NCBI GenBank assembly: GCA_963834935.1
Contig: CAWIDS010000001.1
Coordinates: forward strand, 301,500 to 365,499
DNA length: 64,000 bases
Direction of reading: 5' to 3'
From: Candidatus Nomurabacteria bacterium
GTDB taxonomy: Bacteria > Patescibacteriota > Minisyncoccia > Phycocordibacterales > CALRBL01
The notes beneath the pieces were generated by a model. That model ran no database searches and was not told the DNA's origin. It saw nothing but the letters and a program-made list of their open reading frames with translations. Positions within the stretch are counted from its first letter, which is position 1; each line of letters opens with the position of its first letter. This document shows positions 1-64,000 of the stretch, piece after piece. The translations under genes were made by a program, and so were the position numbers.

Positions 1-125
1 GCGCACCAAGCTCAAATGCAGGAAGAAAGGATGCGGCGGCACTATTATCCGCAAGGTGATCGGCGGCAGGAGCGCCCACTTCTGCAATGCCCACCAGATC
101 CTTTTCAAGTAGAGCGAGATCGCGC
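1..125 (-). CDS. Possible 5' end of a minus-strand gene running off the window edge (frame translating ...VGIAEVGAPAADHLADNSAAASFLPAFELGA); no ATG, possible GTG start
   Basis: Open frame on minus strand from ~nt 90 to position 1 with protein-like composition; no recognisable family. Confidence 0.2.
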
Positions 126-611
126 CTAAGCGATGCCAAAAAGCGCCACCGCTCCGGCTACTGACACATTGAGTGATTCCTTCTTTCCTTTCATCGATAT
201 CTCAATTATCACGTCGCACTGTTTGAGGATTTTCTTCGGCACACCATCGACTTCGTTTCCAAGAATGAGCGCTACTTTATCTTTCCTTCTGTATTTCTTG
301 TAATCAACGGCTTGCTGATCCAATTCCAGTGCCACGATCTGGTACTTTTCCTTCTTCAGTTTTTTGAGAAGCGGCGTGATATCAGCGACATATTCATATA
401 GCATCGTCTTTTCCGCTCCGAGGGAAATCTTTGCGAAATCAGCACGGATTCGCTTGAACCGATCCACCGGCGGCGGAGTCGTACCCACCAGATATATCTT
501 CGAAACTCCCGCGCAGTCGGCAGTACGGAAAAGCGATGCCGTATTCTGCACGCTTCTTATATCAAGCAGGATAAGCTCCATTGTGGATTCAAGTTTTACT
601 TTTTTGGCCAT
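126..611 (-). CDS. SpoU/TrmH-family RNA 2'-O-methyltransferase
   Basis: 161 aa; C-terminal LILGNEVDGVP...IEISMKGKKESLNVSVAGAVALF is the characteristic SpoU methylase motif arrangement. Confidence 0.75.
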   Translation of the reverse strand: MAKKVKLESTMELILLDIRSVQNTASLFRTADCAGVSKIYLVGTTPPPVDRFKRIRADFAKISLGAEKTMLYEYVADITPLLKKLKKEKYQIVALELDQQAVDYKKYRRKDKVALILGNEVDGVPKKILKQCDVIIEISMKGKKESLNVSVAGAVALFGIA

Positions 612-628
612 TCAGGTATACTAGCACT

Positions 629-1045
629 ATGTTTCATGTTGTCACCCCATTCCCTATATTACTTGATTATTCGCTCTACGCACCAGTATTGCTCCGCCTT
701 ACGCTCGGCTTCTTCATCCTTGCTATCGGCTTTTCCTCAAGGCAGAAGCCAAAGGCTGATGTTGTAGTAGTAGTCGACACAGAAACCACCAGCAATCAAG
801 AGTTCGGCTTCGGCGAAATCGCCTACCGCCTGCTCTTCGTCCTTGCCGGATTCTCGCTCATCGTCGGCTTCTATACGCAGATCAGCTCGATTGTCGTCGC
901 AATCCTTCTCCTCATCTCGATCCTCGACAAGAAAGCCCGTCTCACTGATGAAATCGGAAAAGTGGAGCTTGTCCTTCTTTTGGTGATCGCCATTTCTCTC
1001 ATTGTCCTTGGCGCCGGCCTTTATGCCATCGACCTTCCTTTGTAG
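629..1045 (+). CDS. Small multi-pass membrane protein, DoxX-like (hypothetical)
   Basis: ATG at 629 (MFHVV...) avoids overlap with upstream gene; 4 hydrophobic helices, LLRLTLGFFILAIG motif resembles DoxX family. Confidence 0.45.
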   Translation: MFHVVTPFPILLDYSLYAPVLLRLTLGFFILAIGFSSRQKPKADVVVVVDTETTSNQEFGFGEIAYRLLFVLAGFSLIVGFYTQISSIVVAILLLISILDKKARLTDEIGKVELVLLLVIAISLIVLGAGLYAIDLPL

Positions 1046-1182
1046 TCGATAATTGAAAAATCAAAAAGGTGTGGTACTATCGTAAACACTCCTTCATGGA
1101 GTGTTTTTAAATGTCTCACCGGAGAAATATCCTCTCGCAGCTGTTTTGGCAGATATACAGCTTGATGGGTAAAATCAAATAT

Positions 1183-1255
1183 CCTCTCGTAGCTCAGTCG
1201 GTAGAGCAGCTCCCTTTTAAGGAGATGGTCGCAGGTTCGATTCCTGCCGAGAGGA
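1183..1255 (+). tRNA. tRNA-Lys (anticodon UUU)
   Basis: Cloverleaf: acceptor CCTCTCG/CGAGAGG, D-arm GCTC-AGTCGGTA-GAGC, anticodon loop CTTTTAA, T-arm GCAGG-TTCGATT-CCTGC, discriminator A; near-identical in arms to E. coli tRNA-Lys; CCA not encoded. Confidence 0.85.
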
Positions 1256-1444
1256 CAAAAATAGCGCAGCTAGTTTTGTCCCAAGAGAAAGCGCAAGTGT
1301 GCTTTCGTGCAGGAATCGAAGCCGGATTGAGCAGATTTTATGATTCGAGCTTGGCGAGAAGAAATAAAATATCCAATCGGGGTACTGTTCGTGTAACGAA
1401 AGATATCCTGCCGAGAGGACAACTAAAAAATTAAGAGACTGTCA

Positions 1445-1837
1445 GTGGGGAAAATGAATTTATATTACTGGAGTGTGTTTTTTTCTTTTGTTATCTCCTT
1501 TGGATTATTAGGTTTAATAACGACAACAGCTCTTTCAAAGCCCACTGATGGGTATTATATTTCCAGTATAATGTTATTCTCTTTTTTTGTAGGATTACCT
1601 TTATTGTTCGTATCTGGCGTATGTAGAGCCAAATCAAAAATGAAGCCGGCGTTAGTTTGGGATTATTTGAGCATTATAGTGGTACTAATGGTCTTTTCCA
1701 TCTTCATTAGCTTCTTCGAACTTCAAGTACCTCATGCTGTTAATTACAATACAATTATTCTCTTCATTATTCCGATATTAGTAGGAATATTTCAGTATGG
1801 ATATTTTGAAAAGAAATATATTAAATTAAATTTTTAA
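1445..1837 (+). CDS. Hypothetical small integral membrane protein (AT-rich gene)
   Basis: 130 aa, 4 predicted TM helices, locally lower GC than neighbours; no family recognised. Confidence 0.45.
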   Translation: MGKMNLYYWSVFFSFVISFGLLGLITTTALSKPTDGYYISSIMLFSFFVGLPLLFVSGVCRAKSKMKPALVWDYLSIIVVLMVFSIFISFFELQVPHAVNYNTIILFIIPILVGIFQYGYFEKKYIKLNF

Positions 1838-1910
1838 TAATCAATTATTTTGATGTTTCCTTATAGATTCGTTTCTAACCTCCTTCATCAAGGGGGAAAC
1901 TTAGGTTAGA

Positions 1911-4250
1911 TCAGACCCTTATCAATCTCTGATGTTTCATCAATTCGCTTATCTGCATCCAGAAGAATGACCATACCCACACAATAATGATGAGTGAAAG
2001 TGATATTGGAGTTGTAAGAAAGCCAGTTAAGGCAAAAAGCGTAGCAAGAAGCTGGGTTGCTAGCGTCGCAACAATGACCTGCTTGCTTGGAAGATACTTA
2101 AACCAGTTTTCCTTGGTATGAGCCACATACACAAGCATATGACCTGACACTGTAAGCTTCAGGAAGAAGACGGTCTGAATAATCGTCCATGGCAAATGCA
2201 GATAATTAGTCATTATAAAAAGAAGTATCAGGCTGTTTGCCACCCCTGTAAGACCGAAAAGGGTGCTTAGGGTGAATCGTTTCTTTGCATCGACATGCGC
2301 CGGCTTTTCGGTCAGTTTTACCCGATCAAAAGCAAGAGAGACAATCGGAATATCATTAAGAAATGCGAGCACTATAAGCTGCACAGGGGTAAGAGGATAT
2401 GTTTTATATATCAAGCCTATGACCGCGATGGTAATAATCACCCTGAAGCTTTCCGAAATCCGATAAAGCGAATAATTATAAAGGCGGGTAAAGATCTTTC
2501 GCGCTTCTATGATGGCGTCTTTTATGACTGAAATCCCGCTTTTTAAAAGGATAATGTCAGCGCCGCCTTTAAGCGCATCAACCGCATTGCTGACAGCGAA
2601 TCCTACATCGGCATTTTTCACTGCAGGCAAATCGTTCACTCCGTCCCCTGTCATAGCAACAACATGATTATTCCGTGCGAGCGTGACTATCTCATATTTG
2701 TCCTTAGGAAGCACCTCAGCAAAACCACCTATCGAATCAAATTGCTTTTCCAAAAGCGCTTTATCTTCATCTAATATGCTCCTTTGATAAATCTCCCCTT
2801 TTATCCCAAGCTCTCGGGCAATTCTTCTGCTTATTTCAAGACTATCTCCCGTAATCATTTTGACTTCGATGCTGTTTTGACCCATGAAATCAATTGTTGA
2901 TTTTGCATCAGCATGGAGGCTGTCCGCAAGAAGGATAATGCCGATCAATTGCATATCTCTTTCTTCCATGCCTTCCTTGTTGACTGCGACAGCTAATGCC
3001 CGGTAACCATCATCTGCCCCCATTCTGACTGTCCTATCAAATGATTCTTTGTCTGCCACATTCAATGCGCACAGCGAGGAAATGATCTGAGGGGCTCCCA
3101 GAGATATGACAGACCTTTTACCATCGATTTCAACGATTGCCGTACTGCGCTTTCTTTCAGAATCTCCAGGAGTATAGTCAACCTGCTCATATGGAACTAG
3201 TGAAAGTTGTTTTGCCTTTTTATAAATAGCTGAATCTATGAGATCTTCAGGAGACCTCGAAATAGCGCTTGAGGCAAGCGCTATTACTTCACTTTCTGTG
3301 AAATGTCCGGATGTAATGACGCGTTCTATCTTGATGATATTTTGAGTGAGGGTGCCCGTCTTGTCTGAAAGAAGCAAATCGACATTAGCCAGATCCTCCA
3401 ACGAAGCCAGCCTCCTTACCACCACCTGTTTTTTTGAGAGACTCAACACTCCGATGCTTATGATAAGGCTCATCACTGTGGGTAATGCGACAGGTATTCC
3501 GGCAATCAAAAGACTGAGATCAAGAGTGACCACGCTAATGACAGGAGAATGTGTCATGACGAGCGTAATGGTCAATACGATGACAACAATAATGCTTATT
3601 ATCGATATGAATCGAGAAACGGAAAGAATATCCTTCTCAAGGGAACTTTGGCGAAGCTTGGTATCCACCGAAGCGATAGTCTTCCCAAAAAATGTCTTCT
3701 CGCCAGTTGCTGTCACTTTTCCAATACCCTTACCAGTCGTTATGTACGATCCGGAATATGATATATCATTTATATTTTTTTCTTTTGGTAATGACTCCCC
3801 TGTAAGAACTGATTCATTTATAGAAAGGTTTTTTGATTCAATAATAAGGATGTCCGCCGGTATCAGCATGCCAATCTTCAAATCGATAATGTCCTCTTCA
3901 ACAAGATCGACTGAATTTATATAAACCCATTCATTGTCTCTAAGAGTCTTCACTTTGATCTGAAGATTTTTCTGAAGCTCTTTGATTGATTTGTCGGCTT
4001 TTCTCTCATGCCACATGCTGATAGCGAAATTTGAAAAGAAAAGAAAAAGTATTATCCAGAAATCAACATCATTGCCTGCATACAATGAGAGAAAAGCAGC
4101 CGCAAGAAGCATGAGCGAAACGGGTGAAAAAAATCCTTTGAAAAACAAAATGAGATAGTTTTTCTTTTTTTCAGGAAGACTGTTAGGACCGTTCTGTTTA
4201 AGTAATATATTAGCCTGCTCTGTGGTTAAGCCTCTATTTATTTCTGCCAT
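1911..4250 (-). CDS. P-type cation-transporting ATPase (P2/P3-type; Mg2+/Ca2+/H+ class)
   Basis: 779 aa; phosphorylation motif LLSDKTGTLTQN, hinge motif MTGDGVNDLPAVKNADVGFAV, N-terminal cation_ATPase_N-like segment, 8+ TM helices. Confidence 0.9.
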   Translation of the reverse strand: MAEINRGLTTEQANILLKQNGPNSLPEKKKNYLILFFKGFFSPVSLMLLAAAFLSLYAGNDVDFWIILFLFFSNFAISMWHERKADKSIKELQKNLQIKVKTLRDNEWVYINSVDLVEEDIIDLKIGMLIPADILIIESKNLSINESVLTGESLPKEKNINDISYSGSYITTGKGIGKVTATGEKTFFGKTIASVDTKLRQSSLEKDILSVSRFISIISIIVVIVLTITLVMTHSPVISVVTLDLSLLIAGIPVALPTVMSLIISIGVLSLSKKQVVVRRLASLEDLANVDLLLSDKTGTLTQNIIKIERVITSGHFTESEVIALASSAISRSPEDLIDSAIYKKAKQLSLVPYEQVDYTPGDSERKRSTAIVEIDGKRSVISLGAPQIISSLCALNVADKESFDRTVRMGADDGYRALAVAVNKEGMEERDMQLIGIILLADSLHADAKSTIDFMGQNSIEVKMITGDSLEISRRIARELGIKGEIYQRSILDEDKALLEKQFDSIGGFAEVLPKDKYEIVTLARNNHVVAMTGDGVNDLPAVKNADVGFAVSNAVDALKGGADIILLKSGISVIKDAIIEARKIFTRLYNYSLYRISESFRVIITIAVIGLIYKTYPLTPVQLIVLAFLNDIPIVSLAFDRVKLTEKPAHVDAKKRFTLSTLFGLTGVANSLILLFIMTNYLHLPWTIIQTVFFLKLTVSGHMLVYVAHTKENWFKYLPSKQVIVATLATQLLATLFALTGFLTTPISLSLIIIVWVWSFFWMQISELMKHQRLIRV

Positions 4251-4436
4251 GCCTTTAATTGTATATTATTTGCAAAAAAATTAGCAGCGAAAGGACGACT
4301 CTTTTTTATCCCCTTTCTGTCGCGGGAGTCGCAATAGATTGATTGAAAAAGGAATGACGGGCTTTGTTTTGTTTGCTGAACGGCCAGACTGTTCTTTGGA
4401 ATATGCAAATAGCCTGATAGAGGTTAAAATAGCGGA

Positions 4437-5609
4437 ATGAAAAAAAAGCTGTCGATCTCGCTTCTTTCACTACTGGCATTCCTTTCCTTCTCGGGAAGCG
4501 CTTTTGCGCAGCAAGATGCCGTGGCGACGCCAGACAAAGTGACCACTGTAAAAGCTCAAGTGCTTGATATTCTCAGCCAAGATACGGAAGTGCTGCCAGG
4601 AACAGATTCCGAACACAGCGAGCAATCGCTCGATGTCAAAATACTGGAAGGCGAGGAAAAAGGAAAAGAATTGACAGTGGAAAATGACTCCTTGAACCTA
4701 AAGATCGGAGAAGTATTTTATTTGAAACACACTATATCTTCCCTCGACGGCTCTGATTCGTATTCCGTCGGAGAACCATACCGACTACCCCAGATCCTTC
4801 TCCTTGTCGGGCTTTTCATATTAGTGGTGCTTGTCTTCGGCGGAATTCAAGGCATCAGAGGAATCGTCAGCCTCGTCGGCAGCTTCCTGCTCATCCTTTA
4901 TGTCCTCTTGCCAGGAATACTTCATGGCTATTCTCCCCTGCTTATGACCATCAGCGTCTCATCCCTTATCATCATCGTCGGGTCCTACATCACCCACGGC
5001 TTCAACAAGACCACTTCAGCCGCAGTCCTCGGAATGATCCTTACTGTTTCTCTGACGGGATTTCTTGCTTATTGGTCGGTGGGCTTTGCGAGTCTTAGCG
5101 GCTTCAATACCGAAGAAGTAGCATATCTGAACCTGAACACTCCCGGAGGCATCGACGTAGTCGGCCTTCTGCTCGGAGGAATAATGATCGGCCTTCTCGG
5201 AGTGCTGTATGACATTGCGATCGGCCAGGCGATATCAGTCGAGGAGCTTATCCGCATCGCGCCGCATGTGCCGAAGAAAAGGATATACCAGCGAGCCATC
5301 AGGATCGGCCGCGAGCATATAGGCGCGTTAGTGAACACGCTTGCCATCGCCTATGTCGGCGCTTCGCTGCCGCTCCTGCTTCTTTTCAGCCAAGGATCGG
5401 GCGACAGCGTCTGGGTCACTCTCAATCGCGAGATATTCTCCACGGAAATTGTCCGTACCATAATCGGCAGCATCGGCCTCATACTGGCAGTGCCTATCAC
5501 CACCATCGTTTCGGTCGGGCTTCTTACAGGAAAAAGAAAAAGGCAGGCAGAGAAATCCTTGATCGAAGAGGAGGAACATTCCTTGGAACATGCCCCCCAC
5601 AAGCATTAG
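4437..5609 (+). CDS. YibE/F-family-like membrane protein with N-terminal signal peptide and extracytoplasmic domain
   Basis: 390 aa; signal peptide, ~100-aa soluble domain then multiple Gly-rich TM helices typical of YibE/F proteins. Confidence 0.5.
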   Translation: MKKKLSISLLSLLAFLSFSGSAFAQQDAVATPDKVTTVKAQVLDILSQDTEVLPGTDSEHSEQSLDVKILEGEEKGKELTVENDSLNLKIGEVFYLKHTISSLDGSDSYSVGEPYRLPQILLLVGLFILVVLVFGGIQGIRGIVSLVGSFLLILYVLLPGILHGYSPLLMTISVSSLIIIVGSYITHGFNKTTSAAVLGMILTVSLTGFLAYWSVGFASLSGFNTEEVAYLNLNTPGGIDVVGLLLGGIMIGLLGVLYDIAIGQAISVEELIRIAPHVPKKRIYQRAIRIGREHIGALVNTLAIAYVGASLPLLLLFSQGSGDSVWVTLNREIFSTEIVRTIIGSIGLILAVPITTIVSVGLLTGKRKRQAEKSLIEEEEHSLEHAPHKH

Positions 5610-5615
5610 GACGAT

Positions 5616-6461
5616 CTAGATATTTTCCTTCTCTTCTTTCATCGCATCGACATCGCCGCTTACTTCCTTGAAATGAGTGTCAAGCATCCCTGAAACGAGA
5701 ATGGCGGTGTCGTACATCCTGCTCATCGGCTCCTTTTTAGACATTGTTCCGTGCTGGAAAATATACAGACGGTGATCGGATAATTCAAAATTGATTCCGC
5801 GGCTTTTTTGAACAAAATCATTCATGACATCTGGAGTCAGTATTTCCAAGGCTTCCATTTCAAAATTCTTCTCGACTGAAACAGTGAAATATTTATTGAA
5901 ATCTCCTTCGAGCTTCAAGAAAGTTCCTTGTGGCAGGGTTGGATCGCCTCCTCCAATGCCACCGAACAGCCCTTCATGGGCCAGCATCAAGAAAGGAGGA
6001 AGGTCATAAGGATAGGTAATCTCAAAGACAGTATATGGAAAAGTCTGCTCGTTCTTTCCGTAACCGATTTTCGTTTGGAAATCATATATCCTTAGAGGAA
6101 AGCCTCCATGAGTCCCTTGCATTGCATTAGAAATGCTTTGGCTATGGCCGACCTTGAACAGATTAGCGCTGACCGAAGAAACAGCAGTGCTGCCGATATA
6201 TTGATAACCAAGCGCTGAGGCAATCTGCTCCATGAATTCAGCCCGCGCTTTATTTCCAACCAGACCCAGTCCTAGCAGCACAAAGACGAATCCTGCTATG
6301 GCAAATTGATAATTGTTGACATACCAAGCGAACCAGCAGCATCCAACAGCTATGAGGATGGCTAGTATCGCAAGGAACCAATGTTTCTCGATAATAAGCA
6401 ACTGGTCCTTGCCTACGCTATTGATATCTGCGGATTCCAAAGGATTTTGGCTTTGCTCCAT
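5616..6461 (-). CDS. Hypothetical membrane-anchored protein (two N-terminal TM helices)
   Basis: 281 aa intact ORF, no family recognised. Confidence 0.55.
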   Translation of the reverse strand: MEQSQNPLESADINSVGKDQLLIIEKHWFLAILAILIAVGCCWFAWYVNNYQFAIAGFVFVLLGLGLVGNKARAEFMEQIASALGYQYIGSTAVSSVSANLFKVGHSQSISNAMQGTHGGFPLRIYDFQTKIGYGKNEQTFPYTVFEITYPYDLPPFLMLAHEGLFGGIGGGDPTLPQGTFLKLEGDFNKYFTVSVEKNFEMEALEILTPDVMNDFVQKSRGINFELSDHRLYIFQHGTMSKKEPMSRMYDTAILVSGMLDTHFKEVSGDVDAMKEEKENI

Positions 6462-6486
6462 GGTTTTATTTTATGCTATTAATTCA

Positions 6487-7203
6487 TCATATCTCCAACA
6501 CCCATCTTTCCATCTCATTCCAAAAGTCGATGATTCCCCGATGCGCATCATGGTACATCGAAGCCAGCCGGAAAAGCATTCCTTTGATCTCACTCTCGGA
6601 GTAGCTCTTCAAAGCAGACTTCGTCTTGGTGAAGACGAAAGGAGAGATGCCTGCCTCGGCGGCATCTCTCGCTTGAGCCACCAGCGCCATGCTTTTGACC
6701 TGCCACCACAGCATTCCGTGGACTTCCTCTGCGACTGAGCCCCTGCCCTTTGCCTCGATCAAAAGCATCCAAAGCCTTTTCTTGTCGCGCGCTACGAATG
6801 CATCCGAAAGGGCGAATGGATTGTATTCGCTCTTTTTCTTTTCTTTCAGCTGTTCTATAAGTTGGACTTTCTGCGCGTGCTTCTCCACCACATCGAGAGT
6901 CTTCTTGTCGAGTTCCTTTTCTAGGAATATGAAGACGTTTTCCGAGCCTGCGATGTCTTTGAGGTTCCTGATGACCTCTTCCTTTATTTCCTTGGCCTCG
7001 AATAGGTTATCGAAAAAGACTACGTATTTCGATTCGAAAAGTCCTTGGCCTGCTACGAGATCGGCAAGTGAATGTTCGGCGTAGTCGAGCGAGCTGATGC
7101 GGAAAAAGACCGCGTCCGGCCTTTTCTTCTGAAGGCTTTCGGTTAGTTCGCGCGCTTTCAGCCTCGCCTTCTCGTATTCGTTTCCGTAAATGAAATAGAT
7201 CAT
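6487..7203 (-). CDS. holA: DNA polymerase III delta subunit-like (HolA-like)
   Basis: Internal start MIYFIYGNEYEKARLKA... at 7203 abuts polA stop (7205); N-terminal I-Y-x-x-Y-G-x-E motif and size (238 aa) fit short delta subunits; operon position immediately after polA. Confidence 0.5.
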   Translation of the reverse strand: MIYFIYGNEYEKARLKARELTESLQKKRPDAVFFRISSLDYAEHSLADLVAGQGLFESKYVVFFDNLFEAKEIKEEVIRNLKDIAGSENVFIFLEKELDKKTLDVVEKHAQKVQLIEQLKEKKKSEYNPFALSDAFVARDKKRLWMLLIEAKGRGSVAEEVHGMLWWQVKSMALVAQARDAAEAGISPFVFTKTKSALKSYSESEIKGMLFRLASMYHDAHRGIIDFWNEMERWVLEI

Positions 7204-7204
7204 C

Positions 7205-9562
7205 TTAGTTAAGGGCTTCGAGCTCTGCCCAGTTATTTCCCATGTGTGCATTCGCTATAATCAGCACGCCTTCGGACTGCTCTTTGGTGAACACCGACTC
7301 CATTATTTTCTTGATCTCTTTTGAAATTTCGCCTACTTCGCTTTCTTTAATCTCATACACCAATTCATCATGCACCTGGAGCAAGAGATGCGCTACGCCG
7401 TCCTTTTTTTCCTTCCTGAGATATTCGTCGATGCGCGACATTGATATCTTGATAATGTCGGCTTGGGTTCCTTGGATTGGCGCGTTGATGGCCATGCGCT
7501 CGGCGCTAGCGCGAAGGAATGGTAGATGCGAATTGATGTCGGGAAAATAGCGGCGCCTTCCGAACATGGTGGTGGTGAATCCTTTCTGTCTGACTTCCTC
7601 TTTCACCTTTTCCAGATAGGAAGTGAGAGTAGTGAAAGTGGCGAAGTAATTCTGATAGAATTCTTTGGCTTCTGCCGTCGTTCCGCCGATATTAGCTCTG
7701 AGGGCATTCACCCCCATGCCATACAAGATTCCGAAATTAATGGTCTTAGCTTTTTTCCTCATCTCGATAGTTACCTCATCAGCTGGCACTTTGAAGACTT
7801 GTGCGGCTACCGCGGCATGGACATCCTGCCCTTCCTTGAAGATAGAGATGAATTTCTCATCCTTCGAAAGCAGGGCGGCGATGCGAAGATCGATCTGGGA
7901 ATAATCCACCGACACAAGCTTGTAGCCTTTATCGGCCACGAATGCATTGCGAATGGCGCGACCGAGCTCTGTCTTGATCGGGATATTCTGCAGGTTTGGA
8001 TTCTCGGAAGACATTCGGCCGGTCGTGCTTCCTGTGAGCAAAAAATGGCTATGTAAGCGCTGGTCCTTGTCCACGAGCTGCGGGATGGTGTCTATGTATG
8101 TGGAAAGTAGTTTCTGGAGCTCGCGATGCTGAAGGATGTGATTGATGATCGGATGAAGGTCGCGAAGCTTCAAGAGCTCCGATTCCTTGGTCGAGCGGGC
8201 GCCGCCTGCAGTCTTCTTCATGCCCTTGCCTTCGAGCTTCAGTTTGTCGAAAAGGATCTCGCCGAGCTGTTTGGGAGAATTGATGTTGAATTCCTCACCT
8301 GCCGCGTCAAAAATCTCTTTCTCGATGCTGGAAAGCGTTTTATGGTATTTTTCGGAAAGCTTTTTCAAATAAGCCACATCTATCCTTATTCCTCGCTCTT
8401 CCATCTTCTGAACCACCGGGATAAGAGGCAGCTCGATTTTCTCGTACACATATGACAGATCATTTTTCTTGATTAGTTCATATGCTTTCTTCTCGGCTTT
8501 GTCGAAATCATCCTCATTAGTGATCCTAAAAAGATCGTCTTCGGTCGGCTTAGGAATATTCGAGTCCAGCACGTAAAGTGCGAGTGCGAGTCTGACATCA
8601 AGCGGCTTTGCTTCAGCTGCCGCTTCTTCATTTTCCTGTTCTCCGCCTTTCTGCTCAAGCGATAGAGCCTCGCGAAGCTTCGGACCAAGCGTCCTGAATT
8701 CATATTTTTTGAAAAGAGCCTCGGCTTTGTCAACATCGATACTTTCCTTTATGTTTTTCTCGGGCAATTCGAACTTGATCGGCGCATCCTTGCGGATAGT
8801 GGCAAGCATCTTGCTGAATAACGCCTCTTCTTTGCCTTCTTTCAACAAGCCGATGATGCGCGGCGAAATTCCCGCTTTCTCGAATTTCTTGTCGCTTTTT
8901 TCAAGCTCTTTATACATTTCTTCGAGCGTGCCGAATGAAGTGATCAACGTCGTCGCTGTCTTTTCTCCGATGCCGGCAATGCCGATAATGTTATCCGACG
9001 GATCGCCGCGAAGGCCTTTGTAATCCGGGATTAGCTTCGGTAGGAAACCAAAACGCTCAAGGACCGCCTTCTCGTCGTACATTATGGTGTCCTTTATACC
9101 CTTCTTCAGCGTGTATACCTGCACTTTCTTTCCTTCAATGAGCTGAAGTGTGTCCATGTCGCCTGAAGCGATAATTATATCCGTTCCCTTATCGTCCTTC
9201 AGTTGCTCAGCGATCGTGCCGAGCATGTCATCCGCCTCGAAGCCTGCCTTGTCATACATGGGAATATTAAGTGCTTCGAAAATCTCACGAGAGGTATTAA
9301 GCTGCTTGATGAGCGCGTCATCTATTTTTTTTCTGGTGCCTTTGTAGTCGCTATATACTTCATGCCGATGAGTCTTGCCCTTGAGATCATAACAAGCGAC
9401 GATGTAATCAGGCGAGAATTCCGAAATTATTTTCAAGATCATGATCGAAAGCCCGTATAATGCTCCGGTCGGCTCGCCTGAAGAAGTAGAAAAATCAGGC
9501 AACGCATGATACGCGCGATGAATGAGTGCGTGACTGTCGAGTAGAACTAATGTCTTTTGCAT
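7205..9562 (-). CDS. polA: DNA polymerase I (5'-3' exonuclease + polymerase domains)
   Basis: 785 aa; N-terminal 5'-nuclease region (LVLLDSHALIHRAYHAL), C-terminal family A polymerase motifs (RRxAKxxNFGxxYG, QVHDELV). Confidence 0.95.
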   Translation of the reverse strand: MQKTLVLLDSHALIHRAYHALPDFSTSSGEPTGALYGLSIMILKIISEFSPDYIVACYDLKGKTHRHEVYSDYKGTRKKIDDALIKQLNTSREIFEALNIPMYDKAGFEADDMLGTIAEQLKDDKGTDIIIASGDMDTLQLIEGKKVQVYTLKKGIKDTIMYDEKAVLERFGFLPKLIPDYKGLRGDPSDNIIGIAGIGEKTATTLITSFGTLEEMYKELEKSDKKFEKAGISPRIIGLLKEGKEEALFSKMLATIRKDAPIKFELPEKNIKESIDVDKAEALFKKYEFRTLGPKLREALSLEQKGGEQENEEAAAEAKPLDVRLALALYVLDSNIPKPTEDDLFRITNEDDFDKAEKKAYELIKKNDLSYVYEKIELPLIPVVQKMEERGIRIDVAYLKKLSEKYHKTLSSIEKEIFDAAGEEFNINSPKQLGEILFDKLKLEGKGMKKTAGGARSTKESELLKLRDLHPIINHILQHRELQKLLSTYIDTIPQLVDKDQRLHSHFLLTGSTTGRMSSENPNLQNIPIKTELGRAIRNAFVADKGYKLVSVDYSQIDLRIAALLSKDEKFISIFKEGQDVHAAVAAQVFKVPADEVTIEMRKKAKTINFGILYGMGVNALRANIGGTTAEAKEFYQNYFATFTTLTSYLEKVKEEVRQKGFTTTMFGRRRYFPDINSHLPFLRASAERMAINAPIQGTQADIIKISMSRIDEYLRKEKKDGVAHLLLQVHDELVYEIKESEVGEISKEIKKIMESVFTKEQSEGVLIIANAHMGNNWAELEALN

Positions 9563-9563
9563 A

Positions 9564-9998
9564 TTAAAAATTCATAGTCTCTATTATGCGGGTATTCTCA
9601 TCCGCATGCTCGAACCGTATCGTCGGCAATGTCTCTGGAAGGATGTCGCCTCCCCTTTCCGGCCATTCGACGAATACGAGAGATTCTGGAGCGGAAATAG
9701 CCTCCTTGAAACGCAACGCTTTCAGCTCTTCAGGATTCTCGATGCGGTACAGGTCGATATGTATGAAGTTTTTCCAAAAGGAATGGGTGGTGACGTACGA
9801 TTTCTGTATGACGAACGTCGGGCTGTTTATCGTCTCAGTTACGCCTAATATATCGCCGACAGCTTTTGAAAAAGTGGTCTTTCCCGATCCCAGATCCCCG
9901 ACCAGCCTTACCAAGGTGATTTCCTTGTCCTCAAGCTCTTCGACAACAAGGCGGGCTATGATGCCGGTTTCTTCCAAGGACGGAGAGGTGTAAATCAT
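9564..9998 (-). CDS. tsaE: tRNA threonylcarbamoyladenosine biosynthesis protein TsaE (YjeE-type P-loop ATPase)
   Basis: 144 aa from ATG at 9998 (MIYTSPSLEE...); Walker A GDLGSGKTTF; the longer 284-aa ORF-track version is an artefactual N-terminal extension into the GC-rich antisense of the neighbouring gene. Confidence 0.8.
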   Translation of the reverse strand: MIYTSPSLEETGIIARLVVEELEDKEITLVRLVGDLGSGKTTFSKAVGDILGVTETINSPTFVIQKSYVTTHSFWKNFIHIDLYRIENPEELKALRFKEAISAPESLVFVEWPERGGDILPETLPTIRFEHADENTRIIETMNF

Positions 9999-10010
9999 GT
10001 GGCAATGATA

Positions 10011-10052
10011 ACAAAAAAGGAGCCCTATACGAAATGAATCGTAAGGGCTCCT
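10011..10052 (-). terminator. Rho-independent terminator for gene 10076..11335
   Basis: Perfect 9-bp stem AGGAGCCCT/AGGGCTCCT (17-nt loop) followed on the minus strand by T7 run. Confidence 0.5.
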
Positions 10053-10075
10053 GGTTGAGGTTTGTTTGTTATCGT

Positions 10076-11335
10076 TTAGCGTTTTCCGCGACCGCCGCCA
10101 CCCGAACGCATTTGCATGCGAGGAGCGGAGGAAGTTGCGAAACGCTGTTGCTGGATCCGCGGCGCCTGTTGCGCTTGCGAACGGAACTGCTGGACCGGAC
10201 GCGACACTTGCTGCGTCGGACGGGACAGAGCCGAACGGGCGGTTGAGGTTTGGGAACCTGACGCCCTCGTCTGGCCTGAAACGCGATTCGACGATGCCGA
10301 CTGCGTGCGGGACAAGCGCTGGACCGGATGCGGAGCAGAGCTCTGCGTGGTCTTTGCCAGAGCTGACGTCGGCTGGACAGAAGGAAGTGTGGAAGCCGAA
10401 GCTGCCACTGATTTCCAACTAGTCAGCTTGGGCGTTGTTGCAGTCGCAAGCTGGCCGTTGGCATTGTATGCCGGGGCGGAACGTGCGACGTGACTCGACT
10501 TCTTGGCGATGGCTGTTGATGCCGTCACTGCCGATGCTGCAGGCGTTGCTGCTGCCGTCGAATTGCCTGACTCGACTACATTGCCGTTCGCATCATACAC
10601 CGGTTGTCCGGACGCATGGCTGATCGTGTTGGGATCAGGCGGCGGGCAGGGTGTAGGATTCGGGCACGGAGTCGGGTTGCATACGGGAGGCGGGGAATAA
10701 TGCGGCGGGCACGGAGCCTGCTGTACTACTCTCACCGTGGTCGTGACATTATTGACATTGACGATCCGCTCACTTTGCTGGCATTGACGCTGGCGCTCAG
10801 GTTGATAGTAAGGCTGATAGTAGCCAGAATCATAGTTTGAGTTCTGGCAACTTGCAACATCCTGCAAAATGTCGCCAGCCCATCCGATAACCACCCCGAA
10901 GTCATGACCCCAATCGATGCTCCTGTTTTGGACGCATGTATCGGTAGTCGCTACAGCCGTCTGCTCCTGGCCTTCATCGGCGGCGACGAGGCGATTGCCA
11001 CAATCGTAGCGATAACAGATGTTTCCCTGCGAGTCGGTGTAATAATACCCCGGCACCAGGTTAAAGCTGCTGACGGCGGCGCGCGGCGTGTTGCCGTACT
11101 CCTCCATCAGGTAACGCTTGCCGCAACGGGAATCGCTCTCGCTGACGTAAATCTTCACGTAGCCGAGCTCTTCGATGTGACGGCGGAGCTGACTGAGAGT
11201 GCGAAGGTGGCTATCGCCCGTGTTTTTTACGCACGGGATGCCGCCAAACGTATCTTGCTGTTCCGCCGACGAAGTCGAGATGAACCCGACGAGAACTGAA
11301 ACGAAAACAAACAAACTGACAATGTGCTTTTTCAT
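10076..11335 (-). CDS. Secreted Cys-rich/Pro-rich low-complexity protein, compositionally atypical (GC-rich)
   Basis: 419 aa; signal peptide MKKHIVSLFVFVSVLVGFISTSSA; Cys-rich N-domain, PCPPHYSPPPVCNPTPCPNPTPCPPPDP stretch, Ala/Ser/Thr/Gln-rich tail ending RSGGGGRGKR; markedly higher GC than flanks. Confidence 0.7.
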   Translation of the reverse strand: MKKHIVSLFVFVSVLVGFISTSSAEQQDTFGGIPCVKNTGDSHLRTLSQLRRHIEELGYVKIYVSESDSRCGKRYLMEEYGNTPRAAVSSFNLVPGYYYTDSQGNICYRYDCGNRLVAADEGQEQTAVATTDTCVQNRSIDWGHDFGVVIGWAGDILQDVASCQNSNYDSGYYQPYYQPERQRQCQQSERIVNVNNVTTTVRVVQQAPCPPHYSPPPVCNPTPCPNPTPCPPPDPNTISHASGQPVYDANGNVVESGNSTAAATPAASAVTASTAIAKKSSHVARSAPAYNANGQLATATTPKLTSWKSVAASASTLPSVQPTSALAKTTQSSAPHPVQRLSRTQSASSNRVSGQTRASGSQTSTARSALSRPTQQVSRPVQQFRSQAQQAPRIQQQRFATSSAPRMQMRSGGGGRGKR

Positions 11336-11479
11336 GCTGACAATCCTTTCTTGGGACTTTGAGGTTCTACAGAATTTTTGTCCTTTTTGGCTGCCCTTTC
11401 CGCGTCTTGCGGGAGGGTGGCCTAATCTGGATATGCCTATATAATATCACCTTTTGTGAAAAAAGTCAATGCCCTATAA

Positions 11480-13192
11480 ATGGCTCATCTTGGCTATTTG
11501 GAGTACAATAGCGGCATGGTTCATTTCGACGAAGACGAGCAGAATAGGCACCTCCGCGACCTCAGATTGCAGGAAGAGGAGGAGCTTGCCGAAATACTCT
11601 CAAAGAAATACGGCGTGGGGTATATAAACCTCGCCCGTTCCCCTATCAGCACCGACGCTCTCGGCCTCATACATGAAGAAGAGGCTAAGATGCATGGCGT
11701 TGCGGCTTTCGCTCTTGTCGGCAAGAAAGTAAGCGTCGGAACTCTCGCTCCTGAAGATGAAACGACGAAAGACATTGTTGCTTCTCTTTCAGGCAAAGGA
11801 TACATTCCGACTCTCTATCTGGTTTCTCATGCCAGTCTCGAAAAAGCCTGGTCTCGTTACTCAGACATCACTGCTTCGAACAAAAGCAAGAAAGGTGCGC
11901 TTGATATTTCCACCGAAGAGATCGAGCAATTCCTGAAAGAGAACGAGAAGATGAGCGATGTCCGTGCCCGAATCAATGATGCGATCGTCCTTCAGACTTC
12001 GTACCGCATTTCCCGCATCCTTGTGGTCATCCTTGCCGGCGCGCTCTCATTGAAATCTTCCGACGTGCACATCGAGCCTGAAGAAAAGGAAGCGCGGGTG
12101 CGTTTTCGTCTCGACGGCGTGCTTACCGAAGTGGCTTCGTTCAACAACAGCACCTATTCCCTCCTGCTCTCGCGACTGAAGCTGCTTTCGAATCTCAAAT
12201 TGAATATAAAAGAAAACGCGCAAGACGGGCGTTTCAGCATCCATATCGAAGATGATGATATCGAGATCCGTACCTCTACCATTCCGGGCGCTTATGGCGA
12301 ATCAATCGTCATGCGTATCCTCAATCCGAAATCCTTGAATGTCTCGCTCGAGGAAATGGGAATTCCCGAACATCTTTATGAGACCTTGATGAAGGAAATC
12401 CAGAAGCCCAACGGAATGATCCTGACCACAGGACCAACAGGATCCGGAAAGACTACCACTTTGTATTCCTTCATGAAGAAAGTGATGAGCAGCGAAATAA
12501 AGATAATCACCATCGAAGATCCTATCGAATATCACCTTGCTGGAGTGACGCAGACCCAAGTGGAAGTAAAAAAAGGGTATACCTTCGCCAATGGGCTGCG
12601 TTCGGCCCTCCGTCAAGATCCTGATGTGATAATGGTTGGAGAGATCCGAGACAAGGAGACGGCAGAAATCGCCATCAACTCGGCACTTACCGGCCACTTA
12701 GTGTTTTCGACGCTCCACACCAACAATGCCGCCGGCGCTTATACCAGACTCGTCGACCTCGGCATGAATCCGAAGATTATTCCCTCAGCCTTGAATGTGG
12801 CCATCGCTCAGCGTCTCGTCAGGCGCCTCTGCAAGCAATGCGTAAAGAAAGTGCCTTTAGTTGGAGATGAGCTATCTCGGGTAAAACCCATCTTCGACAG
12901 GATAAAGGAAAGAGGCTTGCTCCAGGAAGATCTGGATATTTCCTCGCACTATCAAGCAGGGGGTTGTGAAAGTTGTCACATGACCGGATACAAAGGCCGG
13001 GTCGGCGTCTTCGAGGCAATATTCAAAAGCGAAGCGGTGGAGAATGTGGTGCGAGACAATCCAAGCGAGCGAGATATTCAGAAGGCAGCTCTCGGCCAAG
13101 GGTTCATGACTTTGGCGGAAGATGGCGTCGTAAAAATCCTTAAAGGAATAACTTCTATAGAAGAGTTGGAACGGGTAGTGGAACTGATTTAA
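11480..13192 (+). CDS. pilB: Type IV pilus assembly / type II secretion ATPase (PilB/GspE family)
   Basis: 570 aa; N-terminal T2SSE_N-like domain, Walker A GPTGSGKTTTLYS, Asp box, His box, C-terminal Cys cluster (CKQC...CESC). Confidence 0.9.
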   Translation: MAHLGYLEYNSGMVHFDEDEQNRHLRDLRLQEEEELAEILSKKYGVGYINLARSPISTDALGLIHEEEAKMHGVAAFALVGKKVSVGTLAPEDETTKDIVASLSGKGYIPTLYLVSHASLEKAWSRYSDITASNKSKKGALDISTEEIEQFLKENEKMSDVRARINDAIVLQTSYRISRILVVILAGALSLKSSDVHIEPEEKEARVRFRLDGVLTEVASFNNSTYSLLLSRLKLLSNLKLNIKENAQDGRFSIHIEDDDIEIRTSTIPGAYGESIVMRILNPKSLNVSLEEMGIPEHLYETLMKEIQKPNGMILTTGPTGSGKTTTLYSFMKKVMSSEIKIITIEDPIEYHLAGVTQTQVEVKKGYTFANGLRSALRQDPDVIMVGEIRDKETAEIAINSALTGHLVFSTLHTNNAAGAYTRLVDLGMNPKIIPSALNVAIAQRLVRRLCKQCVKKVPLVGDELSRVKPIFDRIKERGLLQEDLDISSHYQAGGCESCHMTGYKGRVGVFEAIFKSEAVENVVRDNPSERDIQKAALGQGFMTLAEDGVVKILKGITSIEELERVVELI

Positions 13193-13664
13193 GCCCACAT
13201 GCGAAGCCAGTAAGGGCGATAGCGATGGCGTCGAACTCATCATCATGCTTGATTTCCCTTTCTATCAGCACCAGTTTCCTCACCATGTCGGTCACTTGCC
13301 TCTTATCTCCCTTTCCATATCCAGAAACGGCGCTCTTCACTTGAAGAGGAGTGTATTCTCCTACCGACATTCCCTTTTTCATGGCTTCATAAAGAAGTAC
13401 TCCTCGCACCTCCGCCACCATCATGGCGGTTTTCTGGTTGTTGGTAAAAAAAAGAGTCTCAATCGAAAGGCATTCAGGAGAATAGATATTGATTATGCGT
13501 TCGACTTCCTTGCCAATCAGAAGCAATCTTTCAGGAAAAGGAATCTTAGCGGAAGTCTTGAAGCAATCTGAATAGACCACCTTCTCTTTCCTGTCTCCTT
13601 GTTTTTTTGAAAGCACGGCAATGCCAAGCCTTTCGTAGCCAGGGTCGATTCCTAAAATTATCAT
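13155..13664 (-). CDS. ruvC: Holliday junction resolvase RuvC
   Basis: 169 aa; MIILGIDPGYERLGIAVL start with catalytic Asp, conserved RuvC core. Confidence 0.9.
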   Translation of the reverse strand: MIILGIDPGYERLGIAVLSKKQGDRKEKVVYSDCFKTSAKIPFPERLLLIGKEVERIINIYSPECLSIETLFFTNNQKTAMMVAEVRGVLLYEAMKKGMSVGEYTPLQVKSAVSGYGKGDKRQVTDMVRKLVLIEREIKHDDEFDAIAIALTGFACGLKSVPLPVPTLL

Positions 13665-13680
13665 CTGCCTATTTTAGCAC

Positions 13681-14211
13681 TTAATCGGCGTTGGTATAGA
13701 CGTTCTGCACCTCGTCATTCTCTTCGAGCTCGTCCACAAGCGAGCCGAGTGTTTCGAGATCCGTGTCGGAGAGTTCAATAGTGGATTTCGGATGCCAAGC
13801 GCCTTCTTTTTTCTCGAAGGCCCAAAGCACGCTGCCAATTCCAGCAAGGGTAAAGCCGCTCTTTGAGAGAATATGTTTTATTTCAGCGGCGGCTTTGTTC
13901 CTGTTGCCCGTCATCGCTTCGATGATCACCGCTACTCCGCCTGGGCCATAGCTTTCATAGATGATGGTCTCCAATTCTTTTTCGTCAGATAAGCTTCCTT
14001 TCTTGATAGCGCGCTCGATATTGTCAGATGGCATATTCACCTCCCTTGCCTGCTTGATGGCGAATTGCAGATTGGCGGCATTCCTGTCTCCGCCAGCTTT
14101 TTTCGACTCGACGGAAATAAGCCGGGCAAGCTTGGTGAATATTTTGCTCTTCTTGGCGTCAGTGGCCTCCTTCTGCCTTTTTATCTTTGACCACTTATTG
14201 TGTCCGGACAT
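13681..14211 (-). CDS. yebC: YebC/PmpR-family transcriptional regulator (short form)
   Basis: [15 protein letters not shown]-terminus diagnostic of YebC family; classic ruvC-yebC-ruvB neighbourhood. Confidence 0.85.
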
Positions 14212-15190
14212 GATGTTTTCCTAGATGCTTATAACCCCTTTCAGTCACTTCGCGGCCACGAGGCGTACGTTCGAGAAATCCAATCTGGAGAAGATAAGGT
14301 TCATTGAATTCTTCTATTGTCGCAGATTCTTCGCCAAGCGAAGCGGCAATGGTATTTATTCCTACCGGGCCGCCATTGAATTTGTCGATGATAGTGAGAA
14401 GAATGGCCCGATCAGCGGCTGTCATACCCATATCGTCGATTTGAAGGAGTGTTAACGATTCGTCTACCACTTCCTTGCTTAGAGGAATCTTTTTCACTTG
14501 GGCAAAATCGCGCGACCGTTTGAGGAGATAGTTCGCGGTGCGGGGTGTGCGGCGGCTTCGTTTGGCGATTTCTTCAAGAGCAGTGTCTTCTATGTCGACA
14601 CCAAGGATGCGTGCCGACCTTTTGACGATCTCTTTTATTTCTTCTTCCGAATAGAATTCCAAGCGGAATACCCCTCCTGAAAAGCGGGAACGGAGTGGTG
14701 ATGAGATGAGGGCGATCCGCGTGGTGGCAGCAATCAAAGTGAAGGCTGGAAGCTCGAGTTGGATGCTCCTTGCAGACGGTCCTTTTCCTATGATAATATC
14801 GAGAACCCCTGATTCCATAGCTGGGTAAAGGACTTCTTCGATCGATTTGTTCAGGCGGTGGATCTCATCAATGAAGAGGATGTCTCCAGGAGACAGATTG
14901 GTAAGAAGAGAGGCAAGATCACCTACCCGTTCGATAGCAGGGCCTGAGGTGATCTTTATAGCTGCTCCAGTCTCTTTTGAAATTAGATGAGCGAGAGTGG
15001 TCTTTCCAAGTCCAGGCGGACCGTAGAAAAGGATATGCTCGGGTGGATGCGCCCTTTCCTTGGCTGCGGTCAGCAATATATGCAGATTTTGCTTAATATT
15101 TTTCTGTCCCACGTATTCTTCCCATTTCTCAGGACGGAGCGTGTGGTCAAGGTGTATTTCGTCTTTAAGAGGTGGTGTGTTGACAGACAT
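14195..15190 (-). CDS. ruvB: Holliday junction branch-migration ATPase RuvB
   Basis: 331 aa; [12 protein letters not shown]..., Walker [12 protein letters not shown], winged-helix C-terminus. Confidence 0.95.
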
Positions 15191-15250
15191 ACTCTTTTGT
15201 GCTAAGATAGTAGCGAAAGGGTGGTAACTTACATTCTACAAATTTCTCTC

Positions 15251-15420
15251 TCGACACGATAAATCTCTAAGCAATTATATTGCCTCGGCAATGTATTGGT
15301 GTTTTTTGAAGGACATTCTGGTTAATACCTTGTGTATTCTGCTGGGGTTATCCTGAAAACCGCATCTCACTTTTTAATCACATTAAAAGCATTGCTTAGA
15401 GATTTATATTGTCGATAGTA
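15251..15420. repeat. MITE-like / structured element bounded by 17-bp perfect inverted repeats (ATAAATCTCTAAGCAAT ... ATTGCTTAGAGATTTAT)
   Basis: Arms at 15259-15275 and 15391-15407, extended imperfectly to ~25 bp (TCGACA..); inner hairpin ATTGCC-TC-GGCAAT; lies in ruvB/PBP1A intergenic region. Confidence 0.5.
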
Positions 15421-15548
15421 GGTGCTCCTGACTGAAGCATATTCTTATAAAACCACCCCGTCAATTGACAGCGGGCTCTATTCCCTTGCACAAAAAATAT
15501 CTTATGATACAAATAATAAAAAATTAATTTTTATTATTCAAAAAACGT

Positions 15549-15758
15549 ATGATTGATGAATTCGATAAGGATGAAGACAAGGAAGCCGAGGAAGAATTTG
15601 ATCCTGCAAAGATAAAGGAAATACTGTCGGAAGACCCGCTTGACGAGCCTGACACTTTGGATGAATTTGAAAGCGATATGCCTGTTACCGATGAAGAGGA
15701 AGAAGGGGGTTATAGCTTATATTCCGGCGAGGAAGACATTAGTCAATTCTCATACTAA
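15549..15758 (+). CDS. Hypothetical small highly acidic protein (69 aa, ~45% D/E)
   Basis: ORF immediately upstream of PBP1A; composition-biased, no family. Confidence 0.3.
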   Translation: MIDEFDKDEDKEAEEEFDPAKIKEILSEDPLDEPDTLDEFESDMPVTDEEEEGGYSLYSGEEDISQFSY

Positions 15759-15784
15759 AGGCTCTCATTCTGTGGTAATATAAC

Positions 15785-17992
15785 GTGATGAACTTTCGGA
15801 AAGTGGTCAAACAAGAGCTTTCATACCTAGCTAAGCTTCCGCTTCGTTTCTATAATTATCTTTTAAGGGAAAAAGGTCTTATAAAGAACATGATTATCGT
15901 GTTGATGATCGTGTTCATTATCTGCGGTGGAATATTCATCTTGTGGGCAGCAAACTTGAAGACTCCGGATTTGAATTCGTTTGATTCGCGTCTAGCGGGA
16001 GTATCAACCAAGATTTACGATCGGACTGGAACCGTCCTCTTGTATGACGTCAACCAGCAAGTGAGGAGGACGGTCGTTCCCTTCGATGCTATCTCTCCTT
16101 ATCTTAAGGATGCTACCATTTCCATCGAGGATGAAGGTTTCTATAAGCATGACGGCATCCAAATAACTTCTATTATAAGAGCATTTTTCATTGACCTAGC
16201 CACTTTGCGCTTTGATCAAGGTGGATCGACCATCACTCAGCAGGTTATCAAGAACTCTCTTCTTACTTCCGACAAGACCATTTCGCGAAAACTGAAGGAG
16301 TGGGTGCTTGCTATAAAGCTTGAGCGCACCGCAAGTAAGGATTTCATCCTTAACCTTTATTTGAATCAGACTCCTTATGGAGGAAATATTTATGGAGTTG
16401 AGGAAGCAAGCAAAGCTTTCTTCGGAAAAAGCTCTGCTGACGTGGATATTGCCGAGGCAGCTTATATTGCCGCTGTCGCCCAGGCTCCAACCTACTATTC
16501 TCCATTCGGAAGCCATGTCGCTGATCTAGAACAAAGAAAGAATCTCGTGCTTAAAAAGATGTATTCGAATGGATATATAACAGAAGACCAGTATACGAGC
16601 GCAAAAAATGAAAAAGTTCAGTTCGAGCCTAAGGCTACCTCTTCGCTCAAGGCTCCCCACTTCGTGATGTTTATCTTGGACTATCTGGATAAGAAATATG
16701 GCGAGGATGCTGTCGATAGCGGAGGTTTGAAAGTAATAACTACTCTTGATTATAATATGGAATCGCAAGCTGAAGATATAGTTAAGAATTACGTGGAAAC
16801 GAATCAAAAGAAATTAGGGGCAGAAAATGGCGCTTTGGTAGCTATCGACCCCAAGAGCGGACAAATCCTTACTATGGTAGGTTCCCGCGACTATTTCGAT
16901 AATACGATTCAAGGAAACTTCAATGTGGCTACTGCGCACCGCCAGCCAGGATCTTCTTTCAAGATATTCACTTATGCCACCGCATTCAACGAAGGATATA
17001 CTCCTGATACCATCCTATTTGATACCAAAACGGAATTCAATACCTCTTGCAGCCCTGACGGAATTCCCCTTTCTTCAAACGTTACCTGTTATCACCCCAC
17101 CAACTACGAAGGGGGATATAAAGGCCCGATGACCATGCGCCAAGCATTAGCACAATCGCGAAACATCCCAGCAGTAAAAACCCTCTACCTAGCCGGAATA
17201 GAACAAACACTTGATACAGCAAAAGCTTTCGGTATACAGGGATTAGGTGAAGCTAATGATTATGGTTTGTCTCTTACCTTAGGAAGCGCGGAGGTGTCTT
17301 TACTCGATATGACAAGCGCTTATGGAACTTTTGGAAATAATGGATATCGAAACCCTTATACGGGAATCCTGAGCGTTCAAGACAAAAATGGAAATACCCT
17401 TGAACAATTTGCCACATCTACTCAGCAGGTCTACCCATTGCAGCCCGTGCTTGAAATCAATGATGTCCTTTCGGATGCTGTAGCTCGAAATGCCATATTT
17501 AAACTTAATTACATACAAGGAAGGAAAGTTGCATTGAAGACTGGTACAACAAACGACTCTCGCGATGCTTGGATAATCGGCTACACACCGAATATATCCG
17601 TCGGAGTATGGATGGGTAATAATGACAACCATCCTATGGCACAGATAGCCTCTGCGTTGATCGTAGGGCCTTTGTGGCAGCAATTCATGAACGATGTAGC
17701 TCTCAAGAACCTTCCTGTCGAGAACTTTACACCACCCCAACCTGTTGACCAGACCATAAAGCCGGTCTTGAGAGGAGTGCTGGATACGACAAACTTGCAC
17801 GATATCCTTTATTATGTGAATAGAGATGATCCTTTGGGCCCAGTTCCAACAAATCCGACAGATGATCCTGAATACGTCAATTGGGAATATGGCGTGCAGA
17901 ATTGGGCGGCCTCAAATGGATATAATATTACTCCTCCATACGTTCCCCCTTCTGCATCCGTTTCTACTACAACAAGCACGACGACTTATTAG
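15785..17992 (+). CDS. mrcA: Class A penicillin-binding protein 1A (bifunctional glycosyltransferase/transpeptidase)
   Basis: 735 aa; N-terminal TM, GT51 motifs (EDEGFYKHDGI, GGSTITQQVIKN), transpeptidase SxxK (PGSSFK), SxN, KTGTT. Confidence 0.9.
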   Translation: MMNFRKVVKQELSYLAKLPLRFYNYLLREKGLIKNMIIVLMIVFIICGGIFILWAANLKTPDLNSFDSRLAGVSTKIYDRTGTVLLYDVNQQVRRTVVPFDAISPYLKDATISIEDEGFYKHDGIQITSIIRAFFIDLATLRFDQGGSTITQQVIKNSLLTSDKTISRKLKEWVLAIKLERTASKDFILNLYLNQTPYGGNIYGVEEASKAFFGKSSADVDIAEAAYIAAVAQAPTYYSPFGSHVADLEQRKNLVLKKMYSNGYITEDQYTSAKNEKVQFEPKATSSLKAPHFVMFILDYLDKKYGEDAVDSGGLKVITTLDYNMESQAEDIVKNYVETNQKKLGAENGALVAIDPKSGQILTMVGSRDYFDNTIQGNFNVATAHRQPGSSFKIFTYATAFNEGYTPDTILFDTKTEFNTSCSPDGIPLSSNVTCYHPTNYEGGYKGPMTMRQALAQSRNIPAVKTLYLAGIEQTLDTAKAFGIQGLGEANDYGLSLTLGSAEVSLLDMTSAYGTFGNNGYRNPYTGILSVQDKNGNTLEQFATSTQQVYPLQPVLEINDVLSDAVARNAIFKLNYIQGRKVALKTGTTNDSRDAWIIGYTPNISVGVWMGNNDNHPMAQIASALIVGPLWQQFMNDVALKNLPVENFTPPQPVDQTIKPVLRGVLDTTNLHDILYYVNRDDPLGPVPTNPTDDPEYVNWEYGVQNWAASNGYNITPPYVPPSASVSTTTSTTTY

Positions 17993-18243
17993 GAGATATC
18001 TATCACTCGGCTTTCAGGAAGCTCTTTCTGTATCCTTTGTATAATAATCTCTTTTTTCATATATATGCTGTTTTTGATGATAGAGCTTACGGAAAAGATT
18101 ATCCTTCCTTTAGAAAAGGTGACATTTTCTTCAGACAAAGGAAATCCCAACTCTTCAGAAACTATTTTTTTTATTGAAAAAATAAGATCGTTAGGATTTT
18201 TTAAATCTTTGAATTTCTCAAGATAGATGGAGAGATTGAACAT
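17989..18243 (-). CDS. Hypothetical small protein downstream of dnaN (DUF721-like position)
   Basis: 84 aa ORF in conserved dnaA-dnaN downstream slot; weak. Confidence 0.35.
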   Translation of the reverse strand: MFNLSIYLEKFKDLKNPNDLIFSIKKIVSEELGFPLSEENVTFSKGRIIFSVSSIIKNSIYMKKEIIIQRIQKELPESRVIDIS

Positions 18244-18261
18244 CTTCTTATTTATTCCGAA

Positions 18262-19365
18262 CTACTTATTCATAGGCATGACAAGGTAAAAAAAGCTTTT
18301 ATTCCCGACTCCTTTTATGATAAGGGGTTTATTCAAGCCATCAAAAAGCAAGGAAACACTGTCGGAATCTATGGATTGGAAGCAATCAAAAATATTCTTG
18401 TAGTTGAAGCTTATTTGCAAATCTTCTCCCTCAAGAGATCCTGAAAGGAGGGTAACATTCTCACCAACATCGGTATTTTTGGTCTTTATTTCCATTTTCT
18501 TGTAAGTAGGGGAAACGGAAACCACCACCCTATTGAACGAATCTGAAAAAACATGAGCTAGTTTGAGTGCGTTGAGAAAATCTTGTTTCAATACCACTGC
18601 TTCAGTCTTTGATTCCTTGGGAATAATCTGCTTATATGAAGGGAAATTACCCTCAACTACCCTTGAAATGAGATAGAAATCATCAGAAGTGAAGGAAATC
18701 TGGTTTTTATCCAGACAAACCTTTATTTCCTCATCTTTTTCCTCAAGAATGCGGCAGATATCGGAAATATTCTTAGAAGGGATTAATATTTGATCAAAAT
18801 CAAGCTTTTCTTTAGTTTCTATCTTTTTTTCAGCAAGACGGAAGGAGTCAGTAGCTACAAAAACAAGGTTCTTGTCCTCGGGATAAATATAAACACTTGA
18901 AAGCTCGGGTTTGATTGTTGATATAGAGGCACAATAAGCGACAGAACGGAGCCCTTTGCAAAAGTCCTTGGAATTGATAGAAAACTCCTTACCGGCGTTT
19001 ATACGAGGTATGAGGGGAAACTCTTCAGAGGCTTGCAGCTTGATAGAAGATGATGATTTGTCGGACGAAACCATTAAAAGATCGTCTTTTCTTTCAAATT
19101 TAAGGCTCTTTTCCTTATCAAGGTTTGAAACGAAATTGCCTAAAGTCTGAGCAAGGACCACGGCCACACCCTCCTTTTCCAATTTTACAGGTATGGATAT
19201 CTCTATTCCTAGATCAAGGTTGGTTGATTTGATGATAAGTGAAGAATCCTTACCTTCCAAATAGACGCATTTCAGAATCTGATTAGATATAGAGCCCTTT
19301 CCTGCTATTTTTTCAGCTTTGGAAAAGGCTTGAGAGAAGCGATCTTTAACTGATTCGAATTTCAT
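18262..19365 (-). CDS. dnaN: DNA polymerase III beta subunit (sliding clamp)
   Basis: 367 aa, three-domain clamp architecture, directly downstream of dnaA. Confidence 0.9.
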   Translation of the reverse strand: MKFESVKDRFSQAFSKAEKIAGKGSISNQILKCVYLEGKDSSLIIKSTNLDLGIEISIPVKLEKEGVAVVLAQTLGNFVSNLDKEKSLKFERKDDLLMVSSDKSSSSIKLQASEEFPLIPRINAGKEFSINSKDFCKGLRSVAYCASISTIKPELSSVYIYPEDKNLVFVATDSFRLAEKKIETKEKLDFDQILIPSKNISDICRILEEKDEEIKVCLDKNQISFTSDDFYLISRVVEGNFPSYKQIIPKESKTEAVVLKQDFLNALKLAHVFSDSFNRVVVSVSPTYKKMEIKTKNTDVGENVTLLSGSLEGEDLQISFNYKNIFDCFQSIDSDSVSLLFDGLNKPLIIKGVGNKSFFYLVMPMNK

Positions 19366-19601
19366 AGACGGAGTATACTATTAATAATTTTTTTTTGCTA
19401 TATAAAAGAGATATTTAATACTTAGGAATGTGGATAGGTGGAAAATTCATTTTATGCTTAAGAAATAAAGATTAAATAAAGTTTTATTGAATTATTCCTA
19501 TGGAAAAAATGTGGAGTAAAAAGAATAACTTTCAAATAAGGTCTGATAAGTGAAAAGTTATTCACACAACTAACAATTCATCCACACCTTTTACACAGTT
19601 T
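19366..19601. other. Candidate oriC (AT-rich dnaA-dnaN spacer with DnaA-box-like 9-mers)
   Basis: TGTGGATAG (19429-19437), TTATTCACA (19558-19566), TCATCCACA (19578-19586), each 1 mismatch from TTATCCACA; flanking poly-T/AT-rich tracts. Confidence 0.55.
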
Positions 19602-20948
19602 TTACAAGAGGAGTTTCAACTCCTCTATTTCTTGAAGAAGGGTTCCGTCAACCTTCAGATCCTTTTTAATCTTGTCGCAAGAATGTATTACGGTGGTGTG
19701 ATCCCTTCCTCCTAATTTCTGTCCGATTGAAGGGTAAGATATGTTGAATATCTCTCTCAGAAGGTACATAAGCACTTGTCGTGGTTTAACCACTTCTTTT
19801 TTTCTTGATTTATCATAAATGCTTTCTTCCTCAATATTGTAAAAGCCAGAGACTATTTTAGTGACTTCTTTGATTGAGAGGTTCTTTACTGGCCTTTTAT
19901 TCACTTTTATAAGATTCTTTATCTCATTAAGCAACGGTTCTTTTCCTTTCGTCTCCATATAATGGACGATATTGTTGAAAGCCCCCTCAATTTCGCGGAT
20001 ATTACCTTCTATGTTGGCGGCAACAAACTCGATTATGGGGGTGCTAAGGGAAATGTTGTTCATCAAAGCCTTCTTTTTGACTATTTCAAGGCGTGATTCG
20101 TAATCAGGTTCAGGAATATCAACGATCATTCCAGCCACAAAGCGTGATTTAAGGCGATTTTCAAGGTTTGGTATGTAATTAGGATGAATATCCGAAGAAA
20201 AGATGATTTGTTTGTTGTTGTCATAGAGATAATTAAACAAATGGAAGAGTTCTTCTTGGGTTTTCTCCTTGCTGAAGAGGAATTGGATGTCATCCATAAT
20301 AAAGACATCGTATTTGCGGTATTTTTCCTTGAAAAAATGCATTTTATTCGCTTGGAGACAGTCGACCATCTCTTGGGAGAAGCGTTCTGAGGTAATATAG
20401 AATATTTTTTTTACCGATCCGGTGCTTTTTATGTGATTTCCGACTGCTTGCATGATGTGTGTCTTGCCCAAACCTGTCTTTCCATAGATGAAGAGAGGGT
20501 TGTAAGCTACTGGCTTGTTTATTATTGCTTGGCAAGCAGAGTAAGCGAGCTCGTTGAATGGCCCTACGACAAAAGTATCAAAAGTGTAACGTGGATTGAG
20601 ATTATCCTCCTTATTTACTGCTAATTTATCCAAAGGAAGCTCTCTTGTGTTTTTTGGTTGGGAGTTTTCTTTCTTTATTGAAGAGGCAAGCTCACTCTTT
20701 TGCTTGTCTGACACTGCATAAACAATAGAGCGCACGGATGGATCAAGATTTCGGAGAAGCTTCAGGAAAATATTGTTGTATTTATCCACAAGCCATGAAA
20801 TAACAAACGGATTAGGTACTCCAATGGTGATAACCCCCTCTTCCCTCTTTAGAATATGGGTATCTTTAAACCAAGTGTTGAATGAACCGAGAGATACAGA
20901 CAATTCTATTTCAACCAAAACGCTTTCCCATAGTTTTTTATCGTCCAT
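19602..20948 (-). CDS. dnaA: Chromosomal replication initiator protein DnaA
   Basis: 448 aa; AAA+ Walker [17 protein letters not shown]-terminal DNA-binding helix-turn-helix ([17 protein letters not shown]). Confidence 0.95.
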
Positions 20949-20966
20949 AATTCAAATAGTATATCG

Positions 20967-20975
20967 TTATCCACA
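20967..20975. promoter_or_regulatory. Perfect DnaA box TTATCCACA in dnaA/rpmH divergent promoter region
   Basis: Exact consensus 9-mer 19 nt upstream of dnaA start. Confidence 0.6.
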
Positions 20976-21026
20976 GGCTTGTCTAACTTGTGCATATCTT
21001 GCAAGTTATGTTATAGTCTTCTCACT

Positions 21027-21161
21027 ATGTCACGAACATACCAACCAAAGAAAAGAAAGCGAGCAAAGACCCATGGATTTCTTGTAAGGCAGAAGACAAA
21101 GACCGGAAAAAAGGTCGTAGCTCGACGCCGACAAAAAGGAAGAAAAAAGCTAGCTGTTTAG
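21027..21161 (+). CDS. rpmH: 50S ribosomal protein L34
   Basis: [30 protein letters not shown]... 44 aa from ATG at 21027. Confidence 0.9.
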
Positions 21162-21166
21162 ACTTT

Positions 21167-21478
21167 GTGTTCTCAAAAAACCAACGAATTAAAAAAGCCG
21201 ACTTCGAAGATATCTTAAAAAAGGGGAAAAATTCAAACAAACCCCTATTTTCGTTGGTTTTTTTGCCTGGAACAGGTTTGAGGTGTGCAGTTGTAGCCTC
21301 GAAAAAGGTCTCAAAAAAGGCTGTCATCAGGAATAGGAATAAGCGCCGGGTAAGGGATCTTCTTAAAAAAATCCTAAAAGAAAAAAATAAAGGCTCATAT
21401 ATTATCTTTATCAAGAAAGACCTTGCTGAAATTCCCCACCTTTCAATATCCAAAGAGTTGGAATCCATGCTAGACTAA
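21167..21478 (+). CDS. rnpA: RNase P protein component
   Basis: 103 aa, GTG start, basic protein directly after rpmH; conserved RNR-motif region (NRNKRRVRD). Confidence 0.8.
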   Translation: MFSKNQRIKKADFEDILKKGKNSNKPLFSLVFLPGTGLRCAVVASKKVSKKAVIRNRNKRRVRDLLKKILKEKNKGSYIIFIKKDLAEIPHLSISKELESMLD

Positions 21479-21488
21479 TCAACATCTT

Positions 21489-22217
21489 ATGTTCATAGCC
21501 ACCTTTTTCGGACTTTTTTTCTACAATCCACTTTACAACGGCCTTGTCTTGCTTCTTTCTTACCTCCCTTCTCCTGACATAGGCTGGGCGGTCATTATTT
21601 TTACCGCTTTCATCAAGCTTTTGCTTTTCCCTCTCTCAAGGCAGGCTGTCCGTACTCAGATGAAGCTTAAGGAGGTAGCTCCCGAGCTTGAAAGGATAAA
21701 AGAGCAATATAAGGATGAAAAAGAGAAGCAAGCCAAGGAAATGATGCTTGTCTACCAGAAAAATGACATAAATCCTTTCTCAGGATTCCTTCTCGCCTTG
21801 ATCCAGATCCCAATCATCCTCGCCCTCTACTTCATCTTCCTTAAGGGGGGACTTCCGGTCATAAATGCCAAGATACTCTACTCTTTCGTGAAGATTCCGG
21901 CCAACATAAACACTCATTTCCTTAATCTGATAGACGTAAGCAAGCCTCAGATAGTGCTTGGCATCCTCGCCGGCATCAGCCAATATGTACAGGTTCAGTT
22001 CTCAGTTCCGCCCATCAAGAAAGTCGATAACCCAGGCTTCAAGGACGACCTCGCACGCAGTATGAACATGCAGATGCGCTATATACTCCCCTTCTTCGTC
22101 TTCCTTATCTCATTCAAGGTCTCAGGAGCGGTCGCTCTCTACTGGATAACGGGAAATCTCTTCACTATCGGACAGGAATTATATATGCGAAAGCATCTAA
22201 AGAATAAGAAAGCTTAG
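21489..22217 (+). CDS. yidC: Membrane protein insertase YidC/Oxa1 (short form)
   Basis: 242 aa, 5 TM helices, conserved rpmH-rnpA-yidC order. Confidence 0.85.
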   Translation: MFIATFFGLFFYNPLYNGLVLLLSYLPSPDIGWAVIIFTAFIKLLLFPLSRQAVRTQMKLKEVAPELERIKEQYKDEKEKQAKEMMLVYQKNDINPFSGFLLALIQIPIILALYFIFLKGGLPVINAKILYSFVKIPANINTHFLNLIDVSKPQIVLGILAGISQYVQVQFSVPPIKKVDNPGFKDDLARSMNMQMRYILPFFVFLISFKVSGAVALYWITGNLFTIGQELYMRKHLKNKKA

Positions 22218-23410
22218 ATCTTGAGGTTCCAAAGGGTAAGGTCTCTCTTATTCATGAAAAGAAGGTAATCTTCGTCGGGAGAAAGTTTTGGATTGATCAC
22301 GTCGATTTGGACACCTCCCTCATTCTGGAGATTTGCTACATTGCTGGTGTTTCCAGTTAATGCGTCAATTGTCTCTATATTGTCGTTGAAGAAGACTTTT
22401 CCTTGATACCATACATCTGGATACACTCCGTTGGGAATGCTTGAGGTGACGGCACAGTAAGCCAAAGAAGGCATCTTTACAGACCATACGCATTTATCAG
22501 GTATCAAAGGACTTGAAAGAGGGTTTTCTACTCCTGTCCTTATATTCAATATGCCGGAAACCAAAATGTCATTCTTATTTTGCGAATAGATGGCGTATTT
22601 TGCATCAGGCGAGACCGATACCACAAGGCCGTTGCGGGCACTCAGAAGCTCTGTCATCGCTTTTGTCTTTATGTTATAGAGGTAGCTCAGGTTCTGAGTC
22701 TTTGCCGAAGGCGCAGTTGTCAGAAGAGCGATGCCGCTGCTTACCATCTGGACGTTCCATTTTTCAACAGCGCTTGAAAAGACAATGCTTTTCTTTGCTG
22801 GGAAGGAATAAAGTGATCCTTGCGCCCCATTCGGAGTGCTTTCGATGCCGAAATAGCTGTCTTTGGCTGGAGAAAGAGATAGTGAGCTTATTTCCGATGG
22901 AAGGAATATTCCAGTCGTCGAAGAATTGCTTATTGAGCCGATAAAAGTCTCTATTTTTTCAGTTGCATCGTCAAGCGTCCTGAAAATGACGTTATTGCCG
23001 CCCTTTCCTATGTATGCCTCATACACTTTGGGAATGGTAGTATTCGAAATCTTGCTTATAGCAAGGTTGTCCGGAGCAGTCTGGAAGATGTTTCCTGTAG
23101 CCCGATCGACGTATTCGATGCCAGTGAGTTTTGTGGTGAGCGTAATGAAGTCACCCCCCGCAACCGGCGTGGTAGTGATCTGTCGGAGTCTGGGAATAGA
23201 TGTTGAAGAGGTGCTTGTCGAGATTATTGCCAAAGTCGAAGAAGAAAGTATCGTGCCGGTAGTGTCTACAAGCTGTCCTGTGGCAGTTACTGAAGAAGGG
23301 GTGGGTTTTGATACTTTAGTATTAGTGAGATAGAAATATCCTCCGACAAGCGCCCCCAATACCAGTATGAATGCGATAAGGATTACGGCTGTAAGATACT
23401 TTCGTGACAT
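22214..23410 (-). CDS. Membrane-anchored Thr/Ser-rich protein with probable beta-propeller domain (hypothetical)
   Basis: 398 aa; N-terminal TM helix, long beta-rich ectodomain; first... last gene of the T4SS-like locus. Confidence 0.55.
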   Translation of the reverse strand: MSRKYLTAVILIAFILVLGALVGGYFYLTNTKVSKPTPSSVTATGQLVDTTGTILSSSTLAIISTSTSSTSIPRLRQITTTPVAGGDFITLTTKLTGIEYVDRATGNIFQTAPDNLAISKISNTTIPKVYEAYIGKGGNNVIFRTLDDATEKIETFIGSISNSSTTGIFLPSEISSLSLSPAKDSYFGIESTPNGAQGSLYSFPAKKSIVFSSAVEKWNVQMVSSGIALLTTAPSAKTQNLSYLYNIKTKAMTELLSARNGLVVSVSPDAKYAIYSQNKNDILVSGILNIRTGVENPLSSPLIPDKCVWSVKMPSLAYCAVTSSIPNGVYPDVWYQGKVFFNDNIETIDALTGNTSNVANLQNEGGVQIDVINPKLSPDEDYLLFMNKRDLTLWNLKI

Positions 23411-23442
23411 GTATATATTATATACTAAATAAAATTTTATTT

Positions 23443-24399
23443 TTATTCTCCTCTATAAAGTGGACCCCAATAATGATTCTTTTGTGTCCCAGTAATACTA
23501 CCTGTATCACTGATTTGATTTTTTAATATTATGATAGCTGCTTGAGTGTTATATTTAGGATCATCTATTATTTGTTGTGGAGTAACTCCGTATTTTGCTG
23601 CAAGGCCTTGCACTGCGTTATCTCCAACACTAAGAGAGTATAAACCTTCTGAAGAAAAGTTTGAACTGCCATCTTGAGAATGTGCCGTAGTATTATCACT
23701 TGGATTAAAGCCAGATTCGCTATTTGCAATATTTGCGAGCAAGCTCACATATCCCTGCGCTGTTACTGTCCCGTCTGGAAAATATTTTGCTGCATCTGAA
23801 GGGCTAAGGTTTAAAATTCCCGAATCTTGTATTTGTTGGAGCGTATAAGCATTCATATCTGTAGGAAGCCCATTTGCACCGTCTGTAGGAAAATCTGTGC
23901 CTGATTGGGTGCCGTCTGCTATGTCTCCGCTTCCGTCCCCAGGAGAAGTTCCATCCGAACCACTCGCCCCGACATTATAACCAACATTTGTTACTTGGAT
24001 CGGAATAGGTGTTACTAATACAGACGTTATATTTAAATTGCTTCCTATAAGCCTCGGATCGACGAATTTCAAGATGACATAAGAGCCTAATGCGACCAAT
24101 AAGCCGAGAAGGGCAGCATTGATACGGTCCTGGCCTTCGGTTTTTTTCCCCATCGCATCGCTCGACATGTATTCGATACCCCCAACGACGATCATGAGGA
24201 CCGCAAGCGCACTGCAAAGGGCGATGCCAAGGGCGTACATTGAATTCAGATATTGGCTGAGGGAATTGCTACTGCTTATATCTACAGGATTAGTAACATA
24301 ATTAGAAATAGGCGCTAAGGGCACGTAGCTTTGAGCAAGAGCGATGAAAGGAGAAATCATTATTAAAGCGAGGATTGCGAATAAAAGAGTTTTTTTCAT
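23443..24399 (-). CDS. TrbC/VirB2-like pilin fused to C-terminal SLT/VirB1-like lytic transglycosylase-like domain
   Basis: Signal peptide, then two hydrophobic helices separated by charged loop (YALGIALCSALAVLMIVVGG / INAALLGLLVALGSYVILKFV) as in conjugative pilins; C-terminal ESGFNPSD...EGLYSLSVGDNAVQGLAAKYG resembles SLT ES-x-FNP...GLMQ core. Confidence 0.45.
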   Translation of the reverse strand: MKKTLLFAILALIMISPFIALAQSYVPLAPISNYVTNPVDISSSNSLSQYLNSMYALGIALCSALAVLMIVVGGIEYMSSDAMGKKTEGQDRINAALLGLLVALGSYVILKFVDPRLIGSNLNITSVLVTPIPIQVTNVGYNVGASGSDGTSPGDGSGDIADGTQSGTDFPTDGANGLPTDMNAYTLQQIQDSGILNLSPSDAAKYFPDGTVTAQGYVSLLANIANSESGFNPSDNTTAHSQDGSSNFSSEGLYSLSVGDNAVQGLAAKYGVTPQQIIDDPKYNTQAAIIILKNQISDTGSITGTQKNHYWGPLYRGE

Positions 24400-24400
24400 A

Positions 24401-25429
24401 TTAGAAATTTATTTTTACCGATCCGGTGGCGCCTTGGAGGATTCTCGCTGAATTCTCGAGAATTGCCTCGATCACCGAGCTTCCCTTCTGGTTGGTTGAA
24501 TTCCTGAAAGTGGCATAGTTCTGATTTTCAGCCTGGGCAATAGGATTTCCGTTGATAGACCATGAATATTTAAGTGTCGGATCGCTTTTTAATACCGCGC
24601 TCGCATAGTATGGATAGGCGCCGACAGTGACTTCGGAATCAGTCATTTGGAAATCATTTGCTCCAAGCTCAGTATTGAAAAGGGTTCCGTACAAGGGATT
24701 TTTCTCATAGAACATCATCTCAGGCTCTTCCGGGGAAACTAACATCGAGCCTGTGCCGGTAATGCTTCCGTCCAAAGAAGATACGTCTACTTGCACCAAG
24801 ACGTCTTTTCCGAGGATGTCTTCAGTATAAGAAAGGGTGTTTTTACCGTAGCCAGAAAGGCTTCCCTGCACCGTGCCATCGATTGTCCATTTATAGATAA
24901 GGTTTTTAGGATTTACGCTTGCTCCGCTTGGCGTGAAGAGGTTAGGCATGGCTATGAAAGTGATATCCCCTTCCTTGGTAAAGATAGCCTTTCCTTTATA
25001 AAAAGGAGGAGTATAGCCTGAAGCTTCATAGATGATTGGAACTTCCTGCGAAGAAACGCTTGCCGTCTTTATGATGTCCGGGCTGCCGTCTGAAGGAGTG
25101 ATGTCGGCTGAGACGTTCTGAACGACTCCTTTATCCCCAGCTGTGACTGAAAAAGTGGTAAGGCCGGTATCTTGCTGGACAACTTTTCCGTTCACTGACC
25201 AAGAAATAGAGTCGGCGTTCAGGTCAGTTCCATAAGCAGCCAAGGTGAAGGTGACCGTATCGCCAGGATTAGGATTGGTCGGCGTCACGTCCAATGTCAC
25301 CTGCTGCTGGATGTCGCCTGATTGGATCGGATCATAACTTTGTGCTGAGCTTTTTTGTGCAAAGTAAGAGAAACATACGAAAGTAAAAACAATTAACAAA
25401 AAAACAAAGAGAATTGAACTTTTTTTCAT
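24401..25429 (-). CDS. Secreted beta-rich protein (hypothetical, Ig-like repeats)
   Basis: 342 aa, signal peptide, repetitive Thr/Ser/Gly-rich beta-sandwich-like segments. Confidence 0.55.
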   Translation of the reverse strand: MKKSSILFVFLLIVFTFVCFSYFAQKSSAQSYDPIQSGDIQQQVTLDVTPTNPNPGDTVTFTLAAYGTDLNADSISWSVNGKVVQQDTGLTTFSVTAGDKGVVQNVSADITPSDGSPDIIKTASVSSQEVPIIYEASGYTPPFYKGKAIFTKEGDITFIAMPNLFTPSGASVNPKNLIYKWTIDGTVQGSLSGYGKNTLSYTEDILGKDVLVQVDVSSLDGSITGTGSMLVSPEEPEMMFYEKNPLYGTLFNTELGANDFQMTDSEVTVGAYPYYASAVLKSDPTLKYSWSINGNPIAQAENQNYATFRNSTNQKGSSVIEAILENSARILQGATGSVKINF

Positions 25430-25469
25430 CGCCTTAATTATATACCTATTTTTTTACAAAATCTAACCC

Positions 25470-26324
25470 TCACAAAACATTTGCAAACTTATAACCTACA
25501 ATACCATTAAAAGGTCTTATACCCGCATTATGTTTATTCCAAGCAGCCATAAGCACCGGATCACTTTTATCATCGTTACTAATACTTCCATTTCTCATTA
25601 TATCTGCTGCTTTTGATAACTTTATATTATCCTCTCTTGTTCTATTCGATTTTTTATTTAATTGGTCTAAGGCATCATTGCTAGATTGCTGATATTCTCG
25701 CATTCTTTTATTTTCTGCTTCTGCTGCAAGGAATTCTCTTTCTGTGGTATTCCGGTCATTACGAATATTTAGTGTTTTAATCTCTTCTTTTTCCTCCTCA
25801 ACCTCTGATTGTTGGAGCTGTTTATCTTGTACTTGTTTAGACTGTTCCTGTTGCTGCCTATCTCGAACCATCTGTAACCGCGTCATTTTCTGCTGCTGAT
25901 CCTGCTGGACTTGTATCTGCTGCGCTTTTATCTGGACTTCATTCTGCTTTTCCCATTTCTTGTTGTTCTGAACGGCAAGCCACCAGTTGTAACAATGATC
26001 AAGGCTCCAGAATGGCAGTGCATCGAGGTCGGGGATTTCTTCCCCAAGAAAAGTAGCGACCATTCCTAGGACTTTCATGGTCATATCATCAGAACCACTT
26101 CCAACCTCTCCTCGTATCCATAGATAAAAAGAGTAGGATATCTCTACTCCAATATCTATAAAGCGGTTTATGATTACTCCCGATTCAAAAAAAAGGTCCA
26201 AAAGAAACTGAACAAGGTCAATTATTAGGAATGCTCCGAGAACCAAACCCCACTCCGTGTTGCTTATTTTGCTTTTGGTGATCTGGGCCATAGGTTTACA
26301 GCTTGCGAGCCATATCCTCTTCAA
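25470..26324 (-). CDS. Membrane protein with Gln-rich coiled-coil C-terminal half (hypothetical; start uncertain)
   Basis: 284 aa ORF, 2 TM helices then QQIQVQQDQQQ... coiled coil; immediately downstream of VirB4-like gene. Confidence 0.45.
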   Translation of the reverse strand: MKRIWLASCKPMAQITKSKISNTEWGLVLGAFLIIDLVQFLLDLFFESGVIINRFIDIGVEISYSFYLWIRGEVGSGSDDMTMKVLGMVATFLGEEIPDLDALPFWSLDHCYNWWLAVQNNKKWEKQNEVQIKAQQIQVQQDQQQKMTRLQMVRDRQQQEQSKQVQDKQLQQSEVEEEKEEIKTLNIRNDRNTTEREFLAAEAENKRMREYQQSSNDALDQLNKKSNRTREDNIKLSKAADIMRNGSISNDDKSDPVLMAAWNKHNAGIRPFNGIVGYKFANVL

Positions 26325-28117
26325 GCTCTGCTCGCGCTTTCTTCATTGCGAGGACTTGGGCAGGATCCGAGGTGATGATCTGGTCTTCTGTATACGAGGC
26401 GATAATCTTGATGGCAACATGCTTGAGGCCGGCGAAGAAGATTCCCTCCCCTACATCCGATTCAAGAAGAAGATATTTTTCCTCATCGGTTAGGTTGAAG
26501 GTTTTTTGCACTGCATCGATTGAAGAAGGTGATTGCTTGAGAAGAAGCTGGATCGAGGAGTTGGTGATGATCGGCAATCCGTAAGGTGATTTCAGGAAGT
26601 CCTCGACGTCCTGAGTAATGGTAGCAAGGCCGAGATAGTATTTTCGTCCTCGTTTTGCCAAGCCGAGAAGGAATGAGGCAGTGTCTTCTGATTTCATCAT
26701 CCACCATGCCTCGTCGATGACCAGAAGCCTTTTCTTGAGCTCTTTTCGGATGGCATTCCAGATGAAGTGGGTGACGATATACATTGCTACAGGCTTGAGT
26801 TCGTCTTCCATGTCTCGCACTGAGAAGACGACAAATTTCTTGTTAATGTCGACATTTGTCGGCTGATTGATGAAGCCTGCCCATGTTCCGCGAGTATATT
26901 TTGAGAGTTTTGTACCAGACATTCCGCTCCTTCCATTCCCGCAAGCACCATTTCGAAGTCGGACATCAAAGGCGGCTCGATATCAGTGAAATTCGAGTCG
27001 GGAGTAATATCTTTGAGTGCGTAAGTTTCGCTAATAGCTTTGTCGATGATGGCATCTTCTTCAGGGCTTAGTCCACCGAGCATGATGCGGAAAAGGCCGA
27101 CGAGGTTGACGATATTCGAGCGGAGGACGTCAGCATCTGATTCATCTGGCCGAGGATGAGGAAGGTCGAACGGATTGATGTGGTGCTCGGAGGTAGAGGA
27201 GATGTTGAAATAGCGGCCACCGGTAGCTTCAGCCATGTATTCATATTCCTTTTCAGGGTCGATGACGATGACATCGGCATCGAACATGAGTGTTCGGAGG
27301 ATTTCGAGCTTGGTAGCGTATGATTTTCCGGATCCGGCTTTGGCGAAAGTCACGGAATTGTAGTTTTCAAGCGAGAAGCGGTCGAAAAGGACAAGCGTTG
27401 AATTGTGGCGGTTGATGCCGTAAAGAATTCCTTTGTCAGAGGTAAGGTCGAAAGAAATGAATGGAAAGAGGCTTGAGAGAGCGGTGAAGAATTGAGCTTC
27501 GAGTGGATTTCCAGAAGGTCGTCTGCGATAGGTAGCGTGCTCTTGAAAGCCTTGTTCCTGCTGGAAAAGCGCGGGCTTGAGATAGACAAGCTTTGCTTCG
27601 AGGATTGATTTCATTTCCGATTCGATTTTATCGAGTTCAGCGCTCGAATCTCCATAAAGTGAGATATAAAGACCGACATCGAAGATCCTTTCTTGTGCCT
27701 GCTGCAGATCGTCGCGAAGCTTCTCAAGGTCTTGATAGGCAGTATCAAGCATCGGATCGCGGACCAAGCCCTTCTCTTCTCTGATGTGGATCTGGCTTTG
27801 CACTTCAGCGACTTTCTTTTGAAATTGGCGAAGCATTTTCGTGTTTCAATGGGATGGATGAAAATGGAAATATCAAAAACTTTGTCGAGGTTGATGATCG
27901 GCGAGAACCAGTTGTCGCTCAGATAGCGCGGATAAGAAATCACAAAGAAGCTCCTCACAATCTTGTTGCCGAGGTTTATTTCTTTCGAGCTAATTTTCAG
28001 CGCAGAAGGCGAGATGATATCTTTCAGGTCAAGCTCTTGGGACTGATAAAGCTCGCTTGGCAAGCTTGTCAGGTTCTCATTCTTTTGTTTTTTTGTAAAA
28101 ATATCGAGTAGTCCCAT
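26296..28117 (-). pseudogene. virB4: VirB4/TraC/CagE-family type IV secretion ATPase, interrupted by two frameshifts
   Basis: Three overlapping frames (27611..28117, 26787..27836, 26296..26922) that read through as one protein: Walker A AKAGSGKSY, Walker B LLVIDEAWWMM, GLATITQ; shift 1 at the T4 run 27837-27840, shift 2 near 26920-26945. Confidence 0.75.
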
Positions 28118-28118
28118 G

Positions 28119-28619
28119 TTATTTAGTATGAATCGGCTTCTCTATCTCTCCAGGGTTGAATGACTTGTAGAAAAGCTCGATCAGCTCCTCATTTTCAAGC
28201 TCAACCATCCTGATGCCGCAGCGCGTAAGTCCTTCTTCGACCACCGCCACCCTTTGCTCGAGCTGGCCGATGTTTTCTTTGAAAGTGACATTCTTGTCTT
28301 CGGCATTTCCTTTCTTCGGCCAAAAACTGGGGGCGTATAAGGAATCACTACAAAGAAATTCTTGGTCATGATATTGCTGCTTTCGGTAAGCGTCCTGACG
28401 AATTCGACATATTGCCTGACTTGGAGCTTCATCAGGTCGGTTGTCTGTTCCGTTTCCCTTTTTTCGAGTATGTCGAGATAAGGCTTGATGTTGGAGGCGG
28501 CGCGATTGGACGCATATTTGTACTGAAAAGTTCAGGGAATTGAGGAAATTTTGGAACTGGCCGATGATTGCCGCCTGCTCGTCAGATGATTTCAAAGCGA
28601 AGTTGAGTGATGAAGCCAT
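28119..28619 (-). pseudogene. Hypothetical ~170-aa protein upstream of VirB4, two frameshifts at homopolymer runs
   Basis: Protein-like translation switches frame twice (…NSLNF|QYKYASNRAASNIKPYLDILEK…VVIPYTPPVF|WPKKGNAEDKNV…ELENEELIELFYKSFNPG); junctions in TTTT and CCCCCAGTTTTT runs. Confidence 0.45.
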
Positions 28620-28746
28620 AACGATTGCCCTAAAGCGATCCGTATTCTAAGCACAACGAAATTATCTTTTATTTCCTCAATAGGGATGAATTCCTGAGTG
28701 GCTTTGGTTTGTGAGGCGAGTGACATATCGTGCTAAGTATACCCTA

Positions 28747-29196
28747 TTAGACTTTAATATTTAAGAGATCATTAAGGCTTTTTTCTTCTCCATCGTATTT
28801 TTTCGAAGCAAGGCTGCCTTTTATATCTTTTAAACTGCTTCTTCTTGTTGTAGGAATGGAGATGATAGCTGTCGGATCATATGACATGTCGATTTCCTTC
28901 GTGGGTACCGGCTTATTTTCTTTTTTCCAGATGTAAAGCTTGTTTTTGGTGAAAAAAAGCACGGCAGCTTGGACTTCGTCAAGGAATGGTCTGTTGTTAG
29001 GCTTGTAAAAAGTCAGGGCGACAAAGAAAGCAAGTACAGGCAAGGCAAGAGGGATGCCGATGAATGCGGGCGTCACGAAATGGTAGATGGTATAGGAAAT
29101 GCCGAGCCCTCCCGCAAGATAGATGAATTCCTTGAACGAAAGAGAAAAGAAAATCTTATCCTCGATCTCGATGAATTGTGGAACCTGGAACTTCAT
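28747..29196 (-). CDS. PrgI/VirB3-like small two-TM membrane protein
   Basis: 149 aa; MKFQVPQFIEIEDKIFFSLSFKEFIYLAGG... layout matches PrgI/VirB3-type proteins that precede VirB4 in Gram-positive-type T4SS. Confidence 0.45.
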   Translation of the reverse strand: MKFQVPQFIEIEDKIFFSLSFKEFIYLAGGLGISYTIYHFVTPAFIGIPLALPVLAFFVALTFYKPNNRPFLDEVQAAVLFFTKNKLYIWKKENKPVPTKEIDMSYDPTAIISIPTTRRSSLKDIKGSLASKKYDGEEKSLNDLLNIKV

Positions 29197-29212
29197 TTGG
29201 ACTAGTATAGCA

Positions 29213-30964
29213 TTATTCCGAAACTACCCGAAGGACTTCTTCGATAGTAGTCACACCCTGCACCGCCTTGAATACCCCGTCTTCTATCATGGTAAGCATT
29301 CCTTCTTTCTTTGCCTGCGCTTCTATTTCATCTGACGTCGTTCCTTTCATGACTAATGCCTTGATAGGTGCGCTAACCTTGAGAATTTCATGTATGCCGA
29401 TCCTTCCCGCATAGCCATCTTCCGATTCAGCGCTTTTAATAGGCTTGTAGAACGGGATTGTCTGCCACTCCGCTTTTTCATCGACTATCTTTCTTTCTTC
29501 AGGAACTCCAGAACCCGGGCAATGTCGACTTTCTTGGAAAGCATATCAAGCTCATCTTTGGTGAGAAGGTATTTTTCCTTGGTGACAGCCAGTTTCCTGA
29601 TAAGGCGCTGGCCTATGATACATTCAAGGTCGAGACAAGAGGAATGGCTCTATGTGCATGTCGATGAAGCGTGGAATGGCGCCGGCGGCTGAATTGGTGT
29701 GAAGGGTCGAGAGTACAAGGTGTCCAGTGAGCGAGGCGTTGATGGCGAGGGATGCCGTTTCATTGTCGCGGATTTCCCCCACCATGATGATATCCGGGTC
29801 CTGCCTGACAAGGGAGCGGAGTCCCGAGGCGAAAGTAAAACCGATTTCTGGCTTTACTTGGGTTTGATTGATCCTCTTCATCTGGTATTCGACAGGATCC
29901 TCAATCGTGGAGATATTCACATCGGCTGTATTCAGGATATCTAGAACGGTATAGAGGGTCGTCGTCTTTCCTGACCCTGTCGGACCAGTAGTAAGGATCA
30001 TTCCAGTCGAGAGTTTTGTCGCTTCATATATCCTTTCTAATCCTTCTCCATGGAAGCCGAGATGCTCGAGGGTAAAGCCGGAAACATTTTCCCTAAGCAA
30101 ACGCATTACTGTCTTTTCTCCGTAGTACACAGGCAGGATAGACACTCGAAAAGAGACATTTTCCCCATTCATTTCGATCTTGAAACGGCCGTCTTGGGGA
30201 AGCCTTTTTTCGTCGAGCTTGAGGCTCGAAAGGACTTTGATGCGGGCTGTGATGGAATCGCCTGCATTTTTTGGCAAGATCATGGCGTCGTGAAGTATTC
30301 CATCTATGCGGTAGCGTACTACCACTTCATTTTCTTGAGGTTCGATATGAATATCCGAAGCGTTCTGGATGATGGCATGTTTCAGGAGCGTATCTACGAC
30401 TCGGACTACCGGCAAGTCCTCGGCCATCTTCTGAAGGTCTTTGATGTTGAGTTTGCCGTCCTTGTTCTGATCCCCGACTGATTTTATGGAGACTGATTCC
30501 TTCTGGATGATATCACCGAAGTCAGCCTTGAGGCTTTTCTGGTATTGGAGGATTGCCGACTTCATCGAATTCACGTCAGTAAGGCGTGGAAGAATCTTCA
30601 AGCCCACTTTCTTCTTGACGAAATCGAGTGCGCTCAAGTCATCGGTGTCGAGCATTGCCACCTCAAGCGTCTTATCATCTTTCTTGAAGCCGATGATATT
30701 GTGCTTGCGGGCAATCGGCTCGGGAATGAGAGAGAGAACACTGAAATCTATCTTTTGATCTTTGAGATCCACGAATGGGATCCCAAGTATGTAGGCTTGA
30801 ATTTTTCGGAGATCTTCCTCGGTAATCAGGCTTTTTTGCAGCAGAATATCACCCATGTCTACCCCCTTTTTCTCTGATTCTTCGCGTGCAGTAGCAAGTT
30901 CTTTTTCGGAAACCAATCCCGAATCCATTATGAACTTTTCAAATTGAGCTTTGTTTATGAACAC
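29213..30964 (-). pseudogene. Second PilB/GspE-family secretion ATPase, C-terminal region disrupted by >=3 frameshifts
   Basis: 446-aa frame with Walker A GPTGSGKTTT, Asp/His boxes stops at LLSRP*; the C-terminus continues in two other frames (…IIGQRLIRKLAVTKEKY… then …YKPIKSAESEDGYAGRIGIHEILKVS…GVTTIEEVLRVVSE*) homologous to the PilB C-terminus. Confidence 0.75.
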
Positions 30965-30989
30965 GCTGACATTGTAACATATTCGTCAA

Positions 30990-32075
30990 CTAGTTGATTG
31001 GATTGATTGGAATTTCAAGTTGAATATTTGAGGTACTTCCTACACTGTCTGTAACCGTTACTGTTGCATTATATATAGCGAAAGGATCTGCCATTGAGGG
31101 TGTTCCTGATATCAATCCGCTGTTTGAAAGGCTTATGCTGTTATTTCCTAAAAATTGACCAGCAGTTACAACCCATGTATAGGGAGGAACGCCGCCTGTT
31201 GCGCTTAGTTGAAAACTATATGATTGATTAACCTTACCCGATGGTAACTCTCCAGCACTTCCTCCAAGCATAGTCATGCCCGCAGTACTAATAGCAAGAG
31301 GTCCTGTATATGATCCTGAACCTTTTTGGCAATAAAGGAGAGATATGTAGGGGTTCATAATATCCATTGCTTGTTGGGGTCCTACTGCATTATCGCTTGT
31401 ATCGAATATGACATCACGGGTAAGCGCGCTGTATGCGTCCTGGTTTGCCTGATCATCTATAAGAACATATGGAGTTCCTTTTTGGGAACTGTCATCTCCG
31501 CGCTCAAACCCATTTATCTGAAGTTTGAATGGAGCTATCTCTGCAGGAACCTGCAGGTGTGTTTCTGCACCGCCTGTGTTTCCAAGAGCCCTTTGGCTCA
31601 ATGAGACTCCATTCTCGTCTGTATTTCCACTTCCCGTTCCGATGATCGTCCGTCCTGAAGCAGGCGCAAATTGGCTCCAGCCGGTAGGGCATGAAGTAAG
31701 ATTGAAAGCCATGACTGCTCCGGTAGGGACTGAAGCAGAAGCCTGCCATGTTCCATTTCCTTGGCTGTCTGAAGTAAGAACATTTCCTGAAGCAGCATTA
31801 AGAGGAATCTGAATACCATTTCCGAAATACCCACTACCAGCAGTAATAAAATTATTTGATGTTAATGTTCCTGCAATATTTAATAGGCTTCCATCTATCA
31901 CAGAGCCATTTTTTGCTTGAGGAATAGCACCAGTGTTGAGAGGAGCATCAACGTTATTGGTCGGAGGGTTGACTGGTGCTGCTGTCCATGTTCCTGCTTG
32001 GACACCGATAACCCCCAATACAAGAATAGAGACAATAACAAGGTTTTTTATGATCTGAATTATTTTTTGTTGCAT
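30990..32075 (-). CDS. Secreted protein with phage tail-collar domain and Ig-like domain
   Basis: 361 aa; signal/TM anchor; GAVMAFNLTSCPTGWSQFAPASGRTIIGTGSG...LGNTGGAETH fits tail-collar (tail fiber) domain consensus; PSGKVNQSYSFQLSATGGVPPYTWVV fits putative Ig domain. Confidence 0.55.
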   Translation of the reverse strand: MQQKIIQIIKNLVIVSILVLGVIGVQAGTWTAAPVNPPTNNVDAPLNTGAIPQAKNGSVIDGSLLNIAGTLTSNNFITAGSGYFGNGIQIPLNAASGNVLTSDSQGNGTWQASASVPTGAVMAFNLTSCPTGWSQFAPASGRTIIGTGSGNTDENGVSLSQRALGNTGGAETHLQVPAEIAPFKLQINGFERGDDSSQKGTPYVLIDDQANQDAYSALTRDVIFDTSDNAVGPQQAMDIMNPYISLLYCQKGSGSYTGPLAISTAGMTMLGGSAGELPSGKVNQSYSFQLSATGGVPPYTWVVTAGQFLGNNSISLSNSGLISGTPSMADPFAIYNATVTVTDSVGSTSNIQLEIPINPIN

Positions 32076-32079
32076 ATAA

Positions 32080-32430
32080 TTATTGATTATTTAATAAGCT
32101 TATAATATCCGCTTTCTGTCTCTCCGATAACGTCTCATTTTTTTGAGCTGTTAATTGTTTTATGATCTGATTTTTTTTAATAGTGGTAAGACTGCTGCTT
32201 GCTGAACCCTGGCTATTCAATTCTGCAATTATTTGGCTTTTTTGTTCTTCTGTGAGGATATTCTTATTGGTTTTGGTGGGGGCATCTTTTATTCTATGAT
32301 CATTTATGCTTGTAACACCTAAAATGATAAAGGAAGTTAATAATGATAATATCGAAAGCCATGCAAGGCGTTTCATTTCATGCTTACCTTTTAGCTTACC
32401 AGTCGCGTTTTGGTTTAATTTGTAAGACAT
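32080..32430 (-). CDS. Small secreted/anchored protein with internal Q-rich repeats (hypothetical; alt start MKRLAWL at 32376)
   Basis: 116 aa; repeated QKSQIIAELNSQ / KKNQIIKQLTAQ / RQKADIISLLNNQ units. Confidence 0.4.
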   Translation of the reverse strand: MSYKLNQNATGKLKGKHEMKRLAWLSILSLLTSFIILGVTSINDHRIKDAPTKTNKNILTEEQKSQIIAELNSQGSASSSLTTIKKNQIIKQLTAQKNETLSERQKADIISLLNNQ

Positions 32431-32437
32431 TTTTTAA

Positions 32438-33712
32438 TTAAAATTCTTTTGCCTGGCCCGAAACATTGCATGTCGCAGTGTTTGAAACTGCGTTTTGTCC
32501 TGCCGCATTCGTAACGCTCAGTTTATAATGCGTAGTATACATGATATTATTCCTTGTTGTTGATCCTGAATTCAATGGACCATATTCGTTCTGCAATATG
32601 TTTCCATCAGACACCCCGCCATCCTTTATGAGGGTGCTCGTTCCTGTTGTCGGGTCAAAATTGGTTATAGACGACCATGATAGCGTGCATTGTCCACCAG
32701 AGGCGATGGTCGCCGGACTTGCAACAAGAGGTCCGATTACCGGACCTGTTCCAGTTCCCGGAGGAGGACATGAGGCTGGAACCGTTATTGATTCAGTATT
32801 TGAATAAGGAGAACATTCTGCAACAACACAAGCGGCGACTGAATAGGTATAAGTAGAGCCTGGCTGGCCCAAGGAATCTGTGAAAGAAGTGACTCCTATG
32901 TTGCTGAAGTTGCTGATTGAACTGTCAGGATTCTCTTTTTGTATATTATAGCTTGTTGCCCCGGAGATGTTTGTCCAGGAGAGGCTGATGCTGCAATTAT
33001 TGCCGCCGCTAAGCGATGGTGGAGAAAGCGTAGGTGCACCAAGACCGTTCGGACAGACGCCATTCGCTGGGGCGCTTCCGTCTGGACAAGGAGCTACACA
33101 GCTGCCGGTCGTCGTATCATTCACTTGTCCTGCCGGGCAAGTATTATTGGTAAGAGAGGCTCCAGACATGTCTATCCACCCTATGTTTGTAGCGCCCCAC
33201 GCATAGCCAATCAAGGGAGTAGATGTAACTCCAGGTGTACTCAAGCTTACTCCGTAACCTGTTCCTCCGAGACTGATCCATCCGTCCCATCCATCTGTCC
33301 TGTCAGCGCTATTGCAATCCTTGTTTACTGTCCCTGAGCATGCTCGGGCCCAACCGGTAAAGGTGTTTCCGCTTAAGATGGCATTTACGCCTAAGGTACC
33401 TCCTCCAGTTGGGAATCCCGAAAGTCCTCCGAATTTTATCCAGCCGATATTAGGCGACCATCCATAACCGCTGACTAATCCTGTCGAACTGACTGTTACT
33501 TGGCTCATATCTATCCAGCCAATCGTGCTTGACCAGGCATATCCGGAAAAGGAACGAGTCGTGTCTGCTTGGGAGATCTTTACTTTATTTGTTTGGCTGA
33601 AAAGATTCAGGCTGAGGAGAGTTATGACTATTACTAAAAGAAAAATCCAAAAAGAGACACTTTTTTTCATATATACATAATTATATGTCTTGTATACGAA
33701 TGTGTACAGCAA
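32438..33712 (-). CDS. Secreted repeat protein (GYxWS..IGWI repeats + FN3-like domain; hypothetical adhesin)
   Basis: 424 aa (probable start MKKSV at 33670); three GY(A/G)W(S/G)xxIGWI(D/K) repeats, Cys-rich segment, FN3-like SISLSWTNISGATSYNIQKE...STYTYSVAAC. Confidence 0.55.
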   Translation of the reverse strand: MLYTFVYKTYNYVYMKKSVSFWIFLLVIVITLLSLNLFSQTNKVKISQADTTRSFSGYAWSSTIGWIDMSQVTVSSTGLVSGYGWSPNIGWIKFGGLSGFPTGGGTLGVNAILSGNTFTGWARACSGTVNKDCNSADRTDGWDGWISLGGTGYGVSLSTPGVTSTPLIGYAWGATNIGWIDMSGASLTNNTCPAGQVNDTTTGSCVAPCPDGSAPANGVCPNGLGAPTLSPPSLSGGNNCSISLSWTNISGATSYNIQKENPDSSISNFSNIGVTSFTDSLGQPGSTYTYSVAACVVAECSPYSNTESITVPASCPPPGTGTGPVIGPLVASPATIASGGQCTLSWSSITNFDPTTGTSTLIKDGGVSDGNILQNEYGPLNSGSTTRNNIMYTTHYKLSVTNAAGQNAVSNTATCNVSGQAKEF

Positions 33713-33787
33713 AGGCTTCCATCAATGTGGATAACTTTAAGCCAACTTGATTTTTTTGCTCTTTTAAGATACATTAGTGTCGTTCAC

Positions 33788-33814
33788 GTTCGCCGAAAGC
33801 GAACTTGTTTTTTT
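33788..33814 (+). terminator. Hairpin + U-run in nusA 5' leader (candidate attenuator/intrinsic terminator)
   Basis: GTTCGC-CGAAA-GCGAAC stem-loop followed by TTGTTTTTTT, ~25 nt upstream of nusA ATG; no plus-strand gene upstream to terminate. Confidence 0.4.
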
Positions 33815-33837
33815 AATAGAAACTAAGAATTTAAACA

Positions 33838-34998
33838 ATGTTTGATTTAAAAGTAATTCACTCCGTCTTGGACCAGATGGAACAAGAGCGAGGAATTCCA
33901 AAAGAAAAGATAATAGAAGCTATCGAATTGGCTTTGGCTACGGCATACAAGAAGGAATTTGGCAAAAGAGGCCAATATATGAGGGCTCGTTTTGATATTG
34001 ACTCCGGAAAAGTGGAGTTTGAGCAGGTCAAGGTCGTTGTAGACGAGTCAAGCGTCGTTTTTGGCGAAGAAGGCGATGAAATCAAGGATAAAGAGGAAGA
34101 AATCACAGAAGACGGCGTCCTAAAGCTCCGTTTTAACCCAGAGCATCATATTTTGCTTGCTGATGCCCGAAAAATCAAAAAAGACGTCGTTTTAGGCGAT
34201 GAAATGGTATTTCCCCTTGAAAATAAGGCTGATTTTGGCAGAATAGCCGCTCAAACCGCTAAGCAAGTGATCATTCAGAAGATTCGTGAAGCTGAAAAAG
34301 TCTCAGTTTTAGGCGAATTTGGCCAGAGAGAAGGCGAAATTGTCACTGGAAGCGTCCAACGTGTGGAAAGAGGCAATATTTTCATGGATATGGGGCGCGC
34401 TTCAGGAATTCTTCCTTTTGAGGAACAGATTCCTGGCGAGCATTATCGCCAAGGCGAGAAGGTCAGAATGTACCTTTCCCGGGTAGAAGAGACTCCGCGA
34501 GGTATATTCCTGCGTCTTTCAAGGGCTCATCCAAAGTTTTTGACCAAGCTTTTCGAGGCGGAAGTGCCGGAAATCACCTCAGGTGCCGTTGAAGTCAAAG
34601 CGGTAGCCCGCGAAGCAGGATCACGTTCCAAGATAGCTGTTTTTTCCAATGATCCTCATGTTGATCCTGTCGGATCGATGGTCGGGCAGCGCGGGGTTCG
34701 CGTCTCTACCGTCATGAGCGAGCTCGGAGGAGAAAAGATAGATATTATTGAGTGGTCTCCTGAGATTGAAAAATTTATCGAAGACTCTATCTCCCCTGCT
34801 AAAGTGATATCTGTCAAGGTAAATAAAGAAGAAGCTTCGGCTGTTGTAGAGGTCTCGGAAGACCAGCAATCGCTCGCTATCGGAAAAGGAGGACAAAATG
34901 TCCGACTTGCTGCCAAGCTTACAGGATTCAGGATCGATATTCGCTCTGGCAAAGGAGAAGTTGTTGCAGATGCCGCCTCTGAAGAAATTAATAACTAA
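33838..34998 (+). CDS. nusA: Transcription termination/antitermination factor NusA
   Basis: 386 aa; N-terminal RNAP-binding domain, S1 and two KH domains (GxxG motifs). Confidence 0.9.
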   Translation: MFDLKVIHSVLDQMEQERGIPKEKIIEAIELALATAYKKEFGKRGQYMRARFDIDSGKVEFEQVKVVVDESSVVFGEEGDEIKDKEEEITEDGVLKLRFNPEHHILLADARKIKKDVVLGDEMVFPLENKADFGRIAAQTAKQVIIQKIREAEKVSVLGEFGQREGEIVTGSVQRVERGNIFMDMGRASGILPFEEQIPGEHYRQGEKVRMYLSRVEETPRGIFLRLSRAHPKFLTKLFEAEVPEITSGAVEVKAVAREAGSRSKIAVFSNDPHVDPVGSMVGQRGVRVSTVMSELGGEKIDIIEWSPEIEKFIEDSISPAKVISVKVNKEEASAVVEVSEDQQSLAIGKGGQNVRLAAKLTGFRIDIRSGKGEVVADAASEEINN

Positions 34999-35015
34999 TA
35001 CATCATATATATAGT

Positions 35016-35549
35016 ATGTCTATAAATCTATGGAAAGATATTGATCCCGGAACGAAGGATAAGATGACAGTGATCATTGAGATAAACAAAGGCTCGAAGA
35101 ATAAATATGAAATCGACAAAAAGCTCGGTCTAATTGCTTTAGATCGGGTGATGCACACTGCCCAAGATTATCCTTTCGATTATGGTTTCGTACCTCAGAC
35201 ATTGTGGGAAGACGGAGATCCTCTCGATGTTGTTGTTCTTACCACCTATCCTCTTTTTCCTGGGGTATTGGTGACTGTCCGTCCTGTCGCGATCGTTAAT
35301 ATGATCGATTCAGGCGAAAGCGATGCGAAGATAATCGCCGTACCTTGCGAAGATCCGCGATTCGATGATGTACAAGATATCGGAAGCGTGAACAAGCACA
35401 CTCTCAAGGAGATCAAGCACTTCTTCCTCACTTACAAGAAGCTCCAGAACAAGGAAGTCACCATCAGCGGAATCGAAGGGAAAGAAAAAGCCGTCGAAGC
35501 TTTTGAGAAATCTCTCAAGCTTTACAACGAGAAGTTTGCAAGCAAATAG
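35016..35549 (+). CDS. ppa: Inorganic pyrophosphatase (family I)
   Basis: 177 aa; conserved DGDPLDVVVL and Asp-rich active-site pattern. Confidence 0.9.
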   Translation: MSINLWKDIDPGTKDKMTVIIEINKGSKNKYEIDKKLGLIALDRVMHTAQDYPFDYGFVPQTLWEDGDPLDVVVLTTYPLFPGVLVTVRPVAIVNMIDSGESDAKIIAVPCEDPRFDDVQDIGSVNKHTLKEIKHFFLTYKKLQNKEVTISGIEGKEKAVEAFEKSLKLYNEKFASK

Positions 35550-35558
35550 CAAAAAATT

Positions 35559-36632
35559 ATGCCGTCATTCAAAATAACAAAAAACGAGAAGCTTCCCAAA
35601 TCGGAAGCGGTCATCGAAGGAGAGCTTTCATTGGAAGCGGTAAGTGCTGAAAGGAAGAATGCCTTGAATAAATTCCAAGCCGAGGTCAATCTCGACGGCT
35701 TCAGGAAAGGTCATGTTCCTGAAAAGAAACTTGTTGAAGTCATCGGGGAGCTGGCTATTTTTGAAGAAAGCGCCTCTATCGCTTTGGAAAAGAACTATTT
35801 CGATATCATAAAGGAAGCAAAAGTCTTTCCACTCGGCGCTCCGCGCGTATCGATGATGAAGATCGCTTTAGGCAATCCCGTTGGCTTCAAGATCGAAATA
35901 TCGCTCATTCCTGAGTTCACTCTTCCTGAATTCAAGTCATCAATAAAGGAAGTGAAAGAAAAAGCAGAGCAAGTTGTATTAGAAGATAAAGACGTCGAAG
36001 ACGCGCTTTTAGAGATGCGCCGTTCTTTGGCTCATTATGAAAAACATCATTCGAAAGAAGGCCAAGATCAAGAGCATCATGACCATACAGGAAAAGACAT
36101 TCCCGATGAGGAGCTTCCAGCGCTTGATGATGAATTTGCAAAGAAGGTCGGTAACTTCCCCACTCTGAACGTCCTTCGCGAGAAAGTAAGGGAAAACATG
36201 CTTAATGAAAAGGAAGTGAGAGCTCGGGAAAAGACCCGTCTCCATATGATCGAAAAGATTCTCGAAAAAGTTGAGATTGAAGTTCCTGATGTTTTGGTTC
36301 AGAGCGAGCTCAATAAGATGACGAATGAATTCAAGATGAGCATCGAAAGGATGGGGATAAAATATGAAGAATACCTCGGTCATCTCAAAAAGACACAAGA
36401 CGACCTAAGGGACGAATGGAAAGACGAAGCGCTTAAAAGGTCAAAGATAGAGCTTGTCCTTAATAAGATTTCAGAAGACGAGAAAATAAAGGCAGATGAA
36501 GAAGAAGTAAAGAAAGAATCAAAGAATATCCTTGATCAATACAAGGATGCCGATCCGCTTCGCGTAGAGATTTATGTCGAGACGATGCTGACGAATGAGA
36601 AGGTGTGGCAGTTCTTGGAGAATTTAAACTAA
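35559..36632 (+). CDS. tig: Trigger factor (lacking PPIase domain)
   Basis: 357 aa; N-terminal ribosome-binding signature GFRKGHVPEKKL (GFRxGxxP), C-terminal chaperone arm; too short for FKBP domain; tig-clpP neighbourhood. Confidence 0.7.
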   Translation: MPSFKITKNEKLPKSEAVIEGELSLEAVSAERKNALNKFQAEVNLDGFRKGHVPEKKLVEVIGELAIFEESASIALEKNYFDIIKEAKVFPLGAPRVSMMKIALGNPVGFKIEISLIPEFTLPEFKSSIKEVKEKAEQVVLEDKDVEDALLEMRRSLAHYEKHHSKEGQDQEHHDHTGKDIPDEELPALDDEFAKKVGNFPTLNVLREKVRENMLNEKEVRAREKTRLHMIEKILEKVEIEVPDVLVQSELNKMTNEFKMSIERMGIKYEEYLGHLKKTQDDLRDEWKDEALKRSKIELVLNKISEDEKIKADEEEVKKESKNILDQYKDADPLRVEIYVETMLTNEKVWQFLENLN

Positions 36633-36633
36633 T

Positions 36634-37350
36634 CTAAAGCATAAGGAATGCGCTTGCTACTATCGCCGCAGTTTCTGCGCGAAGGGTAGCTTTCCCCAAA
36701 GAATATATTTCAGTTTCATAGGACTTGAATAGGGATAATTCATCCTCGCTCCATCCTCCCTCGGGGCCGATGAATATCCCTATTTTTGTTTCATGGCTGA
36801 TAGTAGGGACATAATCGCCGTGAAATGGCTTCCCTTCAAGGTGAAAAGCAAATTTTTTTCCTTCATACCCTCCTAGCGCGTCTTCCAATGAGATGATCTT
36901 GCTGAGAAGCGGGGGAACATCCCTTCCCGATTGCTCAGCCGCCTCGATGGCTATCTTTTGAAGACGTTCGATTTTGAGGTCTTTCTTTTCGCTCCTGTTT
37001 GATATGAAGGGAATGATTTTTGAAATGCCAAGCTCAACAACTTTCTCTGTAACGAGTTCGAAATTACCTTTTTTGATGATTGAAAGGAAAAGAGTCACTT
37101 CCTTTTCGCTTGAAATTTCATTCTTTATCTTTTCTGTGATATTGAAGCTGATTTTTTTTCCAGCGATGCTGATCCGTGAAACGTAATCAAAACCTGAACC
37201 ATCGAAGAGAATGATTTCATCCCCGGTCCGGAAACGGAATACCTTAAGAAGCTGGTGGGCAAGGTCTGGGTCGGGGAGGTCAAAAGAAGAGCCGTTCGAG
37301 CATTGCTCTTCCAGCCTTTTTTCCTTTACATAAAACCGATGACGTCTCAT
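36634..37350 (-). CDS. rsmE: 16S rRNA (uracil1498-N3)-methyltransferase RsmE
   Basis: 238 aa; MRRHRFYV start, PUA-like N-domain, GPEGGWSEDE SPOUT motif. Confidence 0.85.
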   Translation of the reverse strand: MRRHRFYVKEKRLEEQCSNGSSFDLPDPDLAHQLLKVFRFRTGDEIILFDGSGFDYVSRISIAGKKISFNITEKIKNEISSEKEVTLFLSIIKKGNFELVTEKVVELGISKIIPFISNRSEKKDLKIERLQKIAIEAAEQSGRDVPPLLSKIISLEDALGGYEGKKFAFHLEGKPFHGDYVPTISHETKIGIFIGPEGGWSEDELSLFKSYETEIYSLGKATLRAETAAIVASAFLML

Positions 37351-37429
37351 TTACCTACCTTACCGTGAAACTTGCTCTTATTCAAATTTTAGCTATCCTT
37401 TAGATACCTAACAAATAATTTCAAAAAAC

Positions 37430-37999
37430 ATGTTAATACCAACTGTCATCGAAAAGTCACAATTCGGAGAACGCGCATACGATATCTTTTCCCGTCTGCT
37501 TCGCGAAAGGATCATTTTCTTGGGAGGTCCGATCGACGACAATGTCGCCAATCTGATTATCGCCCAACTCCTTTTCCTTCAATCTGAAGATTCGAAAAAG
37601 GATATCACTTTATACATCAACTCGCCAGGAGGAAGCGTCACAGCCGGCCTTGCAATTATCGACACAATGAATCATATCAAGCCAGATGTCTCTACCCTTT
37701 GCGTCGGCCTTGCTGCCTCGATGGGCGCAGTCATCTTGTCTGCTGGAAAGAAAGGAAAGCGTTTCTCTCTCAAGAATTCAGAAATAATGATTCATCAGCC
37801 GATGGGAGGAGTCGAAGGACAAGCTTCAGATATCGAGATCAGCGCAAAAAGGATTCTCAAGAACCGAGATCTCTTGAACAAGATTCTTGCTTCCAATACC
37901 GGCCAGCCACTTTCGAAGATTGAGAAGGATGTAGACCGGGATTTCTTCATGTCTCCCGAGGAATCGAAGAAGTATGGCATCTTGGACAAAGTTCTCTAA
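37430..37999 (+). CDS. clpP: ATP-dependent Clp protease proteolytic subunit
   Basis: 189 aa; catalytic Ser (GLAASMGA), His (MIHQP), highly conserved ClpP core. Confidence 0.95.
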
Positions 38000-38073
38000 T
38001 TGTTGTATTGTTGAATTGTTATTAAATTAATTTATCCCTTAGGCCGATTGACGGCGGAGGGTGTTGAAAAATC

Positions 38074-39603
38074 ATGGGTTTAAAAATAGTATTCCTACTC
38101 TCGCTCATGGCGGGACTTGTGGGGGTGCTTTTAGGGTATGTGCTTCGTGTGTTGGTGGGTCTTTCAAAAAAAGGATCGATCGAACAAGACCTCAAAGAAA
38201 TGACTTTGAGGGCAGACGAAGAGGCTAAAAGCATTCTCCTTGCCGCCGAAGAAAAGGCGGCCGAGATCCTCAAGACGACCAGAGAGGACATTAAAGAAAA
38301 AGAAGATAACAGCAAGAAGACGGAAGAGCGCTTGATCAAGAAAGAAGAGATGCTCGACAAGAGACAGGTGGATATAGATAAGGAAGTCGAAGAGATAAAG
38401 AAAAGGATAGAAGAAGTGAGGGCAATTAAGGAAAAGACTCTGGCCCTTGAGACTTCACGCCAAAAGGAGCTCGAGCGGATCGCGCGGCTCACTATTGAAG
38501 AAGCGGAAAAAGAACTTTTCACACGCATAGAAAAGCAGAAAGAAGAGGATCTCGTTTCTCGGATGAGAAAGCTTGAGCTTTCCGCTGAGGATGCGCTTGA
38601 AGATAAAGCAAAGAATATTCTTGCTACTACCATCCAACGCCTGGCGAGCTCGGTTTCGGCTGATATGTTCACTACTCATCTCATAATCCCTTCTGATGAG
38701 ATAAAAGGAAAGATCATTGGAAAAGAAGGACGCAATATCAAAGCCTTTGAGCGTGAGACAGGAGTTGAAATCATAGTCGATGATAGTCCTGGAGCGATCA
38801 CTATTTCCTCATTCGACCCTGTTCGCCGCCAGATAGCGAAGATCGCCCTTGAAAATCTCATTGCGGACGGGCGGATCCAGCCTGCGAAGATAGAAAAGGA
38901 AGTCGAAAAGGCCAAAGAAGAGATAAATAAGGTCATAAAACAGAAAGGTGAAGAGGCGGCATACGAATGCGGAGTGCTTAATATGAATCCGCGTATCATT
39001 TCCATCCTCGGAAGACTTCATTATCGCACTAGTTATGGCCAGAACGTGCTCGCCCATTCAGTCGAATGTGCCCATATTGCCGGAATGCTTGCTGAAGAGC
39101 TCGGTGCAAACGTCAGTGTAGCTAAAGCAGGGGCTCTTTTTCACGATATCGGCAAAGCCGTTGACCATGAAGTGCAGGGAACTCATGTGGAAATCGGCAT
39201 ACGTATTCTTGAAAAGTTCGGCGCAAGCGAAGATATCATCAAAGCAATGCGTGCTCATCATGAAGAATACCCTTATGAGACCATCGAATCAGTCATTGTA
39301 CAGACAGCAGATGCCATTTCTGGAGGCCGTCCGGGGGCCCGCAAAGATAATGTCGAGAATTACATCAAGCGTTTGCAGGACCTAGAGGCTATATCCACCT
39401 CATTTAAGGGTGTCGAGAAGTCCTATGCCCTCGCAGCAGGCCGAGAAATAAGGGTTTTTGTCTATCCTCAGCAGATTTCCGACCTTGAATCGGTGAATCT
39501 TGCCCGTGACATTGCGGTGAAAGTCGAGCAAGAGCTGAAGTATCCTGGAGAGATAAAAGTGATGGTCATTCGCGAGACGCGATCCGTTGAATTCGCAAGA
39601 TAA
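38074..39603 (+). CDS. rny: Ribonuclease Y
   Basis: 509 aa; N-terminal TM, coiled coil, KH domain (IIGKEGRNIK), HD domain (HSVECAHIAGMLA...FHDIGK). Confidence 0.9.
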   Translation: MGLKIVFLLSLMAGLVGVLLGYVLRVLVGLSKKGSIEQDLKEMTLRADEEAKSILLAAEEKAAEILKTTREDIKEKEDNSKKTEERLIKKEEMLDKRQVDIDKEVEEIKKRIEEVRAIKEKTLALETSRQKELERIARLTIEEAEKELFTRIEKQKEEDLVSRMRKLELSAEDALEDKAKNILATTIQRLASSVSADMFTTHLIIPSDEIKGKIIGKEGRNIKAFERETGVEIIVDDSPGAITISSFDPVRRQIAKIALENLIADGRIQPAKIEKEVEKAKEEINKVIKQKGEEAAYECGVLNMNPRIISILGRLHYRTSYGQNVLAHSVECAHIAGMLAEELGANVSVAKAGALFHDIGKAVDHEVQGTHVEIGIRILEKFGASEDIIKAMRAHHEEYPYETIESVIVQTADAISGGRPGARKDNVENYIKRLQDLEAISTSFKGVEKSYALAAGREIRVFVYPQQISDLESVNLARDIAVKVEQELKYPGEIKVMVIRETRSVEFAR

Positions 39604-39622
39604 AATCGAAGTTGACAAGCTA

Positions 39623-39651
39623 TTTGCATATAAAATGGCTTACTATATAAT
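39623..39651 (+). promoter_or_regulatory. Candidate sigma70-type promoter for hup (-35 TTTGCA, 17-nt spacer, -10 TATAAT)
   Basis: Hexamers at 39623-39628 and 39646-39651, ~58 nt upstream of hup ATG. Confidence 0.25.
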
Positions 39652-39708
39652 AATTTGAGACATCACATAACGCTGGTCGAATTATTATCAATCAAATTTT
39701 GTCATAAC

Positions 39709-39981
39709 ATGAATAAAGCAGATCTCGTAGACGCAATTCAGAATCAGCTTCAAGGAACAAAAGTTCAGGCAGAACAAGTTGTTGATCTCATCATCAGCTC
39801 CATTACCGGAACTTTGAAGAAAGGAAAAGAAGTCTCAATCGCAGGTCTTGGCATTTTCCAGGCAAAGGAACGGGCAGCTCGAACAGCTCGAAATCCTCGA
39901 ACAGGAGAATCAATCAAGGTTGCAGCAATGCGCGTTCCTAAATTCCGAGCAGCAAAGGCTCTGAAAGACGCCGTTAAATAA
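39709..39981 (+). CDS. hup: DNA-binding protein HU
   Basis: 90 aa from ATG 39709 (MNKADLVDAIQ...); conserved HU arm (GFGxF..R.AR.GRNP.TGE). Confidence 0.9.
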   Translation: MNKADLVDAIQNQLQGTKVQAEQVVDLIISSITGTLKKGKEVSIAGLGIFQAKERAARTARNPRTGESIKVAAMRVPKFRAAKALKDAVK

Positions 39982-40003
39982 TAATTTGTTTCCACTTACA
40001 AAA

Positions 40004-40040
40004 AGGCCACCCAAGAGAATATCGCGGAGTGGCCTTTTTG
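40004..40040 (+). terminator. Rho-independent terminator after hup
   Basis: AGGCCAC(18-nt loop)GTGGCCT followed by TTTTTG; A-run upstream makes it potentially bidirectional. Confidence 0.5.
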
Positions 40041-40068
40041 TTGGTAATTTGCTAGGATATCTCGTACT

Positions 40069-40139
40069 GCAGGTATGGTTTAGTGGTAGAACACGTCCTT
40101 GCCAAGGACGAGACGAGAGTTCGATTCTCTCTACCTGCA
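40069..40139 (+). tRNA. tRNA-Gly (anticodon GCC)
   Basis: Acceptor GCAGGTA/TACCTGC, anticodon stem CGTCC/GGACG with loop TTGCCAA, T-arm GAGAG-TTCGATT-CTCTC; no CCA encoded. Confidence 0.85.
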
Positions 40140-40149
40140 CAAAAAATAA

Positions 40150-40443
40150 CTATTTGCACAATTCGACCAGTGCTTCTCTGCTATCTTCCTTCTCTACTTT
40201 GTTTGATCTCTCGAAGCCACACTTCTGGCACTGAAGAAGTATCTTTTCCTTGTCTCCCATTTTCTGATATCCGATCGGTTTCATCATTCCCTGGCATTCC
40301 TCAAGCCTATCACCCGGATTTATATCCACATGTTTGCTCCAGAGGCATTTTGGGCAATGGTTGGTGTAACCAGTCCCCTGCACTTCCACGCCGCAATGCT
40401 GACAGATGAAATTCTCAATTGTGCGGGTGAATTTTTTTGCCAT
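40150..40443 (-). CDS. Small zinc-ribbon protein, RNHCP-domain-like
   Basis: 97 aa with CxxC...NHCPKC...C..CQKC Cys pattern incl. N-H-C-P motif. Confidence 0.5.
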   Translation of the reverse strand: MAKKFTRTIENFICQHCGVEVQGTGYTNHCPKCLWSKHVDINPGDRLEECQGMMKPIGYQKMGDKEKILLQCQKCGFERSNKVEKEDSREALVELCK

Positions 40444-40469
40444 AGTTATTTTGCTTAGATTAGCCTATG

Positions 40470-41741
40470 TTAGCTCATATTGAAAATCGAGCAACAAAAA
40501 ACCTCCGACACGTTCCCACTTGCGTGGTACTTGTGCCGGAGGTAGGTGCGTTTACGCTTCCGGGAATACTTCCGGGAATAACTGAGCCTCCAGCTCCTGT
40601 AGGTTGCTGGGAATGACCTCTTCCAAGGGTTCAGGAAGAGAAGGTACCGACTTTTCGCCGCCTCGTTTCGCCGCCTCGTTTCGATGCTGCTGATGACGAA
40701 CGCTACGGCAGCGAGCCATTCCGAGCCCGTACCACGGGCACGGGTTGGCTCGCGTCGAACTGCAGATGTTATTCTCGCAGTCGGTTTGACGGCTGCGTTC
40801 GAAACCTCCGCTGATGCAGATACGCACGATTTCGACAATCCTTTCGTAAGGGATCTTCGATTTTGGACGGGCATGCGTCTTCGTTCCATTAGCAACAATG
40901 GTTACCTCCCCATCGGCACGAGTAACCCCATACCAGCAGTCTTTGTTGCTGATCTGCCCCCCAATAGCGAGGTCTTTCCAGGCAATGTTTCCCAAGTTCC
41001 CTTCCTCACTCCGAAGCGCACAGATGATGTCAAGCGCTGCTTTACGGAGTTTCTTACGAGGATCGAAGTAGATTTGGGTCCCTTCTTCCCCGAACTTGAT
41101 TAAGACATTGATCCTCCCTCCGTGGTCGGACCGGGCGTAGGCCACCGTTTCCATAGAATCCGATTCGATGTACCCGAACAGCAAAGGCTGATCGCTGACA
41201 CCTTTCACCCCCTCCACCTGAATCTTCAGGTCGTATTCGTCTTTGACGACCACATCGATGAAGCGCTTTTGTTGCGTGTAGTACTCTCCCAGCAACATCA
41301 GCGTAACGTCGATCGACTTCTGAGGGTCGTTAGGGTAGTTGTTGTTATACAACTTCACGATTGCCTCCAAATCCATGAAGCCCAGGTTCGGTTGCGTGTC
41401 AGCGTTCAATGAATAGGAGAGGAGTTTTCTAAAAACTTCCTGATCCGCAAGTCCCATGGCCTCAGCCATGAGAATGGCGGTCGATTTCCCTTCTTTTCTC
41501 CCCCCTTCTGCAGCTTGTCATCGAAACGGCCGTGGCCGATTCCGAGTAACAAGTATCCGGCCTTTTCGAACTGCGTCTCAGACATGTTGCCTTGCAACTT
41601 GTTCCAAAACAGCAGTTCCGCCGTTGTTATGCCTGGGAAAACCTTTTCCCCCCCGATGATGCGCGCAAACCAATACGCCAAAATCTCATCGAGATGCGGG
41701 CCCGTGTGGAACACCACATGTTTAACTACTGTCGTTTTCAT
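40470..41741 (-). pseudogene. GC-rich decayed gene of unknown function (three overlapping frames)
   Basis: Frames 41406..41741, 40552..41469, 40470..40898 overlap and read through; composition much GC-richer than flanks; contains 13-bp tandem duplication. Confidence 0.5.
40653..40678. repeat. 13-bp perfect tandem duplication (TTTCGCCGCCTCG x2, partial third)
   Basis: Direct read of sequence; non-multiple of 3 so frame-shifting inside the decayed ORF. Confidence 0.8.
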
Positions 41742-41890
41742 CCGATTACCAATCTAAGGGGCAAATAACCCCAGTTGTTTTTATTAAAGAGCAACCACGA
41801 AGTTCCAATATAGAACCACCGCTTCTTTAAACTGGCCTTATTATAGCATGTATATATGCAAAAGTCAATTAACTTTTATTTAGATTTTAT

Positions 41891-41966
41891 TGGTCGGAGT
41901 GCAGGGATTCGAACCCTGAGTCGCTTGATCCCAAATCAAGAATGTTAGCCGTTACACCACACTCCG
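41891..41966 (-). tRNA. tRNA-Pro (anticodon UGG), CCA encoded
   Basis: Minus-strand cloverleaf: acceptor CGGAGTG/CACTCCG, anticodon stem CTTGA/TCAAG loop TTTGGGA, T-arm CAGGG-TTCGAAT-CCCTG, 3' ACCA. Confidence 0.85.
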
Positions 41967-41993
41967 AAGAACCACAGCTTAGCACACATTCTA

Positions 41994-42386
41994 TTAAATG
42001 ATAAGGTTTTCAAGGTGCTCTATCCTATAAAGCTCGTGAGTACCTCTTTTTATGACTACCGTGATAACAGAAAATTCCCATTCGACTTCATCAGAGACTT
42101 CCCTTTCAGCTAAATATGTCTGAATTGTCCTTTTGAGCCTTCGAATTTTCCATTTATGGACATTATCCTCAGGCCTATACCAGTTTGTCCCATTAAAAAA
42201 GAAGTTCGACGTAATAGTTTTAACCTCTATAAAGTACATAATCCCCTTTTTTGATGCAATAATATCCAACTCACCCCATTTCTTAAGGTAATTTCGCTCA
42301 ATTATCGTATAGCCTGATTTTTCTAGAAAGTTACATGTGTAACTTTCACCAATGTCTCCTACTTCTCTTTTTAAGGTTTTAGCCAT
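41994..42386 (-). CDS. yraN: YraN-family (UPF0102) predicted endonuclease
   Basis: 130 aa; GESYTCNFLEKSGYTIIERNY...GELDIIA...MYFIEVKT pattern characteristic of YraN. Confidence 0.8.
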   Translation of the reverse strand: MAKTLKREVGDIGESYTCNFLEKSGYTIIERNYLKKWGELDIIASKKGIMYFIEVKTITSNFFFNGTNWYRPEDNVHKWKIRRLKRTIQTYLAEREVSDEVEWEFSVITVVIKRGTHELYRIEHLENLII

Positions 42387-42481
42387 GATTACCTCTGATG
42401 TTACATGTGTAACATTAGTTTTGTATAAAAAATAAGTAAAGTAAATCTAAAATATCTAGATAACATGGTTACATGTGTAAC
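42330..42481. promoter_or_regulatory. Three copies of palindromic motif GTTACA-TG-TGTAAC spaced 70 and 68 bp apart (operator-like)
   Basis: Copies at 42330-42343 (inside yraN 5' coding), 42400-42413 and 42468-42481 (upstream); copy 1 extends to perfect 20-bp palindrome AAAGTTACATGTGTAACTTT. Confidence 0.5.
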
Positions 42482-42644
42482 AAATTAAGTATATTTCACG
42501 TGAAACATTAGAATGGCTTAAAATATAGATAAAAGCCATGTTCTTAAGCCAAAAAGTCTGTCTTTTATACACATATCCCCCGACTTATCCCCAGAAAGGT
42601 TGATAAATATAAGGACTAAAGGAAAAAGTCAAAGACAATTTTTG

Positions 42645-42715
42645 TGCGGGTAGAGAGAATCGAACTCTCGTCTACTGCTTGGAAGGCAGTCATTCTACCA
42701 CTAAACCATACCCGC
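42645..42715 (-). tRNA. tRNA-Gly (anticodon UCC)
   Basis: Minus-strand; nearly identical to the Gly-GCC tRNA in D/T/acceptor arms (GCGGGTA acceptor), anticodon loop CTTCCAA; no CCA. Confidence 0.85.
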
Positions 42716-42770
42716 ATTGATCTGACAGGGAACATTATATCAGGACTCGTTCCTTACGGGAAAGGTCTAG

Positions 42771-42819
42771 AGTCCTGGCGGGAGCACAATCGCTTTGCTC
42801 TTGTGCTCCCGCCAGGACT
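42771..42819. repeat. 17-bp perfect inverted repeat (AGTCCTGGCGGGAGCAC / GTGCTCCCGCCAGGACT) with 15-nt loop; one arm is the 3' end of tRNA-Arg
   Basis: Direct read; arm 2 = T-arm 3' half + acceptor 3' strand + discriminator of tRNA-Arg. Confidence 0.7.
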
Positions 42820-42875
42820 CGAACCTGGAACAACAGTTCCGAAGACTGTTGTGATATCCATTTCACCACGGGAGC
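42804..42875 (-). tRNA. tRNA-Arg (anticodon UCG)
   Basis: Minus-strand: acceptor GCTCCCG/CGGGAGC, D-arm GTGA-AATGGATA-TCAC, anticodon stem ACAGT/ACTGT loop CTTCGGA, T-arm CCAGG-TTCGAGT-CCTGG; no CCA. Confidence 0.8.
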
Positions 42876-42925
42876 GTCGTTGCATCATACAATGATTAGC
42901 TTAAAATTAAAAGGTATAATAGTAT

Positions 42926-44401
42926 TTGTTGACAATGATCAAAAATATATCCAAAAATATTCCTGAAACTGTTTCACATGTAACTCAAACCCTGAAAAAG
43001 GCGGGTTTTGAGGCATATATTGTGGGTGGCTGCGTAAGGGACCTCATTTTAGGTCTTAAGCCAAAGGATTGGGATGTGACGACAAACGCTACTCCGGAAC
43101 AGATAATACCCTTATTTACCAACACTTTCTATGAGAATGACTTTGGAACGGTCGGGATGGTGAACCAGGACGTTTCTGATGAAACGTTGAGGGTGATAGA
43201 AGTCACTCCATACAGGGTAGAAAGTGGTTACAGTGACATGAGGCACCCTGATGAGGTTAAATTCAGCCAGAGCCTAGATGAAGACCTTAAACGAAGGGAT
43301 TTCACCATGAACGCCATTGCTTGCGATACTGAGCTTGTAGATCCTCATAAAGGACAAGAAGATATCAGTGAGAGAATAGTGAGGACGGTAGGGGATCCGG
43401 ATAAACGCTTTCAGGAAGATGCCTTGAGAATGTTAAGGGCAATTAGATTTACTGCCGTATTAGGCTTCCAGATAGAATCGAAAACAAAGGAAAGTATACT
43501 TAAAAATAAAGGGCTGTTGGAATTTGTATCAAAAGAAAGGATCCGCGACGAGTTCATAAGGATAATCCTCTCAAAGAACCCTCAAAAAGGTCTTGAAGCC
43601 TGTATTGAAGCGGGAATAATGTCCTATATAATTCCGGAGCTTGAGGAAGGTATTGATATAGGACAAAATAAAGCCCACAAATATAACGTTATTGAGCATC
43701 TATTAAGGACATTGCAATGCGCAGCCGACAAAGACTATTCTCTGGAGCTTCGATTGGCGAGCCTTCTTCACGATATAGGGAAGCCCCGATCGAGGCGTTG
43801 GGCTGATGATAAAAAAGAATGGACATTCTACGGACATGATGTCATTGGAGCAAAAATGGCAGAGAAGATTCTTGATCGTCTGAAATTTCCGCGAAAGACA
43901 ATTGATCTCGTAAAAAAATTCGTGCGATGGCATATGTTCTTTTCTGATACGGAACATATTACTCTTTCTGCTGTCAGGAGAATCGTTGTAAATATAGGAA
44001 GGGATAATGTATGGGACCTGATGAATCTCCGTGTGTGCGACAGAGTAGGGACCGGTCGACCGAAAGAGAATCCGTACAGGCTTCGAAAATACAAATCGAT
44101 GGTTGAAGAAGCGCTGCGTGACCCTATATCAGTTGGGATGCTCAAGCTCGATGGCAAGGATATCATAGCTGTCACAAAATCAAATCCTAGCCCTAAAATA
44201 GGCCATATTTTGCACGCGTTGCTGGAAGAAGTATTGGAAGATCCTTTATTGAATACCGAAGAATATCTCAACAAAAGAGCAGTTGAACTAAATGAATTGC
44301 CTGCAGACGAACTTGAAAAGATAGGCAAGAGCGGAAAGGAAAAAAAGGCTGAGGAAGAAGAAAAAGAAATTGAAGAGCTTCGCAAAAAATATTTCCTATA
44401 A
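42926..44401 (+). CDS. cca: CCA-adding tRNA nucleotidyltransferase with HD domain and Lys/Glu-rich C-terminal tail
   Basis: 491 aa; PolB-type NTase head GGCVRDLILGLKPKDWDVTTNATPEQI, RRDFTMNA, HD motif LHDIGK. Confidence 0.85.
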   Translation: MLTMIKNISKNIPETVSHVTQTLKKAGFEAYIVGGCVRDLILGLKPKDWDVTTNATPEQIIPLFTNTFYENDFGTVGMVNQDVSDETLRVIEVTPYRVESGYSDMRHPDEVKFSQSLDEDLKRRDFTMNAIACDTELVDPHKGQEDISERIVRTVGDPDKRFQEDALRMLRAIRFTAVLGFQIESKTKESILKNKGLLEFVSKERIRDEFIRIILSKNPQKGLEACIEAGIMSYIIPELEEGIDIGQNKAHKYNVIEHLLRTLQCAADKDYSLELRLASLLHDIGKPRSRRWADDKKEWTFYGHDVIGAKMAEKILDRLKFPRKTIDLVKKFVRWHMFFSDTEHITLSAVRRIVVNIGRDNVWDLMNLRVCDRVGTGRPKENPYRLRKYKSMVEEALRDPISVGMLKLDGKDIIAVTKSNPSPKIGHILHALLEEVLEDPLLNTEEYLNKRAVELNELPADELEKIGKSGKEKKAEEEEKEIEELRKKYFL

Positions 44402-44748
44402 AAACGAAAACACGCCCCGAAATAAATAAATGGGTACGTGGTTTCTAAAGAAGCACCGAGCCGTCGTTCGCGAAATTTATCTCAAAAAATAAACTAAAAG
44501 TGAAAATAATATTTCGACTGCGCGGCAAAGCACCCTTTGGAAAGAACTATCTTCTGATCATCACCGATTAGTGACATCAACAAACACTTTTTAAAATTAT
44601 CCTTGATCAGTAAGTCCTGAGTAAATTGTATCAGTAATAAAAGACATGTAAAGGACAACAAGTGTAAACTGGGGATAACTTCACACATCTCCCTTAACGA
44701 CATAATTCAGTATTTGAAAAAATGAAGTCGGAGGAGTAGAATGTATGA

Positions 44749-44934
44749 ATGATAAGCAAAAAAGATTCAGAAAATGACCATAGGTACATTCGGGGCCTTA
44801 AATTTATGGCGGGTGCCAAGCTGTATGATATTTTGCATAAAAATAAGAAAGATAAAGAAGTAGAAAGTGAGCTACAAAAGCAGGTAACTGAACTTCAGGA
44901 AAGACTTAAGAAGTTAGAAGAGGGTCAAAAGTAA
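44749..44934 (+). CDS. Hypothetical small coiled-coil protein
   Basis: 61-aa ORF, weak. Confidence 0.25.
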   Translation: MISKKDSENDHRYIRGLKFMAGAKLYDILHKNKKDKEVESELQKQVTELQERLKKLEEGQK

Positions 44935-45065
44935 AATTTGACTTTATCCACTTTCCCGATTAGTATCTGAAACCTGCCTCAAGGTATAATAAAATCCGCC
45001 TTCCAGTTGGAAAGCGGATTTATCGCAAGATTTATATTACTTTTCAACCTAAGGCCCGATTAACT

Positions 45066-45281
45066 TTAAGGTTGAAAAGGAGACGGAACAGGCATTTTCA
45101 TTACGACATCAGCCATCTTTCCTAACTGAACTTCAGTTTCGGAAGTTAGCTCTTCGCGGGTGAAGATGCCTTTTCTTATTAACAACTCCGCAATAGAAGC
45201 CATTGTGGCAGTGTTAATATTTTGAAACACGCTTGGGCCAATTCTGGGAAGCATCGTTTCAATGAATTTTTCGTTTTTCAT
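45066..45281 (-). CDS. Hypothetical small protein
   Basis: 71-aa ORF adjacent to IS element, weak. Confidence 0.3.
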   Translation of the reverse strand: MKNEKFIETMLPRIGPSVFQNINTATMASIAELLIRKGIFTREELTSETEVQLGKMADVVMKMPVPSPFQP

Positions 45282-45599
45282 TGGTCTTTGGTATTTACAC
45301 TATCTTTCTCTCAACCTAAAAGAGTGGGGCGTTTGTGTCGACCTCACCTATTAAAACCGCCCACTTATTATCTGAACATTTATTCTGATACTAAATGTGT
45401 GATTCTAACTCGGCGCAATCATGGGTGGAAACTGGTTAGAAAACAAAAAAGAGACAAATAAAAAAACCCGTTTCAACGACTCTAGCGAAGGGCGAGCAAC
45501 AAGACTTTCGTTTTTGTTGTTTTGCCTTTTCAGGCGTTGGACTTTTAATCCTTCGCCAGATGCGTTGTAACAGGTTCTACCTGCTTGTTGCTCTACTTA

Positions 45600-46625
45600 T
45601 TGAGGGAGTCCAAACCCTACTCTTTATTAAGTAACTTTGGAGAGTATGATACACTAATACGATATAAAAGTCAAACATGACCAAAAACCAATTTCTCTCT
45701 ATCTTGAAGCGTGCAATAAAGCACCGAGCAAAACCCCAAAGCGTTCCCTGTCGTTGCCTCGATTGTTGTAATGAAAGACAAAAGCGTCAAGGTAAGCCTG
45801 TAGGTGTTGCTTCGAAATGACCTTGTAAGTGCCTTTGATGCTTCTCTTTAGGTGAGCCACGAAAGTCTCAATGGTGTTGATATGAATATCACCTCTCACG
45901 TATTCTCCTTTGCTGTGGTCAACCGAGTGTCGGTCGTAAGTCTTATCAGATCTTTTGTATACCTTGCTACTGTCGGTGATGATGCTTGTAGCCTTAGTCT
46001 CGATATTCCTTTCAATGAAGTCCTGCATTGTCCTCGCAGAGCTGTCTTCCATGACTTCCGCTCTCATCTTTCCATATCGCTCTACCGCCATGGTGATGAT
46101 TGATTTTCTAGCCATTACTTGTCCTAGCTTTTCATTATTCTTTCCTGCGTTCCCTTTGCCTCCGAAGTAAGCAGTATCTATCTCCACGTCTCCTTTGAGC
46201 TTTAACTTGTCCTGTGGCAAAGCCTTGCGTATCAGGCTCAATATCCTCCAAGCGCACTTGTAGGTAACTCCAAGCTGTCGTTCCAGTTCCTTAGCCGAGA
46301 TACCGCTCTTGGCGTTTGAGAAGATAAAGATTGCATGAAACCACAAGGATAGTGGAGTATCTGACTTGTGGAAGATTGTAGTCGAAGCAGGGGCAATCTG
46401 AAAACGACACTTCGAGCATTGATACTGCTTGCGACCCTTTATCTGTCGGTACGTTCCGCCACATGAGCAAGAACGGCTGTGCAAGGTATCGAATATCAAG
46501 TCTAAGCATGTCTCGTCTGTGGGGAAGTCCCTCCTTAAATCTGCTATTGAGTATTTTGTTTCTTTTGCCATGTACCTATCCTATACCCTAGTGATTATGT
46601 TGTCAAGGGATAAGTGTGGATAACT
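45600..46625 (-). mobile_element. IS1595-family insertion sequence (boundaries approximate)
   Basis: Contains single transposase ORF; terminal inverted repeats not confidently resolved. Confidence 0.4.
45699..46571 (-). CDS. IS1595-family (ISXO2-like) DDE transposase with N-terminal zinc-ribbon
   Basis: 290 aa; N-terminal CxxC...CSKC zinc ribbon (transposase zinc-ribbon domain), DDE core, typical length. Confidence 0.85.
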   Translation of the reverse strand: MAKETKYSIADLRRDFPTDETCLDLIFDTLHSRSCSCGGTYRQIKGRKQYQCSKCRFQIAPASTTIFHKSDTPLSLWFHAIFIFSNAKSGISAKELERQLGVTYKCAWRILSLIRKALPQDKLKLKGDVEIDTAYFGGKGNAGKNNEKLGQVMARKSIITMAVERYGKMRAEVMEDSSARTMQDFIERNIETKATSIITDSSKVYKRSDKTYDRHSVDHSKGEYVRGDIHINTIETFVAHLKRSIKGTYKVISKQHLQAYLDAFVFHYNNRGNDRERFGVLLGALLHASR

Positions 46626-47393
46626 TTATTTCAGCTCAAGCAAAAGAGGGCAGTGATCTGAACCAGTTATATCTTCATATATGCTTGCCTTCTTGATCTT
46701 GTCCTTTAAGTCTTCGCTCACGAAGAAATAGTCTATTCTCCAGCCAACATTCCTTTCCCTCGCGAAGGTCTTCATATCCCAGTAGGTATATTTATCCTTG
46801 ATGTCTCCGTTCTTGAAACGGAAAGTATCTATGTAGCCGTGGGAAATGACTTTGTCGATCCATTTCCTTTCCTGGGGAAGGAATCCAGTGTTCATTGCAT
46901 TTTCCTTTGGTCGCGCAAGATCTATTTCCGTGTGGGCAGTATTCACATCACCACAGAAAATCACGGATACCCCTTTCTTTTTTAATTTGTCGACATATTC
47001 CAGAAAGGCATCGTAATATTTCATCTTGAAGTCCAAGCGGATAGGGCCACCTCCGCCATTAGGGAAGTAGATATTTATAAGAGTGAATTCCTCGAAATGG
47101 AGGGCGATAAATCGTCCTTCCTGATCGAGTTCTTCGACTCCAAGGCCATAATCAATGTTCAGAGGAGCTATTTTCGTATATATAGCCACTCCACTATAAC
47201 CCTTTCTCCCTTTTGAATGGTCAAAATAAGCTATATAACCCTTTATTTCTTTGAGTTCTAGCGGAAGCTGGTCAGGATGAGCTTTCGTTTCCTGAAAGCA
47301 GAACATATCCGGCTTTTCTTTGATGATCCAATTAAGCTTTCCTTTCTTATGCCAAGCCCGTATACCGTTTACATTCCATGAGATTATTTTCAT
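46626..47393 (-). CDS. xth: Exodeoxyribonuclease III (AP endonuclease, Xth family)
   Basis: 255 aa from MKIISWNVNGIRA; EEP-family motifs (QETK, GDVNTAH, SDHCP). Confidence 0.9.
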   Translation of the reverse strand: MKIISWNVNGIRAWHKKGKLNWIIKEKPDMFCFQETKAHPDQLPLELKEIKGYIAYFDHSKGRKGYSGVAIYTKIAPLNIDYGLGVEELDQEGRFIALHFEEFTLINIYFPNGGGGPIRLDFKMKYYDAFLEYVDKLKKKGVSVIFCGDVNTAHTEIDLARPKENAMNTGFLPQERKWIDKVISHGYIDTFRFKNGDIKDKYTYWDMKTFARERNVGWRIDYFFVSEDLKDKIKKASIYEDITGSDHCPLLLELK

Positions 47394-47397
47394 ATAT

Positions 47398-48324
47398 TTA
47401 TTTCTTATTATGGAAATTCTTATACACATCGCGAAGATGCTTGTCAGTGACATGGGTATAGATCTGAGTGGTGTTTATATTAGCGTGACCGAGAAGCATC
47501 TGGACAGCACGAAGGTCAGCGCCGTTCGAAAGCAGATCCGTAGCGAAGACATGCCGGATGACATGCGGGGTCACTTTTTTCGATATACCCGCTTTGATAG
47601 CATAATATTTTACGATCCGTTCAATCGAGCGGCGTGTCAGCCCCATTTCGCCTTTGTCTGATTTCCTTTCGTTTGATATCTTCACGAAGAGCGGGTCATC
47701 GAGATCTTTTCTCAGTGAAAGATATCGTTTTACTGCTTCTTTTGCCTCTTGAGAAAGGAAAACCACCCTTATCTTTCCGCCTTTTCCACGGATAGACAGC
47801 TCGTCCACTTTCAGGTCGATATCTCGAGAAAGGGAACAAAGCTCGGACACACGCAAGCCGGTAGAAAAAAGAAGTTCCAAGATCGCTTCGCCCCGCGCTT
47901 TTTTCAGAGGTTCTTTTTCGCTCTTTGGTGCGTCGAGAAGCCTCTTCAATTCTTCTTGTGTAATCAGATCGAGAGATCGTTCTGACACTTTTGCCAGCTC
48001 GATCTGGTCCGCTGCAAGGGAAGAAGCTCCACGCTTTGCAAGGTATTTGAGAAAGGAGCGCAAGGCGATGAGATAGTAGTTCTGTGTCTTTTTCTTCATC
48101 GTGTCGCCAGTCGAACGGTTATTTCCTTGTGATTGGCGGTTGAGCCAGAGCCTGAACTCCCGAATGACGTCTTCGGTGATGTCTTTCGGATCCTTCGCCT
48201 TGGTATGTTCGAGAAAAACCGACAAATAGTGGTCATAATTCCTCACTGTATTCAAAGCGCGGCCCTTTTCTATCTCGATATACTCAAGGAATTGCTTCTT
48301 AAACTCCGAAAGATTGTGCGACAT
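47398..48324 (-). CDS. xerC: Tyrosine site-specific recombinase XerC/XerD family
   Basis: ~309 aa from MSHNLSEFKK; C-terminal catalytic region R..HxxR..LLGHANINTTQIYTHV with Tyr nucleophile. Confidence 0.85.
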   Translation of the reverse strand: MSHNLSEFKKQFLEYIEIEKGRALNTVRNYDHYLSVFLEHTKAKDPKDITEDVIREFRLWLNRQSQGNNRSTGDTMKKKTQNYYLIALRSFLKYLAKRGASSLAADQIELAKVSERSLDLITQEELKRLLDAPKSEKEPLKKARGEAILELLFSTGLRVSELCSLSRDIDLKVDELSIRGKGGKIRVVFLSQEAKEAVKRYLSLRKDLDDPLFVKISNERKSDKGEMGLTRRSIERIVKYYAIKAGISKKVTPHVIRHVFATDLLSNGADLRAVQMLLGHANINTTQIYTHVTDKHLRDVYKNFHNKK

Positions 48325-48379
48325 AAACAAATTATAACATATTGCAAAAAGGATGCGTTTATGGTAATGTTTCGTGACA

Positions 48380-48652
48380 ATGTTAACAAAAGCAAAAAAG
48401 CAGAAAATCATCAAAGAAGTCAAAATTCACGATACTGACACCGGTTCCTCCGAAGTGCAGATTTCCCTTATAAGCAAAAGGATCGATGAATTGGCAAAAC
48501 ACTTGAAGAAAAATCAGAAAGATAACCACTCCCGAAGGGGCCTCCTTCAGCTTGTGGCCGACCGCCAGTCACATTTGAAATACCTCCAGAAAAAGAGCCC
48601 AAAGCGCTACCAGTCGATTACCAAAAAACTCGAACTTAAGAAGAAAGCCTAA
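48380..48652 (+). CDS. rpsO: 30S ribosomal protein S15
   Basis: MLTKAKKQKIIKE...HLKKNQKDNHSRRGLL...highly conserved S15 signature (HxxDxxSRRGL). Confidence 0.9.
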   Translation: MLTKAKKQKIIKEVKIHDTDTGSSEVQISLISKRIDELAKHLKKNQKDNHSRRGLLQLVADRQSHLKYLQKKSPKRYQSITKKLELKKKA

Positions 48653-49245
48653 TGTCAGTAATAAAGCACAAGGAGCAGAGAGTGGGAATCTTCATTGATA
48701 CTCAGAATCTCTATCACAGCGCCAAGAATCTTTATCATGCGCGGGTGAATTTCGGCGCAATCATGAAAGAAGCCCTCGGCAACCGTTCCCTTATTAGGGC
48801 TGTTGCTTATGTCATCACTACCGAAGCAGGCGATGAAAAGAGCTTTTTCGAAGCTCTTGAAAAGATCGGCATTGAGACTAAGACTAAGAATCTTCAGATT
48901 TTCATGGGCGGAGCGAAGAAGGCAGACTGGGATGTGGGATTAGCGGTAGATGCCATTAAGCTTGCTCCCAAGCTCGATGCTGTAGTGATCGCTTCAGGAG
49001 ACGGCGACTTCATTCCACTTGTAGAATATCTTCAAACTAATGAAGGATGCCAAGTAGAAGTCATCTCATTCGGCAAATCATCATCCGGAAAATTAAAGGA
49101 AGTGGCTGACGATTTTATCGACATGTGCGAAAATCCCAAGAAATACCTCCTTAATTATTTTCCTTCGAACGCCGCTTCTTCAAACGTCAACAAGAGACGA
49201 AGGCCAAACTCATCCAAGAATCCTCCGGAAAATACGGTAGAATAG
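48652..49245 (+). CDS. NYN-domain (LabA-like PIN-related) protein
   Basis: 197 aa; VGIFIDTQNLYHS ... VIASGDGDFIPLV Asp-containing NYN motifs. Confidence 0.8.
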   Translation: MSVIKHKEQRVGIFIDTQNLYHSAKNLYHARVNFGAIMKEALGNRSLIRAVAYVITTEAGDEKSFFEALEKIGIETKTKNLQIFMGGAKKADWDVGLAVDAIKLAPKLDAVVIASGDGDFIPLVEYLQTNEGCQVEVISFGKSSSGKLKEVADDFIDMCENPKKYLLNYFPSNAASSNVNKRRRPNSSKNPPENTVE

Positions 49246-49249
49246 GAAA

Positions 49250-49996
49250 ATGAAGGAGACACCAGGCATACATACTTTCCAAACTGATCTCGCAGATGCG
49301 GTCAGCGACGAGTCTATCTCAAAGATAGACATATTACTCGAGAAGAATAAGAAAAATGAGACATCGGGTCTTGCCGAGGAGAGAAAAAACATTCTGCCGG
49401 TCATCATCGTCATATTAGGGTCTGTCGTAATATCTTTGATATTGATTTTTATTTACATACAATATAGGAGTAACAAAGCTCCAACTGTTCAAGCTCCAGT
49501 TATTGCTCCTCAAGAATTGATATATTTTGATTCTTTGAAAGAGGTTTCACCATCAACTTACGAATATAAAGCAAAGCCGGATGCGATAGGAGTAACTTTC
49601 TACCAGACAGATGCCTCCGCTGGGAATTTCTTAAGCATCCTCTCGCCATCCATCCCTCCGTCATTTCTTCGTTCCATAAGCGACAAATGGTTTTTCGGCG
49701 GAGTTCCTGCAGGGAACTTCATTATCCTGAAGACTGATTCTTTTCAGAGGGCATACCCTGGCATGCTGGAATGGGAACCGTCAATGAAGAAGGATTTGCT
49801 CGGCCTCTTTGATTCAAGTTCGACCGTCTCCGTCGGAAATTTCAATGATCAAGAAATAGGCAATTTGGCTGTGAGGGTGCTGCATGACCAGCAGGGCAAT
49901 ACACTATTCATGTATGGCTTCACGGATAATAATACTATTTTGATGGCTAAGAATAACGATACTTTTAACGCCATTTCCGGCTTATTGTTAAAGTAA
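49250..49996 (+). CDS. Hypothetical single-pass membrane protein
   Basis: 248 aa, one TM helix near residue 50, no family. Confidence 0.5.
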   Translation: MKETPGIHTFQTDLADAVSDESISKIDILLEKNKKNETSGLAEERKNILPVIIVILGSVVISLILIFIYIQYRSNKAPTVQAPVIAPQELIYFDSLKEVSPSTYEYKAKPDAIGVTFYQTDASAGNFLSILSPSIPPSFLRSISDKWFFGGVPAGNFIILKTDSFQRAYPGMLEWEPSMKKDLLGLFDSSSTVSVGNFNDQEIGNLAVRVLHDQQGNTLFMYGFTDNNTILMAKNNDTFNAISGLLLK

Positions 49997-50005
49997 GATT
50001 ATGGT

Positions 50006-50398
50006 ATGATTAGCGATAATAAAAGAAAGATGACACTCGACATTAACTACTTCAAGGAAAAATTATTGGCTGAGAAAAAACATCTGGAGACGGAGCTTTC
50101 AAGCGTTGCCCAGCAAGGCCACAAGGATAAGAACGATTGGCAGGCAAGGGGGACATTAAACGATGACAGTGTCGACGCCGATCCTAATGAAGTAGCCGAC
50201 AAGATCGAGGAATATGAGACGAATTATGGAATCGTCGATAATCTCAAATCGAATCTCGCTGAGGTAATAAATGCTCTCACGAAGATAGATGCCGGCACAT
50301 ATGGCATCTGTGAAGTGTCCGGAGATCCGATCGAAGAAGATCGCTTGATGGCCAATCCCGCAGCTCGCACATGCAAGCTCCATATCAATGCGAAATAG
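50006..50398 (+). CDS. DksA/TraR-family C4-type zinc-finger protein
   Basis: 130 aa; coiled-coil N-half, C-terminal CEVSGDPIEEDRLMANPAARTCKLH zinc-finger segment. Confidence 0.7.
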   Translation: MISDNKRKMTLDINYFKEKLLAEKKHLETELSSVAQQGHKDKNDWQARGTLNDDSVDADPNEVADKIEEYETNYGIVDNLKSNLAEVINALTKIDAGTYGICEVSGDPIEEDRLMANPAARTCKLHINAK

Positions 50399-50447
50399 TT
50401 GATCCTTTTTTCGGTTTTTCTTTATCTCATTCCCTGATAATCTGGAG

Positions 50448-51971
50448 ATGGGTTTCTATAAGACGACAAGTGCTCAAGTACATCTTCTTTCCTCATATCT
50501 GATAGACGTCGAAGCAGACATATCCAAAGGGCTTAATTCATTTTCAATCGTAGGGCTTCCTGACAAGGCAGTTGAAGAATCAAAAGACAGGGTCTCCGCT
50601 GCAATCAAGAACAGTGGCTTCAAGTCGCCTAAAAGCGTCAATCATAAGATCACTATCTCTCTTGCTCCAGCCGACCTTCGCAAAGAAGGCCCGAATTTTG
50701 ACGTGGCAATAGCCCTCGCTTATCTTAATTCCGTCGGTGACATAAGATTTGATCCGCGAGGCAGGCTATTCTTGGGCGAGCTCTCACTAGATGGAAGCCT
50801 GCGCCAGATAAAAGGAATATTGCCTTTAGTCCTTGAGGCAAAAAAACAAGGAATGAAAGAAGTATATATTCCTTTCGGAAATGCCGATGAAGCATCTTTC
50901 ATTTCTGACATAAGCATTTTCGCAATCAAGGATTTGAAGAGCCTCATCGGCCATCTTAATGAAAAAGAAGAAAAGAAAATAATTTTTCCTCTTGAGCATA
51001 TTCCTCTTTCACGAGCTAAACGCGATATTACGATTGATTTCAAGGATATAAAATGCCAAGGAGGAGCGAAAAGAGCTTTGGAAATAGCTGCTGCCGGAGG
51101 ACATAACATCATGCTGCATGGGCCGCCGGGCACGGGCAAGACCATGCTTGCCAGAGCTTTTTCATATCTCCCTCCTGAGCTTTCTTTCGACGAAGCGTTG
51201 ATTGTTAGTTCTATCCATTCCTCATCAGGATCGTCTTCGGAATTGCTCAGATATCCTCCGTTCAGGTCTCCTCACCATACATCTTCCTCTCAATCGATTG
51301 TAGGAGGAGGATCGATTCCTCATCCTGGTGAAGCAACCTTAGCCCATAATGGAATATTGTTCCTTGATGAATTTCCTGAATTCAACAGCAAAGTAATAGA
51401 AGCGCTGAGGCAGCCGCTGGAAGACAGGAGGCTCAGTATCTCTCGGGCGAGAAACTCGACAGTGTTTCCTTGCGACTTCATCTTGGTCGCCACCATGAAT
51501 CCGTGTCCTTGCGGCTATTCCGGTTCGACAAATAGGGTTTGCGTTTGCAGCGACAAGATCGTACAAAGATATCAAAGGAAAATCTCCGGACCGATTGCCG
51601 ATAGGATCGATCTGTGGATCGAGGTAGGAACTTTTGATCACAAAAAATTGACGAAAGAAAAAGAAAGCGAGTCGACGGAAGATGTGCGAAAAAGGGTGGC
51701 AAAAGCTCGTGACAGGCAATATGAGAGATCGGGATGTCTTAATTGCAGGATGGATTCAAAAGATATCGCCGATACGTGCCTTATCAAGAAATCTTCGCTC
51801 AAACTTCTTGATTCTTCGGCTGAGAGCTTGTCTTTGTCGGCAAGGATGTATCACCGGATTATGAAAATAGCCAGGACTATAGCTGATTTGGAAGGGGCAG
51901 AATATATTGAAGCTGAGCATATTCTGGAAGCGCTCCAATATCGCCCGAAATTAAGGATATTTCAGAATTAG
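50448..51971 (+). CDS. comM: YifB/ComM-family Mg-chelatase-like AAA+ ATPase
   Basis: 507 aa; Lon-protease-like N-domain, Walker A GPPGTGKTMLA, C-terminal ChlI-like domain. Confidence 0.9.
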   Translation: MGFYKTTSAQVHLLSSYLIDVEADISKGLNSFSIVGLPDKAVEESKDRVSAAIKNSGFKSPKSVNHKITISLAPADLRKEGPNFDVAIALAYLNSVGDIRFDPRGRLFLGELSLDGSLRQIKGILPLVLEAKKQGMKEVYIPFGNADEASFISDISIFAIKDLKSLIGHLNEKEEKKIIFPLEHIPLSRAKRDITIDFKDIKCQGGAKRALEIAAAGGHNIMLHGPPGTGKTMLARAFSYLPPELSFDEALIVSSIHSSSGSSSELLRYPPFRSPHHTSSSQSIVGGGSIPHPGEATLAHNGILFLDEFPEFNSKVIEALRQPLEDRRLSISRARNSTVFPCDFILVATMNPCPCGYSGSTNRVCVCSDKIVQRYQRKISGPIADRIDLWIEVGTFDHKKLTKEKESESTEDVRKRVAKARDRQYERSGCLNCRMDSKDIADTCLIKKSSLKLLDSSAESLSLSARMYHRIMKIARTIADLEGAEYIEAEHILEALQYRPKLRIFQN

Positions 51972-51977
51972 GTTCCG

Positions 51978-53192
51978 CTAGAAAGGATTGATTCCTCCAC
52001 GGACTTCGAAATGCACATGGACACCTGTTGAATCTCCAGTGCTTCCCATTCGCCCGATGACATCTCCTTGGCTTACTTTCTCTCCTTGCGTGACAGAGAT
52101 GGAGTTCATGTGCGCATAAAGAGTCTCCATTCCGTTAGGATGCTTGATGACCACGTAGTTTCCATAGCCTCCATTCCAGCTGTTTCCGCCGCGAACGACG
52201 ATGACTGTTCCGTCCGCCGCTGCCATGATAGGAGTATTGAGGGAGCTTGCAAGGTCGACCGCATTATGTCCGTGGAGGCCTTGGGTCTTGACGCCGCCAT
52301 GAATCGGCCTGATGAAATATCCGCCATCACTCTTGATAGGAACTTTCTGGCCATTTACGAGAGGGGTGATTGCAGCTAATCGAGGCACTGATTGCGGAGG
52401 AACGGGGGTGCCAGCAGAGGCAGAGGCACTGACCGAAGCGCTTATTGAGCCCGATGTCGTGCTTGGAGCATCACTTGCTTCGCCGTCAGGAATGATAATC
52501 TGGTCTCCAACAGAGAGATCTGTCTCGCTTGAAAGGCCGTTATACGAGAGTATTTCAGCAGAGTCTCCTTTGAAAGAAGAAGCAATACTCTTCAGAGTAT
52601 CGCCTTTTTTGACCGTGTATTTGATTCCGGAAACGGGAAGGATGACCAGCTCCTGGCCTTTTTTAAGCGTTGATTTGCTGTTCAGGTCATTGGCCCATCT
52701 GATGGTATTTTCTGTCACGTCGAACATGGCAGCTACGCTTTGAACAGTATCCCCGTCCTGGACGATGTAGGTGCTTATCTGATCTGATGATGCCGAGGCG
52801 TCTGTCGATGTTCCGGGAGTAGGTTTCCCATTATCCATAAGAGCTTGACCCGCAACTAAATAAGTGGTTGAACTGTCATCAACCGCCTGAGGGTCGATAT
52901 TCGTATTTGCCTGAAGAAGCGGCACGGTTTGGATATTAGCGGATGAGCTCGATGAATCAGTGTCTAATGCATAAGCCACGCTTGTTCCTGTACCTGCAAG
53001 ACCTAACAGCCCCGATGAGGCGAGGGTCAATAAGAGGGCTATGTTGAGAGGTGAAGCGTTCGATATCGCGCGCTTGATGCTCTTATGTTTGTTTCTTAAA
53101 ATAAGTTTTCTTGAGTTTAAATCTATGACCTTCGCACATTCCATTTCATTCTGTATCCTTGCATGATGTCTGTCGGAGAAGTGCTCATTCAA
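51978..53192 (-). CDS. M23-family peptidoglycan endopeptidase with two LysM domains
   Basis: 404 aa; LysM (YIVQDGDTVQSVA..., YTVKKGDTLKSIA...), M23 motifs HxxxD (HNAVD) and HxH (VHVHFE). Confidence 0.85.
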   Translation of the reverse strand: MNEHFSDRHHARIQNEMECAKVIDLNSRKLILRNKHKSIKRAISNASPLNIALLLTLASSGLLGLAGTGTSVAYALDTDSSSSSANIQTVPLLQANTNIDPQAVDDSSTTYLVAGQALMDNGKPTPGTSTDASASSDQISTYIVQDGDTVQSVAAMFDVTENTIRWANDLNSKSTLKKGQELVILPVSGIKYTVKKGDTLKSIASSFKGDSAEILSYNGLSSETDLSVGDQIIIPDGEASDAPSTTSGSISASVSASASAGTPVPPQSVPRLAAITPLVNGQKVPIKSDGGYFIRPIHGGVKTQGLHGHNAVDLASSLNTPIMAAADGTVIVVRGGNSWNGGYGNYVVIKHPNGMETLYAHMNSISVTQGEKVSQGDVIGRMGSTGDSTGVHVHFEVRGGINPF

Positions 53193-53287
53193 TGATATCG
53201 AGCGCTAGACCGTTGTCAACAACGGCTCGATAACAAGTCTTTATACAATATATATGATAAAATTCATGCATATAAATAGGACTTATT

Positions 53288-56200
53288 ATGCCTGAAGTAC
53301 CAAAAAACCCAGAAGCAAGAAATAATAGAGAAGGGAATCCGCTTCCCGAGCTCACTCTTGAGAGAGTAAATATTTTGCTTCAGAAGGTAGAATCTTGCCT
53401 GAATAAGCTTTCCTTGCCTATACAGCAGGAAAATATAGAAGAATACAGCATGCTCAACTCCTCGGATTTTTTTCTGAGGATGTTCAGGGATTATATTGGA
53501 AACGTGACGGCTTATCCGCCTCCGGATGGCAGGGCTCTCGAAATTCTCACACAGCTTTCTTCGGAGCAAGGTCCTTATTGGGATGTCTTGAATGGGAATT
53601 ATGAAAAAAGAGAGCAAATGCAGGAACCAGAAACCCTGGCAAGTCCTGAAAGTGATTTAGCGGAAGAAATAGCAGGAATACAAGACGTCTATGAATTGTT
53701 TGAAATTTTTAACAGGGATGAACAGGATCAGAAAATCGCACGTATGCTGGGGGACGTGATAAAAACCGTAGATAGCATTGAAAAGTTCGGGTCTTGGGAA
53801 AAACCGCATCAGTATCTTGATGCTATCATCCGAGCTCTTCCGGAAGAAAATGGATTGAGAGCAAAAGTAATCGAATTGGTGAATCAGAGATTCGCTGACG
53901 AGATATTAAAAATGAAAGGAGATGAACAACCTTCCGAACTCCCTTCGGAACTAGAACCAGATATCGAGAACAAGACAGATGCCGTAAATCCGGAAATCAC
54001 CCGAGGACTTTCAGCTCTCGGCATGACTAAGGAACAGCTTGAAGAAGTTCCCGGTTTTGCTGACATCAAGGATTCTGAAGGTCAGACGATATTCCTTTTG
54101 AGGAATCTTGCTCAGATAAAGCGCCGTGTTATCGCCGCAGAGGCGCGCGAGCAGACTGAAAGCGAGATACGCCAGACCAAAAATGGCATAGCGCGGGCAT
54201 TGAAGAGAACCTTTTCAAACGGAAAGGTAAACAAGAAAGAGCAGGCTCTTTCGCGGGAAGCCTTTGATTTTGAAAAGTACAAGGATGAAGTCGCTAATGT
54301 CATCGAGATAGTGAAAAGTGTCGGAGACATCGCATCATATGAAGGAGATGAAGGAAAGATGCGCTTGTATATAAGGTATACCGAAGATGTTTCTTTCAAT
54401 ACGGCCGCCAGCGAATACACCGAAGTTCCGCCAGAATACAAATGGAAAGACTATTCATCAAAAGAGAAAAAGATATTCCAAGAAAGAAAAAAAACATATC
54501 TGAGAGAAAGGGAAAATCTTCTGAACGCTTCCGGATCATCTGCAAAGGAAGCAATGCTCCAGCTGAATGATGTTGATTTAAAGATAAAGATAAATCAATC
54601 GCTTCTTGAGAATCCGAATGCGGAACTTGAGCTCCGAAGGCTTGCCGAAGTAAAAGGATGGGATATGAGGAACGAAGCCGCAAAAGCTCAGCTCGGCATA
54701 GAAGGGAGGTCATCATTGATTGGAGGAGTCATCCAAGGCGCCGGACAATTGGGACTGAGGATGGGCGCAAGAGCCGGAGCAAAATCACTCTTGGCGGGAT
54801 GCATAGGCATCGTCTCAGCACCCCTTTCTGCGGCCATAGTCGGAGCAGGCTTCGGTGCGTTCAGAGGCGGCAAGAAAGCGCATGAGCGCCTCGGAAAGGA
54901 AGAGGAACTGATCAGGATGGGTTCGGAAGAGAAGACTACAACAAATAAGAAGCTCAAGAGATTGATCGAAGAAAAGGCCCGCTACGTGAAGCGAGAGGTG
55001 GAAATTTCCCGCGACTGGCATCCTATCAATGAGGTTGATCAGGCTGAGAAAGAAGGCGAGCTTGCCAGAATCAAAGGAAGAATAGAAGAAATCCAATCAG
55101 AGATAAACAGCGTCAGAGAAAAAAGCACTGATCAGAATTTCGTCAAAGCCGACGACTTGTCGGAAAAGATCGGCCGCTTGAACAGGCTTGCTGAGATGAG
55201 TTACATTTCTTGGTGCAATGAGCCAGGAAACGCCAACCGTTCCCTGGACGAATACCATAAGAAGCACAAGGAATGTGTCGAGGCCCTTGAAGTGCGGCTT
55301 GAGTATGCGCAAAGGAAGCTCACCGAAGGCAGGATTTCGTTCGGCGCTGAGAAGGAGGCGATCGGCAATAAATTCAATTTCATAAAGGTACTTTCCAAGG
55401 CAACGGCTTGTTTGGCGACCGATACCTATTTTTATGATGAGGATTCGCAGCAGGAAATAGTCGGCAAGAAGGGATCGACACGACGAGGAAGGCTCGCAGG
55501 TATCATCGGCCTTGCAGAAGAAAGGATAAAAAATAATCAGCGCTGGTATGTAGGGAAGCAGGCCGCTTTAGGTGCGGTTACCGGAGGACTGGTCTCAGGG
55601 TTGGTGTCCGGCGCGATTCAAGAATATTCAGGACTTTTCAGTTCCCATATGGCTGGAGACATTCATGATCATGCGCGTGAAGTCGCGAGCAAGTCAGGAT
55701 ATGTCGCAGGAAAAGATTTCGAGAATACTGTAACCGAAGGGGTAAAGAATCAGGTCGCTCATAATCATGCGGAACATCTGATCAATAGCTCTTCTCAAGC
55801 AGCAGCATCACCGACGCCTGATTCATCACCTATACAGGCGCCTGGCGTTCATCACTCTGATTTTCATATCGATAATTCGCCGCTTCGACGATTGCTAGTA
55901 ACGGATCATCCAGCGTCTGCTGCCGTTCCACAGCATGCCGCTTCGGTAAAGCCGCCGGCGGGACTGAAAGTCGAAATTCCTGCAGCTGCCGCTCCGAAGC
56001 CGGAAGTTCCGGTCGCAGTCATTGAAAAGCCATTCACTTTCGTATTGAAAAACGAACATCAGAGCCGAGAGTATGCGCTCGTCCAGTATTTCAAGAGCAA
56101 AGGATTGAGCTCGCATGAAGCCGGCATCAAGGCGCACCGGACGCTCAAGGAACTGTTCGGTCCGAAAGGGGAAAGGACGCTCACTCCCGTGCACGCTCAT

Positions 56201-57172
56201 GACAATGTGCTCATTTCTGAAAAAGACGGAAAGATAAGTATCTCATTAGTTCCCAAGGCTCACGTCGTGGATACACCGCCCCAAACTGAAGTAGTCGAGA
56301 CCATCCTGATAAAGGATCATCAGATCGATCAGCTCACCCATCACGAGATACATACGGATTCGGCGGAACGGGCGGTCACTCGGACGCTCCACGAGAATGC
56401 AGACAAATACGGATACAACGGAGACATGCAGGATGCGCACGCCCTCCATGACTGGACAAGCGGCATGACCAGGGAAGTGCTCAAGCAGAATCCCGACATC
56501 GCGCACGCGATCACTCATGACGGCAACGCGCTACAGCTTCATCGCACTCCGACTGGCGGCTGGTTCGCAGAAGTAAAGAAAAGCATGGCTGATGTCCATC
56601 AGAACGCGCAGACGACGACTGCTCCTGTTGCCGCAGCTGCGCCTGCATCAGCCGACCATGTCGCATCTACAGCTGATGTTGCTCAGAACACGGCAACGAC
56701 TGTCGCTCATGAGATGCAGACTCCTCCCGAAGTGACGCAACTCCTTTCATCGTATGAAGTGAAAGCTCCTACTAACCTTCCTACCATCCTTGAGAAAATA
56801 CTCGAAAAAGATCCGCGATTCATGTCATTGAGCGCTGATGCCAAGGATCGGGCATTATATGATCTCTTTATAAATGAGTATGTAAAGGAGGGAGCAAGCT
56901 CTTACAAGGATATTGGCATTACTTCAGGTAATCCATTCGATATAGCTTCCGGAACTCTTTCCCTCGACAGTAATTTCTTGGAGAATAGCGATGTCGTTTC
57001 AAGTATCATAAAAGAAGCTACTGATCCGGCACACGTAGATTCTTTGAAAGATGGATTGGGACTCAGGGAACATTTGAGCGACTTAGCGAATGCTTTGAAA
57101 GGATTGAACGCGAAAGATGTCGATGCGAAGGCTATCGCAGAGAAGCTGAAAGAATTGAGAGAAGCGAAATAA
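53288..57172 (+). CDS. Giant hypothetical protein (1294 aa) with coiled coils and two glycine-zipper hydrophobic segments
   Basis: Intact ORF; no signal peptide; GxxxG-rich segments SLIGGVIQGAGQLGLRMGARAGAKSLLAGCIGIVSAPLSAAIVGAGFGAF and AALGAVTGGLVSGLVSGAI; His-rich and Ala/Pro/Thr-rich C-terminal third. Confidence 0.7.
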   Translation: MPEVPKNPEARNNREGNPLPELTLERVNILLQKVESCLNKLSLPIQQENIEEYSMLNSSDFFLRMFRDYIGNVTAYPPPDGRALEILTQLSSEQGPYWDVLNGNYEKREQMQEPETLASPESDLAEEIAGIQDVYELFEIFNRDEQDQKIARMLGDVIKTVDSIEKFGSWEKPHQYLDAIIRALPEENGLRAKVIELVNQRFADEILKMKGDEQPSELPSELEPDIENKTDAVNPEITRGLSALGMTKEQLEEVPGFADIKDSEGQTIFLLRNLAQIKRRVIAAEAREQTESEIRQTKNGIARALKRTFSNGKVNKKEQALSREAFDFEKYKDEVANVIEIVKSVGDIASYEGDEGKMRLYIRYTEDVSFNTAASEYTEVPPEYKWKDYSSKEKKIFQERKKTYLRERENLLNASGSSAKEAMLQLNDVDLKIKINQSLLENPNAELELRRLAEVKGWDMRNEAAKAQLGIEGRSSLIGGVIQGAGQLGLRMGARAGAKSLLAGCIGIVSAPLSAAIVGAGFGAFRGGKKAHERLGKEEELIRMGSEEKTTTNKKLKRLIEEKARYVKREVEISRDWHPINEVDQAEKEGELARIKGRIEEIQSEINSVREKSTDQNFVKADDLSEKIGRLNRLAEMSYISWCNEPGNANRSLDEYHKKHKECVEALEVRLEYAQRKLTEGRISFGAEKEAIGNKFNFIKVLSKATACLATDTYFYDEDSQQEIVGKKGSTRRGRLAGIIGLAEERIKNNQRWYVGKQAALGAVTGGLVSGLVSGAIQEYSGLFSSHMAGDIHDHAREVASKSGYVAGKDFENTVTEGVKNQVAHNHAEHLINSSSQAAASPTPDSSPIQAPGVHHSDFHIDNSPLRRLLVTDHPASAAVPQHAASVKPPAGLKVEIPAAAAPKPEVPVAVIEKPFTFVLKNEHQSREYALVQYFKSKGLSSHEAGIKAHRTLKELFGPKGERTLTPVHAHDNVLISEKDGKISISLVPKAHVVDTPPQTEVVETILIKDHQIDQLTHHEIHTDSAERAVTRTLHENADKYGYNGDMQDAHALHDWTSGMTREVLKQNPDIAHAITHDGNALQLHRTPTGGWFAEVKKSMADVHQNAQTTTAPVAAAAPASADHVASTADVAQNTATTVAHEMQTPPEVTQLLSSYEVKAPTNLPTILEKILEKDPRFMSLSADAKDRALYDLFINEYVKEGASSYKDIGITSGNPFDIASGTLSLDSNFLENSDVVSSIIKEATDPAHVDSLKDGLGLREHLSDLANALKGLNAKDVDAKAIAEKLKELREAK

Positions 57173-57202
57173 AAAACGATTGAGCTGTGATATATTGGAT
57201 GG

Positions 57203-59116
57203 ATGGAAACTCTCAATGAGCAGCAGAAAGAAGCGGTCCTTCAGACAGAAGGGCCGGTTCTTGTCTTGGCCGGAGCTGGCGCGGGAAAGACCAAGACGCT
57301 GGTGCATCGCATGCTTCATCTGATAGAGAAGGGCGTGCCGCCGCAGGCAATACTTGCCATCACTTTCACCAACAAAGCGGGAAAGGAAATGCGCGAGCGC
57401 GTTCACCAGCTGCTTTCTTCTTCTCATCCGCATATGGGCACCCCGTTCATCTCGACATTTCATTCCCTCGGCGTGCATATCATCAAAGACAATGCCGAGC
57501 TTCTCGGCTTGCCTCGGCATTTTTCCATCTTCGACAGAAGTGACAGCAAGAGGGCGATCAAGGATAGCTTGGTGAAAGCTGGCTTTGATCCGAAGCAATA
57601 CGATCCCTCGAATGTCTTGTCGGCTATCAGTAGGGAAAAAGGAGATGCCGTTTCGCTCCGAGAATTTGAGAATAATGTCGGCAATGATTATCTTAAAAAA
57701 GTGTCACTCGCTGTCTGGAGGGAATACGAAGCGATCTTGAAAAAGGAAAAAGCTCTCGATTTCGACGATTTGCTTTTGAAAACTCTTCTTCTGCTAAAGC
57801 AGAATGAGAATGTCTTGGCGAAATATCAGGACATTTGGAAATATATACACATAGATGAGTATCAGGATACGAACAAAGTGCAGTATCAAATTTCCAAATT
57901 GCTTGCAGCGAAGAGTAAGAATATCTGCGCGGTAGGGGACATAGATCAGAACATATACAGCTGGCGCGGAGCTGACATCCGCAACATCCTCAATTTCGAA
58001 AAGGATTATCCTGATTCAAAGATCATCTTGCTTGAGGAAAATTACCGCTCGACAAACAATATCCTCGAGGCGGCCAATGAAGTGATCAAGAAGAATGTCC
58101 ACCGCCGCGAGAAGAATCTTTTTACCCGCAAGGAGGGAGGGGAGAAGATTTCACTATACGGAGCCTATGATGAAAGCGACGAGGCAGACTACATCGCCCG
58201 CACTTCAGGCAATCTTATCGAGAAGGGGGTTTCTCCTGATGAGATAGCGGTACTCTATAGGGCCAATTTCCAGTCGCGGGTCATCGAGGAAGCTTTTCTT
58301 TCTCGCAGCTTGCCTTATCAGGTGCTCGGCGTGCGCTTCTTCGAGCGAAAGGAAATCAAGGATGCCCTTTCGTACTTGCGCCTTGCTCTCAATCCTGATT
58401 CCGAATCCGATTTTAAACGCATCATAAATGTACCGACGCGAGGAATCGGCAAAGTGACTATCGACAAGATCATCCAAGGGAAAAAGGAAACTTTGCCGGC
58501 GGCTGTTGCGGCGAAGTACGGGTATTTCCTCGGCTTGCTGGTGAAAATAAAGGCAGAGGCTCTTTCCGGAAGGGTTTCAGATACCATAACCTATATATTG
58601 AACGAAGCGGGACTTTTCAAAATGTACAAGGAAGGCAAGGATGAAGACGAAGACAAAGTGGAAAACCTCAAAGAGCTTGTGACTTTGGCTAAGCGATACG
58701 ACCATCTTCCGGCAGAAGATGGCATCGGCGCATTTCTCGAAGACGTATCGCTCGCTTCCGACCAGGATGAGATGAATGAGAACAGGAAGACTGTGAAGAT
58801 GCTGACGGTTCACTCGGCAAAAGGTTTAGAGTTCGATTATGTCTTTATCGCCGGCCTCGAAGAGGATCTTTTTCCCCACAAGAAGATGAATGAATCGAAG
58901 ATCTCAAGTGAGCAGGCTGAAGAAGAACGGCGCCTTTTTTACGTGGCATTGACCCGCGCGCGCAAGAAGCTTTACCTTTCCCATGCGCTCGTGCGCACTA
59001 TTTTCGGCATGAAGAAGTACAACATCCAATCGGAATTCGTCTCGGATATCCCGACTAGTCTTGTTGAAAATGTCGAAAACAATGTCGGCATAAAGTCGAT
59101 CTTCATCGACTATTAG
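57203..59116 (+). CDS. pcrA: ATP-dependent DNA helicase UvrD/PcrA family
   Basis: 637 aa; SF1 motifs: Walker A AGAGAGKT, DEYQDTN, C-terminal VALTRA. Confidence 0.9.
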   Translation: METLNEQQKEAVLQTEGPVLVLAGAGAGKTKTLVHRMLHLIEKGVPPQAILAITFTNKAGKEMRERVHQLLSSSHPHMGTPFISTFHSLGVHIIKDNAELLGLPRHFSIFDRSDSKRAIKDSLVKAGFDPKQYDPSNVLSAISREKGDAVSLREFENNVGNDYLKKVSLAVWREYEAILKKEKALDFDDLLLKTLLLLKQNENVLAKYQDIWKYIHIDEYQDTNKVQYQISKLLAAKSKNICAVGDIDQNIYSWRGADIRNILNFEKDYPDSKIILLEENYRSTNNILEAANEVIKKNVHRREKNLFTRKEGGEKISLYGAYDESDEADYIARTSGNLIEKGVSPDEIAVLYRANFQSRVIEEAFLSRSLPYQVLGVRFFERKEIKDALSYLRLALNPDSESDFKRIINVPTRGIGKVTIDKIIQGKKETLPAAVAAKYGYFLGLLVKIKAEALSGRVSDTITYILNEAGLFKMYKEGKDEDEDKVENLKELVTLAKRYDHLPAEDGIGAFLEDVSLASDQDEMNENRKTVKMLTVHSAKGLEFDYVFIAGLEEDLFPHKKMNESKISSEQAEEERRLFYVALTRARKKLYLSHALVRTIFGMKKYNIQSEFVSDIPTSLVENVENNVGIKSIFIDY

Positions 59117-59139
59117 CCTCTTTGATGTATATTTGAGAA

Positions 59140-59925
59140 ATGATTCCGCATAAAGCCAAAAAATCGCTTGGACAGAATTTCCTGAACTCACCGAAAGCCC
59201 TTTCAGATATCTTGTTCGCGGCCGGAATAGCCAAGAATGACTGCGTGCTGGAAATAGGTCCGGGTAAAGGCGTCCTGACAAAGGCTCTTCTTGAGGCAGG
59301 CGCGAAAGTGATTGCTGTCGAGAAAGACGAATCGCTGGCGGAGATGTTAGGAGATCTTTTTTTGAAGGAGATCAAATCAGGACAGCTTGCTCTCGTCGCC
59401 GGCGATATCCTTGAATTCGACCTGCAAAGGCTTCCGCTCGAGGAGTATAAGCTGATTGCCAATATTCCCTATTATATTACAGGCCAGATTTTCCGGATGT
59501 TTCTTGAGAGCGAGCGTCAGCCTGTATCGATGACCATGCTCGTGCAAAAAGAAGTGGCGGAAAGGGTGGTCGCGCGCGACGGAAAGGAAAGCATCCTCTC
59601 GCTTTCGGTGAAGGCGTATGGCAATCCGAAGTATGTTTCGACTGTAAAGCGCGGATCATTCAGTCCTGCGCCGAACGTTGACTCGGCAATTCTCCATATC
59701 ACCGATGTATCAAAAGTTTATTTCAAAAAAAATAAGATCAGCGAGAGGGCATTCTTCGAAGTGCTCAAAGCGAGTTTCGCTCACAAAAGAAAAATGATAG
59801 CCGGAAATCTGAAGGTAATTTTTCAGGATTCCGCGAAAGTCTGTGAAGAATGTGGCATAAAGCAAAATGCCCGCGCTGAGGATCTCGAGCTTGGGCATTT
59901 TGCTTGCCTTGCGAAGAGTATCTGA
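59140..59925 (+). CDS. rsmA: 16S rRNA (adenine1518/1519-N6)-dimethyltransferase RsmA/KsgA
   Basis: 261 aa; GQNFL start, SAM-binding VLEIGPGKGVLT, NIPY motif. Confidence 0.9.
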   Translation: MIPHKAKKSLGQNFLNSPKALSDILFAAGIAKNDCVLEIGPGKGVLTKALLEAGAKVIAVEKDESLAEMLGDLFLKEIKSGQLALVAGDILEFDLQRLPLEEYKLIANIPYYITGQIFRMFLESERQPVSMTMLVQKEVAERVVARDGKESILSLSVKAYGNPKYVSTVKRGSFSPAPNVDSAILHITDVSKVYFKKNKISERAFFEVLKASFAHKRKMIAGNLKVIFQDSAKVCEECGIKQNARAEDLELGHFACLAKSI

Positions 59926-60333
59926 TTATTTGCTGGTATAAAGCGTCGTTCCCAACTGCTGGATCGAGTACTGGACGCTCTCTGTACTTTCGCATTCCGA
60001 ATCGACGGTGATGCAGGTCCCTCCGCTTATGGCATCGCCGAGCACTACTGATTGAGGCGCTACGTCCCACCATGAATAAAGTCCCCAACCGATGAAGGGA
60101 ATTGGTATCATGTTCTGCCACATGAAGATCATCGAGCCGCTGATCGGCGATGTATATTGGCCTTTGTCGATCTGAAGCTTCAGGCCGTTGCAGCAGACAT
60201 CGACGCTCGATATCGTGCCCTCAAGATTTTGACGGACTGCACTGGCAATCTCCGCATGCGCGGCAAACGGCGCGATAACAAAAGAAAAACTCAAAATGAT
60301 TGAAAGGGCTGCGATGTAATATTTCTTATTCAT
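59926..60333 (-). CDS. Small secreted Cys-containing protein (hypothetical)
   Basis: 135 aa with signal peptide. Confidence 0.45.
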   Translation of the reverse strand: MNKKYYIAALSIILSFSFVIAPFAAHAEIASAVRQNLEGTISSVDVCCNGLKLQIDKGQYTSPISGSMIFMWQNMIPIPFIGWGLYSWWDVAPQSVVLGDAISGGTCITVDSECESTESVQYSIQQLGTTLYTSK

Positions 60334-61043
60334 TGTATCTTGAGATAAATCTGATAAGCATTGCTGACTCCTTTTGAATTCTCAACCGTCACGAACATCG
60401 GTATTGGCTGGATTCTCTGAATGGTGGTGTTCCGCTGGTCGCTGTCCATGTTCTTCATCTTGGCATCGAACAGGCTTTGGAGGCTTGAATCTACTTTTAC
60501 TTCGAGCTGGCCATTGATGACAGGAACATTGCTGTAGACATCATATGTCGCCATGACTGTCGAAGTAGCTCCGAAATTGCTTCCCGATATATATATAGTA
60601 TCGCCATTCTTCACTGTCTGAGGCGAAATGCCGGTTATTACCGGACTGCTGTAGTTGGCATTCTGGAGATAGAGGCTATTGAGGAATGCCGGATTGGATG
60701 AGGTGGCGAGGGTGTTCAGAACCACACGGGTATTAGCTTCGACATATCCGTATGGCGTGAAGTACGGACCCGCCCAGGTGCCTAAATTGTAATCAGTCTG
60801 GAAGATGTCGAGAGCTTTGAGCGTCTTGATGCCGAAATAAAAGCTTTCTTTTCCGGGAGAGCCTGCTCCGGAAGGCGACACCTGTGTGGTCGACGAGGCA
60901 TTGAGTACCATCTGAAGGTATTTTACCTGCGGATCAGTCATCCCTTTCCTCAGGTCTTTGGTGAAAAGGTCAGCCGCTTGGGCAGCGTGTGCCGAGGCGA
61001 GCAGAGTGAGAAGAAAAAGTGCTGATAGAAGGATTTTTTTCAC
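60330..61043 (-). CDS. Secreted protein with peptidoglycan-binding-like and IPT/TIG-like domains (hypothetical)
   Basis: 237 aa; signal peptide; LRKGMTDPQVKYLQMVLN (PG_binding_1-like); PVITGISPQTVKNGDTIYISGSNFG (IPT-like). Confidence 0.5.
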   Translation of the reverse strand: MKKILLSALFLLTLLASAHAAQAADLFTKDLRKGMTDPQVKYLQMVLNASSTTQVSPSGAGSPGKESFYFGIKTLKALDIFQTDYNLGTWAGPYFTPYGYVEANTRVVLNTLATSSNPAFLNSLYLQNANYSSPVITGISPQTVKNGDTIYISGSNFGATSTVMATYDVYSNVPVINGQLEVKVDSSLQSLFDAKMKNMDSDQRNTTIQRIQPIPMFVTVENSKGVSNAYQIYLKIQ

Positions 61044-61098
61044 CTTTTGATTATATCATCAGTAGTTTTTTTGTGTATAACTAAGGTATAATGTCGTC

Positions 61099-62058
61099 AT
61101 GGTTGCTCCAAGCAAAAGAATACAGGCATTGATAATAATAGTCGTCGCTTTTTTTGCCGCTTTCTTCCTCTATCACTCGAACGTCAAATCTGCAGTCCTT
61201 TCTCTTTTTTCGAAAAACAAGCCGAGCAGCAGTTCGCTTGTGCTTGATCAAGCTACCAGCACCGATCAATCAAATATCGATTCCGACGGCGACGGCCTCA
61301 AGGATTGGCAGGAAACATTGTGGGGAACTGATTCTCATAACCCTGACACTGACGGCGACGGCACTCCTGACGGGGTTGAGGTGGCGGAAGGAAGAGATCC
61401 TTTGGTGAAAGGTCCTAATGACAGCCTTGAGCTGACCCGCGGAGTGGCAAGCACTTCTCTCGATGCTTTTGCAGGTAGCGCATCGGAAGACCAGGGAAAT
61501 ATCTCGACACAGCTTTCGCAGACTCTCTTCTCGCAGTTCATGTCGGTTCAGACGAATGGCACGCTCGATGCTGATTCTGAAGCGCAGATCATTTCGAACA
61601 CGCTCGCTTCGGTAAATCCTGGCACCATTCCTCCGAAGTACACCATTTCAGATATCAAAGTCGTTCCGGAAAACAAGACTACCCTCCGGGCCTACGGAAA
61701 TGCTTTTGCCCAGATACTTTCCGACAACAATGACCTCATATCCGGCGAACAATCCAACGAAGCAGCCATCCAATCATATGAAATCATGATCAACGCCCTT
61801 TCGAAGCTTTCTGTTCCTGACGGCCTGGTGCTTAACCACCTGAAAATCCTTAACGATTTCAATGTTTCTGATCAGTCGCTCCAGATAATGGTTAATGATC
61901 AGACTACCGACCCCGTCAAAGCTCTCCTTGCGGTGAAGACATTGCAGACCAACCAGGCAGACATGAAGCAACTGTTTACAAATATCCAGGTTGAAATGCA
62001 GAACAATGGTATAATATTCGCAAAAAGCGAAATAGGAGCAATATGGAACAATTCTTAA
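61099..62058 (+). CDS. Membrane-anchored protein with thrombospondin-type-3-like Ca-binding repeats (hypothetical)
   Basis: 319 aa; N-terminal TM; DSDGDGLKDWQE and DTDGDGTPDGVE Asp-rich repeats. Confidence 0.5.
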   Translation: MVAPSKRIQALIIIVVAFFAAFFLYHSNVKSAVLSLFSKNKPSSSSLVLDQATSTDQSNIDSDGDGLKDWQETLWGTDSHNPDTDGDGTPDGVEVAEGRDPLVKGPNDSLELTRGVASTSLDAFAGSASEDQGNISTQLSQTLFSQFMSVQTNGTLDADSEAQIISNTLASVNPGTIPPKYTISDIKVVPENKTTLRAYGNAFAQILSDNNDLISGEQSNEAAIQSYEIMINALSKLSVPDGLVLNHLKILNDFNVSDQSLQIMVNDQTTDPVKALLAVKTLQTNQADMKQLFTNIQVEMQNNGIIFAKSEIGAIWNNS

Positions 62059-63119
62059 AAACAATCACCCTCGTCATCATTGCTATCCTCGCTTTCGGCG
62101 GCGCTGTGGCCAATGCTGGTACGACTCTCCAGCCTGCGGCAAATACCCAAGGAGCTAATTACGTAAAAGGCCAGTATAATACTAATTCCGGCGCTGCCAC
62201 TTCACAGGCTGCTATCTCAGGAGTAGGCGATGCAGCAAGCTGCATCGGTTCAGGCTATGTCTCAAGCCTTATTTCCTCGGCTATCACCACTATTATTCCT
62301 TCTTCATTTACCAAAGTGGGAACGATCTCTGGAAACGATAAGGCTAGCAGTGGAGGTTTGGAGGTCGGCGATCCGCCCAGCCTCGACTCCATCGCTTATT
62401 GCGCCATCAATGCCATCCTGACCTATATCACCCAAGCGACCGTCAACTGGATCAATTCCGGCTTCAATGGCAATCCTGCTTTCGTCCAGGATCCTGAGAA
62501 ATTCTTCAGCGACATTGCCGACAATACCGCAGCCAATTTCCTTCAGGAAGTGGCCGGCCAGGTCACTGGTGTGAATATTTGTCAGCCATTCCGGGTAGGT
62601 ATTGTGACAGGGCTTGGCAGCGGACAAGCGAATCCTTCTTCGATACAAGGCTGTTCCTTGAGCCAGATCGGGAACAATATCCAGAATTTCCAGGTGTATA
62701 CTAGTCCTGGAGGAACAGGGTCAGGCGGTTGGGGTAGCTGGCTCGCCGTCACTCAGAATCCCCAGAACAATCCCATGGGAGCATATATGCAGGCTCAGCA
62801 GGAATTGCAGAGAAGGGTATCGATACAAGGCAATAGCGCCCAGATTGATCTTAGTACGGGAAGAGGATTCCTTTCGTTTAAGAAATGCAATCCTGATTCC
62901 ACTACCACCGATAGCAGCGGCAATCCTGTGACAGTCAAAGGAGCCTGCGAAATCACCACGCCGGGAAGCGTGATTGAGAACACCTTGAATAATCGCTTGA
63001 ATGCTGGAACGGACCGACTAAAAGTAGCGGATAAATTTGATGAGGTTGTGAGTGCATTGGTGAACCAGCTCATTAAGGTTGCGTTAAGTGATGTTCTCAA
63101 TAACAACAGTACTCAATAA
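62043..63119 (+). CDS. Secreted Gly/Ser/Thr-rich protein (hypothetical)
   Basis: 358 aa with signal peptide, no family. Confidence 0.5.
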   Translation: MEQFLKTITLVIIAILAFGGAVANAGTTLQPAANTQGANYVKGQYNTNSGAATSQAAISGVGDAASCIGSGYVSSLISSAITTIIPSSFTKVGTISGNDKASSGGLEVGDPPSLDSIAYCAINAILTYITQATVNWINSGFNGNPAFVQDPEKFFSDIADNTAANFLQEVAGQVTGVNICQPFRVGIVTGLGSGQANPSSIQGCSLSQIGNNIQNFQVYTSPGGTGSGGWGSWLAVTQNPQNNPMGAYMQAQQELQRRVSIQGNSAQIDLSTGRGFLSFKKCNPDSTTTDSSGNPVTVKGACEITTPGSVIENTLNNRLNAGTDRLKVADKFDEVVSALVNQLIKVALSDVLNNNSTQ

Positions 63120-63120
63120 A

Positions 63121-64000
63121 TGAAAAAAGCCTTACTTTCAATACTCATCATAACTGCAATATTCCCGATCTTTTTTGGCTTTTTTACTCCTGTCCATGCT
63201 CAAACAAATCCAATGGATTCTGATGCTTCATATATGCTTGGAGCTAAGGATATTAGTGGTTATGTTCCTCCAGCCCCGACTGCTTCTACTTTTCAAGCGA
63301 CATGTTTTGATGAAAGCCAATCAGGATTGGGCTATCTGACCAGCTTCAGTATCACGGGCTGTATGGCCTCGGCGAGCAATCTTCTGCTTTGGGTAACGGC
63401 TCGCTTCTTGTGGGTTGCAGGGGTATTTTTCGATAAGACTCTCGATATAGGCTTAAATTTTGCTGCGTTGCTTACGCATATTCCTGTAGTTGATGTGGGA
63501 TGGAAGATTTTTCGCGACATTGCAAACATCTGCTTCATCTTCATCCTGCTTGCTATCGCTATCGGGACCATTCTTCGCATCGATAGCTATAATGTGAAGA
63601 AGCTCTTGGTGCAAGTGATAATTACCGCCCTTATTCTTAATTTCAGCCTTTTCTTCACTAAAGTAGTGATTGATGCCTCAAACATCCTCGCATTGCAATT
63701 TTACAATAAGATAAGCTTGCAAGGAGGAGGACAAGGAGCAAGCGCAGATCCCTTCGGAGGAGTTTCAGATGGTGGCATTTCTCAGGCATTTCTCAAAGGT
63801 CTTAGCCTAACGAGCATATATAATTCTGGAGCGACTCTTCAAGGTTCACCTGATCCTACTCAGACCCCCGGAGGTCTGAATCTCGGTGAGAATATCATCG
63901 CGATCGGCCTCGGAGGATCCATACTCATACTTATTGCTGCCTTTGCTTTCATTGCGGGCGGAATAATGTTCATTGTCCGGACTGTCGTCCTTATGTTCGT
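63121..64000 (+). CDS. Partial (3'-truncated by window) polytopic membrane protein with signal peptide; possibly VirB6/TrbL-like
   Basis: Open frame from ATG 63121 to window end; signal peptide then >=5 TM helices with Gly-rich loops; not in ORF track because no stop in window. Confidence 0.4.

Follow-up and report, generated by a model that had tools for sequence, protein, structure and literature searches.

The eleven co-directional genes between yidC and nusA very likely include the right half of a chromosomal, non-conjugative type IV secretion system (T4SS) of the Patescibacteria, related to the MPF-FATA systems of monoderms, arranged beside the replication origin as in the Paceibacteria, and apparently split by an inversion. 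All coordinates are positions in the window, the 64,000-nt stretch of DNA that was analysed. An earlier note had proposed a hybrid of T4SS and type IV pilus, a reading that presupposed that the gene set had not been described as a standard locus. Quinonero-Coronel et al. (2025, Microb Genom, PMC12102498) and Wang et al. (2023, Cell, PMC10633639) already describe it as a standard Patescibacteria T4SS beside dnaA.

The eleven genes lie on the minus strand and are flanked by yidC (21489-22217) and nusA (33838-34998), both on the plus strand, as the earlier note had laid them out. Comparisons were made with 163 loci overall; 83 loci were used for synteny, 78 for the left half of the cluster, and 102 were informative, having at least 3 kb of sequence upstream of PrgI. 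The order PrgI, TrsD-like, VirB4, 342-aa protein, pilin, 398-aa protein, yidC, rnpA, dnaA, dnaN recurred among the 83 loci, with each T4SS gene present in 65-83 of them. Synteny comparison across Patescibacteria genomes thus showed a conserved order of this right half and a conserved position beside yidC-rnpA-dnaA, which is common to about 100 other Paceibacteria loci.

Genes of the right half

The VirB4 ATPase-domain gene (26296-28117, minus strand) contained the motifs AKAGSGKSY, LLVIDEAWWMM, and GLATITQ quoted in the earlier note, just as the PilB gene contained GPTGSGKTTT. A Pfam profile search matched the region to PF19044, and the frame-corrected protein matched NF045971 ("VirB4-like conjugal transfer ATPase, CD1110 family") with 364 bits (cut-off 325), covering positions 177-733 of the 752 in the profile. 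A search with a 512-aa query, the C-terminal part of the reconstruction, brought up more than 8000 homologues; the best 120 were 84-91% identical to it, and several of these were labelled Parcubacteria, Paceibacterota, or Patescibacteria by their sources. The identification as a VirB4-type ATPase therefore held for family, motifs, and profiles, but the gene is not intact in the window. It carries four frameshifts and is scattered over open reading frames (ORFs) at 27611-28117, 26787-27836, and 26296-26922, with the Walker A and Walker B motifs in different reading frames. VirB4 is about 605 aa long in relatives, and frameshift-aware alignment with the protein of the related locus L001 gave 518 identical residues out of 602 (86%) without an in-frame stop.

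The TrsD-like gene (28119-28726, minus strand), which has three frameshifts, encodes the N-terminal domain of VirB4 as a protein of its own of about 200 aa. Its product shared 151 of 200 residues with the intact 201-aa orthologue of L167, matched NF045971 at positions 1-171, and scored 34 bits, below the cut-off, with NF041427 (TrsD); a precomputed PF26593 (TraC-like) match exists for the L001 orthologue. Directly upstream, as in 78 of the 83 loci, lies the intact gene for a 149-aa two-TM protein (28747-29196, minus strand), whose match to PF12666 (39.5 bits, cut-off 27) bears out its description as PrgI/VirB3-like. An identical protein, P0241, is encoded on an NCBI/ENA contig of 432,723 bp.

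The 318-aa protein (23443-24399, minus strand) has a VirB2-like pilin domain at residues about 46-112, with an SLT-like (VirB1-like) lytic transglycosylase region in its C-terminal part. Both matches were below cut-off (T4SS_pilin 18.6 bits against 26.6; SLT 17.5 bits against 21.3), but positional orthologues back the TrbC/VirB2-like pilin: T4SS_pilin was matched at E<=0.001 by 62 of the 75 proteins at the pilin position, and the L001 orthologue scored 25.6 bits with the pilin profile and 40 bits with SLT. The main VirB4/VirB3/VirB2 assignments, the point at which the earlier note had said it could be refuted, were supported by the profile searches.

Three further genes complete the right half. 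No Pfam or NCBIfam family was found for the 398-aa protein (22214-23410, minus strand), whose gene occupies the same position, at the yidC end, in 65 of the 83 loci. The AlphaFold2 model (58 sequences; mean pLDDT 90.3) predicted a TM helix at residues 3-30, a disordered linker, and an all-beta structure from residue 75; the best Foldseek matches were propellers of the WD40/RACK1 type (E about 1e-11), but at TM about 0.5-0.7 and about 10% identity the fold is generic. We conclude that this protein is a conserved accessory, predicted to be membrane-anchored with a beta-propeller-type domain. A second conserved accessory gene encodes a secreted 342-aa protein (24401-25429, minus strand) whose N-terminal domain is weakly Ig-like (Ig_3 at 25.3 bits, below cut-off; single-sequence AlphaFold2 pLDDT 44). 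In 79 of the 83 loci it follows immediately after VirB4 and a gene for a small membrane protein. The latter gene (25470-26291, minus strand) encodes a membrane protein that ends in a Q/E-rich tail; its length is 273 aa by the Logan-contig gene call, which was taken from L165, and 284 aa if counted from the first TTG. Profile searches gave no family match for it; it was 40% identical, over the membrane part, to the 157-aa product of the L001 gene at the same position, and was detectable by tblastn in only 12 of the 83 loci.

The left half and the PilB gene

In 94 of the 102 informative loci a VirB6-like block lies upstream of PrgI. The earlier note had recognized no VirB6, which is correct for the interval between yidC and nusA, but a VirB6-like candidate is present at 63120-64000 on the plus strand. 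It belongs to the conserved left half of the cluster (61099-64000, plus strand), 30 kb from the right half (22214-29196, minus strand). Upstream are genes for a UvrD-type helicase (57203-59116, plus strand; UvrD E=5e-85) and ksgA/rsmA (59140-59925, plus strand; RrnaAD E=2.4e-50), with two minus-strand genes (59926-61043) between; in the other loci a ksgA-like gene was found upstream of the left half in 31 of 78 and a UvrD-like gene in 12 of 78. The first two left-half genes (61099-63119, plus strand) encode a membrane-anchored 319-aa protein with bacterial TSP3 calcium-binding repeats (TSP3_bac, 33.5 bits) and a 358-aa protein to which no family was assigned. They represent the conserved u4 and u3 families, members of which precede PrgI in 48 and 52 other loci, respectively (tblastn E down to 3e-45 and 4e-60). 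The third gene (63120-64000, plus strand) runs off the window end, so that only the N-terminal 293 aa of its product are encoded within the window. This product is a polytopic membrane protein of the u2 family (tblastn E down to 3e-40), which measures about 730 aa in relatives and in 61 of 78 loci is separated from PrgI, downstream of it, by at most one gene. Profile searches gave no family match for the 293-aa fragment; PF04610 (TrbL/VirB6) was matched by 3 of 37 u2 members (best E=6e-5) and was the sole family matched by more than one. From these weak matches and its position the u2 protein is a candidate VirB6/TrbL-like channel subunit.

We infer that an inversion split the T4SS cluster, placing the left half at 61.1-64 kb on the plus strand and the right half at 22.2-29.2 kb on the minus strand, with the second breakpoint beyond the window end. 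The break would have set an ordinary PilB-family gene, apparently a native neighbor of nusA, beside PrgI. Because the VirB6-like block is on the other strand at a distance of 30 kb, the PilB-PrgI juxtaposition is best read as a by-product of the inversion.

The gene in question (29216-30964, minus strand; three frameshifts) encodes a PilB/GspE-family ATPase with an MshEN N-domain. Its truncated 446-aa ORF matched PF00437 (T2SSE) with E=5.7e-100, as well as MshEN, and the protein scored 509 bits with TIGR02538, below the cut-off of 675 bits; the C-terminus continues in other frames, and relatives are about 583 aa long. The earlier note's second GspE/PilB-type ATPase was thus right in family, motif, and profiles, but its gene is frameshifted. 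Its core and MshEN domain, with best scores on PilB/GspE models, resemble those of the type IVa pilus and type II secretion ATPases PilB, GspE, and MshE; it differs from them in falling below the PilB equivalog cut-off, in being frameshifted, and in having no PilC, PilD, PilM/N/O, or prepilin gene in the window. Only two scattered PilB-family ATPase genes were found there, and the second paralogue is also solitary.

A true hybrid, in which PilB was recruited to the T4SS as a VirB11-like second motor or as an assembler of the VirB2-like pilin, would fit the position of the gene, which shares the direction of PrgI and precedes it by only 20-150 bases in the window, L001, L002, L084, L085, L086, and L088. 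PilB and VirB11 also share the secretion-ATPase superfamily, with the window PilB scoring 46-55 bits, far below cut-off, on VirB11/TrbB models. MPF-FATA-type systems are not known to possess a VirB11 themselves, which also favors recruitment. Against it, PilB adjoins PrgI in only 5 of the 102 informative loci and 7 of the 163 overall, all close relatives, and is inverted in L087; the usual occupant of this place is the VirB6-like block. The protein is a full-length PilB with its MshEN domain, the left half is still in the window, 30 kb away, as a simple inversion would predict, and the direct contact of PilB with nusA in L084-L087 looks native. We regard such a hybrid as very unlikely, and the earlier note's view of the pairing as unusual biology was not supported. 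Because the adjacency is limited to this clade, PilB was left out of the machine.

The three genes upstream of PilB (30990-33712, minus strand; products of 361 aa, 98/116 aa, and 410/424 aa) encode secreted or anchored proteins. Apart from one match of 14% coverage, they had no counterpart in the 83 loci, and the slot between nusA and PilB is variable, being empty in L084-L087 and filled by four unrelated genes in L001. These genes are lineage-specific and outside the conserved system; like PilB they are neighbors, not T4SS components, and their reading as tail-fibre-like parts of a machine was not supported. No Collar or other Pfam match was obtained for the 361-aa protein even at E<=1, which leaves the tail-collar assignment unconfirmed, and the supposed GW repeats were only IGWI-type motifs seen by eye. 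The Ig-like and FN3 domains claimed for the secreted or anchored proteins of the locus correspond to weak matches, but all are below cut-off (fn3 in the upstream genes, 17 bits).

Frameshifts in three adjacent genes

Frameshift-aware protein and DNA alignments located ten indels of 1-2 bases between 26908 and 29640. Those in the TrsD-like gene are at 28644 (+2), 28493 (+1), and ~28314; those in VirB4 at ~27840 (-1), 27548 (+1), 27480 (+2), and 26908 (-1); and those in PilB, each a 1-base deletion, at ~29640, ~29620, and ~29492. We consider them probably errors of consensus or assembly that affect a block of 3-4 kb. That they are real mutations is possible but doubtful; the strain or haplotype would then have recently lost its T4SS motor (TrsD-like, VirB4) and PilB, and the locus would be either a decaying T4SS whose organism has ceased to need it or a defective variant among intact relatives.

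The confinement of the indels to three adjacent genes among about 60 scanned ORFs is in keeping with real inactivation, as are the slippage-type contexts of several of them (+CT in CTCTCT, changes in T and A runs). The Logan contigs of run ERR10755936, none of which covers 26714-30638, represent the same organism assembled independently. The sole window-Logan difference in about 11.5-21 kb of flanks is a frameshift, different from those in the window, in the Logan copy of the T4SS-linked 398-aa gene, which hints at relaxed selection on the locus in the population. At the edge of the block, a cluster of 8 sites also distinguishes the window from a Logan contig; since every residue at these sites is seen in orthologues, they are plausible natural alleles, and the block may be real and from a different haplotype.

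However, the Logan contigs are 99.99-100% identical to the window on both flanks, so in-place neutral decay cannot explain a block that is 2.3% divergent and has ten indels. The corrected frames contain no stop codon and no protein-level decay: of the 290 VirB4 columns that are near-invariant, only 3 deviate, where 120 homologues average 0.9 and reach 10 at most, and there are 6 private residues against a mean of 5, whereas ordinary substitution-to-indel ratios would give dozens of substitutions and a few stops per ten indels. Also against real inactivation, VirB4 is intact in a single frame in 134 of 134 complete genes of other loci, the neighboring T4SS genes are intact in the window, and in the single Patescibacterium examined the system proved essential.

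Relation to known systems and proposed function

We considered whether the locus is a conjugative or integrative element (ICE) with a Gram-positive-type T4SS. The best VirB4 match is to an ICE/conjugative-transposon family model (CD1110), and genes for an IS1595 transposase and a tyrosine recombinase are found at a distance of 16-20 kb; yet the same chromosomal position beside yidC-rnpA-dnaA is found in about 60 species-level genomes, the GC content is unremarkable, and the window ORFs that were scanned included neither a relaxase nor a VirD4/TcpA-type coupling protein, in agreement with the earlier note. The literature concludes likewise for the whole phylum. A mobile element is thus exceedingly improbable, and the description of the locus as a non-canonical, non-conjugative VirB4/VirB3/VirB2-type T4SS-like system in Patescibacteria was upheld.

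The closest known system is the Patescibacteria-clade T4SS. PMC12102498 describes a Patescibacteria VirB4 clade with TrsD, PrgI/VirB3, VirB6, and VirB2-like pilins and no relaxase, located near dnaA, dnaN, rnpA, and ksgA, with VirB1 near virB4 in Paceibacteria. The window shares with the systems of PMC12102498 and PMC10633639 the TrsD-like and VirB4 pair, PrgI/VirB3, the VirB6-like candidate, the VirB2-like pilin, the VirB1/SLT-like region near virB4, the lack of a relaxase or coupling protein nearby, and the chromosomal neighborhood. It differs in that its cluster is divided into two halves of opposite orientation, about 30 kb from each other, in the PilB and three lineage-specific genes at the break, and in its frameshifted TrsD-like, VirB4, and PilB genes in this assembly. 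As far as consulted, the two papers contain nothing on PilB next to the T4SS, on a split cluster, or on frameshifts, and the conserved beta-propeller and Ig-like accessory genes are not among the components they name.

The MPF-FATA monoderm systems (pGO1 TrsD/TrsE, pCF10 PrgI/PrgJ, C. difficile CTn2 CD1110) likewise have a CD1110-family VirB4, a separate TrsD-type N-domain, a PrgI-type VirB3, and a cell-wall hydrolase, with no outer-membrane core. Unlike them, the window locus is a chromosomal core locus rather than a mobile element; it has no relaxase, coupling protein, or PrgB-type adhesin, and has a VirB2-like pilin, which is absent from Gram-positive systems.

Homology and published work on Saccharibacteria suggest a mechanism. 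VirB4, made as two proteins (the TrsD-like N-domain and the 605-aa ATPase) and tethered to the membrane by PrgI/VirB3, would energize a channel around the VirB6-like polytopic protein. The VirB2-like pilin with its lytic transglycosylase-like tail may form a surface conduit or pilus and open the peptidoglycan, and the beta-propeller, Ig-like, and TSP3-repeat proteins are putative extracellular accessory or host-contact parts. T4SS genes are reported (PMC10633639, PMC11665869, PMC12857230) to be essential for epibiotic growth of a Saccharibacterium. With neither a relaxase nor a coupling protein found in the scanned ORFs, exchange of proteins or other material with a host cell is a more probable role for the system than conjugation of DNA.

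Gene content of the yidC–nusA interval

Eleven minus-strand genes (22214–33712) occupy the interval between yidC (21489–22217, + strand) and nusA (33838–34998, + strand). Counted from the yidC side, they encode a 398-aa protein; a 318-aa protein with weak matches to both T4SS_pilin and SLT; a 342-aa protein with weak Ig-like matches; a small membrane protein; a VirB4-type ATPase; a TrsD-like protein; PrgI; a PilB/GspE-family ATPase with an MshEN domain; and three secreted or anchored proteins of 361, 116, and 424 aa. Because rnpA (21167–21478), dnaA (19602–20948), and dnaN (18262–19365) lie just past yidC, the locus is beside the replication origin. The earlier note had presented these genes as a hybrid of a type IV secretion system (T4SS) and a type IV pilus (T4P). 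The genes are present and all of the motifs that it quoted were found in the locus; however, in this assembly the ATPase genes are broken, and several of the domain calls were unsupported. The 361-aa protein, to which a tail-collar domain had been assigned, gave zero Pfam matches even at E ≤ 1.

The assignment of a VirB4-type ATPase was confirmed with the frame-corrected protein, in which the indels described below were mended in silico. It scored 364 bits (cut-off 325) against NF045971, the model for the "VirB4-like conjugal transfer ATPase, CD1110 family", and spanned profile positions 177–733, whereas the TrsD-like protein spanned positions 1–171. Because the two proteins divide this profile between them, we conclude that VirB4 is naturally encoded by two genes here. 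In 80 of 83 homologous loci, an intact TrsD-like orthologue (201–215 aa) immediately precedes VirB4; the score of the window protein against the TrsD model NF041427 was 34 bits, below the model cut-off. A 512-aa query from the VirB4 reconstruction had more than 8000 homologues. The best 120 were 84–91% identical across the query and 602–703 aa in length, and several were named by their source as Parcubacteria, Paceibacterota, or Patescibacteria. VirB4 is thus very strongly conserved, and the homologue identities point to its placement in the Patescibacteria clade.

The proposed PrgI/VirB3-like protein beside virB4 matched PF12666 with 39.5 bits (cut-off 27). The VirB2-like pilin was upheld by its relatives: the window protein scored 18.6 bits, below the cut-off of 26.6, and its positional orthologues matched T4SS_pilin, in their N-terminal part, in 62 of 75 loci and TrbC in 2 of 75. 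The C-terminal part of these orthologues varies among the 75 loci (alignment A2), with VanY in five and Peptidase_M15_4, YkuD, and SLT in one each; thus, the pilin-like module bears a cell-wall enzyme in at least some lineages. In L001, a homologous locus from another genome, two pilin-position genes with near-identical pilin domains stand in tandem (13318–15173). The 398-aa protein was modeled with high confidence (pLDDT 90.3, from a 58-sequence alignment): a membrane helix at the N-terminus is followed by a disordered linker and then by an all-beta domain, whose closest structural matches were WD40-type propellers, a generic result. The single-sequence model of the 342-aa protein (pLDDT 44) was unusable.

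As the earlier note had stated for the locus, no relaxase or coupling protein is recognizable: Pfam scans of about 60 ORFs across the 64-kb window found neither, and neither is among the annotations precomputed for L164 and L166, which are Logan contigs from run ERR10755936, an independent assembly of the same organism. Because there is neither a relaxase nor a VirD4/TcpA-type coupling protein in the window, and because the locus keeps the same core place on the chromosome in about 60 species, we rejected the possibility that it is a conjugative element or ICE. Elsewhere in the window there is an IS1595-family transposase gene (45699–46571, − strand), beside a 1.3-kb stretch (44401–45699) with no ORF longer than 80 aa, no tRNA, and no Rfam match. 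A complete tyrosine recombinase gene (47398–48423, − strand; Phage_integrase plus a SAM-like N-domain) overlaps an Exo_endo_phos nuclease gene (46626–47453) by 56 bases, with both domains full-length.

In the description of Patescibacteria T4SSs by Quinonero-Coronel et al. 2025 (PMC12102498), the VirB4 proteins form a clade related to MPF-FATA, TrsD homologues are abundant beside VirB4, and there are PrgI-type VirB3, VirB6 homologues, and VirB2-like pilins. According to the same paper, VirB1 homologues are tied to virB4 in Paceibacteria, there are almost no relaxases, and the systems are often near dnaA, dnaN, rnpA, and ksgA. For Southlakia epibionticum, the Tn-seq study of Wang et al. 2023 (PMC10633639) reports that the T4SS cluster is essential for epibiotic growth, that its pilins are essential, and that a coupling protein and relaxase are not recognizable. 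Reviews give the role of the Patescibacteria T4SS as unknown, with effector delivery or nutrient/DNA uptake as possibilities (PMC11665869, PMC12857230). In essence, the gene set considered unusual in the earlier note was already described as a standard locus (PMC12102498, PMC10633639). We conclude that the window locus is a new instance of an already published kind of system, with an arrangement in two parts that is specific to its clade and with what is probably a problem of sequence quality. The published systems differ from that of the window in that the window cluster is split, in a clade-specific manner; PilB, frameshifts, inversions, and a split cluster go unmentioned in the accessible text of PMC12102498.

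Synteny, the PilB junction, and the split cluster

Synteny was examined in a set of 83 loci, 80 of them from GTDB contigs with one genome per species. VirB4 was matched in all 83 loci, the TrsD-like protein in 80, the 342-aa protein in 79, PrgI in 78, the pilin/SLT protein in 66, and the 398-aa protein in 65. The neighborhood of dnaN, dnaA, rnpA, and yidC was shared by 52–59 of the 83 (yidC, 59; dnaA, 53). PilB was matched in two loci, the 361- and 116-aa proteins in none, and the 424-aa protein in one, with 14% coverage. These counts define the core from PrgI to the 398-aa protein as a conserved block that does not include PilB and the three genes upstream of it. On the 693,708-bp contig of L001, from a JGI metagenome, the order is nusA, four unrelated genes, PilB, PrgI, a TraC-like gene (215 aa), VirB4 (605 aa), genes for 157- and 332-aa proteins, pilin plus SLT, pilin, a gene for a 396-aa protein, yidC, rnpA, dnaA, and dnaN.

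The PilB of the locus has a T2SSE plus MshEN architecture and PilB as its best model match, with a TIGR02538 score of 509 bits, below the 675-bit cut-off. No match to T2SSF, peptidase A24, PilM/N/O, or the N-methylation motif was found in any scanned ORF of the window. A junction of PilB with PrgI occurs in 7 of 163 loci, every one among the closest PrgI relatives, and the orientation of PilB is reversed in one of the seven. Among the 102 loci whose sequence reaches 3 kb or more upstream of PrgI, 94 had a polytopic VirB6-like family there, five had PilB instead, and three had neither. These results do not support a T4SS/T4P hybrid, since the canonical VirB6-like block stands in the place of PilB in nearly all loci; what holds of the earlier interpretation is that this CPR genome has a T4SS-like system that is not conjugative. 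In L084–L087, four homologous loci, PilB directly abuts nusA, leaving the slot between them empty; in L001 this slot is filled by the four unrelated genes, and in the window by the three genes for secreted proteins. Because its contents vary in this way, we regard the three secreted-protein genes as lineage-specific cargo. A second, intact PilB/GspE-family ATPase gene (11480–13192, + strand; 570 aa, 37% identity to the T4SS-adjacent PilB) lies between a 419-aa ORF (10076–11335; no Pfam match, in a 54% GC stretch) and ruvC/yebC/ruvB, with no further pilus genes nearby.

The gene families upstream of PrgI were counted among 78 loci. Proteins of approximately 730 aa (polytopic membrane protein), 230 aa, 550 aa, and 300 aa were found in 61, 60, 52, and 48 loci, respectively; farther upstream, 31 loci had ksgA and 12 had a gene for a UvrD-type helicase. 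Components that the earlier note had considered missing were located at the other end of the window: homologues of the ~300-aa family (61099–62058), the ~550-aa family (62043–63119), and the ~730-aa polytopic family (63120 to the window end at 64000, which cuts it off), all on the + strand, the last a candidate VirB6-like protein. TrbL/VirB6 was the sole Pfam family matched by more than one of 37 members of the polytopic family, being matched by three, with E values down to 6e-5. The truncated fragment at 63120–64000 had no family match of its own, and a PDB profile search with the VirB6-like family returned no T4SS protein; its matches were unrelated proteins, aligned to nothing but the C-terminal tail of the profile. 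A 319-aa protein in this left half of the T4SS contains bacterial TSP3 calcium-binding repeats.

The left half is downstream of a UvrD-type helicase gene and ksgA (57203–59925), with two minus-strand genes (59926–61043) intervening. These two encode proteins of 237 aa (60330–61043; weak IPT/TIG match) and 135 aa (59926–60333; no match). Just upstream of the UvrD–ksgA pair is the largest ORF of the window (53288–57172, + strand; 1294 aa), which has no Pfam match at E ≤ 1e-4. The simplest reading of the arrangement is that one inversion split the cluster and put PilB, with its native neighbor nusA, beside PrgI. One breakpoint would lie between PrgI and the ~230-aa gene and the other past PilB; because the far breakpoint is outside the window, we infer this inversion rather than observe it. 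The window shows that a T4SS/T4P "hybrid" can be a synteny illusion made by rearrangement.

Indels in the ATPase genes

Indels were called by frameshift-tolerant alignment of orthologous proteins to the DNA and by DNA alignment to several orthologues. Ten small indels were found in three genes; the earlier note had overlooked that the ATPase genes are frameshifted. Seven are in the TrsD-like gene (28644, +2; 28493, +1; and ~28314) and the VirB4 gene (~27840, −1; 27548, +1 in a T run; 27480, +2, CT within CTCTCT; and 26908, −1 in an A run), and the PilB gene has single-base deletions at ~29640, ~29620, and ~29492. As assembled, VirB4 is broken into four ORFs that use all three frames, and the ORF of PilB ends ~140 codons early; PrgI, in the middle of this block, is intact. 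No comparable damage was seen in ~60 other ORFs of the window, whose Pfam matches, where any, are complete or nearly so. The overlapping ORF pairs 9564/10076, 40552/41406, and 46626/47398 have complete domain matches or none, with no sign of a frameshift. Programmed frameshifting or alternative decoding was rejected, given that the ten sites are mixed in sign and all the other genes are normal with table 11.

The Logan contigs bracket the block. L166 is 100% identical to window 30639–40104. L164 is identical to 12214–23742 except for one base: at its position 698 (contig ERR10755936_98354) the G of window 23045 is absent, the sole difference in 11.5 kb, and this loss splits the 398-aa beta-propeller gene into 133 and 270 aa. 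L165 is identical over 23736–26367 and ends at 26713; it differs from the window at eight sites, all substitutions within 26368–26593, so that 225 bases at the 3′ end of virB4 hold every difference and the adjoining 2.6 kb hold none. The segment 26368–26593 marks the edge of a block that differs from its flanks in haplotype or quality. Because the flanks are identical to the Logan assembly and the block diverges, the block is either another haplotype or sequence of lower quality.

The segment 26714–30638, which holds all ten indels, is covered by neither a contig nor a gene call from Logan. Exact-protein look-ups for a same-strain copy of the block, with PrgI and the 208-, 349-, and 166-aa fragments, were empty; in the protein collection, exact PrgI was found only on a 432,723-bp NCBI/ENA contig, presumably the source of the window. 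In a metagenome scan with PrgI no relative exceeded 57% identity, and in a GTDB scan with VirB4 none exceeded 84%; the best non-self PrgI, P0242 (61%), is from other samples.

We consider it probable that the ten indels are an artefact, for example of a block derived from error-prone or mixed-strain data. Confusion with reads of another species was dropped as the cause of error, nucleotide identity to other species being 72–78%. The alternative, that the block is a real inactivated allele, recent or imported, is possible but rather unlikely. The eight differences at the edge (3 synonymous, 5 non-synonymous) use residues known from orthologues, some indels are in slippage contexts, and the sole flank difference, at window 23045, is a further frameshift, this one in a T4SS-linked gene (the 398-aa gene) as assembled by Logan; all of these are as a real allele would have it. 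However, the corrected frames contain zero stop codons, and their 86% identity to L001 is of the level ordinarily seen between species for this gene. Of 290 near-invariant VirB4 columns, just 3 deviate, each of them conservatively (mean 0.9 and maximum 10 in 120 homologues); the number of private residues (6; mean 5) and the distance to the consensus are both normal. Among 143 other loci with VirB4 matches, 134 were complete, and all 134 were in a single frame. Moreover, because the flanks are identical and the block is 2.3% divergent with ten indels, neutral decay in place cannot be its source.

The reading with real indels would have a Paceibacteria haplotype that lost the motor ATPases of a system intact in each of the other loci examined (134 of 134) and essential in the single Patescibacterium tested; stated in this form it is, if anything, slightly more doubtful. 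The sister haplotype in ERR10755936 would then bear an independent frameshift in the linked beta-propeller gene. As a minor variant of the same reading, the clade-specific PilB–PrgI junction would reflect functional recruitment of PilB.

Significance of the locus

The Patescibacteria T4SS is near-universal in a huge, mostly uncultured radiation and has no known substrate; little new is learned of it from the window. The window does document a clade with the T4SS cluster split in two, together with a likely quality problem in a public 433-kb genome at genes used as T4SS markers in comparative studies. The unnamed conserved accessory genes, encoding membrane-anchored beta-propeller, Ig-like, and TSP3-repeat proteins, are reasonable targets for work on host contact, as is the pilin domain fused to differing cell-wall enzymes across lineages. 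If the frameshifts were real, they would represent a rare natural loss of the Patescibacteria T4SS: either the lineage would be giving up its machine for host interaction, or a defective variant would be surviving thanks to neighbors in which the system is intact.

Follow-up and report, generated by a model that had tools for sequence, protein, structure and literature searches.

The DNA analysed here (the window, a stretch of 64,000 nucleotides) comes from an ultrasmall bacterium of the Patescibacteria type, Candidatus Nomurabacteria, and carries a type IV secretion system (T4SS) gene cluster, whose genes are listed below from the first to the last of the block.

28747..29196, minus strand: PrgI/VirB3-like protein of 149 aa, first gene of the block (PF12666 PrgI, E 8.6e-10; synteny).
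28119..28720, minus strand: TraC-like N-terminal VirB4 partner gene with at least three frameshifts (the 217-aa TraC-like protein of locus L001 matches two frames in tblastn; Pfam TraC-like domain in the orthologues).
26296..28117, minus strand: VirB4-type ATPase gene, listed as three ORFs, with at least four frameshifts (P-loop_TraG/DUF87 matches; 78-84% identity to the 609-aa L001 orthologue over three frames).
25470..26324, minus strand: small membrane protein of 284 aa between VirB4 and the 342-aa gene (N-terminal ~150 aa conserved, C-terminal part Q/E-rich; matches genes of L001, L006, L007 and L008; no Pfam match).
24401..25429, minus strand: conserved upstream partner gene of 342 aa (N-terminal membrane helix and three beta-sandwich, Ig-like domains).
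23443..24399, minus strand: the gene under study, here called cargo pilin, 318 aa plus stop (VirB2-like module, linker and DslA-like lysozyme-fold domain; ORF, full-length homologues and one-frame alignment with orthologues).
22214..23410, minus strand: downstream gene of 398 aa, last of the block, with an N-terminal membrane helix, convergent with yidC (orthologues in L001, L006, L007 and L010; no significant Pfam match).

The same order (PrgI, TraC-like, VirB4, small transmembrane protein, ~340-aa protein, cargo pilin, ~400-aa protein), adjoining yidC/rnpA/rpmH/dnaA, is present in the window and recurs in six independent loci (L001, L006, L007, L008, L009 and L010). An oriC-proximal T4SS has been described for Patescibacteria (PMC12102498), and the block of the window is such a system. 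In the window, L001/L002, L006, L007 and L008, the cargo pilin occupies a fixed slot as the third gene downstream of VirB4. PrgI, TraC-like and VirB4 lie upstream of the cargo pilin in the same orientation, which is the VirB3/VirB4 neighbourhood of conjugative pilins, and the stop of the 342-aa gene is located 1 nt before the cargo-pilin ATG. For this 342-aa neighbour, which gave generic Ig-like matches only, a role as a cargo-specific immunity or inhibitor protein was considered and rejected, since the same gene is conserved beside cargo pilins with unrelated enzymes. The search of all six-frame ORFs with family HMMs detected no further pilin or hydrolase, the fusion being the only VirB2-like gene within the 64 kb. 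A promoter/terminator scan of the operon returned fewer sites than shuffled controls, and the Rfam matches in the window consist of five tRNAs only.

The cargo pilin is encoded by a single ATG-to-stop frame on the minus strand (the first-pass annotation had named no strand), along which the following elements could be recognized.

24334..24399, minus strand: signal peptide, aa 1-22 (MKKTLLFAILALIMISPFIALA, followed by QS; hydropathy and sequence, with the cleavage site deduced from the A-x-A pattern).
24271..24333, minus strand: N-terminal segment of the mature protein, aa 23-43, containing the Y-x-P-L-A-P motif that the family conserves (consensus of four alignments; low pLDDT).
24061..24270, minus strand: VirB2-like pilin module, aa 44-113 (long helices 44-79 and 86-113, with a positively charged loop between them: K85, K86, R92).
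23923..24060, minus strand: flexible linker, aa 114-159, rich in G/S/D/T/P (composition; pLDDT below 50 at aa 117-157).
23446..23922, minus strand: DslA-like lysozyme-superfamily (GH23/SLT-like) domain, aa 160-318.
23713..23718, minus strand: catalytic E228-S229, the ES motif corresponding to DslA E143-S144 (GAATCT on the minus strand; Glu in 31/31 and Ser in 30/31 sequences of the fusion family).
23680..23682, minus strand: H240, a subgroup-conserved His at or adjoining the position of the second catalytic Glu of DslA, E154 (column alignment).
23467..23472, minus strand: Y310-W311, corresponding to the DslA Y228-W229 motif (Y in 31/31, W in 30/31).

A Kyte-Doolittle scan identified three hydrophobic stretches, namely, aa 1-22 (ending in ALA, before QS), ~53-78 and ~93-113, with the three basic residues in the short loop between the second and the third. 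The AlphaFold2 (AF2) model shows the two long helices, disorder at aa 117-157 and a confident C-terminal domain (~160-318, pLDDT mostly 85-93) in which the loop at aa 239-250 is of low confidence. The signal peptide and two-hydrophobic-helix N terminus proposed by the first-pass annotation are recovered by hydropathy, and the two helices also by modelling. The same annotation had described a C-terminal part of ~190 aa resembling soluble lytic transglycosylases (SLT); its motifs, E228-S229-G-F-N-P and G252-L-Y-S-L-S257, are present, but the size has to be revised, as the folded domain takes up ~160 aa after a disordered linker of ~45 aa. Both ends of the pilin module are predicted to face outside, in a topology that agrees with the positive-inside rule.

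These features are shared with VirB2/TrbC-type pilins, and in particular with the PF18895 pilins of Patescibacteria (e.g., SEML1_0014-0019 of Southlakia epibionticum), which present a signal peptide, two hydrophobic helices and a short basic loop. The family-level PF18895 match, the VirB3/VirB4 neighbours and the occurrence, in the same loci, of cargo-less paralogues of the module found in the window family add to the likeness; "pilin" is the name of the family, and polymerisation is putative for every member. Different from these pilins, and from the small mature size without extra domains that characterises VirB2/TrbC proteins (PF04956), the cargo pilin bears a C-terminal enzyme extension of ~200 aa, so that the mature protein reaches ~296 aa, with a 160-aa enzyme domain, versus ~70-130 aa.

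At the profile level, the window protein matches PF18895 (T4SS_pilin) with 18.6 bits (E 2e-3, profile positions 4-70 of 71) and PF01464 (SLT) with 17.5 bits (E 3e-3, aa 218-300), in both cases below the Pfam gathering thresholds (26.6 and 21.3 bits, respectively). Among the close homologues, however, 16/19 match PF18895 at E <= 0.01 (best 3.7e-10), 16/19 match SLT (best 4.9e-17) and 16/19 match both families. The pilin and SLT assignments of the first-pass annotation are thus sub-threshold for the protein itself and carried by its relatives, and with a family-specific pilin HMM the window protein reaches 119.5 bits. No NCBIfam model matches the latter, and no sequence-level match to solved VirB2/TraA pilins was found.

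The joining of the two halves is genuine and far beyond chance. We retrieved 39 database homologues (best non-self E values from 5e-72 to 1e-41, coverage 85-100% of the length), and when 1.84 billion representatives were searched with a profile, ~60 of the 150 best-scoring proteins matched both halves in one stretch. The possibility that an assembly or frameshift error merged adjacent pilin and hydrolase genes might be raised, as the same assembly has indel problems 2-4 kb away; nevertheless, the single chain occurs in 71 of the 171 collected proteins (~60 clusters at 50% identity), from independent assemblies in NCBI, JGI, ENA and Logan, and the fusion is one ORF in all of the loci examined (8/8), which refutes an artefact and leaves it a practically negligible probability. 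The spacing between the pilin and enzyme HMM matches across the fusions has a median of 50 aa (range 34-130). The suggestion that a pilin is covalently joined to an SLT/VirB1-like domain is therefore supported well beyond this genome. No description of pilin-hydrolase fusions was found among the papers searched, and the window gene is one member of a broader group of "enzyme-carrying pilins", so far undescribed.

The state of the secretion system in this genome deserves separate consideration. Since at least seven frameshifts in total interrupt the VirB4 and TraC-like genes in this assembly, the T4SS machine may not work in this organism, and it could be supposed that the system is being lost and that the intact cargo-pilin ORF is a relic without a current role. 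The frameshifts, at least four in VirB4 and at least three in the TraC-like gene, are defined relative to orthologues of 78-84% identity, and long homopolymer runs are not enriched in the frameshifted stretch (4 of the 179 of the window), as would suit real decay. On the other hand, the frameshifts alternate between frames and then return, in a sequence that is otherwise highly conserved, so that local assembly or sequencing indels look likelier than long-term decay, and two junctions inspected by eye would fit a single base gained or lost in short runs of A or T. Furthermore, the genes for PrgI, the 284-aa and 342-aa proteins, the cargo pilin and the 398-aa protein are intact and aligned in one frame, and long ORFs elsewhere in the window are intact. 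We consider such a loss very improbable; in any case, it would bear on this genome alone and not on the fusion family.

As regards the enzyme domain, the SLT family is defined by three motifs, ES, GLMQ and AYNxG. In the window protein, the ES motif is present, at the end of the central helix within a lysozyme-superfamily fold; motif II is degenerate (GLYSLS), other fusion members having GLLQ[IL]S or GLMQIS; and motif III is absent, with [HA]YW[GS]xL in its place. While a single-sequence phmmer search of the window protein against the PDB gave no match, the family profile of the enzyme domain finds DslA (E 5.3e-29). In the predatory bacterium Bdellovibrio bacteriovorus, DslA (Bd0314; PDB 6TA9/6TAB) is a deacetylation-specific lysozyme that is tethered to the cell surface and works on the wall of the prey; its E143Q and E154Q variants are both inactive, and its Y228-W229 motif has been proposed to exclude acetylated GlcNAc (PMC7511926). 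The ES motif, S166 and Y228-W229 of DslA are all kept in the window family: E228, S250 and Y310 are invariant in the 31 fusion sequences, and S229 and W311 are each present in 30/31. The invariance of the catalytic Glu answers one of the doubts attached to the first-pass annotation, which had asked for its conservation. The layout is also comparable, with an anchor, a disordered linker of ~35-45 aa and then the enzyme, tethered to the surface of the producer.

However, the two proteins differ in several respects. DslA is anchored through a lipobox and the cargo pilin through a VirB2-type hairpin; the window domain contains no Cys, so that neither of the two disulfides of DslA is possible; and the gene of DslA lies in the exit regulon of a predator, whereas that of the cargo pilin, of putative enzyme activity, lies in the T4SS operon of a Patescibacterium. 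Moreover, the second catalytic Glu on strand beta1 (DslA E154, general base of the inverting hydrolase) is absent from the window domain and missing from its subgroup: the column aligned to it holds 15 E, 1 D and 11 H in the 31 sequences, and A239, with H240 adjacent, in the window. As this Glu is essential in DslA (PMC7511926) and the window loop is divergent and poorly modelled, one may ask whether the lysozyme-fold domain of the subgroup has become an inactive, glycan-binding foot that fastens the T4SS/pilin assembly to peptidoglycan. We regard this as improbable. E228 is invariant and Ser229 nearly so over all 31 sequences, His subgroup included, while the inactive YW proteins cited alongside DslA lost exactly the catalytic Glu, and a single Glu suffices in GH23 lytic transglycosylases (PMC7511926). 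In addition, the substituted position holds a conserved His and not random residues, which suggests retained function.

Given that the subgroup is devoid of the second Glu of DslA, a single-acid, transglycosylase-like mechanism appears plausible from the sequence when weighing a hydrolase against a lytic transglycosylase. Similarly, the retained YW motif hints at a GlcN-containing, deacetylated glycan as the substrate. No CE4 peptidoglycan deacetylase gene was present among the ~50 ORFs scanned in the 64-kb window. Gram-positive bacteria commonly have a deacetylated wall (PMC7511926). Enzyme activity, chemistry, substrate preference and the wall that would be cut, be it that of the producer or that of the host, are all predictions here.

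A wall-degrading-type enzyme whose gene lies in a T4SS cluster and is conserved together with it falls into the functional class formed by VirB1 and the VirB1-like hydrolases known from Gram-positive bacteria (PrgK of pCF10, TraG of pIP501 and CwlT of ICEBs1), which are likewise lysozyme/SLT-superfamily enzymes inside T4SS operons. PrgK, TraG and CwlT combine SLT, CHAP/NlpC-type and metallopeptidase domains, whereas cargo pilins carry one catalytic domain per chain, and CHAP-like and M15 domains occur in paralogues or in other genomes, on pilin modules of their own. Different from the simple transmembrane helix of the Gram-positive enzymes, the anchor of the cargo pilin is pilin homologous; and its domain is of the DslA branch, without SLT motif III and, in the window protein, below the SLT gathering score. 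The hydrolases of monoderm T4SSs are membrane anchored and essential (PMC12857230; PMC12102498). In S. epibionticum, the genes directly downstream of virB4, both of them essential, encode a multidomain hydrolase and an M15B peptidase (SEML1_0006/0007; Wang et al. 2023, Table S2). The first domain of SEML1_0006 is DslA-like (ECOD e6tabA1, i.e., DslA, residues 61-255), and its gene lies just downstream of virB4 at the start of the chromosome; it differs from the cargo pilin in that no PF18895 match is listed for it (Wang 2023, Table S2), in that two further domains (phage-tail lysozyme/glucosaminidase and Cys peptidase) follow in the chain, and in that the pilins of this organism are separate small genes.

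It is possible to hypothesize that the cargo pilin is a pilin-anchored, T4SS-dedicated peptidoglycan-cutting enzyme, the "missing VirB1", a reading to which, with its predicted activity, we give an even chance. The Sec signal peptide would be removed and the VirB2-type hairpin would insert into the cytoplasmic membrane, with the charged loop inside and both ends outside, so that the ~45-residue linker could place the DslA-family domain on the outer side of the membrane, level with the cell wall. The pilin module would serve as anchor and as targeting element to the site of T4SS assembly, and the wall would be opened only where the machine, or a pilus-like structure, must pass; in function, the protein would correspond to VirB1 and to the membrane-anchored hydrolases of Gram-positive T4SSs. 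The position downstream of virB4 that it shares with the essential DslA-like hydrolase of S. epibionticum supports a dedicated hydrolase, and so does the cargo seen on the pilin module in other genomes, which includes the SLT, CHAP/NlpC-like and metallopeptidase (M15) types found together in the Gram-positive enzymes. Furthermore, most VirB2-containing genomes of Patescibacteria have no recognisable VirB1, and their putative pilus may not need one (PMC12102498); pilin-enzyme fusions would fill this gap. Against this reading stand the loss, in the subgroup of the window, of the Glu that inactivates DslA as E154Q, in a loop of low confidence, the frameshifts that may disable the machine in this organism, and the fact that the 64-kb window contains no other VirB2-like gene as an anchoring neighbour.

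A different view emerges when the cargo pilins of other genomes are compared. Across genomes, no fewer than seven kinds of wall-active domains are found on this pilin module, the other heads being SLT, CHAP-like (CHAP/NlpC-like), M15, 3D, GH75-like and YkuD; in the GH75 chitosanase-like cargo, both catalytic columns are invariant. Within one locus, the modules of paralogues are 81-100% identical (100% at the DNA level in L007), versus 44-59% between genomes, and their C-terminal cargo is completely different; the cargo-less pilin that adjoins the fusion in L001 and L007 shares 81-100% identity with the module of the latter. Some loci line up as many as three cargo pilins in tandem, with near-identical modules but different enzymes, such as Dsl, CHAP-like and a domain without assigned family in L008, and SLT, CHAP-like and a domain that is M15-like by eye in L009. 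For the P0026-type cargo of L010, Pfam, NCBIfam and phmmer against the PDB were all negative; by eye only, it has an RlpA/double-psi beta-barrel look.

A plain transmembrane anchor would be enough for a VirB1-like role and would not explain a pilin module nearly identical to those of co-resident pilins, a feature that fits filament co-assembly better. Accordingly with such a picture, VirB4 might extract the fusion, which would co-assemble with plain pilins, or with itself, into a T4SS filament decorated by lysozyme domains with the C terminus outward; these heads would cut the host wall at the contact between epibiont and host, opening a route of uptake or delivery, and the same head might also clear the wall of the producer on its way out. 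Near-identity of the modules within a locus would be expected here, because all of them must fit one assembly, and the arrays of L008 and L009 point the same way. Polymorphic effectors also combine a conserved delivery module with swappable enzymatic C termini. An analogous arrangement is found in the "evolved" VgrG3 of the Vibrio cholerae T6SS, a structural subunit with a fused wall-degrading effector domain: it likewise places a swappable peptidoglycan hydrolase at the C terminus of a polymerising or structural module, although machinery and fold are unrelated, and filament incorporation and target-cell delivery of the cargo pilins are putative.

Other observations are in line with an enzyme directed at the host. 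The closest characterised relative, DslA, is the tethered enzyme of a predator that works on another cell (PMC7511926); two unrelated cargo types, the Dsl-like domains with the YW motif and the GH75 chitosanase-like ones, point to deacetylated glycan, common in Gram-positive walls (PMC7511926); and epibiotic growth requires the pilin arrays of Patescibacteria (Wang 2023; FEMS review). Conversely, no T4SS pilus has been seen so far in any Patescibacterium, for which a "potential to elaborate conjugative pili" only has been noted (PMC12857230). No plain pilin was found near the fusion in the window and in L006, so that a filament would there consist solely of 32-kDa subunits with globular heads, which may not pack. 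P0061 and P0068, with 3-4 pilin modules in one chain, are a poor fit to one subunit per filament position, and the enzyme repertoire matches equally well the remodelling of the own wall by Gram-positive VirB1-like proteins. On balance, display towards the host appears to us a tentative and rather unlikely reading. More doubtful still is its extended form, taken as a whole, in which the Patescibacteria T4SS "pilus" would be a modular enzyme-display filament of co-polymerised cargo and plain pilins, drilling the host wall for feeding with a set of wall-degrading heads that is specific to each lineage (DslA-type lysozyme, SLT, CHAP-like amidase, M15 peptidase, 3D, GH75 chitosanase-like and YkuD), some of these heads apparently being tuned to deacetylated glycan, the window gene providing one drill head.

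Patescibacteria represent a large share of bacterial diversity. The only genetically tractable member needs a T4SS and a VirB2-like pilin array to live on its host (Wang 2023; PMC12857230). The present family indicates that a predicted wall hydrolase can share one chain with the "pilin", at a fixed position of the operon, and thereby provides a concrete protein that may fill the missing VirB1 function; much of what has been counted as pilins would then be enzymes on a pilin handle, which may explain how these machines pass through cell walls. The question of their role becomes accessible through defined proteins and point mutants, and the link to DslA, together with the chitosanase-like cargo, raises the testable idea that deacetylated glycan may be the preferred substrate.

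The gene at 23443..24399 on the minus strand is a single ORF of 318 aa, from the ATG start through the stop codon, and lies in a co-oriented block of type IV secretion system (T4SS) genes:

28747..29196, minus strand: PrgI/VirB3-like protein
about 28119..28720, minus strand: TraC-like protein
26296..28117, minus strand: VirB4
25470..26324, minus strand: 284-aa membrane protein
24401..25429, minus strand: 342-aa protein
23443..24399, minus strand: cargo pilin, a VirB2-like pilin carrying a lysozyme-fold domain
22214..23410, minus strand: 398-aa membrane protein

The pilin-enzyme fusion proposed in the first-pass annotation is real. A database search returned 39 homologues, about 20 of them similar in length and aligning end to end at 36-50% identity, and in all eight related loci fetched the fusion is a single ORF, split in none. 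Furthermore, when a profile was searched against 1.84 billion representative proteins, about 60 of the top 150 matched it whole in one stretch, and both domains were recognized in 71 of 171 collected proteins by domain HMMs built in this analysis. PF18895 and PF01464 annotations are precomputed on several homologues. With the Pfam profiles, the window protein itself scored below the gathering score for both T4SS_pilin (18.6 versus 26.6 bits) and SLT (17.5 versus 21.3 bits), whereas T4SS_pilin and SLT were each matched by 16 of 19 family members (best E values, 3.7e-10 and 4.9e-17). On the pilin side the matching profile is PF18895; PF04956 was matched weakly by two related cargo pilins.

Hydropathy places a signal peptide at aa 1 to 22 (ending ...ALA/QS) and two more hydrophobic segments at about aa 53 to 78 and 93 to 113; the AlphaFold2 model, built from 19 homologues (mean pLDDT, 69.9), shows long helices at 44 to 79 and 86 to 113, in agreement with the layout originally described. 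The short loop between the two segments contains K85, K86, and R92 and, by the positive-inside rule, would be cytoplasmic after cleavage, with both termini outside; because of this topology, the C-terminal domain would be extracytoplasmic, at the peptidoglycan side. In the model, residues 117 to 157 are disordered (pLDDT, <50), and from about residue 160 to the C terminus there is a confident helical domain (pLDDT mostly 85 to 93), except for the loop at 239 to 250.

The N-terminal domain matches PF18895 over nearly the entire profile. The fusion's own module is 81% identical to the neighboring cargo-less pilin in locus L001 and 100% identical, DNA included, in L007, and this near identity marks it as a true local pilin-family member rather than an arbitrary hairpin. 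That PF18895 is homologous to TrbC/VirB2 is based on the Pfam naming and on the double PF18895/PF04956 matches reported for the pilins of Southlakia epibionticum (Wang et al. 2023, Table S2); phmmer and family profile searches of the PDB found none of the solved VirB2/TraA pilins by sequence. The pilin modules of P0029 and L009:9457-10440 gave sub-cutoff matches (E = 1e-6 and 3e-3) to NCBIfam Mbov_0395, "pilin-like conjugal transfer protein," known from Mycoplasma ICEs, which hints at VirB2-like modules in other monoderm T4SSs as well. Three or four tandem modules occur in one chain in P0061, P0068, P0085, P0090, P0110, P0115, P0118, and P0120, some of them ending in an SLT domain, an arrangement that fits poorly with a simple one-subunit pilin.

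As for the enzyme domain, the segment singled out in the first pass is present as E228-S-G-F-N-P and G252-L-Y-S-L-S. Searched against the PDB sequence set, a profile of 31 fusions found DslA, the deacetylation-specific lysozyme of Bdellovibrio bacteriovorus, over the whole domain (DslA 82 to 234; E = 5.3e-29), the next match, EmtA, reaching only 5e-3; the window domain by itself aligned with DslA at E = 8e-7. DslA is a lysozyme acting on GlcNAc-deacetylated peptidoglycan, an inverting hydrolase that uses E143 (ES motif) and E154 (strand beta1, supported by S166), and acetylated GlcNAc is proposed to be kept out by its Y228-W229 motif (PMC7511926). When the 31 fusions were aligned with DslA, the catalytic Glu proved conserved, the E143 column (E228 in the window) being Glu in 31/31; Ser occupies the S144 column in 30/31, and S166, Y228, and W229 are kept in 31, 31, and 30 fusions, respectively. 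Since the ES, S166, and YW columns are conserved and the profile matches DslA, the domain is assigned on sequence grounds to the DslA branch of the lysozyme/GH23-like superfamily. The E154 column contains 15 Glu, 1 Asp, and 11 His residues; the window has A239, with H240 one residue off. The Glu/Asp subgroup is DslA-like (Y-x-E ... GLLQ[IL]S ... YWS[TV]LR), and the His subgroup, the window's own, features DHSQG ... GL[FY]SL[ST] ... HYWGPLYRG. Thus, the domain retains its YW motif and general acid, whereas DslA's general base is missing in the window's subgroup. Since one Glu suffices for GH23 lytic transglycosylases (PMC7511926), the SLT-like chemistry first suggested would be possible in this subgroup.

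The pilin module occurs without the Dsl domain in 97 of the 171 proteins, most of which still have C-terminal extensions of 150 to 250 aa, and in other Patescibacteria at least six other wall-active domains are found on it:

P0061: canonical SLT, with 3 to 4 pilin modules in the chain (Pfam E, 1.5e-21)
P0114: 3D domain (Pfam E, 1e-13)
P0094: YkuD_2 (Pfam E, 8e-30)
P0104: Peptidase_M15_3 (Pfam E, 7.6e-6)
9-member group: CHAP/NlpC type (profile E, 1.4e-9 to endolysin Lys2972; T6SS amidase Tse1 weakly)
13-member group: GH75 chitosanase-like (profile E, 2.7e-7 to V-Csn)

In the GH75-like group, the columns of both V-Csn catalytic residues, D148 and E157 (PMC9485262), are invariant. The two multimember groups are those aligned as A4 (group of P0023) and A5 (group of P0037), and there are further extension groups (P0027, P0028, P0029, P0031, and P0026). 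The window gene's syntenic slot holds a different cargo in L010, and in L009 VirB4 is followed directly by the first cargo pilin of that locus, which bears a canonical SLT. Arrays of three cargo pilins with differing heads occur at L008:3766-6539 and L009:6151-10440. Within one locus (compared at these two arrays, L001:10001-11433, and L007:10001-11586), the modules are 81-100% identical, versus 44-59% between genomes; homogeneous modules with differing cargo therefore indicate that the module evolved in concert or was recently duplicated, while the heads were swapped.

The block faces yidC-rnpA-rpmH convergently, and dnaA and dnaN adjoin; block order and origin genes are alike in L001/L002, L006, L007, and L010, and L008 and L009 keep the order but lack the origin flank. 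The window T4SS is the oriC-proximal, relaxase-less system described for Patescibacteria (PMC12102498), and the homologues' taxon labels include Patescibacteria group, Candidatus Saccharibacteria, Zambryskibacteria, and Paceibacterota. The 342-aa and 398-aa neighbors are retained regardless of which enzyme the pilin bears. For the 342-aa protein, encoded immediately ahead of the cargo pilin, 189 homologues are found in Patescibacteria; its confident AlphaFold2 model (pLDDT, 89.5) comprises a membrane helix and three beta-sandwich domains, with generic Ig-like matches only in a fold search. In L009 the block is otherwise syntenic, but an inserted GIY-YIG nuclease gene (3106-3426) separates PrgI from the TraC-like gene. 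The three genes that immediately precede PrgI in L001 (263, 458, and 659 aa) have homologues at 61465-63998 (plus strand), about 32 kb from the block; the last runs past the window end, and the T4SS gene set appears to be split between two places here. Two PilB-type (T2SSE) ATPase genes are present at 11480-13192 (plus) and 29624-30964 (minus); the second directly adjoins the block, as in L006, which puts type IV pilus genes beside those of the T4SS here.

Compared with 78-84%-identical orthologues, VirB4 occupies three frames with at least four frameshifts and the TraC-like gene has at least three, giving at least seven over 26296-28720 (minus; frames alternating -1/-3/-1/-3/-2), which could reflect either an error in the local assembly or inactivation in the very recent past. 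This stretch shows no enrichment of long homopolymer runs (4 of the window's 179); two junctions, read by eye, look like short A or T runs changed in length by a single base. The flanking T4SS genes are all intact, as are long ORFs elsewhere in the window. Elsewhere in the window, an IS1595-type transposase (45699-46571), an endonuclease/exonuclease/phosphatase-family gene (46626-47453), and a tyrosine recombinase (47398-48423), all on the minus strand, lie a few kilobases from tRNA genes at 40069, 41894, 42645, and 42804 and may mark with them a mobile-element insertion site. Next to a UvrD helicase gene and a LysM-LysM-M23 peptidase gene (51978-53192, minus) lies a 1,294-aa ORF (53288-57172, plus) that no Pfam model matched at E <= 1e-4.

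The best-supported reading, held with moderate confidence, is that the cargo pilin is an anchored, VirB1-like wall hydrolase dedicated to the T4SS, in which the pilin module would serve as anchor and targeting device. Its operon position is consistent with this role, and it would correspond in function to VirB1 and to the hydrolases that Gram-positive T4SSs anchor in the membrane. SLT, CHAP/NlpC-like, and M15 cargoes are domain types combined in the latter. The VirB1-like reading also fits S. epibionticum, in which the essential genes just after virB4 encode a multidomain hydrolase, its first domain assigned to DslA's ECOD family, and an M15B peptidase (Wang et al. 2023, Table S2). The 2025 survey reported no VirB1 for most VirB2-containing genomes and proposed that none is required; as its tables assign one label per protein (PMC12102498), pilin-hydrolase fusions would have counted as VirB2. 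The main rival, held more tentatively, is host-directed display, in which the module polymerizes into an extracellular filament that presents the enzyme to the host wall: it is favored by the homogenization of modules within loci, the effector-like swapping of cargo, and the precedent of DslA, a lipoprotein with a disordered linker of about 35 aa that is thought to remain predator-tethered while working on the prey wall (PMC7511926). Against it, no T4SS pilus has been observed so far in any Patescibacterium, and no plain pilin lies near the fusion in L006 or in the window, where the cargo pilin is the sole protein in 64 kb matching the family pilin HMM. Anchoring and display are not exclusive, and the small remaining probability falls to a noncatalytic binder or relic.

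PF18895 pilins, DslA-type lysozymes, and T4SS-associated hydrolases are each already known, and the fused proteins are in public databases under automatic labels limited to "MAG: pilin," "Transglycosylase SLT domain," and "hypothetical protein"; a domain-architecture search could easily have revealed the fusion. Our literature searches found no paper describing the fusion or its conserved position, nor its DslA relationship, cargo range, or module homogenization. The fusion is of real interest to researchers of T4SSs and of the epibiotic lifestyle.

What the first reader, a model, noticed from the sequence alone, without database searches (positions are those of the whole stretch)
26296..30964. 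Cluster of frameshifts in VirB4, its upstream ORF and the second PilB-like ATPase
At least seven frame disruptions fall in about 4.7 kb:
- two in VirB4 (one at the T4 run 27837-27840);
- two in the 28119-28619 ORF (at TTTT and CCCCCAGTTTTT runs);
- at least three in the C-terminal 400 nt of the PilB-like gene.

Large genes elsewhere in the window, such as polA and the 1294-aa ORF, are intact. Two explanations fit. One is genuine decay of an accessory machine; an intact pilB paralogue exists at 11480-13192. The other is a consensus problem at homopolymers in a strain-variable region. A third, more speculative option is slipped-strand phase variation at the homopolymers.
Basis: seen in the sequence. 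Interest (0 to 1): 0.6.

Follow-up and report, generated by a model that had tools for sequence, protein, structure and literature searches.

The report
Frameshift cluster, probably an assembly error
Ten or more single-base insertions and deletions break three normally intact, highly conserved secretion-machine genes of a Patescibacteria genome within one 2.7-kb stretch, and the pattern fits a locally poor consensus sequence better than real gene decay.

Summary
At least 10 frameshifts lie in window 26906-29641 (2.74 kb, minus strand): 4 in VirB4, 3 in the upstream gene and 3 in the PilB-like ATPase. The upstream gene is a TrsD/TraC-like protein spanning 28119-28726. These genes belong to the known Patescibacteria type IV secretion cluster next to dnaA. 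They are intact in all 86 related loci examined.

Once the frames are repaired, VirB4 is 85-87% identical over its full length to intact orthologues. No piece contains an in-frame stop. Highly conserved columns are kept as well as in intact orthologues: 2 of 301 differ in VirB4 and 2 of 254 in PilB. There is no excess of unusual residues inside the stretch compared with outside it.

The damage is therefore almost purely indels. It is confined to one physical stretch that ignores gene boundaries, and it mostly avoids the longest homopolymers. An eleventh frameshift lies 12 kb away, at about 41509, in an unrelated gene.

The best reading (about 0.7) is local consensus or polishing error in the deposited assembly, a 432,723-nt contig. 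Genuine recent decay is possible (about 0.2). Phase variation and programmed frameshifting are rejected. Only raw reads can settle it. Interest is low.

The parts
26906..29641 (-). Indel-rich stretch of 2.74 kb that holds all 10 or more clustered frameshifts. It begins inside VirB4 and ends inside the PilB-like gene.
   Evidence: The rate is about 3.7 frameshifts per kb here, against about 0.02 per kb in the rest of the window.
26296..28117 (-). virB4 (T4SS ATPase; 605 aa in relatives), broken into ORFs 26296-26922, 26787-27836 and 27611-28117 by four frameshifts.
   Evidence: The repaired protein is 85-87% identical to intact orthologues over 99-100% of its length.
26906..26911 (-). VirB4 frameshift 4: 1 nt missing. 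CAAAACTC is read where orthologues need Q-(K/R)-L.
27471..27484 (-). VirB4 frameshift 3: 2 extra nt (CT) in CCGCTCTCTCAAGC. All 172 orthologues read SSP-LSSLFPF with no extra residue.
27546..27550 (-). VirB4 frameshift 2: 1 extra T (GGC TTT CAAG for GGC TTC AAG). Together with frameshift 3 it puts 22 conserved codons out of frame.
27834..27844 (-). VirB4 frameshift 1: 1 nt missing in ACACGAAAATG. Either the G of a GCG codon was lost or an A5 run became A4.
28119..28726 (-). TrsD/TraC-like gene (PF26593 in relatives; 210-220 aa), broken by three or more frameshifts.
   Evidence: It is about 70-72% identical to the nearest intact orthologues.
28309..28342 (-). TrsD-like frameshift 3. It lies in a poorly conserved linker that contains C5 and T5 runs, and its exact position cannot be fixed.
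28487..28499 (-). TrsD-like frameshift 2: 1 extra nt in CGCCTCCAACATC.
28628..28651 (-). TrsD-like frameshift 1: one +2/-1 event, or two single-base events.
28747..29196 (-). prgI/virB3-like gene, intact (149 aa), inside the indel-rich stretch.
   Evidence: Zero events in 450 nt is compatible with the local rate (P = 0.19).
29213..30964 (-). PilB/GspE-like ATPase (MshEN + T2SSE; 584 aa in relatives). Three 1-nt deletions lie in its last 430 nt, and the C-terminal 90 codons return to the original frame.
   Evidence: The repaired protein covers T2SSE profile positions 3-370 of 370.
29486..29492 (-). PilB-like frameshift C: 1 A missing (GAAAAG read as GAAAG).
29617..29624 (-). PilB-like frameshift B: 1 nt missing in AAT GT. 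ATC.
29631..29641 (-). PilB-like frameshift A: 1 nt missing in CTCTTGTCTCG. Orthologues read EPFLLVST.
22214..26324 (-). Downstream T4SS-cluster genes, all read in a single frame: 284 aa, 342 aa, 318 aa (with weak T4SS_pilin and SLT matches) and 398 aa.
41500..41516 (-). Separate frameshift (1 nt missing) that splits a conserved hypothetical gene (40552-41741) into ORFs of 111 and 305 aa.
   Evidence: Homologues of 364-406 aa span both pieces.

Best explanation
The three genes are most likely intact in the organism. The frameshifts are most likely consensus errors in the deposited assembly.

A stretch of about 2.7 kb (26906-29641) of the 432,723-nt contig appears to have been called from poor or thin data. 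Possible causes are a low-coverage or unpolished long-read consensus, or a gap filled from a few noisy reads. This would leave about 0.4% short insertions and deletions while the bases themselves were called correctly.

Shown here: the positions and types of the indels, their confinement to one stretch, the lack of substitution damage, and the intactness of the genes in all relatives.

Inferred: that the cause is technical. The sequencing platform and the read coverage are unknown.
For: 1. **The errors follow a physical stretch, not genes or a functional module.**
   - All 10 events lie in 2.74 kb. The same PilB gene's first 1.3 kb, the same VirB4's last 0.6 kb and 4 kb of downstream T4SS genes have none.
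   - At the inside rate, zero events in those flanks has P = 3e-10. The range test within the 8.75-kb block gives P = 2e-4.
2. **The damage is indels only.**
   - No repaired piece has an in-frame stop.
   - Window mismatches at columns at least 97% conserved are 2/301 for VirB4 and 2/254 for PilB (one of the PilB two is an alignment artefact). That is within the leave-one-out range of intact orthologues.
   - Residues unique to the window are about 2x the orthologue mean both inside and outside the stretch.
3. **The sites are not concentrated at long repeats.**
   - Only 2-3 of the 10 touch a run of 4 or more bases.
   - All six runs of 6-7 nt keep the frame, or lie outside the three disrupted genes.
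   - Insertions (+1, +1, +2) and deletions are mixed.
4. **The genes are under strong constraint elsewhere.**
   - 0 of 86 related loci are disrupted, and all but one of the 240 listed database hits are full length. The exception (P0121) is the window's own 434-aa fragment.
   - The system is conserved across Patescibacteria and essential in Southlakia (PMC12102498).
5. **Another isolated frameshift exists 12 kb away** in an unrelated conserved gene. This is what residual indel noise in an assembly would give.
6. **Frameshifting indels are a known property of long-read consensus sequences**, especially at low coverage (PMC9262707).
Against: - No reads, coverage or assembly metadata could be examined, so the technical cause is inferred.
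- A roughly 200-fold local rise in error rate needs a special cause (a coverage drop, an unpolished patch or a gap fill), and I could not identify one. There is no repeat, no composition shift and no N or ambiguity code.
- The TrsD-like gene has somewhat more unusual residues than most orthologues: 6/49 at conserved columns, of which 3 remain after removing a start-codon alignment artefact and two residues shared with the nearest relatives.
- Three of the four affected or neighbouring products are parts of one machine, which is also what relaxed selection on that machine would hit.
Confidence: 0.7

Rival explanations
1. Genuine recent pseudogenisation. This population has lost the function of the T4SS core ATPase genes and the adjacent PilB-like ATPase. 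The indels are real mutations fixed under relaxed selection.
For: - The frameshifts are in the public record.
- They hit three genes that are neighbours and plausibly work together.
- Another real-looking pseudogene-type lesion exists at 41509.
- The TrsD-like gene shows mildly elevated unusual residues.
Against: - Ten indels come with no nonsense codon and no measurable excess of substitutions.
- The events end abruptly within genes and spare the other five genes of the cluster: PrgI and the four downstream genes.
- The sites avoid the longest homopolymers, where natural slippage is most frequent.
- The system is intact in all 86 relatives and essential in the only tested Patescibacterium.
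Confidence: 0.2
2. A localised burst of real mutations. One error-prone repair-synthesis or recombination event over about 2.7 kb introduced many indels at once.
For: - Tight physical clustering that ignores gene boundaries.
- An indel-dominated spectrum.
Against: - No evidence for it beyond the clustering.
- It would inactivate a conserved and probably essential system, so the carrier should be rare in a population consensus.
- It cannot be told apart from a sequencing artefact without reads.
Confidence: 0.05
3. Phase variation at simple repeats, or programmed frameshifting or transcriptional slippage that restores full-length proteins.
For: A few sites lie in short runs: A4, TTT and a CT repeat.
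Against: - There are ten separate sites in three genes.
- Runs are 1-5 nt, far below contingency-locus tracts, and the longer runs in the same genes are in frame.
- There is no shared motif.
- No relative among 86 loci needs a frameshift at any of these positions.
Confidence: 0.02

Closest known systems
Patescibacteria type IV secretion system, related to the monoderm MPF-FATA conjugation machinery (Quinonero-Coronel et al. 2025, PMC12102498)
   Same: - The same gene set and order: PrgI/VirB3-like, TrsD-like, VirB4, then pilin/SLT-like and membrane proteins.
- It lies a few kb from yidC-rnpA-rpmH-dnaA-dnaN.
- The repaired VirB4 is 77-87% identical to Paceibacteria orthologues.
   Different: - Here VirB4 and TrsD are frame-disrupted.
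- A PilB/GspE-like ATPase sits directly upstream. That arrangement is seen only in the nearest relatives (L001/2, L004/5) and in none of the 80 other species within 6 kb.
Frameshift errors in long-read or low-coverage consensus assemblies (e.g. Sereika et al. 2022, PMC9262707)
   Same: Short indels fragment otherwise conserved genes while base identity is retained. A scattered extra event lies elsewhere in the window.
   Different: - Classical nanopore R9 and 454 errors concentrate in long homopolymers. Here most sites are not in runs of 4 or more bases.
- The errors are 200-fold concentrated in one 2.7-kb patch.
- The platform of this assembly is unknown.
Bacterial pseudogenes formed by frameshift under relaxed selection (as in host-restricted bacteria)
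   Same: Multiple frameshifts in neighbouring genes of one pathway.
   Different: There are no nonsense mutations, no substitution excess and no truncating deletions. The boundaries fall inside genes, and other genes of the cluster are untouched.

Membership tests
Patescibacteria MPF-FATA-like T4SS cluster | A VirB4-family ATPase with the P-loop domain. | tested here: met
   PF19044, PF12846 and PF01935 match both the fragments and the repaired protein. The repaired protein is 85-87% identical to proteins annotated as VirB4/TraC.
Patescibacteria MPF-FATA-like T4SS cluster | PrgI/VirB3-like and TrsD-like genes immediately upstream of virB4. | tested here: met
   PF12666 matches the protein from 28747-29196. 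The gene at 28119-28726 is orthologous to PF26593 'TraC-like' proteins of relatives. The repaired window protein itself gave no hit in the local Pfam copy.
Patescibacteria MPF-FATA-like T4SS cluster | Chromosomal location near dnaA/dnaN, rnpA and yidC. | tested here: met
   dnaA is at 19602-20948 and dnaN at 18262-19365. yidC, rnpA and rpmH lie at 21027-22217, as described in PMC12102498.
Genuine pseudogene | The reading frame is disrupted relative to intact orthologues. | tested here: met
Genuine pseudogene | Signs of relaxed selection besides the frameshifts: nonsense codons and excess replacements at conserved sites. | tested here: not met
   No in-frame stops. Mismatches at conserved columns are 2/301 and 2/254, within the orthologue range. 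There is no excess inside the stretch compared with outside.
Genuine pseudogene | The lesions are supported by the underlying reads. | not testable with these tools
   No reads or coverage are available. The source record could not be opened.
Phase-variable contingency locus | A long simple-sequence tract (typically 7 nt or more) at the switching site. One tract is enough to toggle the gene. | tested here: not met
   There are ten sites, and runs at the sites are 1-5 nt. Runs of 6-7 nt in the stretch are not frameshift sites.
Programmed ribosomal frameshift or transcriptional slippage | A frameshift site conserved in orthologues, with a slippery motif. | tested here: not met
   All 86 related loci encode single-frame genes. 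The sites share no motif.
Assembly or consensus indel error | Indel-only differences, independent of gene boundaries, with similar events elsewhere in the assembly. | tested here: met
Assembly or consensus indel error | Reads disagree with the consensus, or coverage or quality drops at the sites. | not testable with these tools
   No read data.

The most novel reading that the evidence does not exclude
The indels are real. In that case a natural Paceibacteria population carries a freshly and heavily inactivated origin-proximal T4SS (VirB4, TrsD) together with its PilB-like ATPase. The cause would be either loss of the epibiotic machinery or a single localised, indel-prone repair event. That would give a natural knockout of a system thought to be essential for the Patescibacteria lifestyle.
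Probability: 0.15. Interest if true: 0.45.

Novelty: not a real feature. Interest (0 to 1): 0.12.

Why it matters
- If the frameshifts are an artefact, the practical message is that this record mis-annotates three core genes as fragments. Gene-content surveys would then wrongly score this genome as lacking VirB4 and TrsD, and the rest of the contig deserves a frameshift scan.
- If they are real, this would be a rare natural loss of the conserved Patescibacteria T4SS, which is essential for epibiotic growth in the only strain tested. That would bear on how dependent these bacteria are on the system.

Tried and rejected
- **Exact-sequence look-ups** of window proteins to recover the source contig and independent assemblies: PrgI, the 284-aa protein and the 434-aa PilB fragment. 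All returned nothing. The cluster look-up gave only the contig length and 'NCBI, ENA'.
- **Genome-collection scan.** It returned 80 related species but not the source genome.
- **Metagenome scan** for either allele of the VirB4 +T site. It gave 0 hits, so there is no independent sampling of this population.
- **Repeat collapse** as a cause. The window has no repeats apart from two tRNA-Gly genes.
- **Foreign or chimeric origin of the stretch.** GC and GC3 are the same inside and outside it.
- **A shared sequence motif** (for example a methylation site) at the frameshift sites. None was seen by eye.
- **Alternative genetic code.** It is not needed, because the repaired frames contain no stops.
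- **Other apparent same-strand ORF overlaps.** Of 9564/10076, 46626/47398 and 6487/7205, Pfam places the first two pairs in different families, so they are separate genes. For 6487/7205 the upstream ORF is a complete polA, but the 6487-7251 ORF has no Pfam match, so that pair is only presumed separate. The fourth overlap, 40552/41406, proved to be a real frameshift.
Full report
**What is in the region.** All genes of interest are on the minus strand.

- The PilB/GspE-like ATPase spans 29213-30964. It matches MshEN and T2SSE, and relatives have a 584-aa protein.
- An intact PrgI/VirB3-like gene spans 28747-29196 (149 aa).
- A TrsD/TraC-like gene spans 28119-28726. Relatives have 210-220 aa, annotated PF26593.
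- VirB4 spans 26296-28117 (605 aa in relatives).
- Downstream are four more cluster genes at 22214-26324. One has weak T4SS-pilin and SLT matches.
- Next come yidC, rnpA, rpmH, dnaA (19602-20948) and dnaN.

This is the arrangement described for the Patescibacteria T4SS. That system is related to monoderm MPF-FATA conjugation systems and often lies near dnaA. Its VirB4, TrsD and PrgI homologues are essential for epibiotic growth in Ca. Southlakia epibionticum (PMC12102498). It is therefore not an accessory machine.

**Checking the observation.** I wrote a frameshift-aware protein-to-DNA alignment and ran it against intact orthologues from related contigs. I then inspected every site codon by codon against 75-172 orthologues.

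- VirB4 has four frameshifts:
  - 27834-27844: 1 nt missing.
  - 27546-27550: one extra T.
  - 27471-27484: an extra CT in a CT repeat.
  - 26906-26911: 1 nt missing.
- The second and third VirB4 events put 22 perfectly conserved codons out of frame without creating a stop. That is why the ORF list hides them.
- The TrsD-like gene has at least three:
  - 28628-28651.
  - 28487-28499: one extra C.
  - 28309-28342: in a variable linker, position ambiguous.
- The PilB-like gene has three single-base deletions: 29631-29641, about 29617-29624, and 29486-29492. After the third, the original frame resumes.

So there are at least 10 events, all between 26906 and 29641 (2.74 kb). Gene fragments 100% identical to the window are on record from a 432,723-nt contig in NCBI/ENA: a 434-aa PilB piece and a 301-aa piece of another gene. 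The frameshifts are therefore part of the deposited assembly.

**Are the genes intact elsewhere?** Yes.

- All six loci retrieved through two close VirB4 homologues carry uninterrupted VirB4 of about 600 aa, and so do all 80 species-level genomes from the genome scan. The 82 loci that extend far enough upstream also carry uninterrupted TrsD-like genes.
- All but one of the 240 best database hits for VirB4 and the PilB-like protein are full length. The exception (P0121) is the window's own 434-aa fragment.
- The hand-repaired VirB4 is 85-87% identical to them over 99-100% of its length.
- The repaired PilB-like protein covers T2SSE profile positions 3-370 of 370.

**Where the events are, and where they are not.**

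- Orthologues of NusA, pyrophosphatase, trigger factor, RsmE, ClpP, RNase Y, HU, the downstream T4SS genes, YidC, RnpA, L34, DnaA and DnaN all align to the window in a single frame.
- PolA, UvrD, ComM, RuvB, RuvC, the CCA-adding enzyme, the second PilB and others have complete Pfam coverage.
- Within the affected genes, the first 1.3 kb of the PilB-like gene and the last 0.6 kb of VirB4 are clean.
- At the inside rate (3.7 per kb), zero events in the 6 kb of flanking cluster sequence has P = 3e-10.
- Ten uniformly placed events would fall within 2.74 kb of the 8.75-kb gene block with P = 2e-4. Within the 4.67-kb three-gene span the figure is P = 0.04.
- PrgI, in the middle of the stretch, escaping is unremarkable (P = 0.19).

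The unit that is damaged is a physical piece of DNA. It is not a gene or a functional module.

**What kind of damage.**

- No repaired piece contains an in-frame stop.
- At alignment columns conserved in at least 97% of orthologues, the window differs at 2 of 301 columns in VirB4. In PilB it differs at 2 of 254, one of which is an artefact of my alignment path at the double frameshift. In leave-one-out tests, 37% and 20% of intact orthologues do as badly or worse.
- Residues seen in no orthologue are about twice the orthologue average both inside and outside the stretch. This lineage is simply somewhat isolated, and the stretch has no substitution excess of its own.
- The TrsD-like gene is at the high end: 6 of 49 conserved columns differ. 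One of these is a start-codon alignment artefact and two are shared with the nearest relatives, which leaves three.
If real decay followed that ratio, about 17 mismatches would be expected at the VirB4 conserved columns. Two are observed (P = 1e-5). Only a process with at least as many indels as substitutions fits.
- The sites are not where slippage is most likely. Only 2-3 of the 10 touch a homopolymer of 4 or more bases. The stretch's six runs of 6-7 nt are not frameshift sites.
- Insertions (+1, +1, +2) and deletions are mixed.

**A further frameshift.** The overlapping ORFs 41406-41741 and 40552-41469 are one gene. Homologues of 364-406 aa span both pieces, and the alignment places a missing base at about 41500-41516. 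So the window has a low background of frameshifts as well as the dense patch.

**Interpretation.**

- The combination points to a locally poor consensus in the deposited assembly:
  - The damage is indel-only.
  - Its boundaries cut through genes.
  - There are no nonsense codons and no excess replacements.
  - The genes are otherwise under very strong constraint.
  - A stray frameshift lies elsewhere in the window.
- Frameshifting indels are a documented property of long-read consensus sequences, particularly at low coverage or without polishing (PMC9262707). I rate this reading at 0.7.
- I could not identify why this patch is worse than the rest. There is no repeat, no composition change and no ambiguity code. 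The platform is unknown.
- Genuine recent pseudogenisation (0.2) remains possible, because the hit genes are neighbours that plausibly work together and the record really contains the lesions.
- A single localised indel-prone repair event (0.05) would look identical without reads.
- Phase variation and programmed frameshifting are contradicted by the number of sites, the short or absent repeats, and the lack of any counterpart in relatives.

- The count and the general location are right but understated.
- The 'upstream ORF' is the TrsD-like gene and extends to 28726.
- The homopolymer emphasis is only partly right.
- The claim that the rest of the window is intact has one exception.
- The 'accessory machine' premise is wrong.
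- The second pilB (11480-13192) is only 35-37% identical, so it is a different paralogue.

**Verdict.** This is a real property of the sequence but probably not of the organism, so interest is low. The decisive test is read mapping over 26-31 kb and at 41.5 kb.

Noticed in passing
window 40552-41741 (-), frameshift at about 41500-41516: A conserved hypothetical gene with no Pfam match is split into ORFs of 111 and 305 aa by one missing base. Homologues are 364-406 aa and 45-49% identical.
   Followed up: yes
window 29213-30964; loci L001, L002, L004, L005: The PilB/GspE-like ATPase (MshEN + T2SSE) lies directly upstream of PrgI-TrsD-VirB4 only in the window and its nearest relatives. None of the 80 other species has one within 6 kb of virB4. 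This may be a lineage-specific link between a T2SSE ATPase and the T4SS, which lacks a VirB11.
   Followed up: partly
window 13681-14211 (-): The YebC/TACO1 homologue is only 176 aa (usually about 240). Its PF01709 match is split into two stretches, which suggests an internal in-frame deletion of about 60 residues. It is tightly packed between ruvB and ruvC.
   Followed up: no
window 25470-26324 (-): The gene after virB4 is 284 aa here but 156-165 aa in the nearest relatives, and only the first about 150 residues align. The second T4SS-pilin-like gene of L001 (304 aa) has no separate counterpart in the window.
   Followed up: no
window 44401-46571 and 47398-48423: An IS1595-family (ISXO2-like) transposase gene at 45699-46571 lies beside a 1.3-kb stretch with no convincing ORF (44401-45699). 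A tyrosine recombinase gene lies nearby at 47398-48423.
   Followed up: no
window 53288-57172 (+): An intact 1294-aa ORF has no Pfam match at all at E <= 1e-4.
   Followed up: no
window 40068-40145 and 42639-42716: The only long repeat in the window is an 85%-complementary inverted pair formed by two tRNA-Gly genes (GCC and TCC anticodons).
   Followed up: yes
window 30990-33712 (-): Three genes (361, 116 and 424 aa) lie between the PilB-like gene and nusA. They have only weak fn3 and HTH hints and no counterpart at this position in relatives L001 and L004.
   Followed up: no
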